Virus record (IMG/VR): IMGVR_UViG_3300020577_005824
DNA length: 20,000 nucleotides
Reading direction: 5' to 3' (one strand)
Origin: an uncultured virus (IMG/VR IMGVR_UViG_3300020577_005824)
Taxonomy: Duplodnaviria > Heunggongvirae > Uroviricota > Caudoviricetes
Shown here: in pieces, positions 1 through 20,000 of the stretch
How positions within the stretch are numbered: position 1 is the stretch's first letter
Layout of the letters: each line of letters starts with the position of its first letter
The notes under the pieces: model-generated
Told to the model about the DNA's origin: nothing
Seen by the model: only the letters and a program-made list of their open reading frames with translations
Databases searched by the model: none
Made by a program: the position numbers and the translations under genes

Positions 1-2
1 AA

Positions 3-1031
3 GGTTTATTTTTAAATCCAGATTTTCAAGATGTAGGAGATTATTCAGGATTATTAATCCCTAAAGGAAATAATAAGGGAGTTTGGTTTTTAGCAGGTCA
101 ATCGGGAGTAGGAGCATTTGCTAATGACGATATTGTATTTTGGAATGGAATAATGTATCAAGTTACAGATGATTCTCAATTTGATACAAATTCTCCTGAC
201 ATAAATACTGACGCATATTCTCCATTGTCTAAATCAGTTACTAATGGTTATATATTAGAGCCTGATACTATAATGTATAATTTTAACAATGATGTAATAT
301 TAAGTAGAAAAGACAAACGAGGTAATATTGTTGAAAATGAGTATGCTGTTAATTTATTTCAATGGGGTAATGATTATGTCACTTACAATGAGGTTAATTC
401 TAGTTTTTATTTTAATTGTATTAATGCTAGACATAGTGGCATTTCATCTAATATATTTATCAGAGGAATTATAGTATTAAAAATTTGTGATAGTATTAAA
501 ACTTGTGTTTTTTTAAATGCTAATTTAGTTATAAATGGTGTAGGGGTAATAAAAGAGATTACTTTTGATATTGTTGAAAACATAATCATAAGTAATAATA
601 GCATCAATATAATTGGAGGACAAGTAAATAGAGAATATTCTTCTTTATTAATAAATGATAATGCTACAGGAAGTCTTGGAGAAGCATTAGAATTAGATTT
701 GAATGACCCAACTATTTTTAGTGGTACTATATTAACTATACCTACAGAGTATTCTTTAGCTGGTTTTTTCAAATTAAAAAATTCAGGTGGTTCTACTATA
801 ACAAAAATAATTAATTTAACAACTCTTTTTAAAAACGTAAGATTTATAGTAGAAGATGGAGATAATCAAATTTTTTCTCATACAGGAATCGCTTCTGCTG
901 CCGCTAACGATTTAGTTTCTGATGGAGCTGCTAATAATACTATAGTTGGCAGAACTAATGGTGGAGATTTTATTGAATATCAAAAAATAGGAAACCTTAA
1001 TGTAAGAACAAATATTGTTAAATTAGCATAA
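3..1031 (+). CDS. Putative virion/tail-associated protein, 5'-partial
   Basis: The frame is open from base 3 (GLFLNPDFQDVGDYSG...), so the gene starts before the window rather than at 153. It is Asn/Ile/Gly-rich and beta-rich, and its stop overlaps the next start (TAATG). Confidence 0.5.
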   Translation, partial: GLFLNPDFQDVGDYSGLLIPKGNNKGVWFLAGQSGVGAFANDDIVFWNGIMYQVTDDSQFDTNSPDINTDAYSPLSKSVTNGYILEPDTIMYNFNNDVILSRKDKRGNIVENEYAVNLFQWGNDYVTYNEVNSSFYFNCINARHSGISSNIFIRGIIVLKICDSIKTCVFLNANLVINGVGVIKEITFDIVENIIISNNSINIIGGQVNREYSSLLINDNATGSLGEALELDLNDPTIFSGTILTIPTEYSLAGFFKLKNSGGSTITKIINLTTLFKNVRFIVEDGDNQIFSHTGIASAAANDLVSDGAANNTIVGRTNGGDFIEYQKIGNLNVRTNIVKLA

Positions 1032-2197
1032 TGCCAATAACCCTTAATGAAATAACTCAATATTTAGAAAATCACAGTGTAACAAATTACGCTACGCTTC
1101 CTGCTGCTAATACAGTAACTAATCAATTATGGTATTGTATTAATGAACAAGGTAGTAGATGGTTATTTAATTATAAAAGTGCTGGATGGTATTTTTCTGA
1201 TGGTGTTAATTGGACACATCAAGAAAGTGTATTTGAAGCTTCTTTATCAGAAGTTGATGCAGGTATTTTAACTGATAAATTTGTATCTCCTAATACATTA
1301 GCTAATTCTACATGGGCGTTTACTGTAGCTAAAGTATTAACAACTGTTTTAAATGGATTAAGTTTAGCTTCTGGAGGAGTTATAGCATCTAGTGATACAA
1401 TACTACAAGCTTTTGGTAAGCTTCAGTATCAAATAACAAATTTATCAAATACTTATTTAGTTAGAGCTAATAATTTATCAGATTTATCGAGTGCTCAATC
1501 AGCAAGAACTAATTTAGGTTTAGAAACTGCTGCAAATGGCGGCAATGCTGATTATAATATAGGTGTTGAAAAACTTGCTTATACTGGAACTGCATTTACA
1601 GCAGCTAGAATATGGACATTACCTGATTCTAGTTCATTAAATGCTTGGGATGAAAAAGTTGTTGCTGATTTACTCCAAACCGTTACTTCTACAAATACTT
1701 TAACTATTGCTGTTCAAAGTGGAAAGAAATTAAACGGAGTAACTAACGGAACTGAAGTTATGCAATCTGCTGGAGGATGGAGAAGATTTGCTCCTGATGG
1801 AAGTGGTGGTTGGACTTTTGATGCAGGTATAGTTCGTCAAACTAAAACACAAACATTAACTAATAAAAGAATAACTTCAAGAGTAACAACTATAACAAGT
1901 AGTGCAACTCCTACAATAAACACAGACGATTGTGATGCTGTTGATATAACTGCCTTAGCTGCTGCAATCACATCAATGACAACTAATTTAAGTGGAACTC
2001 CTACTAATTTTCAAAAATTAATAATTAGAATTAAAGATAATGGAACTGCTAGAGCAATTACATGGGGAGCAAGTTTCGCAAGTAAAGGAGCTAATTTACC
2101 AACAACTACCGTAATTAGTAAATTAACAAGTATTGGTTTAATATATAATACAACTAGTTCATTATGGGAGTGTGTAGCTGTAGCACAAGAAGCATAA
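1031..2197 (+). CDS. Tail fibre-like protein
   Basis: Thr/Ser/Ala-rich. Contains motifs typical of phage fibres: EASLSEVDAGILTDKFVSPNTL (long-tail-fibre-type repeat), SDTILQAFGKLQ and ANNLSDLSSAQSARTNLGL. Confidence 0.65.
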   Translation: MPITLNEITQYLENHSVTNYATLPAANTVTNQLWYCINEQGSRWLFNYKSAGWYFSDGVNWTHQESVFEASLSEVDAGILTDKFVSPNTLANSTWAFTVAKVLTTVLNGLSLASGGVIASSDTILQAFGKLQYQITNLSNTYLVRANNLSDLSSAQSARTNLGLETAANGGNADYNIGVEKLAYTGTAFTAARIWTLPDSSSLNAWDEKVVADLLQTVTSTNTLTIAVQSGKKLNGVTNGTEVMQSAGGWRRFAPDGSGGWTFDAGIVRQTKTQTLTNKRITSRVTTITSSATPTINTDDCDAVDITALAAAITSMTTNLSGTPTNFQKLIIRIKDNGTARAITWGASFASKGANLPTTTVISKLTSIGLIYNTTSSLWECVAVAQEA

Positions 2198-2212
2198 TAT
2201 AAAAATACAAAA

Positions 2213-3022
2213 ATGGATTATTTAATAGTTGCAGGTGGAGGTGGAGGAGGAGGAGGAGTTGGTGGTGGTGGAGGTGGTGGTGGACTTCTTTCAGGAACAC
2301 TTTCATCAATATATCCAGGTACATATCCTATAGTAGTAGGTTCTGGAGGTTCTGGTGGTGTAAATTTAAATAGAGGTTCAAGTGGTAGTGATTCTTCTTT
2401 TAATGGCTTAACTGCTATTGGAGGTGGAGGAGGTGCTAGTGGTGGAGGTGGTAGTGCAAATAATCCTGCATATAATGGTTTATCAGGCGGTAGTGGTGGA
2501 GGTGGAGCTAGACTCCAAACAGCAGGAACAGGAACACCTCTTCAAGGAAATAACGGAGGTAGTGGTTCAAATGCTGGAAATCTTAGTGGTGGTGGCGGTG
2601 GTGGTGCTGGAGCAGTGGGTTCAAATGGAAATTCATCTGTTGGTGGTAATGGTGGAGTCGGTTTGTCTAATTCTATATCAGGTTCATCAGTTTTTTATGC
2701 TGGCGGAGGTGGTGGGGCTGTATTTGTCGGAAACTCTAACGGTTCTGGAGGAAATGGTGGTGGAGGAGCTGGAGGTAATGCAACTACACGACCAGGAACA
2801 AATGGTACTGCTAATACAGGAGGTGGAGGTGGAGGTGGAGCATCAAATACTTCAAATGGTGGTAATGGAGGAAGCGGTATTGTAATCATATCATATACAA
2901 CAGGTTCATTAAATGCAACAGGAGGAACAATTACATATAGTGGCGGTAATACAATACACACATTTACTTCAAATGGTAATTTTACAGTTGTAGATAATTC
3001 AAGTTTTTTCTTACTATTTTAA
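2213..3022 (+). CDS. Glycine-rich domain virion/tail protein
   Basis: DYLIVAGGGGGG ... YAGGGGG ... GTANTGGGGGG ... GGSGIVIISY ... TIHTFTSNGNF is the pattern of the glycine-rich domain common in phage tail regions. Confidence 0.7.
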   Translation: MDYLIVAGGGGGGGGVGGGGGGGGLLSGTLSSIYPGTYPIVVGSGGSGGVNLNRGSSGSDSSFNGLTAIGGGGGASGGGGSANNPAYNGLSGGSGGGGARLQTAGTGTPLQGNNGGSGSNAGNLSGGGGGGAGAVGSNGNSSVGGNGGVGLSNSISGSSVFYAGGGGGAVFVGNSNGSGGNGGGGAGGNATTRPGTNGTANTGGGGGGGASNTSNGGNGGSGIVIISYTTGSLNATGGTITYSGGNTIHTFTSNGNFTVVDNSSFFLLF

Positions 3023-3033
3023 TATATATAAAT

Positions 3034-3429
3034 ATGACAACAATAAATAATAACTGGATAACACTTTCTGAATTAAGAAATGGAGTTCAAGTACAAAGAA
3101 AATTTGCAGGATTAGATACTAAAATATCTTTAGAAAACAATGTTGAAAAATGTTTTGTTAAATACTATGAACGTGAATTATATCCTAATGGGGAAGTTAT
3201 TAAAACAGAAGAGAAATATTATTCTTTAGAAGATTTAGCTTTACAAGATGTAGGTGATGCTCAATACATGGCTGAGCTTCCAGTTTTGAGTGGTTTTATA
3301 AACAATTTAGGTTATCCTGGGATTATTAATCCAGCAAGAGAAACATTGGAAAATGTGGTAATATTACCTATTAACGTTGAAAATGGTTACCCGTTAAGAA
3401 GAGATACAAGAGAAATAGTTAATAAATAA
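3034..3429 (+). CDS. Hypothetical protein (possible tail-fibre accessory)
   Basis: 131-aa ORF closely spaced in the + strand operon with an AT-rich leader; no motif recognised. Confidence 0.55.
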   Translation: MTTINNNWITLSELRNGVQVQRKFAGLDTKISLENNVEKCFVKYYERELYPNGEVIKTEEKYYSLEDLALQDVGDAQYMAELPVLSGFINNLGYPGIINPARETLENVVILPINVENGYPLRRDTREIVNK

Positions 3430-3446
3430 TTTTTTAATTTACAAAA

Positions 3447-3830
3447 ATGATAAATATTTTATTGTTATTGATAGCGTGGTTATTAAAGTTAGTGTTATTT
3501 CCTTTCGGTGTGGCGCTAACTTTAATTTTATTGATATTTCAACCTTTTACATTTTTTAAAAATATTTTTGCATGGGTTAGACAAATAGCTGTATCAATTG
3601 ATAAATTAGGAAATGTTGTTTTACAATATCCTTTAAATAAATGGTTTATAACTGAGAGTGGTTATAAATTTGGGAATTATGAAAACACAATAAGTTATGT
3701 TTTGGGGTATAATAAAATAAATGGAGGGTTAAAGTATCCTGGCATTTTATTATGTGCCATTTTAAATATGTTAGATAAAAACCATGTTGAAAATGCAGTT
3801 GCAATAAAAAAAGATGAGTTAAATAAATAA
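3447..3830 (+). CDS. Membrane protein (possibly holin-like)
   Basis: Long hydrophobic N-terminus followed by SIDKLGN...FGN..TIS..LG...LC.IL..LDKNH, a pattern seen in small phage membrane proteins. The holin role is only a guess. Confidence 0.5.
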   Translation: MINILLLLIAWLLKLVLFPFGVALTLILLIFQPFTFFKNIFAWVRQIAVSIDKLGNVVLQYPLNKWFITESGYKFGNYENTISYVLGYNKINGGLKYPGILLCAILNMLDKNHVENAVAIKKDELNK

Positions 3831-3860
3831 TTATTATATTTACAACAAAATTCATACAAT

Positions 3861-4391
3861 ATGAAAAAGTGTCAAATAGTATTAGGAGCTACAGGACTTG
3901 AGATTACTGCTCACCCCACAACGTCAAACCCTACTGAGATATTAGCTAAAACAGAAATAAACGAAGTTGTACCGGTTGCATTTCAGAAAAAACCAGTTAC
4001 AGGATATGTTAGTCACGCTACTCCTTCGGGAGCAATGACTCTTGGAGAAACTGTAACAGGAGGCACTTCTGGAGCTACTGCTACATTAGCTCAGTTTGTA
4101 GGCACTGGACAGTGGTATTTAACAAATGTGGTAGGTACGTTTGTATCAGGAGAAACCCTTACCGGTGGAACATCTACAAAAACAGCAGTTATTTCAACAG
4201 CATTGATTCCATATTCTACAAATGAAGAATGGCAGTATCCATATAAAACAATGACTGTAATTTGCATTAAAATGGCAAACGGAACTAAGTTTGACGTAGA
4301 GTTACAAAGTGTAACAAATCAAGCTACTTGGAATCTAGGAACATTAGCAGCGCTAAACAATGCCGTAGCCGCAATAAATGCTTGGTTGTAA
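3861..4391 (+). CDS. Hypothetical, likely structural protein
   Basis: Thr/Gly-rich with an internal repeat (GETVTGGTSGAT / GETLTGGTSTKT). Confidence 0.55.
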   Translation: MKKCQIVLGATGLEITAHPTTSNPTEILAKTEINEVVPVAFQKKPVTGYVSHATPSGAMTLGETVTGGTSGATATLAQFVGTGQWYLTNVVGTFVSGETLTGGTSTKTAVISTALIPYSTNEEWQYPYKTMTVICIKMANGTKFDVELQSVTNQATWNLGTLAALNNAVAAINAWL

Positions 4392-4425
4392 AATATAAGA
4401 TTATAATAATTTAAAAATTATAAAA

Positions 4426-4662
4426 ATGGCAGCAGAAACTAAGAAAATATCGGACGTATCAATGAGTCCAGCTAAAAACGGAATCATCATATCTTATTGC
4501 GAGAAGACAGAAAAGTCTGGCGGTAAAGGAACTTACGATAACTGCAACTATACATATCCTAAAGAGGTATTTGACTTCGATGCTGATGAAAACAAAGAAG
4601 ATAAGTTCAACGAAGCTTTCGATAGATTCAAAGAGCTTTGGAAGCAGGCTCATAACTTTTAA
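4426..4662 (+). CDS. Hypothetical protein
   Basis: 78-aa ORF with an A-rich leader, ending just before the terminator. Confidence 0.55.
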   Translation: MAAETKKISDVSMSPAKNGIIISYCEKTEKSGGKGTYDNCNYTYPKEVFDFDADENKEDKFNEAFDRFKELWKQAHNF

Positions 4663-4673
4663 AAGTTAATTAC

Positions 4674-4715
4674 AACAAAAAAAACCTTAACTAATAAGTT
4701 AAGGTTTTTTTTGTT
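4674..4715. terminator. Bidirectional intrinsic terminator
   Basis: Perfect 19-bp inverted repeat AACAAAAAAAACCTTAACT-aata-AGTTAAGGTTTTTTTTGTT with A8/T8 tracts, lying between convergent gene blocks. Confidence 0.85.
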
Positions 4716-5154
4716 ACATTTTAAAGTCAGGTATAGAATTTGGATCTATAGTTGATTTATTAGTAGAAATAGGCTTAAACACTAGAGGTACTTCCACCAA
4801 TTCTGGATTTGCAATATCCTTCGATTGCTTTTCCATCTCTTTATAAACATCGCAAACCTTTGAATTATCGACTGGTAGATTTTTTTTTTCGGCTGAAGAA
4901 CTACCTCCAACCTCTCTTGACAAATACTCTGCCTTAAACTTAAAAGGTATATCATACATTCCTATAAGTGAAATGAGGTCTGTCAAAGAAGCTTTATATC
5001 CAACTACACTATTCTTATCTAGCTTTTCTCCAGATACAGTTATTTTAGCTTCATTTGGATCTATATCACACGCTTTTTTACAAAGAGCTACAAACATAGC
5101 ATCGGTATCGCTATCAGCGAAACTATCTATTTCCAAAAATTTAATTTCTGACAT
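4714..5154 (-). CDS. Hypothetical protein
   Basis: 146-aa ORF, last gene of the minus-strand block. Confidence 0.6.
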   Translation of the reverse strand: MSEIKFLEIDSFADSDTDAMFVALCKKACDIDPNEAKITVSGEKLDKNSVVGYKASLTDLISLIGMYDIPFKFKAEYLSREVGGSSSAEKKNLPVDNSKVCDVYKEMEKQSKDIANPELVEVPLVFKPISTNKSTIDPNSIPDFKM

Positions 5155-5166
5155 AATATAAATATT

Positions 5167-5196
5167 AAAAAAGGCCAGTAAATTAAAATACTGGCC
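5167..5196 (-). terminator. Intrinsic terminator after the SSB-like gene
   Basis: GGCCAGTA-N8-TACTGGCC stem (5173-5196) followed on the minus strand by T6 (A6 at 5167-5172). Confidence 0.65.
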
Positions 5197-5204
5197 AATA
5201 TAGA

Positions 5205-5909
5205 TTAGAATGGTAGATCTTCATCTTGTTGAGCAAAAGGATTAGTTCCAGGAGATACACCTGGCATCTGACCACCGCCTTGCTGATTATTTACAAATGT
5301 ATTAGATTGCTGTTGTTGGTTAAAAACCGGTGCCGCTTGATTGTTTTGAGCGGATTGACCTTGACTGAAAGGATTAGCAGAATTTTGTTGATTAACTGCA
5401 GGTGCTGAGTTATTTTGAACTGGAGCATTACCAAAAGGATTTTGGGCTTGTTGCTGAACTTTAGGTTGTGCTACCTGAGTATTTTGTTGTTGAAACGGTT
5501 GAGATTGAGCAGAAACGCCCATTAGCTGATGTAACGGAATAGCACCCTCGTCGATAAATGTAGCCCAATCATTATAAGTATTTAGCTTACCTTGAACTTT
5601 ACCTTTGAACTGAATCATAATAAAGTTTCCTAATGAAATTGCTCTCAATTTCTCTTCTAATACTTTCCCTCCAGATACATCGATGCATTGCCCTAAAGAC
5701 CCATCTTGATTTACCATTTGGATTTCAGCTACATAGAATGTAGTCCCTGGATTCTTGCCATGTAATTCAGTGAATTTCTTAAAATACCCTTCTATCTGTG
5801 TAGGATATTGAGTATTTCCGATGTTTTTTTGAGGCTCCCATCTTTGGTTATCACTACCTGATTGACCTACTTCTGCGTAATTACGCCCTGTTTTCTGATT
5901 CTGATTCAT
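5205..5909 (-). CDS. Single-stranded DNA-binding protein-like
   Basis: Beta-rich N-terminal domain, Gln/Asn/Pro-rich linker with NPF repeats and an acidic C-terminal tail DEDLPF, as in SSB tips; sits in the replication module. Confidence 0.7.
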   Translation of the reverse strand: MNQNQKTGRNYAEVGQSGSDNQRWEPQKNIGNTQYPTQIEGYFKKFTELHGKNPGTTFYVAEIQMVNQDGSLGQCIDVSGGKVLEEKLRAISLGNFIMIQFKGKVQGKLNTYNDWATFIDEGAIPLHQLMGVSAQSQPFQQQNTQVAQPKVQQQAQNPFGNAPVQNNSAPAVNQQNSANPFSQGQSAQNNQAAPVFNQQQQSNTFVNNQQGGGQMPGVSPGTNPFAQQDEDLPF

Positions 5910-6165
5910 GTTGTTTTGGTTTTAAATTGTTTTTTTGATTTTCATTTAATTTACGACGAGGCTTCACTCTAATCTCAGCTCTTATGCCGTATATAAGCTC
6001 TGAGAGGCATTTTAATTCTTTTTCCTTAAAAGATGCAATATCTCTTTTTATCCTGCGTGACGCTTGATCATTATCCATAATCTCTAGCTTTGCACAATCT
6101 GCAGACATAGCTACTAATGCATTTACCGCATTATTCAGTACCGGTAATATCTCTCTTTTTATCAT
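5881..6165 (-). CDS. Hypothetical protein
   Basis: 94-aa helical ORF overlapping both neighbours. Confidence 0.55.
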   Translation of the reverse strand: MIKREILPVLNNAVNALVAMSADCAKLEIMDNDQASRRIKRDIASFKEKELKCLSELIYGIRAEIRVKPRRKLNENQKNNLKPKQHESESENRA

Positions 6166-6481
6166 ACTCTAATTTAAACTTTTTCTTATTTTCATACTTC
6201 TCTCCCAACTCATCACTAACTGTAGCTCCAACGTACTTAGCATCGATTACAAACTGAAACCTTACGCTTATACCTAATATTGACAACACCTCCTCAAATT
6301 GACTTTCAGTTATATCTGCTTTAGAAACACCTTGAACATTCATGTAACTAGACATAAAATATTGGTACTCTAACCCAACCTCAGAACAAATGTATGACAA
6401 TGGTATATTAAATTCCTTTGACCTACTTACAATAAGCCTCTTTAATTCAGCGCTACCAAGATATACATCCATTAGTGTCAT
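6131..6481 (-). CDS. Hypothetical protein, possible HTH DNA-binding protein
   Basis: LKRLIVSRSKEFNIPLSYICSEVGLEYQYF resembles an XRE-like HTH; 4-bp overlap with the upstream gene. Confidence 0.45.
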   Translation of the reverse strand: MTLMDVYLGSAELKRLIVSRSKEFNIPLSYICSEVGLEYQYFMSSYMNVQGVSKADITESQFEEVLSILGISVRFQFVIDAKYVGATVSDELGEKYENKKKFKLEYDKKRDITGTE

Positions 6482-6777
6482 TCTATCTTTCTAACAACTA
6501 CTTTAGTACCTATTCTATCCCTGAAGCTTGAAAAAGACTCCTCGATAATCATAGAGTGCGACTTATTCAAAGCATCTTCTTCCTCATTAGGCTTTTCATC
6601 AGGCATCAATATAAGTATCGTCATTTCACCCTTAATAGCCCTGTCTTTTGGTCCTTTGTGCCATCCGCGAAATGTTTTTATGATAGAAATATCAACACAC
6701 TCTCGCTCTGTAGCTACGTTTTCCTTCGTAACCTTGTTGCTAAGAACTCTGTCAACTTCAATAAATTCTTTTTGCAT
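6478..6777 (-). CDS. Hypothetical protein
   Basis: The track start (TTG at 6795) falls inside the predicted -7 promoter box, so ATG at 6777 (MQKEFIE) is preferred. Confidence 0.55.
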   Translation of the reverse strand: MQKEFIEVDRVLSNKVTKENVATERECVDISIIKTFRGWHKGPKDRAIKGEMTILILMPDEKPNEEEDALNKSHSMIIEESFSSFRDRIGTKVVVRKIE

Positions 6778-6792
6778 AAACGCTTGTTTTGA

Positions 6793-6824
6793 CAAACATA
6801 AGAAGTTTATTTGATATTATCAAA
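6793..6824 (-). promoter_or_regulatory. Bacteroidota-type housekeeping promoter (-33 TTTG / -7 TAnnTTTG)
   Basis: The minus strand reads TTTG-ATAATATCAAATAAACTTCT(20 nt)-TATGTTTG, an exact consensus match with correct spacing in an intergenic gap. Confidence 0.7.
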
Positions 6825-6840
6825 GAAAAAGTTAAAAAAA

Positions 6841-7314
6841 TTATGATAAATATTCGTCGATTATCTTAATAGCCTCTTCAGCTCCTACGGCAAAAACTGC
6901 CTTATACCCCTGCTCTTCCAATCTTTTCAATATGGCATATTGTTCCTGAACATGCTCATTGGAGGATAAACTACCATCTTTAAGGTATGGTGATTTACCA
7001 TCTCGTTTTAGCTCTATGAAAAGACCGTTATACCCTAATTTATCAATGTATTTATCCATCATTGGCTTAGCGATAAATAAGTCAGGTAATCCGCGAGAAG
7101 ATCGCAATCTTGCATTCATACCTCCAATATGCTTTCCTAGGTTCATTCCTGACGCAAGGTCACATTGAAATATAACATCTGGGTAGTTATCTTTTAAATG
7201 CTTGCATACCGATACCTGAATGTTAGCCTCTTTTATCTTAGTATTTTTCTTGAACGTCTTTTTAAACTCCTCTGGAGTAAAAAGATTAGCTTCTGATGTT
7301 GATTTTTTAGCCAC
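6841..7314 (-). CDS. VRR-NUC-type PD-(D/E)XK nuclease (putative Holliday junction resolvase)
   Basis: E..IQ...V, RGLPDLFIA, GLFIELK, Q...L..L...GY.A motifs. The start is probably GTG at 7314, overlapping the helicase stop, rather than 7380. Confidence 0.8.
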   Translation of the reverse strand: MAKKSTSEANLFTPEEFKKTFKKNTKIKEANIQVSVCKHLKDNYPDVIFQCDLASGMNLGKHIGGMNARLRSSRGLPDLFIAKPMMDKYIDKLGYNGLFIELKRDGKSPYLKDGSLSSNEHVQEQYAILKRLEEQGYKAVFAVGAEEAIKIIDEYLS

Positions 7315-9343
7315 GGTTATTATTTCTTTTGTTAGGGTTAAACTCATAATTCTGAGGTGGAGTTTCTTCATAATGAACATGCAGATTATTGTCTATATTC
7401 AATATGTAAGACTCGACGCCTGTCTCAGTTCTCTTGTCGGTAAGACGAAGGTAAAGTTTACCTTTCATAAACTCTACTTCATCAGGATTATCAATAGACT
7501 GACTATTCGGATCTATAATCTTTGATGTAGAGAAATACCCATCTGCATTTGCTGTTGTTTTAATACCGCCACGAACCTTCTTGCCTGTATCCCTCAATAC
7601 AGCATTTCCAGCATCTCCCGACATGTGTAGTAATCCAAATACTACGCAGTTTGTTTGCTTCGCTATCTCCTTACATACTCCTGAGTTGTAAATGGTAGCC
7701 TGAATTTCATCTTTACCAGCAGCGTCCATCTGAGTAATACCATCAACAACAATAAGCTTTATTTCCTTACCTGTAGTAGCGTATATATGTTGTATTGTAG
7801 CATACACATTCTTTTGATTGAATCCGTTGCCGTTAACAACGAATATGTTTCGTTTAGTGTAAACCTCTATCTTCTCAATAAACTCAGCAACATTACCCTC
7901 GTTTAGCTCTTTTCTGTAAAGCATGTCTCTCATGTTAACACCTAAAGTCATTTGGGCTAATCTTCCATATAGCTGAAATCTACTCATCTCTCCATTCAGA
8001 TACAATGTAGGTATGCCGTCCATGGCATTTCTAAAAGCAGTATACTGAACAAGTATGGATTTATATGTTCCACCTAATCCTATCCACTCATAAAAAGAAC
8101 CAGGAAGAGCACCTCCAAACATATCTCTGTCTACAGGAGGAATATATGTTCTTATCATTCCCTTTGTCATATCCATCTTCACAAGCTCCTTGACCATATC
8201 CTCTGCAGTTTCATAAGATAACGAATCCTTAGCTGCGGCCGAAGCGATATTGTTTTGAAGTGTAGATACTGCATAATTCATCATATCTACAAGAGAAGCC
8301 CTTTTGTAATCTATGTAACCCATCTTGTCATAAAAGTTACCTATCTTACCTACAACATCCATAATCTCGCCTATCTGCAGCTTATATGTGTAAAGCATGG
8401 CTGTAATACGCATAATATCATTAGCAGCTACATCAGTAGTGTAATTCGCTATATATGGAGGAGCTACGAATGATGAGTTATTGTCTATATCTCTAACCTT
8501 CACGGAGCCGTGTTCGTGCTGATTATGGAAGAATGCTGAACGTACAGACTGATGCCACTTGCTGTCTGGAGTAGTATATCGGCTGTCAATCATTCTGATA
8601 ACATCGTCAGGACTAGCTCCACATCTATTCATAGCACATGCAAGTGCGTGTATGTAAACATTCTTTTGTCCATCTACATATTCTTTATTTCTTTCTACCC
8701 ACTTTACGCAAGTATCGAATATAGCATCTAGGTTATTAGTAGCCTCATGCTCTCCGGCAGAAGTATGTACGTGGCCTGTAACTACAGTGTTATACTTTTC
8801 TACATTCACCTCAAATGGTGCGGCATCCTTTATAATACATTCAGGGTCATAAGAAACATAACAAAGACGACACACATCTTTTCCAGAAGGGTCTACATTT
8901 ACAAAGTAGTTATTTTCTACATATTCCTGAAGATGTAAGAATGACGCTCTGTGGTTATTCGGGTCGGTAACATTAGTTTGAAAAACTATCTTTATACCAT
9001 TGTTGCTAGGAGATATAAATACACAGCATACATGAGGGTCTTTGGATAATTGCTGCTTCAAAAGCTTTATCTTTTCAGTATCTATTTTATCAACATCTAT
9101 AACAGTAAGCGAAGAATACGTTTCTACAGAATTAATTGACCTAGTACCTTCTTTGAAAGTTCCTGACCATGTAACAGCAGGAAGGAGTTTTTTCTTTTCC
9201 TTATATTCCTTCTCATCTGTTATGTTACGAAGCAAGGCTATTTGGTTAGCCCACTCTCCTGACAATATACCTACAGCTACATCGTGAGCATTGACGTTCT
9301 GAATATCCTTCGAAAAGGTATTTGGATAAAATGATATTAGCAT
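7307..9343 (-). CDS. Primase-helicase: BT4734/VirE-N-like primase domain, PriCT-like region and DnaB/RecA-type helicase
   Basis: N-terminal KKKLLPAVTWSGTF, IDVD, FISPSNNGIK and DPSGKDVCRLCYVSYDP; central GQKNVYIHALACAMNRCG; C-terminal Walker A GLGGTYKS, YLNGEM, Walker B IVVDG and LLHM. The start is likely ATG 9343 (MLISFY). Confidence 0.8.
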   Translation of the reverse strand: MLISFYPNTFSKDIQNVNAHDVAVGILSGEWANQIALLRNITDEKEYKEKKKLLPAVTWSGTFKEGTRSINSVETYSSLTVIDVDKIDTEKIKLLKQQLSKDPHVCCVFISPSNNGIKIVFQTNVTDPNNHRASFLHLQEYVENNYFVNVDPSGKDVCRLCYVSYDPECIIKDAAPFEVNVEKYNTVVTGHVHTSAGEHEATNNLDAIFDTCVKWVERNKEYVDGQKNVYIHALACAMNRCGASPDDVIRMIDSRYTTPDSKWHQSVRSAFFHNQHEHGSVKVRDIDNNSSFVAPPYIANYTTDVAANDIMRITAMLYTYKLQIGEIMDVVGKIGNFYDKMGYIDYKRASLVDMMNYAVSTLQNNIASAAAKDSLSYETAEDMVKELVKMDMTKGMIRTYIPPVDRDMFGGALPGSFYEWIGLGGTYKSILVQYTAFRNAMDGIPTLYLNGEMSRFQLYGRLAQMTLGVNMRDMLYRKELNEGNVAEFIEKIEVYTKRNIFVVNGNGFNQKNVYATIQHIYATTGKEIKLIVVDGITQMDAAGKDEIQATIYNSGVCKEIAKQTNCVVFGLLHMSGDAGNAVLRDTGKKVRGGIKTTANADGYFSTSKIIDPNSQSIDNPDEVEFMKGKLYLRLTDKRTETGVESYILNIDNNLHVHYEETPPQNYEFNPNKRNNNRG

Positions 9344-9353
9344 AAATTGAAAA

Positions 9354-10499
9354 TTAAGGTTTAGCGTACTCTGCAATTAAGAAACAGAAGATGTTCTCCT
9401 CCTCAGTATTTACCTTCGGAATAATAAAAGACGGTCTGTTTTTCTCAGATGAGTAATGTAACACGAACTCAATAGACTCCATGCTATTCAATACTTTTAT
9501 CAAGTGATTATGAGCAAAGTATTTAGTAATAGGTGTCTTTGTAATATTCTCCATAGTGATGATCTCCTCACCGTCTTTCTTAGTCAATGTATCTGAAGAT
9601 GTAAGTATGAGATTATTATCTTCACCGCAAGAAAAAAATACTTGCTTGACATCACTATCAGAAGCATAAAGCTGTAGTCTCTTGACTGCAGAATTACATT
9701 CTATAGCGTTTATTATGTACTTGTTTTCTGGACGCTTAGAGAACAATGATTCGCTATTTGGAAACTTTACATTTGCCAATGTCGTTACCACCTCAAACAT
9801 CTCCGAAGAATCACTCCCTGTATAGAAAATAGCATGTTTACCGTTATGAGAAACGCCTATCTCTCCTTTGTCTCCAAGTAATTTCAATAAACAACTAGCA
9901 GCGTCAGTTGTAATATTTATCTTTTCCCATTTATTAATTGAAATAGGAGGAACTGCAGCACGGCACATTAACTCATTAGTTAATCCAGTGAATACCATTT
10001 TATTGTCTATCTCAGCAATGTTAATGGCTACCATATTGGCATTCTTGTTATCGTCATCTACAAAGTTATAAGCATATTTCAATCCTAACTTTAAATAGAA
10101 TTGTCCTATGTTTATAGAATTTGTCATTTCCTCAATGGAAATTCGCGGAAAAGACTCAGGGAAACAATCCATGCCAATGTTATACTTGGACTTACCGCAT
10201 TTAAGCTCTATAGAATCCTCTTTCTTCTGAGTAATTGTAATTTGATTGTCACTGAATAACTTCACTGTTTTAAGTAATAGTTGAGCAGCTACACAAATAG
10301 CGAATGATGCATTTGCCTTTACTTGGCAGTCTGTTCTTAGCTGAGTGCCACTGTTGCACGCTATGATATCCATGCTATCGGAAGAGATGTTTAGCATGAA
10401 ATTATCCATTGCTGGGATAATTGATTTTGCTGGCACAAACTTAATGGCCTTTTCTAATTTGAAGAGTAAGAGTTCTCTATCTATAACTACCTTATTCAT
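9354..10499 (-). CDS. dnaN: DNA polymerase III beta sliding clamp-like protein
   Basis: 381 aa. N-terminus IDRELLLFKLEKAIKFVPAKSIIPAMDNFML, then ESFP, KFPNSESLF and a C-terminal RPSFII..FCFLI, matching the DnaN layout. Confidence 0.8.
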   Translation of the reverse strand: MNKVVIDRELLLFKLEKAIKFVPAKSIIPAMDNFMLNISSDSMDIIACNSGTQLRTDCQVKANASFAICVAAQLLLKTVKLFSDNQITITQKKEDSIELKCGKSKYNIGMDCFPESFPRISIEEMTNSINIGQFYLKLGLKYAYNFVDDDNKNANMVAINIAEIDNKMVFTGLTNELMCRAAVPPISINKWEKINITTDAASCLLKLLGDKGEIGVSHNGKHAIFYTGSDSSEMFEVVTTLANVKFPNSESLFSKRPENKYIINAIECNSAVKRLQLYASDSDVKQVFFSCGEDNNLILTSSDTLTKKDGEEIITMENITKTPITKYFAHNHLIKVLNSMESIEFVLHYSSEKNRPSFIIPKVNTEEENIFCFLIAEYAKP

Positions 10500-10511
10500 A
10501 ATCTGATTTCT

Positions 10512-10913
10512 TTATTCCTTTTTTAAAAATGTTAATATAGGGTCTTTTTGGCAAATATAAAGAGTCTTTTCATTTATTCCTTTCGTGATAACATAATCAT
10601 AATAAGTTTTCCATGATTCGTAATCTTCATCTTTATCAACATAGACCTCAAAGTGTGTTTTGTTAGTAGCTTCTTTTGTTGCTGGCATCCAAGGCATTCT
10701 TGGCCACATCCACTTTCCCTTCGTTAATCTACTATTTACAGATATAGCTCCTCTGAATATATGATTTACACCTATTGGTTCCATAAAGTAAAGAATCCTA
10801 CCTAAAACAATGGCGTTTGATCTATTCTTTTCGGTTACTAATGTAAAGTCATTGATAGCGCCTTTCTTTAGTTGCCATGGCGCCACACCGTAATTACTAG
10901 ATTGCTTTGCCAT
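10512..10913 (-). CDS. Hypothetical protein
   Basis: 133-aa ORF tightly packed in the operon. Confidence 0.6.
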   Translation of the reverse strand: MAKQSSNYGVAPWQLKKGAINDFTLVTEKNRSNAIVLGRILYFMEPIGVNHIFRGAISVNSRLTKGKWMWPRMPWMPATKEATNKTHFEVYVDKDEDYESWKTYYDYVITKGINEKTLYICQKDPILTFLKKE

Positions 10914-10914
10914 G

Positions 10915-12918
10915 TTATATAAAATCTGGAGGTGTAGGAAGGATTGATTCAGGAATTACTGGCGCTTCATTAATTTGATAAGCTATACCATCATTACGAA
11001 ACTTATTCTTTTCAATATGATCCCAAGATTTAATTACAACTTCACTGTCTACAACTCCTTTATTTTCTGACGGAATGAATTGAGATTTGTTGTCTTCTAT
11101 TCCTTTGATGAGTTGCTGCATTTGATCGAATGTTGGCTCGATAGTTTGCTTGGAATCGAAAATAATGTTTTCGTTACAACTATCCTTATTTTCTTCAAAC
11201 ATTGGTCCCGAATCCACCACTTTATCTTGTTGTGCCGGTACACTAACTTCTCCAGGAAGTGATATATTATTGTCAATAGGTAACTCATTTTTATTTAATA
11301 ATTGCTTGATTAATATTTCCTCTATTTTCTCCATCTCAAGAACCTCCTTTCCATCCATAAGCTGATTTATATCTTTCTCCTTATGAACCAAAAGGTTATA
11401 TAAATTCTCGTCAATGCTATCTTTTGCGAATGTATAATGAATGCGTAGATGCTGATTTTTTTTCTCAGGGTGCTTACATCTAAATTGCGCCTGACGAAGC
11501 TCTCTAGGAGTAAATGGAAAGTTTATGTGGAACACATCACTCGCTATAGATAAATCTAACGCTTCGCCTGCAGCAAGATAATTCCCTAAGAACACTTGCT
11601 TGTCAGGATTATCCCAAAACTCACGCTTAAATCTATCTCTGTCATAAGAGTTAGTGGTTCCATCTACCTTTAAGCATCTATCTCCAAAATACTCTTCAAG
11701 TATCTTAAACGGCTCCTTGTAAGAACCAAATACAACAACCTTTCCTTTTTCCTCGATAATATCTTCGATAGCCTGAATCATTCCCTTCATCTTAGCCTTA
11801 CAAGTGATGATATTTATTGAGTGAACGTGACCACGTAAAGCAGCCATATTCTTTTCCTTGGCCATCTCCTCGATAATAGAATTATACTCATCACGGTAAT
11901 CGTCAAAATCAAAAGTGTACCTTGATACTACATCCTCCGGCATATCGAAGCAATCATCCATTTTCTTCACAAGCATAAAATTTAGCATCTTGTTTTTAAG
12001 ATCCTGAATGTTCTTGGCACCAGTAACTTTCTCGCCACCACGAGAGGCGGTCTTGATAGTGTACTCATCAGTAAATTTCTTATAAGATTCACCTAGTGGG
12101 TGATTGGCTATTTTGAAGTAATTGAATAAATCGTTAAAACGATTAGGGATTGGAGTTCCTGATAATAATGTAATCTTAGCATTAGGATATGCTCCAGTAA
12201 TCTCATTTATGACCTTTGAGCGATCAGAAAATCTATTTTTGATACGATGACACTCATCGATGATAAAGTGTCCTATATCGTCAGATAAAAGATAGTCCTT
12301 AAACTTAGCCAGTATATCAAAATTTATGATAACGAACCTCTCCTGCAAAGCTTTGAATGATTTAGACTTCGAGCTATCAAGCATGGTGAAGTATAACTCA
12401 TTGAATCCCCAAGGAGCATTAGTTAAATCTCTAAACCATCCCCACTTCGCGATAGCAGGACATATAATCACTGTTCTTCTGATATTCAATATTCTAGTCA
12501 ATGAAGCGGAGGTTATAGATTTACCTAGTCTCATCTCAAATGCCAGGAAGTTAACACGATGCATTAATCCGAATCCTATACCCTCTTTCTGATGAGCGTA
12601 TAATTTAACAAAATACGGTAGCTTATCAGACATGAGTTGAATAGCTGAGTTTTCGTAAAAAGAATATGCTTCCTCTAAAGATTCATAGAATTTATTTCTT
12701 CTGTTTTCCTCGCTTATAGCCTCGGAAAAGTTCTTGAAAGATATTCTTATGAACTCAAACATCGCCTGCTTCCAAGTTCTAGGTATAGCTGCTGTTATAA
12801 CTCCTGAGTCAATATCTATGTCAAATCCATAACATTTAGCTAATACTATCTCTGTAGGATGCCATAACTTTTTCTCGAATCGTACGTGAGTGTTACTTAT
12901 TAGTTGAATGTCTTTCAT
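10915..12918 (-). CDS. SNF2-family (SF2) helicase
   Basis: LYAHQ, FEMRLGKS (motif I), IICP, IIDECH (II), LSGTP (III), GEALDL and Q..FR (VI). Confidence 0.88.
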   Translation of the reverse strand: MKDIQLISNTHVRFEKKLWHPTEIVLAKCYGFDIDIDSGVITAAIPRTWKQAMFEFIRISFKNFSEAISEENRRNKFYESLEEAYSFYENSAIQLMSDKLPYFVKLYAHQKEGIGFGLMHRVNFLAFEMRLGKSITSASLTRILNIRRTVIICPAIAKWGWFRDLTNAPWGFNELYFTMLDSSKSKSFKALQERFVIINFDILAKFKDYLLSDDIGHFIIDECHRIKNRFSDRSKVINEITGAYPNAKITLLSGTPIPNRFNDLFNYFKIANHPLGESYKKFTDEYTIKTASRGGEKVTGAKNIQDLKNKMLNFMLVKKMDDCFDMPEDVVSRYTFDFDDYRDEYNSIIEEMAKEKNMAALRGHVHSINIITCKAKMKGMIQAIEDIIEEKGKVVVFGSYKEPFKILEEYFGDRCLKVDGTTNSYDRDRFKREFWDNPDKQVFLGNYLAAGEALDLSIASDVFHINFPFTPRELRQAQFRCKHPEKKNQHLRIHYTFAKDSIDENLYNLLVHKEKDINQLMDGKEVLEMEKIEEILIKQLLNKNELPIDNNISLPGEVSVPAQQDKVVDSGPMFEENKDSCNENIIFDSKQTIEPTFDQMQQLIKGIEDNKSQFIPSENKGVVDSEVVIKSWDHIEKNKFRNDGIAYQINEAPVIPESILPTPPDFI

Positions 12919-13115
12919 ACTGATTTTTTTAATAAAATTGAATAAGTTGTAATGATTTCATTGACACCTTCTTTTTTATCGAATGCAATTACGCTGCTTG
13001 TGGTCATAGGGGACATTGGAATGTAATCTCTTTTGTTACACATTATATCCATAGTTTCCTCAAATGCGCGCTTACTTGTTTCTGACACGACTTTAAATTC
13101 AATTTGAATAGCCAT
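12915..13115 (-). CDS. Small hypothetical protein
   Basis: 66-aa ORF coupled to both neighbours by start/stop overlaps. Confidence 0.55.
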   Translation of the reverse strand: MAIQIEFKVVSETSKRAFEETMDIMCNKRDYIPMSPMTTSSVIAFDKKEGVNEIITTYSILLKKSV

Positions 13116-14554
13116 TACTTCAACACCTCCTCTGTAAACTTAACTTCTAATTCCTCACCTTCAAATTTCACAAATTCACAGACCGCCATATATCCACGAG
13201 CCTCAATCTTCTCAATTATAGCATGTAAGTGTTTCTTATCAAATACATTGGCATCGTGTAAGAATATAATTTTTAATGTTGGATTTAACGACATAGCTAC
13301 CTCTACGCCAACATCCCATAAACGAGCAGTGTTTATCTGTCCGTCTTCTAATGGCAATCCATCTAAGTAAAGATTATCATCATCAAAGCTTAATCCCTGA
13401 ATAGGAAGCTGAGAGTTTTTGATTATGTTATCTCTATCTGACTCAAGCTTGTTGATAGCGGCATTTTTAGCAACTACAGCCTCTCGGCACTTCAATAACT
13501 CTCGCTGATGCTCTGCAAGCTTAGAGATATTATTACACTTCTCATTGTGAGCAATAGCATCATTTATCTGATGACTTACCTCATCTACCGAAGGGCGATG
13601 ATTAGAAGCTAACCACTGCTCGCCTTTGACTATATTTTCCTTAGCCGTAGCAACCTCTTGTTTAATGGTAGCTACAGCATTATCGCACTCCGCTACTGCA
13701 TTAGCTTGAATACCTTGTTGACGCTTAATTTCCTCATTAAGACGAAATATCTCAGCAGAAGCAGCGCTTATCTTAACATTTGCAGATTCTCTGAAGGTAT
13801 TGATTCTCATCTCTGCATTATCTACGGTTGCCTTAAATCCAACAACCTTATTGTTAATATCATCCCATTGTGATTGCGCTGCTCCAATAGAAGACATTGC
13901 CGTTTGCATTGCCGTAATATCAATCTTCGTGGAATACTTATCCACCTCCTCAGCAGAAAGTCCATGGTTGGAAAGTATAGCATCTAACTCCTCGGCTCTA
14001 TCACTATTCTTTTTCTTTTCTGCCTTCTCAAGCTTTATGTTTGCAGATACCACATCTATCTCCTGACCTTTACCAGTAAGAGCCTTGATAGTTTTTAGCT
14101 TATTCTCAGGTTTATCATTCAGCCATTGAGTAACATCAAAAGATACGTTTCCTATGATTGACTTAATAAGCGTAGCTGGAGATTTTAATACCTCTCCAAG
14201 CTCATTCTTAATAACCAATCTACCCTTGCTATCTTTTTTTGTGAAGTATAAGTCCATGACGTACTCCTTATGAACTCCATCTATAGTTCCGGCTATAGTA
14301 TGTGAAATCATTGCTCTTTCCTCACCTGCTTTGATAGGTTTTGTAGGTAACATCTTTGTGTTCATTGGAGACATCATAGCTTGAATAAGCGCTGATTTAC
14401 CTGAGCCATTTGGACCTATAAACATTAACGAACGCCCTCCAATGTCTACTACTACATTTTGGAGGTTTTTGAAGTTTTCAACTACTAACTTTACGGATTT
14501 TAATCCTTCTGGTAATTGTGTTTCTGAATCTGTTGCTGTCGTCTTTTTTGCCAT
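13115..14554 (-). CDS. SMC/Rad50-like coiled-coil P-loop ATPase
   Basis: VENFK, Walker A GPNGSGKS, a long central coiled coil and a C-terminal Walker B-like IIFLHDANVFD. Confidence 0.8.
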   Translation of the reverse strand: MAKKTTATDSETQLPEGLKSVKLVVENFKNLQNVVVDIGGRSLMFIGPNGSGKSALIQAMMSPMNTKMLPTKPIKAGEERAMISHTIAGTIDGVHKEYVMDLYFTKKDSKGRLVIKNELGEVLKSPATLIKSIIGNVSFDVTQWLNDKPENKLKTIKALTGKGQEIDVVSANIKLEKAEKKKNSDRAEELDAILSNHGLSAEEVDKYSTKIDITAMQTAMSSIGAAQSQWDDINNKVVGFKATVDNAEMRINTFRESANVKISAASAEIFRLNEEIKRQQGIQANAVAECDNAVATIKQEVATAKENIVKGEQWLASNHRPSVDEVSHQINDAIAHNEKCNNISKLAEHQRELLKCREAVVAKNAAINKLESDRDNIIKNSQLPIQGLSFDDDNLYLDGLPLEDGQINTARLWDVGVEVAMSLNPTLKIIFLHDANVFDKKHLHAIIEKIEARGYMAVCEFVKFEGEELEVKFTEEVLK

Positions 14555-14568
14555 TGTTTTTAATTTTA

Positions 14569-15621
14569 TTAATCTTTATAACTTTCTAATTTAGCTAATT
14601 CCTTTTTCCTCTGCTCGCAAAACTGAGCTACCTGGCAGTATTCTTCACATTTCCTGCTTGATCCTGCTCTTACCTCAATCCACAATTTACCTTTACCACC
14701 AATAATCTCGTATGAGTTCTTATTCTCGATGATAAACGTATCCGCAGCAGTCTTGCTATCAAATACTCTAACTGCTCTTTTTACAGTTCCCTGCTTCACG
14801 GCAAATGAATCTGATGTAGCCCATCTCTCTTCACCGGTACACTCAGGAACATCTCCATTTTCAGCACGAGTGTGTAAATCCATTCTGTGAAGAATGTACT
14901 TAAATACATCTTCACGAGGATAAAGCTTTACGTTGATTTCCTTAACTTGACGATCTGGATAATCCTTATTTCTTACAAATCCGTATCTATTCCAATCTCT
15001 GAATAACGCTACGATCTTAATTGCTGTAACGTTAAAGCCATGCTGCTCTTTTAACATGTAAGCATAGATATTAGTCTGGCGCTCCCACTTAACATTGGCT
15101 CCTGGAGCAGTGTATTGAAATGTAGAACAGAATTTATAATCATACAAGATACCAGTTTCCTTATCATACAAGTCAAAAGTACCTGAAAGCACCTTATCAC
15201 CAACCTGCAATTGCATGGTTATCTCATATACATATCTATCCCCAATTTCAGGGAAGAAAATAGGGATAAGACTAAATATCCAATTTGCTCCATTGCGGAG
15301 CTTATCTGCAGCCTCCTTATTAGATGTCGACATCTTATCAGCTTCCTGCATGATAGTCTCTGCAGTAGTAATGAATGCGCGCTTGCGCTCCGACTTAATA
15401 TTTGCTCGCTCAAGGATATGGTGTAATGCCGTACCCATAAGAGCATAAAGTCCATCAACCACATCTTCCTCATAGGTATGCTTTTTCTTCAATAAGCGAA
15501 TCTGCGGAGCGTCTATCAGCGTGGTAACGGATATGTCACCGGCAAGCTTATGTGTATCGTACTTTATAGCATCGTATAAGGTAGTTGGTAGACCAAACTT
15601 GTTAGTAAGTATTCTTGGCAT
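14569..15621 (-). CDS. PD-(D/E)XK exonuclease (Cas4/AddB-like recombination nuclease)
   Basis: SVTTL, GTALH, E...LSGTFD, LYDYK, QTNIY and a C-terminal Cys cluster CEEYCQVAQFC. Confidence 0.8.
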   Translation of the reverse strand: MPRILTNKFGLPTTLYDAIKYDTHKLAGDISVTTLIDAPQIRLLKKKHTYEEDVVDGLYALMGTALHHILERANIKSERKRAFITTAETIMQEADKMSTSNKEAADKLRNGANWIFSLIPIFFPEIGDRYVYEITMQLQVGDKVLSGTFDLYDKETGILYDYKFCSTFQYTAPGANVKWERQTNIYAYMLKEQHGFNVTAIKIVALFRDWNRYGFVRNKDYPDRQVKEINVKLYPREDVFKYILHRMDLHTRAENGDVPECTGEERWATSDSFAVKQGTVKRAVRVFDSKTAADTFIIENKNSYEIIGGKGKLWIEVRAGSSRKCEEYCQVAQFCEQRKKELAKLESYKD

Positions 15622-15745
15622 TTTTAGAGTAGTTTAGTTTTATACCTTTGTCAGAAGCATCGTCATACGATTTTTCTACGATTTTAGTTTTTAATGTAGA
15701 TCTCCACGCTTTTAGAGACTCTATTTTAAGGGTTTGTTTTGCCAT
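15602..15745 (-). CDS. Small hypothetical protein (47 aa), not in the ORF track
   Basis: MAKQTLKIESLKAWRSTLKTKIVEKSYDDASDKGIKLNYSKNAKNTY* fills the gap and overlaps both neighbours. Confidence 0.45.
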   Translation of the reverse strand: MAKQTLKIESLKAWRSTLKTKIVEKSYDDASDKGIKLNYSKNAKNTY

Positions 15746-15950
15746 GGTTTTTAAGTATTTTAATTTGATCTTTTGTTAATACATCTTTATATTCTTCGAT
15801 TGTCTCTTCTAACGAAATTCCATGTATTCTGACTCCGAAAAGCTTCTCTTTTTGCTCATCGGTTAGAGGAGGAATCAATAAAGTTTTGAAATCAGGAAAC
15901 TGTCCAGATTCTTCGAAAAATTGCCTATGCTGATATATATCGTTGCTCAT
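15726..15950 (-). CDS. Hypothetical protein
   Basis: 74-aa ORF following an AT-rich intergenic gap. Confidence 0.55.
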   Translation of the reverse strand: MSNDIYQHRQFFEESGQFPDFKTLLIPPLTDEQKEKLFGVRIHGISLEETIEEYKDVLTKDQIKILKNHGKTNP

Positions 15951-16013
15951 AATTTCCGTAAAGTTAAACTTTATTTTTTCGATAAAAAAATATTTTTGTC
16001 GAATTTTTAATAT

Positions 16014-16202
16014 TTAGAACTTATCTAAATAAGGCATGTTAAATTTGATCCTGTAGATAGATTCTCTGTTGTAATCCCACACTTCATAAACCACATTATT
16101 AGAGTCTATGACTATGTTGTTTGAAAGCTTTGTGATGGGAAATCTCGGAGGAGCATCTACCTGTTTCGGGAAGACGAACTTCGGAGGTTCTGGTGTTTTC
16201 AT
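16014..16202 (-). CDS. Hypothetical protein
   Basis: 62-aa ORF with a TAATG overlap with the upstream gene. Confidence 0.5.
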   Translation of the reverse strand: MKTPEPPKFVFPKQVDAPPRFPITKLSNNIVIDSNNVVYEVWDYNRESIYRIKFNMPYLDKF

Positions 16203-16666
16203 TATTTCACTTGTTTATAGTTTCTACCTGTAAGTTGTTTTGCTTTCCACTCCTCAGAGTCAGGAACCTCGGTCTCTAACTCCTGCTCGATGTAGAACAT
16301 GCAGTCTTGAATGAATTTCAATAACCTGGCTTTTGACATTGACGATAGGTCGATGAGGTAAACTTGAATTTGGCCTGTTTTCTGATTATACATTTCTTCT
16401 TTGGCTAGTTCTGCTTGTAGCATATATCTAGCCTTTACCTTATCTACCGCAGCCCATCCTTGGCGAGTATATCCTCGCATCGCAGCATCCATTAGAGGCC
16501 CATGAAGGAAAGCGTACATCCTCATCTTTTCAGGAGTCTTTGCTGAATGTTTTATGGATAAATCCACTTCAACTCCATCGTTTTCTACACAGTATCTTTC
16601 TACGTCAAAATTATTGAAGAATAAAAATCTTCCTTTATTGCACACGGCTTTAAAAATAGCTTGCAT
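16202..16666 (-). CDS. NinB/Orf-like recombination accessory protein (tentative)
   Basis: The C-terminal DLSSMSKARLLKFIQDCMFYIEQELETEVPD resembles the NinB-family ending; size and context fit. Confidence 0.45.
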   Translation of the reverse strand: MQAIFKAVCNKGRFLFFNNFDVERYCVENDGVEVDLSIKHSAKTPEKMRMYAFLHGPLMDAAMRGYTRQGWAAVDKVKARYMLQAELAKEEMYNQKTGQIQVYLIDLSSMSKARLLKFIQDCMFYIEQELETEVPDSEEWKAKQLTGRNYKQVK

Positions 16667-16793
16667 GATTACTGAGTTAAATACATTAATGTTATTATTA
16701 TGTCTAAAGTAACTGAATAAATGAATAATGGCGGAAAATCATCATCTTTATTAAAAACGAATACCCATAAAAGGTAAAACAAAAGCGTTATCA

Positions 16794-17192
16794 TTACTTC
16801 CTCCCTCTTTTTTTGTTACCTAATATGGCTCCTATAGGGCCGTGATTTTCTTCGTGAATGTATGGTTCAAGATTATGTTTATGATAATTTTGAAGAACGA
16901 ATGGCTTAGGATCCTCTTTTAAAATTTCACTGAGAGGACGAGGCTTGTTTTCTCGCGGGACATCTTCGAGAGTCTTTGCTATTTCTGGTCCATACACCTT
17001 AGTTCCTTCCGTTGATACGCCTATCATTTTACTTATACGTTCAGTTACGTCTCTTTCATTCATTTCTAATCCGTGACCTAGAAATATAATTGCTTTTTGA
17101 CTTTGAAGAAGTTTTTCTATGGCAATCCTTGTGGCGGTACCCATTCCTTCAGCTCCAATAACTATAATTTTATCCTTTTTCATTACCTTCAA
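16794..17192 (-). CDS. Hypothetical protein
   Basis: 132-aa ORF overlapping the RNase H gene; the start may be a slightly later ATG. Confidence 0.5.
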   Translation of the reverse strand: MKVMKKDKIIVIGAEGMGTATRIAIEKLLQSQKAIIFLGHGLEMNERDVTERISKMIGVSTEGTKVYGPEIAKTLEDVPRENKPRPLSEILKEDPKPFVLQNYHKHNLEPYIHEENHGPIGAILGNKKRGRK

Positions 17193-17664
17193 GTTTATTA
17201 ATTAATATACCCATTTCTATCTTAGCTGCAGCATCACACATGGCATTGGCACGAGACCTGCTTGCCATATTTGTATCGTCATGTCCCTTAACGTGCACTA
17301 AGAATATCTTCTTTCCGCTAAATAACTTCTTTATCTGCATCCTAGAGCCATACATCATCTTACTTAAATTCTTTAGCCTATACTTTCTAATGGCTACTTT
17401 ATCATGCTTCCAAATATGGATAGCGTTCATAGAGTCAGTGTTGATATGAACATCCTTGCATTTACTGAAGATGTCTTCCTGCTGCGACAGGAATACTAGG
17501 GCATTGATGATGCACTTAATTTCAGCCTCAGAAGGGCTAGAGCATTTCTTTCTAAGCTCACCAGACTTTGACATCCTTCCGGCATTTGAACTTATGTAGA
17601 AGGCGTATGTGCCACGATTATGTTTGGCACTATATGAAGCGTCGGTGGTTATGGTGACGTTCAT
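17170..17664 (-). CDS. rnhA: Ribonuclease HI-like protein
   Basis: Catalytic motifs ITTDAS, EAE, NTDS, HVKGH and N..CD..AK. Confidence 0.85.
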   Translation of the reverse strand: MNVTITTDASYSAKHNRGTYAFYISSNAGRMSKSGELRKKCSSPSEAEIKCIINALVFLSQQEDIFSKCKDVHINTDSMNAIHIWKHDKVAIRKYRLKNLSKMMYGSRMQIKKLFSGKKIFLVHVKGHDDTNMASRSRANAMCDAAAKIEMGILINKLEGNEKG

Positions 17665-18494
17665 CGCATTGATATATTTGATATTGGTGATGGAACTCTA
17701 CTTATAAGATTGTGACTTATATGAGTGTAAATTTGAGTTGTTTTTAGACTGCCATGACCAAGAAGCTTTTGGATAATTGAAATATCGGTTCCGTTTTCAA
17801 GTAAATGTGTAGCGTAGCAATGTCGAATAAGGTGAGGATAAACGTTTTTATTTTTTATTCCTGCATTCTCGGCAAGCTGATTAACAACCTCTCCGATGCT
17901 TCTACTTGAATATTGCAATGATGATTGTCCGTTCAATACATATTCCTTTGACTTATATTCTTTCCAATATCTTATTAAAAGTTCTTCTATGGAATTATCT
18001 AATCCAACCTGTCGATCTTTATTACCCTTGGCTTGTATTACGTTAATAATTCTTCTGTCTCTATCTATATGATTCCACTTTAGATTTATTAACTCAGACA
18101 CTCTAAGTCCACAAGAGTACAGTAGCGCTAGTATTACGCGATGTTTTAAGTTTTCGCAAGAATCAAACATTCTTTGTATTTCTTGAATAGAGAGAATTAT
18201 TGGCAATTTGTTGTTTTTCTTAGCATAGGGAATGTATTTAAACTTATTCTTTTGTCCTATACATATATCATAAAACTTTTTTATTGCAGAATGATAGTTT
18301 CGCTGAGTATTCACCTCTTTAAATGTACCTAAAAACTCCTTAATATCACTTTCGTTAATATTCTTAGGGTGGTCTTTTTTAGACTGAGAAAAGAAAAATT
18401 TAATACAACCAGAATAACTTTCAATGGTATTCTTGCTGTAATTTCTACGCTTCATTTCCTGCTCGAAATTGATTGCGTGTTCAGAGATATTCAT
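17661..18494 (-). CDS. Tyrosine recombinase, integron-integrase-like but without the IntI insertion
   Basis: SAM-like N-terminus RRNYSKNTIESY, then LYSCGLRVSE (R), KGNKDR (K), HLIRH, LGH and TTQIYTH (Y). Adjacent to an attI-like site and cassette array. Confidence 0.92.
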   Translation of the reverse strand: MNISEHAINFEQEMKRRNYSKNTIESYSGCIKFFFSQSKKDHPKNINESDIKEFLGTFKEVNTQRNYHSAIKKFYDICIGQKNKFKYIPYAKKNNKLPIILSIQEIQRMFDSCENLKHRVILALLYSCGLRVSELINLKWNHIDRDRRIINVIQAKGNKDRQVGLDNSIEELLIRYWKEYKSKEYVLNGQSSLQYSSRSIGEVVNQLAENAGIKNKNVYPHLIRHCYATHLLENGTDISIIQKLLGHGSLKTTQIYTHISHNLISRVPSPISNISMR

Positions 18495-18529
18495 TTTGAT
18501 TATTGATTTTATTAATGTTTTAAACTGAA

Positions 18530-18558
18530 ACTTACATATTTTATGTTAGTGGCAATGC
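18530..18558 (+). other. attI-like recombination site (predicted crossover G18545|T18546)
   Basis: GTTAGTGGCAATGC lies 51 bp from the integrase start and has no long attC hairpin to its left. There is a short imperfect dyad ACTTACATA-ttt-TATGTTAGT. Confidence 0.7.
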
Positions 18559-19416
18559 TACCCGAACACACGAGCAACTGCCAACTCATAATATTTTACC
18601 TCTTTTTCAATACCTATAAATTTTCGGTTCAACTCTTTTGCTCCTAAACAAGTTGTTCCTACTCCCATTGTGTTATCAAGCACATAATCGTTTTCGTCTG
18701 AATATGTAGCAATTATTTCTTTCATCAAACTTAAAGGTTTTTGAGTTGGGTGTATAGTCTTACCTTCACTTCCAAACTCCCAAATGGTTGTAGGGTAGTT
18801 AGTGTATTCTTGTTTTGTAACCAATCCAACAGGTCTGCTTTTTCTACTTCCATAGTTATCTGTATCAGTTGAGTTTTTATTGTACCTTTCAACTTTTACA
18901 AGTCCTTGTGGATTGTATGTCATTCTATTCTTACAACCATTTGCGGAAGCACCTTTGCTAAAAATCAAAATATTTTCGTGTTTCCTCATTGGTTTATTTT
19001 TAGCCTCCAAATGTCCGTTTGGGCGTGATTTTACCCATATAATTTCATACTTAAACAATTTTAAGTTTGATGAAATAAGTTGAGTTGTAAATGGTTGCGT
19101 TGCAGTTAAAATAATTGCTCCATTGTCGGTAATTATTCTCTCATACTCAACCCACAACTTGTTTAGGTCTAATACACTATCCCATTTATTTGCAGTCGTT
19201 CCATAAGGCAAATCAGCCAAAATAAGTTGAACCGATTTATCAGGAATAAGAGGTAAAATATCCATACAATCAGCATTGAACAAAGCACTGCCACTAACAC
19301 TGCATTGCTGCAATGGCGGCAGACTGCCAAACTTCAACTTATGTGCTTCTATTATCTTTTGTGCTATATTCATCTTTTCGTTCTTTTAATCCGCCACTGA
19401 CAGCAATGCTTTTACG
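18546..19416 (+). mobile_element. Gene cassette 1 (871 bp; DNA methyltransferase)
   Basis: Starts (G)TTAGTGGCAATGC. Its attC begins GCACTGCCACTAAC (19285-19298), the reverse complement at 13/14 positions. Confidence 0.8.
18558..19373 (-). CDS. DNA methyltransferase, N4-C/N6-A beta class
   Basis: ADC...IPDKSVQLILADLPYG (motif IV), HENILIF, HPTQKP and VLDNTMGVGTT...GIE (motif I); motif IV precedes motif I. Confidence 0.92.
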   Translation of the reverse strand: MNIAQKIIEAHKLKFGSLPPLQQCSVSGSALFNADCMDILPLIPDKSVQLILADLPYGTTANKWDSVLDLNKLWVEYERIITDNGAIILTATQPFTTQLISSNLKLFKYEIIWVKSRPNGHLEAKNKPMRKHENILIFSKGASANGCKNRMTYNPQGLVKVERYNKNSTDTDNYGSRKSRPVGLVTKQEYTNYPTTIWEFGSEGKTIHPTQKPLSLMKEIIATYSDENDYVLDNTMGVGTTCLGAKELNRKFIGIEKEVKYYELAVARVFG

Positions 19417-19422
19417 TTAGCC
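19292..19422 (+). repeat. attC-like site 1 (131 bp)
   Basis: CACTAAC-act-GCATTGCTG.CAATGGCGG-loop-CCGCCACTG(A)CAGCAATGC-ttttac-GTTAGCC: an 18-bp stem with one mismatch and one bulged base. Confidence 0.85.
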
Positions 19423-19793
19423 GCAAGCCTAAGCGACATCGTAACTAATAGTTAGGTTTGACATTGCCTCAATTGTAAAAAGCAACTGACCTGCCACATC
19501 ATAACCATTGTAAACTGTTATCGTAAGGTCGTTATGATACCCTTTGCCGATAGTCTTTTCTTCTTCTTTAATTTCGTGTATCTTATCGCCAAATGCAGCA
19601 TATTGGTACTTGTCGTTTACGGCAAAGTAAGTTGAGCCTTCGCCAGTTCCTTTTTCAATTGATTTTATTCGTTTCATTTTTATTTGTGTTGTGAGAAAGG
19701 CCAGCGGCTAACAGCGGTTTTGCAATAGCCGCCCGACACATCTCGGTTAATAATTAAATTCTTCTTTGGCGGCCATCGCAAAGCCGCAAAACG
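19417..19793 (+). mobile_element. Gene cassette 2 (377 bp; 82-aa ORF)
   Basis: Starts (G)TTAGCCGCAAGCCT. Its attC begins AGGCCAGCGGCTAAC (19698-19712), the reverse complement at 13/15 positions. Confidence 0.8.
19429..19677 (-). CDS. Hypothetical cassette protein (82 aa)
   Basis: ORF with an A-rich leader that fills the cassette; its stop abuts the cassette boundary. Confidence 0.7.
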   Translation of the reverse strand: MKRIKSIEKGTGEGSTYFAVNDKYQYAAFGDKIHEIKEEEKTIGKGYHNDLTITVYNGYDVAGQLLFTIEAMSNLTISYDVA

Positions 19794-19799
19794 TTACAG
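19706..19799 (+). repeat. attC-like site 2 (94 bp)
   Basis: GGCTAAC-a-GCGGTTTTGCAATAGCCGCC-loop-GGCGGCCATCGCAAAGCCGC-aaaac-GTTACAG: a 20-bp stem with 3 transition mismatches. Confidence 0.85.
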
Positions 19800-19844
19800 G
19801 TAATAGGGGTGAAGTGCTTCGATTGATATTCTCGTTTGAAATTT

Positions 19845-20000
19845 TTAATTAAACCATTTGAGTTCTGTCGTTCCATTGAAGCCTTTTTGCCACACATACC
19901 AAGCATACGCAACAGCACTTCCACCGCCAGCAATCATTTTTTCAAATTCAGCGTTCTTTGCACAAAGCAGCCGAGAACTTGAAACATAAACGGTCTTTGG
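19845..20000 (-). CDS. C-terminus of a probable phage-type DNA adenine methyltransferase (cassette 3; 5' part outside the window)
   Basis: Translated by hand: PKTVYVSSSRLLCAKNAEFEKMIAGGGSAVAYAWYVWQKGFNGTTELKWFN*. The YAW(F/Y)VW.KG ending is typical of small NPP(Y/F)-type phage methylases, but the catalytic motifs are not visible. Confidence 0.6.
   Translation of the reverse strand, partial: PKTVYVSSSRLLCAKNAEFEKMIAGGGSAVAYAWYVWQKGFNGTTELKWFN

Follow-up and report, generated by a model that had tools for sequence, protein, structure and literature searches.

The last 1.5 kb of this window, a 20,000-nt stretch of DNA from an uncultured virus of the Caudoviricetes, carries genes and imperfect hairpins in alternation, next to a gene for a tyrosine recombinase. 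This raises the question of whether the units are mobile cassettes, where each of them begins and ends, and which enzyme would move them. Our analysis indicates that the segment is probably the start of a phage integron-like cassette array, for which the adjacent Xer-like recombinase is the candidate enzyme. On the + strand, a cassette would open with the TT of a GTT triplet and close with the G of the following one. A start arm of 15 nt would be followed by a gene on the - strand, then by a left arm, also of 15 nt and with AAC at its end, and finally by an imperfect hairpin core. The features are listed in Table 1.

Table 1. Features at the end of the window (17661-20000). The caret marks the proposed crossover.
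Feature	Position	Strand	Evidence or remark
Xer-like tyrosine recombinase, 277 aa, candidate cassette recombinase	17661..18494	-	Pfam Phage_integrase 2.9e-38
Docking (attI-like) region motif TATTGATTTTA	18501..18511	.	common to window, L026, L027 and L028, near form in L001; conservation among loci judged by eye
attI-like junction ACATATTTTATG^TTA, crossover 18545/18546	18534..18548	+	conserved among loci; X6 contigs
Cassette 1 start arm, 15 nt from G of GTT	18545..18559	+	pairs with 19284-19298
Cassette 1 (putative): start arm, methylase gene (-), left arm, hairpin core, final G	18546..19416	+	
N6/N4 DNA methyltransferase ORF, 271 aa	18558..19373	-	Pfam N6_N4_Mtase 5.7e-31
Cassette 1 left (R''-type) arm, ends TAAC	19284..19298	+	sole mismatch with start arm at position 11
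Hairpin core 1, imperfect stem and long loop	19299..19415	+	scan: 19296-19418, -15.2 kcal/mol
Cassette 2 start arm	19416..19430	+	pairs with 19698-19712, 13/15
Cassette 2 (putative): start arm, 82-aa ORF (-), left arm, hairpin core 2, final G	19417..19793	+	
82-aa ORF, function unassigned	19429..19677	-	
Cassette 2 left arm	19698..19712	+	mismatches with start arm at positions 10 and 11, as in the family
Hairpin core 2, 20-nt imperfect stem 19714-19733 / 19768-19787	19713..19792	+	85% complementary
Cassette 3 start arm (19793-19807) and cut-off cassette 3	19793..20000	+	ORF 19845-20000 (-) leaves the window

Arm complementarity in the window

A sequence-only reading of the window had reported that the left arm of each hairpin pairs with the start of its own cassette. 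Both of its pairs are exact in the sequence. The segment GTTAGTGGCAATGC (18545-18558) and the reverse complement of GCACTGCCACTAAC (19285-19298) agree at 13/14 positions, and GTTAGCCGCAAGCCT (19416-19430) matches the reverse complement of AGGCCAGCGGCTAAC (19698-19712) at 13/15. With one flanking base added on each side, the first pair extends to 15/16 (18544-18559 with 19284-19299). Inside the integrated hairpins, the same reading had described an outer pairing of 4-5 bp. We found contiguous pairing of CTAAC with GTTAG in hairpin 1 (5 bp) and of TAAC with GTTA in hairpin 2 (4 bp). The right arm of hairpin 2, counted from G19793, matches its left arm at 5/15, or at 2/12 after GTT.

Over the 12 positions after GTT, the own-arm score is 11/12 for cassette 1 and 10/12 for cassette 2. 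Among 4299 control pairs of arms from related arrays, neither own nor adjacent, 10/12 is reached by four and 11/12 by none, which excludes a chance origin of the window pairings empirically. The control is strict, since its pairs share the arm consensus.

Cassettes 1 and 2 start with TTAGTGGC and TTAGCCGC, respectively, each preceded by the junction G. A third junction, GTTACAGGTAATAGG, begins at 19793, and its partner arm lies beyond base 20000. The left arm of cassette 3 would read CCTAC[A/T]ACCTGTAAC on the + strand, as follows from complementing 19793-19807 and placing the family's C opposite position 11. The first ~25 nt of cassette 3 resemble locus L029. An exact 43-mer from the window's end had no match in viral_contigs, and megablast of the whole window gave none among cultured phages. 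Rfam returned no family for 17000-20000 at E values up to 1. Scans for tRNA in the window, L001, L013 and L026 were empty, indicating that T-arm-like words in the loop of L013 are not tRNA genes. A reading of the sites as terminators or REP elements was considered and rejected.

Own-arm pairing in related arrays

AAC and GTT triplets are found at the base of imperfect hairpins in both window sites and in the sites of nine related arrays. Sites were located with a home-made heuristic finder, which had been tuned on these sequences. Window hairpin 1 escaped it in one orientation and was added by hand. The finder returned nothing on the phage P12002L, which has short-loop sites, and those were read by eye.

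The 53 own-arm pairs of consecutive sites in related arrays, a set that includes pairs with missed sites between them, have a mean score of 7.75/12, and 28 reach at least 9/12. Pairs within the same hairpin average 4.65/12 (at least 9 in 1/66), and other arm pairs average 4.08/12 (at least 9 in 30/4299). The Mann-Whitney p values for own-arm pairs against these two sets are 2.7e-8 and 5.9e-17, respectively.

The complementarity covers positions 1-15 and falls to the background level from position 16 on. At position 11, a G is opposite a T on the gene-sense strand in 28/28 pairs, which gives A.C on the other strand. This invariant G.T accounts for the mismatches in the window pairs. The pairs in the per-position profile were pre-selected at 9/12 or more, which makes the profile partly circular for positions 4-15, with the exception of position 11. 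The earlier remark that the complementarity of 14-15 bp is about twice the 7-bp R box is accurate: the stem spans exactly 15 positions, and the R box consensus has 7 bases (PMC5027507).

Folding of cassettes closed in silico had been suggested as a check. Closing the hairpins with the cassette's own arms made them more stable in 36/36 cases, by a mean of -8.2 kcal/mol. Cassette 1 changed from -21.4 to -29.8 kcal/mol and cassette 2 from -19.6 to -32.6 kcal/mol. The gene-sense strand folds more stably than its complement in 35/36 cases (mean -5.0), and core 2 has a fold energy of -17.9 on the gene-sense strand versus -15.3 on the other strand. These data support the proposal that a cassette's start pairs with its own left arm and that the cassettes recombine as circles, and the pairing extends to relatives of the window.

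Position of the crossover

Complementarity alone is symmetric, because the arms simply flank the ORF. A crossover on the other side of the hairpin, at AA^C of the + strand (19297/19298 and 19711/19712), would give the same pattern and fits the arms equally well. The cassette would then be a gene followed by a hairpin, which is the canonical order in integrons. Other evidence is therefore needed to place the crossover.

The first line of such evidence is the docking site. The junction ACATATTTTATG^TTA is located 50 nt from the recombinase start codon. The same junction sequence occurs in L026 and L001, with a near-identical version in L027, and all four sequences diverge immediately past GTTA. 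The first cassettes at the conserved junction differ among the window, L026, L027, L028 and L001. The recombinase-side end of the array is GTTA joined to conserved non-hairpin sequence, which argues against AA^C. The second line is an empty cassette duplicated in L013. Its limits are at AA^C of the gene-sense strand, and the duplicate is composed of a core and the arms that come after it, again at odds with a + strand AA^C crossover. The third is the extent of homology between sites of different loci. Homology extends 18-30 nt beyond GTT on the gene side in 7/7 matches, linking the core to the gene-side arm, and begins within 4 nt of AA^C in 5/7.

The methylase gene provides an additional constraint. 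Its start codon lies inside the loop of hairpin core 1, and the left arm encodes residues 26-30. Matches to PHROG 67 (6.6e-68) begin at residues 23-31. Its N-terminal motif aligns with the L001 methylase from residue 29, and the L001 ORF likewise begins inside its own core. A crossover at + strand AA^C would split off the start codon and the first ~25 residues in both the window and L001.

A few contig ends at 19296-19299 and 19697-19702 would suit the + strand AA^C position, whereas contigs of four sequencing runs diverge at 19419-19421 (see below). Weighing these observations, we regard that position as very improbable. A crossover at + strand G^TT is supported, with the docking site, the L013 duplicate, the homology breaks and contigs from other studies in agreement. 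The boundaries proposed earlier, 18545/18546, 19416/19417 and 19793/19794, hold up.

The recombinase and its neighborhood

Sequence comparison places the recombinase in the Xer/XerA family. It scores 225.7 bits against the NCBIfam model XerA_Arch (NF040815; cut-off 220), a model named 'tyrosine recombinase/integron integrase'. Against the integron integrase model TIGR02249 it scores 183.4 bits in two stretches, below the cut-off of 265. Its best solved relatives are the XerA-type structures 4a8e and 5hxy. In the alignment with IntI4 (2a3v), residues 169-200 (32 aa) occupy the place of IntI4 residues 173-247 (75 aa). As judged by this alignment, the recombinase is without the IntI-specific segment around patch III. 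This segment has been held necessary for integron integrases (Messier and Roy, 2001, cited in PMC9668308), and its absence counts against a role in moving the cassettes. The best matches to the recombinase among metagenome and viral sequences reach no more than 72% identity. The gene lies in the context of a cassette array rather than of a replication terminus.

Sites of the window's polarity are concentrated on one side of related recombinase genes, with 78 in 303 kb upstream versus 6 in 375 kb downstream, a density ~16 times higher upstream. Two or more sites are present in 8/11 loci with an identity of 45% or more and an upstream sequence of 2 kb or more. Without the identity limit, the count is only 14/50. 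Many relatives of the recombinase may therefore do other jobs, or the finder may miss their sites.

The array could also consist of ordinary bacterial CALIN cassettes moved by a host IntI, in which case the Xer-like gene would be a phage integrase or a dimer resolvase. Integrase-less attC clusters (CALINs) have been reported in phages, including the Polaribacter phage P12002L, and IntI1 recombined 5/6 of the phage sites tested (Qi et al., 2023; PMC9892861). The AAC and GTT triplets and the hairpin shape are common to the sites described here and attC. However, the one tested site on which IntI1 failed was P12002L_attC1 (PMC9892861). Located through its primer in the supplement, P12002L_attC1 is a site of the window-type family between methylase genes, and it is the only published member of the family that was tested. 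By our own reading, P12002L attC2 is an array-terminal sequence and not a cassette hairpin. The ~16-fold enrichment of sites upstream of Xer-like genes and the conserved docking sequence directly at the 5' end of the recombinase gene are also not expected from cassettes moved by a host IntI. In addition, the window has no IntI-type gene, and the geometry of its sites, with a 15-bp R stem and asymmetric spacers, departs from canonical attC. Such an origin of the cassettes is therefore unlikely, and the adjacent Xer-like recombinase remains our candidate.

Gene orientation

The cassette ORFs of the window are encoded by the - strand, in the direction of the docking site and the recombinase gene. 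Of the cassettes that contain an ORF of 40 aa or more, 28/34 have this orientation, and the six exceptions all belong to L087. In phage-type arrays, 28/28 genes are on the recombinase strand, whereas 6/6 in L087 are on the other strand. L087 is an apparently cellular array, the one such array in the comparison. Thoeris is its first cassette, and its genes read away from the docking site.

A tyrosine recombinase next to genes flanked by 14-15-bp inverted repeats could also be a DNA invertase, each gene being an invertible segment. However, every array has a single gene orientation (28/28 in the phage type, 6/6 on the other strand in L087). The repeats vary between genes and are interlocked with the hairpin cores, neither of which is needed for inversion, and no strand-changing joint is present among the joints listed. 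Inversion is thus an extremely improbable explanation of the arrangement.

Cassette joints and shared cores

Sequencing runs from other studies contain joints at the proposed boundaries. In runs X1, X2 and X6, from three other studies, the backbone at 15000-18506 is essentially uncovered and the cassette segments are present, although absent cover of a part is no proof by itself. Contigs of X6 join 18545 to unrelated upstream sequence, and in a single X23 contig 18545 directly follows the end of a core-2-like site. In four runs, contigs agree with the window up to 19419-19421, after GTTA, and continue into different arms that fit the consensus. Several loose contig ends are located at the left-hand AAC (19296, 19299 and 19697-19702). 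We read these as conserved cores common to different cassettes; they could mark exchanges there. Joints with sides of 20-30 letters, such as 19434 to 19697, were left out because they possibly come from other organisms. All these are Logan contigs, which cannot prove circles or excision.

Cores are shared between loci. Core 1 is 70% identical to an L027 site, and core 2 is 78% identical to L001 8808-8902. The 82-aa ORF beside core 2 and the L001 ORF beside its counterpart are non-homologous, and the former had no match in Pfam, NCBIfam or PHROG. The cores in L087 are near-identical. Cores kept between unrelated cassettes, and the likeness of those in L087, would be expected if genes were shuffled by homologous recombination between hairpin cores without any site-specific enzyme. 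Promoter stem-loops in T4-type phages are a parallel. Homologous recombination, however, explains neither the covariation between the variable 15-nt arms at the two ends of a unit, nor the break points at the GTT or AAC triplet, nor the clustering of sites on one side of the recombinase gene. We consider it decidedly unlikely as the source of the array, and favor site-specific exchange of cassettes.

Comparison with known systems

In canonical integrons, cassette genes read away from attI and are expressed from Pc. The recombined bottom strand is antisense to the genes, and the inner arm of a cassette matches its own start. The array described here shares with classical integrons the hairpin sites with AAC and GTT triplets, the crossover within the triplet and the pairing of the inner arm with the cassette's own start. 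A docking site is located beside the recombinase gene, the same arrangement as attI next to intI. Single-gene and empty cassettes, variable loops and one strand that folds better are also common to both. Unlike classical integrons, the recombinase here has 277 aa and is without the IntI-specific segment. The outer stem is 15 bp with the position-11 G.T instead of a 7-bp R box, the spacers are asymmetric (~5 nt versus 0-3 nt), and genes in the phage arrays are on the strand opposite to the canonical one, towards the docking site. Canonical attC has an R box of ~7 bp (RYYYAAC/GTTRRRY), a 5-6-nt central spacer in each arm and extrahelical bases near L'' (PMC5027507). The sequence-only reading had called the sites attC. 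The sites are indeed attC-like, but the system is no classical integron, with the IntI insert absent and the ORFs opposite to the canonical strand.

Xer recombinases, and the Xer-driven integration of single-stranded phage DNA, are a further point of comparison. Xer/dif systems carry out dimer resolution, or integration of whole elements, at a single dif site. A dif-type site has two 11-bp arms around a 6-8-bp spacer. Among Xer recombinases (XerC/D and archaeal XerA), XerA is the protein family closest to the recombinase by sequence, but Xer/dif systems build no cassette arrays in which every unit has its own hairpin site. Besides integron integrases, XerC/D are the only tyrosine recombinases for which folded single-stranded substrates are known (PMC5027507). 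Archaeal integrons also have arrays outside the classical bacterial groups, but according to Ghaly et al. (2022; PMC9668308) their IntIs do have the IntI-specific additional domain, which is absent from the protein here.

A search of the literature gave no report of attC-like cassette arrays with a Xer-like recombinase, whether in phages or in Bacteroidota. The nearest published thing is the phage CALINs (Qi et al., 2023), and methylases are noted as cargo in both. That study treats the sites as integron attC usable by IntI1. The word 'Xer' is absent from its main text, and we found no Xer-like recombinase, docking site or own-arm rule described in it (PMC9892861).

Proposed mechanism

Taken together, the observations suggest an integron-like system, run by a small Xer-type enzyme, with which the phage exchanges accessory genes. 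In analogy to integrons, the enzyme would be the adjacent 277-aa Xer-like recombinase and the substrate would be a folded single strand. The favored substrate would be the gene-sense strand (- in the window), cut between the A and C of AAC in the 5' arm. The asymmetry between strands in folding (35/36 cases) and the G.T wobble (28/28 pairs) bear indirectly on such a model. Circles would be inserted at ACATATTTTATG^TTA, and replication may resolve the product, as in integrons. Because recombination would exchange everything beyond G^TT, the right arm of an integrated hairpin would belong to the next cassette, and the left arm of a cassette would therefore pair with the cassette's own start. In classical integrons, cleavage is in AAC of the folded bottom strand and resolution is replicative (PMC5027507). 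The extrahelical bases of canonical attC are on the other arm (PMC5027507), whereas the extra unpaired bases here are on the 5' arm of the favored strand, a point against this choice of strand.

Implications

With cargo such as an orphan DNA methylase, the array may serve to store counter-defence genes. A broader proposal, which we make tentatively and which could well turn out either way, is that phages of Bacteroidota-type hosts have their own minimal integron. A Xer-like enzyme lacking the IntI domain would recombine hairpins folded on the gene-sense strand, which would be marked by the position-11 G.T of the 15-bp stem and not by extrahelical bases. Phage and apparently cellular arrays would use one site grammar, and gene polarity relative to the site would separate a phage pool of counter-defence genes, such as methylases, from a host pool of defence genes, such as Thoeris in L087. 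Integrons are defined and searched by the IntI-specific domain, so a plain Xer-like platform would be invisible to current tools except as orphan "CALINs". With the own-arm rule, the limits of cassettes in phage genomes can in practice be set with single-base precision. If the enzyme is active, the IntI domain would be dispensable for recombination of cassettes at hairpin sites, and the unvarying G.T (A.C in the complementary strand) would be a simple, testable rule for strand choice. Phages would then own a reserve of exchangeable accessory genes, in this case a DNA methylase.

Cassette arms in the window

The sequence-only reading had proposed that the left arm of each cassette's hairpin matches the start of that cassette rather than the adjacent right arm. 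Both own-arm pairs are present as it described. A repeat finder also recovered them, the cassette 1 pair as 16 nt at 94% (18544-18559 / 19284-19299). Within the integrated hairpins, contiguous outer pairing is limited to CTAAC/GTTAG or TAAC/GTTA, in agreement with the 4-5-bp stop claimed. The right arm of the second integrated hairpin, from G19793, matches its left arm at 2/12 positions after GTT. The own-arm footprint is real and was correctly read.

Coordinates of the recombinase gene, the paired arms and the Thoeris cassette
Feature	Position	Strand	Remark
Tyrosine recombinase, 277 aa	window 17661-18494	-	directly before the cassette array
Cassette 1 start arm GTTAGTGGCAATGC	window 18545-18558	+	reverse complement of 19285-19298
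Cassette 1 left arm GCACTGCCACTAAC	window 19285-19298	+	13/14 against 18545-18558
Cassette 2 start arm GTTAGCCGCAAGCCT	window 19416-19430	+	complement to 19698-19712
Cassette 2 left arm AGGCCAGCGGCTAAC	window 19698-19712	+	13/15 against 19416-19430
First cassette of L087, two-gene Thoeris defence system	L087 8058-9553		ThsA Macro 1.2e-59, ThsB TIR 5.6e-26

The gene content of the window is phage-like, with tail-fibre-like proteins, a primase-helicase with a BT4734-type N-terminal domain, a pol III beta clamp, an SNF2 helicase, an SMC-like ATPase, a PD-(D/E)XK exonuclease and RNase H. All genes between 5205 and 19677 are on the minus strand. A probable bidirectional terminator, a perfect 19-bp hairpin with A/T runs, is located at 4674-4715 between convergent blocks (plus genes end at 4662, minus genes at 4714). 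Cassette 1 encodes an N6/N4 DNA methyltransferase. The 82-aa protein of cassette 2 has no family match in Pfam, NCBIfam or PHROG.

The recombinase passes the NCBIfam XerA model (225.7 bits, cut-off 220) and scores below the threshold of the integron-integrase model (183.4 against 265 bits), with the match to the latter split in two pieces. Aligned to the solved IntI4, it has 32 residues opposite 75 in IntI4, and therefore does not have the IntI-specific segment. In the closest viral relative, L001, a 211-aa ORF (9379-10014) separates the attI-like docking site from the recombinase gene, whose start it overlaps; the window has no counterpart of it.

Sites and own-arm pairing in related loci

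We scanned the window and 105 loci carrying recombinase relatives (25 viral, 80 metagenome) with a home-made finder, which required AAC...GTT around a hairpin of at most -10 kcal/mol (DNA parameters). The counted polarity has a 5' spacer of 4-8 nt and a 3' spacer of 0-3 nt on the recombinase strand. There are 78 such sites in 303 kb upstream of recombinase genes versus 6 in 375 kb downstream. Opposite-polarity sites are at background (12 upstream, 18 downstream). At least two sites are found upstream in 14 of the 50 loci having at least 2 kb of upstream sequence, and in 8/11 loci with at least 45% recombinase identity; none of 63 loci has at least two downstream. Four loci (L033, L034, L041 and L057) have two opposite-polarity sites downstream, not upstream, of the recombinase gene, and the platform may be arranged differently there.

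For the window and nine arrays, we scored the 12 bases following each GTT against three classes of partner arm. Own pairs, formed with the arm before the next AAC and flanking a gene, match at a mean of 7.75/12 (n=53, 28 at 9 or more), in a set that kept every consecutive pair within 2.5 kb and therefore includes some pairs spanning undetected sites. Adjacent pairs, from the same hairpin, have a mean of 4.65/12 (n=66, 1 at 9 or more), and all other arm pairs 4.08/12 (n=4299, 30 at 9 or more).

An arm profile was built from 28 pairs, 27 chosen for at least 9/12 matches plus window cassette 1. With the G of GTT as position 1, the arms are complementary in 93-100% of pairs at positions 1-9 and 12-14, in 75% at 15 and at background level (18-46%) from 16 on. 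Position 10 matches in 64%. Position 11 is mismatched in 28/28, with G after GTT against A in the reverse complement of the other arm. The two mismatches seen by the sequence-only reading are therefore features of the family rather than signs of decay. Position 11 forms a T.G wobble on the gene-sense strand and an A.C mismatch on the opposite strand.

Closing the cassettes in silico, as that reading had suggested, stabilizes both window cassettes (cassette 1 from -21.4 to -29.8 kcal/mol, cassette 2 from -19.6 to -32.6). The same was found in 36/36 family cassettes with an own-arm score of at least 7, by a mean of -8.2 kcal/mol relative to the integrated hairpin. Sixteen low-scoring pairs gained no stability (+1.2). 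The gene-sense strand is more stable than its complement in 35/36 cassettes (mean -5.0). For cassette 3, which runs off the window, the earlier prediction for the next hairpin is refined: its left arm should read CCTAC[A/T]ACCTGTAAC on the plus strand.

Position of the crossover

The arms merely flank each gene, so complementarity alone fits a crossover at the plus-strand G|TT equally with one at the left-hand AA|C. G|TT, the position that had been claimed, is favored by four observations given here and by a fifth, the contigs of public runs described in the next section. The docking sequence ACATATTTTATG|TTA (18534-18548) is located 50 nt from the start codon of the recombinase and recurs in L026 and L001 and, nearly unchanged, in L027; past GTTA, the window and these loci diverge at once. 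L013 contains an empty cassette twice (2195-2358 and 2586-2749, 98% identical), composed of a core and two abutting arms, and the flanks of the two copies differ. In site matches between loci, homology extends 18-30 nt past GTT on the gene side in 7/7 and begins within 4 nt of AAC in 5/7. The methylase start codon (ORF start 19373) is within the loop of its own hairpin (core 19299-19415) and the 15-nt arm codes for residues 26-30, so the recombination site overlaps the 5' end of the gene. Matches to the methylase family start at residues 23-31, whose codons lie in the edge of the core and in the arm. The L001 methylase (8073-8786, core 8010-8125), a distant relative, has the same arrangement. 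A boundary at AA|C is disfavored because it would cut the methylase gene.

The loop of the L013 duplicate (2206-2331, 2597-2722) contains two tRNA T-arm-like words, GGTTCGATTCC and GGGTTCGACTCCCAC; ARAGORN found no tRNA genes in this locus.

Cassette segments in public sequencing runs

Run X23 contains 0.87 of the sampled window words, with the backbone at about 11x, and may be the source sample of the window. X1, X2 and X6 come from three other studies, of wastewater or sludge; they cover essentially nothing of 15000-18506 but contain cassette segments. Contigs of all four runs follow the window as far as 19419-19421 before taking different courses, several of which agree with the arm consensus GTTRNNNGCAAK. 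In contigs of X6, unrelated sequence precedes 18545. In one X23 contig the end of a core-2-like site is fused to 18545, compatible with a circle or with a different order of the array. Conserved parts of the cassette region (18507-20000) reach a summed contig depth tens to hundreds of times that of the backbone. This depth, and the presence of these parts in three other studies with essentially no backbone, show that methylase ends, arms and cores are common to many other genomes.

Contigs of X23 and X1 bring the cassette 2 arms close together (19434 to 19697, 262 nt skipped), with supporting sides of only 20 letters; the joint may represent a cassette that has these arms but is empty or carries other cargo. 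In X1, X2 and X6, the cassette 3 interior (19810 onwards) is preceded by GTTATGCGTAATGCC, not GTTACAGGTAATAGG. The conserved middle of this alternative start arm is unchanged and its variable positions differ.

Relation to integrons and a possible mechanism

An inverse core matching the cassette's own start is reportedly the classical definition of cassette boundaries, due to Stokes, Hall and Partridge. The own-arm match is in principle the textbook signature of integron cassettes. The phage platform differs from integrons in its enzyme, site geometry and gene polarity. Of 34 cassettes containing an ORF of 40 aa or more, 28 have the gene on the recombinase strand, pointing towards the docking site. 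The remaining 6 are all in L087 (array 1306-9553, recombinase 10001-10786). Its genes occupy the opposite strand and point away from the docking site, the direction seen in classical integrons, and site polarity relative to the recombinase is unchanged. The 124-nt cores of L087 are almost identical to one another, like the sites of sedentary chromosomal integrons. The arms bounding its Thoeris cassette follow the own-arm rule and likewise have G against A at position 11. Reversed polarity and Thoeris cargo occur together in this one array. Archaeal integron integrases are reported to retain the IntI domain (PMC9668308).

Clusters of attC without integrase, with methylase cargo, have been described in phages including Polaribacter phage P12002L (Qi et al., 2023; PMC9892861). 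The attC1 primer sequence in their supplement is a site of the window's family (29960-30095), between methylase genes, and was the only one of six phage sites tested there that IntI1 did not recombine. Their attC2 is the ~70-nt sequence after the last AAC of two separate arrays (29150-29260 and 37190-37320); it is array-terminal and docking-site-like, with a AAAATCAAT motif resembling that of the window. The P12002L record has no annotated recombinase gene. The main text of that paper does not contain the word 'Xer', and the sections considered here mention neither an Xer-like recombinase nor a docking site nor an own-arm rule. Our literature search found no description of an Xer-like recombinase with attC-like cassette arrays in phages or Bacteroidota.

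In classical integrons, the folded bottom strand is reported to be cleaved between A and C of AAC, with replicative resolution (PMC5027507). Window-type sites have extra unpaired bases on the 5' arm of the gene-sense strand, the one favored as substrate, whereas the extrahelical bases of canonical attC are near L'' on the other arm, which counts against a simple integron analogy. The cassettes have defined boundaries, paired arms, a docking site and an association with the recombinase gene. By analogy with integrons, the Xer-like enzyme would act on a single-stranded substrate, cutting the folded gene-sense strand at AA|C of its 5' arm. This strand would be exchanged with the docking site, and insertion would be completed by replication.

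Follow-up and report, generated by a model that had tools for sequence, protein, structure and literature searches.

The window analysed here is the stretch of 20,000 nt at the very end of a virus record of 68,372 nt (G000, with C1 as its contig), which is linear, 96% complete and has no overlap between its ends. Genes from position ~4700 to 20000 of the window are located on the minus strand; among them, primase/helicase-like, clamp-like and helicase-like genes were named from their translations only, and a PD-(D/E)XK nuclease and an RNase H were assigned by family matches. Intergenic TAnnTTTG sites precede many genes of G000 (the consensus was adopted, as an assumption, from the preliminary description of this DNA) and the best chromosomal relatives of the recombinase described below are mostly from Bacteroidota, hence the host is likely a Bacteroidota bacterium. 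Two copies of a ~40-nt GC-rich direct repeat, possibly an origin or a regulatory site, were found in the intergenic region C1:6930-7030. The features at the right end of the window and at the start of the contig are as follows (slashes mark crossover positions):

17170-17664, minus strand: RNase H gene (PF00075), downstream neighbour of the recombinase, outside the array
17661-18494, minus strand: tyrosine recombinase of 277 aa, XerA-like (NF040815)
18495-18545, plus strand: attI-like left half, rich in AT and lacking a hairpin arm; a TACATAT motif immediately precedes the predicted crossover
18546-19416, polarity plus: cassette 1, ends complementary at 13/14 positions
18558-19373, minus strand: ORF of cassette 1, N6/N4 DNA methyltransferase of 271 aa (PF01555)
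19295-19419, plus strand: attC1, consisting of TAAC, 3-nt spacer, stem, 70-nt loop, stem, 6-nt spacer and G19416/TTA
19417-19793, polarity plus: cassette 2, ends complementary at 12/14 positions
19429-19677, minus strand: ORF of cassette 2, 82 aa; longest open frame 92 codons on minus vs 57 on plus
19709-19796, plus strand: attC2, with G19793/TTA, from scan and folding
19794-20000, polarity plus: cassette 3, cut by the contig end, with an ORF on the minus strand from 19845 to beyond 20000
C1:17-141, 660-732 and 1537-1606, polarity plus: three further attC outside the window, with ORFs between them on the minus strand

The recombinase passes the NF040815 model (225.7 bits vs the cut-off of 220) and falls below the IntI model TIGR02249 (183 vs the cut-off of 265). 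Its catalytic residues R131, K156, H221, R224, H247 and Y256 are intact and invariant in 16 aligned relatives. Residues 168-201 span positions 172-248 of VchIntIA, with 32 residues where VchIntIA has 75, and therefore the IntI-specific insertion near patch III is absent. A single match to PF00589 was obtained in G000, making this the only gene of its type there. The ATG of the RNase H gene overlaps the recombinase stop codon (ATGA, 17661-17664).

The crossover is predicted at G18545/T18546 (G18545/TTAG), ~50 nt from the recombinase ATG, and in most of 46 viral loci a TACATAT-like motif lies equally far (~50 nt) from the ATG; a few rows of this set probably represent junctions with a missed attC. 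The last 12 nt of the attI-like left half are identical in loci L212 and L227. The array had earlier been placed at 18558..20000, which is the right location with a start that needs to be moved 13 nt further left, to 18545. As had been stated, TAnnTTTG is missing near attI, with none within the 22 nt before G18545; among attI-side junctions the motif was found in 0/46 viral loci, 4/10 host arrays lying 5' of the recombinase and 0/13 lying 3' of it, and since most host junctions are without the motif too, its absence is weak evidence. In a related locus (L203:4920-5555, G001) the recombinase and the attI-like site are separated by an inserted gene of 211 aa that gives a second match, a partial one, to the N-terminus of the recombinase. 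The possibility that the recombinase module is a cassette itself, with AAC at its 3' end, was rejected as not general, being seen only here and in L001.

On the plus strand, the hairpins follow the plan TAAC, short spacer, stem, loop, stem, long spacer and C-GTTA. The second (GTT-side) stem arm of attC1 has one extra base, and its folding energy is -21.3 kcal/mol for the minus vs -17.7 kcal/mol for the plus strand; attC2 forms a full hairpin from the minus strand (z -2.8) and not from the plus strand. The first 14 nt of cassettes 1 and 2 match the reverse complement of their own last 14 nt at 13/14 and 12/14 positions, in comparison with 9/14 and 5/14 at the neighbouring junctions. Formation of these hairpins by chance is ruled out: the site scanner returned none scoring at least 11 in C1:2000-66900 (65 kb), and 200 resamples of 18401-20000 gave four such sites altogether, vs two in the real sequence. 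A search of Rfam produced two sub-threshold chance matches only.

The product of cassette 2 has no match in Pfam, NCBIfam, PHROG or PADLOC. The truncated ORF of cassette 3 encodes a methyltransferase C-terminus (phrog_799); the lengths of open frames on the two strands tie at 51 aa, and the strand is given by a full cassette in L127, 94.6% identical, which encodes the whole protein on the corresponding strand. The first ~21 nt of cassette 3 (window 19793-19813) are unlike the L127 copy and three sequencing runs, with A kept at position 11. At the contig start, one cassette ORF is a Dam-like methyltransferase, and the GTTA of the attC at C1:1537-1606 overlaps the stop codon of a native upstream gene (C1:1604-1912). 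Because both ends of the record fall in the same kind of array, the window end and the contig start most likely belong to one array of at least six cassettes that was broken by assembly.

The contig start and 19279-19299 share a 21-nt repeat. That it reflects a copy of cassette 1 carrying a different hairpin was considered and rejected; more likely it marks another methyltransferase cassette whose start is the same, a situation found in L129. The two-ORF cassette at C1:138-732 is 94% identical to one in L239, and the hairpins downstream of both have a common central loop motif and different arms. Logan contigs have loose ends at G/TT junctions. In one of them (depth 6) an attC2-like arm runs directly into the beginning of cassette 1; this contig was not counted as an excision circle, because it is one base shorter than the present attC2 and possibly comes from another replicon.

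The sites are near-palindromic, therefore the polarity of the array needed tests. Out of 203 distinct cassettes collected from 207 viral loci, 16 pairs belonging to 14 families were nearly identical in their interiors. On the plus strand, the downstream hairpin was kept and the upstream one changed in eight pairs and the reverse occurred in none, both hairpins changed in six, and two pairs had the same context. In agreement with this, four relatives of cassette 1 keep its hairpin at 92-98% identity, their left and right neighbours differing with a break at G/TT and their interiors being only ~70% identical overall; L149, whose product is a 98% amino-acid relative of the cassette 1 protein, has a different hairpin. 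The end of the array near the integrase is stemless, and the far end is a full hairpin. Furthermore, the minus strand folds lower in 152/167 viral and 50/61 host hairpins, by ~2 kcal/mol on average, which in the available text of Nivina 2016 (PMC5027507) is also the size of the bottom-strand advantage of classical attC. Cassette ends pair over ~14 nt, and 165/165 cassettes have A at position 11 of their start, facing a mismatched partner, in the same sense in phages and hosts. The last point also led us to reject a plain flip of the interior of a host cassette; moreover, no viral cassette interior matched another on the opposite strand.

On these sequence comparisons the polarity of the array is plus, each cassette having the form TT-gene-AAC-hairpin-G with its gene antisense within. 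The orientation proposed in the preliminary description thus agrees with the pair test, the stemless near end, the attI motif, the folding of the minus strand and the position-11 A. The two ways in which it could have failed were checked in silico and did not refute it: with no pair keeping the upstream hairpin alone vs eight for the downstream one, the crossover would not map to the opposite arm, and the conserved stemless junction would put attI at the integrase end rather than the far end. The replacement of the AAC-side hairpin, found in 6 of the 14 informative pairs, had been missed in that description, as had the fact that the start of many ORFs falls within their own hairpin. Owing to the AAC-side changes the choice of strand may be loose; they may reflect top-strand recombination, homologous recombination in the conserved methyltransferase start, or fast evolution of the arms.

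To compare gene orientation with site orientation, the surroundings of related recombinases were scanned at 107 viral and 158 chromosomal loci, of which 56 and 31, respectively, had at least two sites; identical interiors were removed before counting. The 113 viral cassettes comprised 81 inverted, one canonical and 31 uncalled, whereas among 52 cassettes from host chromosomes 37 were canonical, four inverted and 11 uncalled. The tabulation suggested earlier therefore gives inversion in 81 of 82 callable phage cassettes and canonical orientation in 37 of 41 callable host cassettes. At the level of arrays, all viral ones (37/37) were inverted and lay on the 5' side of the recombinase, while 17/18 chromosomal arrays were canonical, six of them on the 5' and 11 on the 3' side and always pointing away from the recombinase. 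Host arrays located after (L036, L099, L104) and before (L037, L059, L098) the recombinase are mixed on the tree. The only inverted chromosomal array (L291) contains two cassettes for methyltransferases, and its recombinase falls within the phage clade; for both reasons it is likely a mis-binned phage contig. Phage hairpins were nearer to host hairpins in the same polarity than in the reversed one in 144/158 cases, the best pair reaching 86%. By sequence, then, phages and host chromosomes use the same family of sites, with genes inverted in the former and canonical in the latter.

The same layout was recognised in cultured phages of Flavobacteriia: according to the GenBank gene calls, the hairpins of Leef_1, P12002L, tooticki6-1 and 11b lie on the strand opposite to the genes. 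Leef_1 has the full arrangement of recombinase, junction ~60 nt upstream, hairpins and co-directional genes, and the other three arrays are recombinase-free. The array of Polaribacter phage Leef_1 (L209:3237-7846) is headed by a gene annotated as 'integrase', which may not be a lysogeny integrase. A second array in a 310-kb phage (L205:72-3661, G003), ~11 kb from the recombinase-linked one, is also inverted. We consider it near certain that the inversion is real. All three cassette ORFs of the window are on the minus strand, co-directional with the integrase and the replication genes, as previously noted and as confirmed by the ORF map and the homologous L127 cassette; the earlier contrast with classical integrons holds for the inversion itself, but the comparison also needed Bacteroidota chromosomes, where the same sites accompany canonical genes.

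Of 34 phage recombinases, 33 form one branch (97/93), hence the many phage arrays do not represent independent origins and the inversion counts may reflect one or two of them. The exception is the distant recombinase of Leef_1 (36% identity), which has a long branch and an unsure placement. Relatives of the recombinase in archaeal MAG loci (L057, L063 and others, from Woesearchaeota and Aenigmatarchaeota) also have attC-like hairpins upstream, and Leptospira phage LE1, a distant recombinase match, has no clear array.

As to expression, the cassette genes are likely transcribed by read-through of the phage early operon from the far end of the array. Past the far-most attC, the genes keep to the same strand in 24 of 29 viral loci and lie on the opposite one in two of 29; the array of G004 faces a divergent gene at its far end. 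The next gene starts at most 30 nt after the recombinase stop codon in 32/55 viral vs 3/43 host loci. No terminator-like sites were detected on the minus strand in window 16500-20000, and four weak terminator-like hairpins lie on that strand between C1:10385 and 2399. Upstream of the array, the minus strand has intergenic TAnnTTTG sites at C1:10625 and C1:10805; the list continues with C1:63553 (in a gene) and 55172, its in-gene matches being restricted to those with TTG. RNA-run contigs, which carry no strand information, cover the cassettes and not the recombinase. The scan for sigma-70 promoters gave fewer matches than shuffled sequences and is uninformative for this host group.

The hairpins themselves contribute to the coding sequences. 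The start codon and the first 25 residues of cassette 1 are contained in attC1, and an in-frame ATG within its own hairpin is available to 27/81 inverted cassettes, 12 of which lack any ATG within the initial 90 nt of their interior. The start of the cassette 1-type methyltransferase gets its in-frame ATG from the hairpin in 26/26 distinct copies and is joined to about five hairpin families.

A different, improbable explanation accepts the inversion and supposes that each cassette is transcribed from a promoter in its own attC loop or before its ORF, phage-specific or off-consensus, so that the position in the array is irrelevant. The AT-rich loops directly before the ORFs, with a start codon in 27 of the 81 inverted cassettes, the divergent gene faced by the G004 array and the weak terminator-like sites upstream would agree with such promoters; however, only 5/167 viral hairpins have TAnnTTTG on the gene-sense strand, compared with 19 that have it on the opposite one, and the 24/29 arrays that continue a same-strand operon argue for read-through.

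More doubtful still is the view that the orientation, acquired with the module by a single ancestral phage and passed on to its descendants, is a frozen accident or replication-strand constraint (in the latter variant the bottom strand is needed on a given replication template), with read-through a consequence and not a cause. The single branch holding 33 of the 34 phage recombinases together with that of L291 is what common inheritance would leave, and the far-end junctions differ between phages, implying that the module moves while keeping its polarity. Against this, Leef_1 has the same layout with a distant recombinase (36%; placement unsure), and the recombinase-free arrays of P12002L, tooticki6-1 and 11b are inverted too.

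Finally, it is very improbable, and largely refuted, that the recombinase cuts the other strand, with the array really on minus, the hairpin belonging to the transcriptionally upstream gene and nothing inverted: hairpin replacement with a sharp AAC break in six families, one methyltransferase start with some five hairpin families and a GTT-side arm whose longer spacer and extra base are unlike classical attC would suit it, but the pair test (none vs eight), the stemless integrase end with its conserved attI motif opposite a full far-end stem, and the same asymmetry in host arrays with canonical genes all speak against it.

Under read-through from the phage operon, the mechanism would be as follows. 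By analogy with IntI, the recombinase would fold and cut the minus ('bottom') strand of attC at AA/C, and cassette circles would be inserted at G18545/TT. The module of attI and recombinase would sit within a one-strand operon, and therefore only genes antisense to the site polarity would be transcribed and kept by selection. New cassettes would land last in the transcript, just ahead of the recombinase, and the hairpin loop, read first, would often provide the start codon.

With regard to the cargo, 80 viral cassette proteins were scanned (81 less one duplicate), of which 15 matched methyltransferase PHROGs, three were PAPS reductases and most had no named match; among the cassette proteins of this phage itself, 3/5 matched methyltransferase PHROGs. 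Among the host cassettes are ones for TIR and AbiJ-type defence domains, for metal transport and for resistance enzymes. As an example, the chromosomal array of Chryseobacterium lacus (L098:2378-4881) has cassettes for a flavin monooxygenase, which we take to resemble Tet(X), and a LinB-like nucleotidyltransferase, and a TAnnTTTG site just ahead of its attI-like junction. The array likely serves the capture and swap of accessory genes, above all of anti-restriction methyltransferases, and is less likely a position-dependent expression switch.

Single inverted cassettes sit inside the host arrays L059, L312 and L410, and thus the phage and host pools exchange cassettes; the one in L410 encodes a phage-type dATP/dGTP pyrophosphohydrolase and adjoins an AbiLi-like cassette. 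On this exchange rests a tentative and rather doubtful proposal, in which phage and host share one site family and the opposite gene polarity acts as a filter between the pools. In such a case, and with the same reservation, host cassettes, including TIR and AbiL-type ones, would face against the operon on arrival in the phage array and remain unexpressed, phage cassettes landing in a host array would likewise be antisense to its promoter, each pool would be expressible at home, and the loop of phage attC would be an exchangeable module of start codon and N-terminus.

If the reading favoured here is true, lytic-type phages run a gene-capture platform of their own, stocked with anti-restriction methyltransferases, whose recombinase is missed by integron searches. 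The integron logic would be rewired, with expression coming from the phage operon and not from Pc and with the recombination site itself translated, which would also account for a group of unusual phage N-termini with VSGS or VLGAV at their end. Cultured pairs, such as Leef_1 and Polaribacter sp. AHE13PA, allow tests of whether a recombinase without the IntI insertion can use folded single-stranded sites and how cassettes acquire their orientation when made.

Like in classical integrons, the recombinase is divergent from the array direction with attI by its 5' end, and the sites are imperfect hairpins bounded by AAC and GTT, with G/TT junctions and a bottom strand that folds ~2 kcal/mol better. 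Unlike in classical integrons, the recombinase is without the IntI-specific insertion and below the TIGR02249 cut-off, both a longer spacer and an extra base are found on the GTT-side arm, in attC1 as well as in host members of the site family, the extrahelical bases on the R''-L'' arm typical of classical attC were not seen, cassette ends pair over ~14 nt, position 11 always being mismatched, and genes are antisense to attC with no Pc-like motif at attI. The insertion that the phage enzyme lacks is the one by which IntI is defined in the available text of Ghaly 2022 (PMC9668308), Ghaly 2021 (PMC8618304) and Smyshlyaev 2021 (PMC8138268). Inverted cassettes in the accessible part of Nivina 2016 (PMC5027507) are those with gene and attC flipped together, and this inversion of whole cassettes is treated as an error, whereas here the gene is flipped with respect to attC.

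The literature available, in which few subscription journals were covered, contains clusters of attC in phages and rAID-1 in hosts, and the inversion of genes vs attC was unreported in it. In lytic phages, among them Polaribacter phage P12002L, Qi et al. 2023 (PMC9892861) described attC clusters with methyltransferases as cargo; in the portion of that article accessible to us, the phages have no cognate recombinase, a 'divergent' attC is noted in P12002L and, unlike for the present arrays, systematic inversion is not reported. P12002L_attC1, the one site that failed with IntI1 in that work, corresponds to the plus-strand site at 30008-30056 written in the gene direction. P12002L_attC2 recombined there exclusively as the bottom strand; its position is that of the first junction of the array, which is stemless and AT-rich (GTTAGGC at 29237), on plus and opposite to the genes. 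It may be the attI-like site, and its behaviour with a foreign enzyme is a weak hint in favour of the present polarity. This attI-like junction (L425:29170-29250) has no annotated recombinase gene beside it, and about ten more hairpins of the same family lie at 30008-40949 of P12002L.

The nearest host system is rAID-1 of Bacteroidales (Ross et al., bioRxiv 10.1101/471110), which likewise has a XerD-family recombinase by an array of small genes. As far as the accessible text goes, its repetitive intergenic sequences are called integron-like and could belong to the same family of sites, and it consists of at least two co-directional genes for immunity proteins downstream of the recombinase on host chromosomes. 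In the phage, unlike in rAID-1, the array is upstream, the genes are inverted and the downstream gene is an RNase H, a layout that sets the two apart; a further criterion for rAID-1 is a recombinase >44% identical to BF9343_RS08045. The far-end junctions are unrelated native phage sequences that begin with GTT(A), which in many cases is a stop codon when read on the gene strand, and in this they are like the attG secondary sites of Loot et al. (10.1101/2022.09.11.507474), which in the text consulted were demonstrated for IntI in bacterial genomes and serve here as a model only. A pipeline requiring the IntI domain would label the array as CALIN, a class with no integrase nearby, whereas an intact recombinase and an attI-like site adjoin it; the system is integron-like in its working, yet not an integron of the IntI type.
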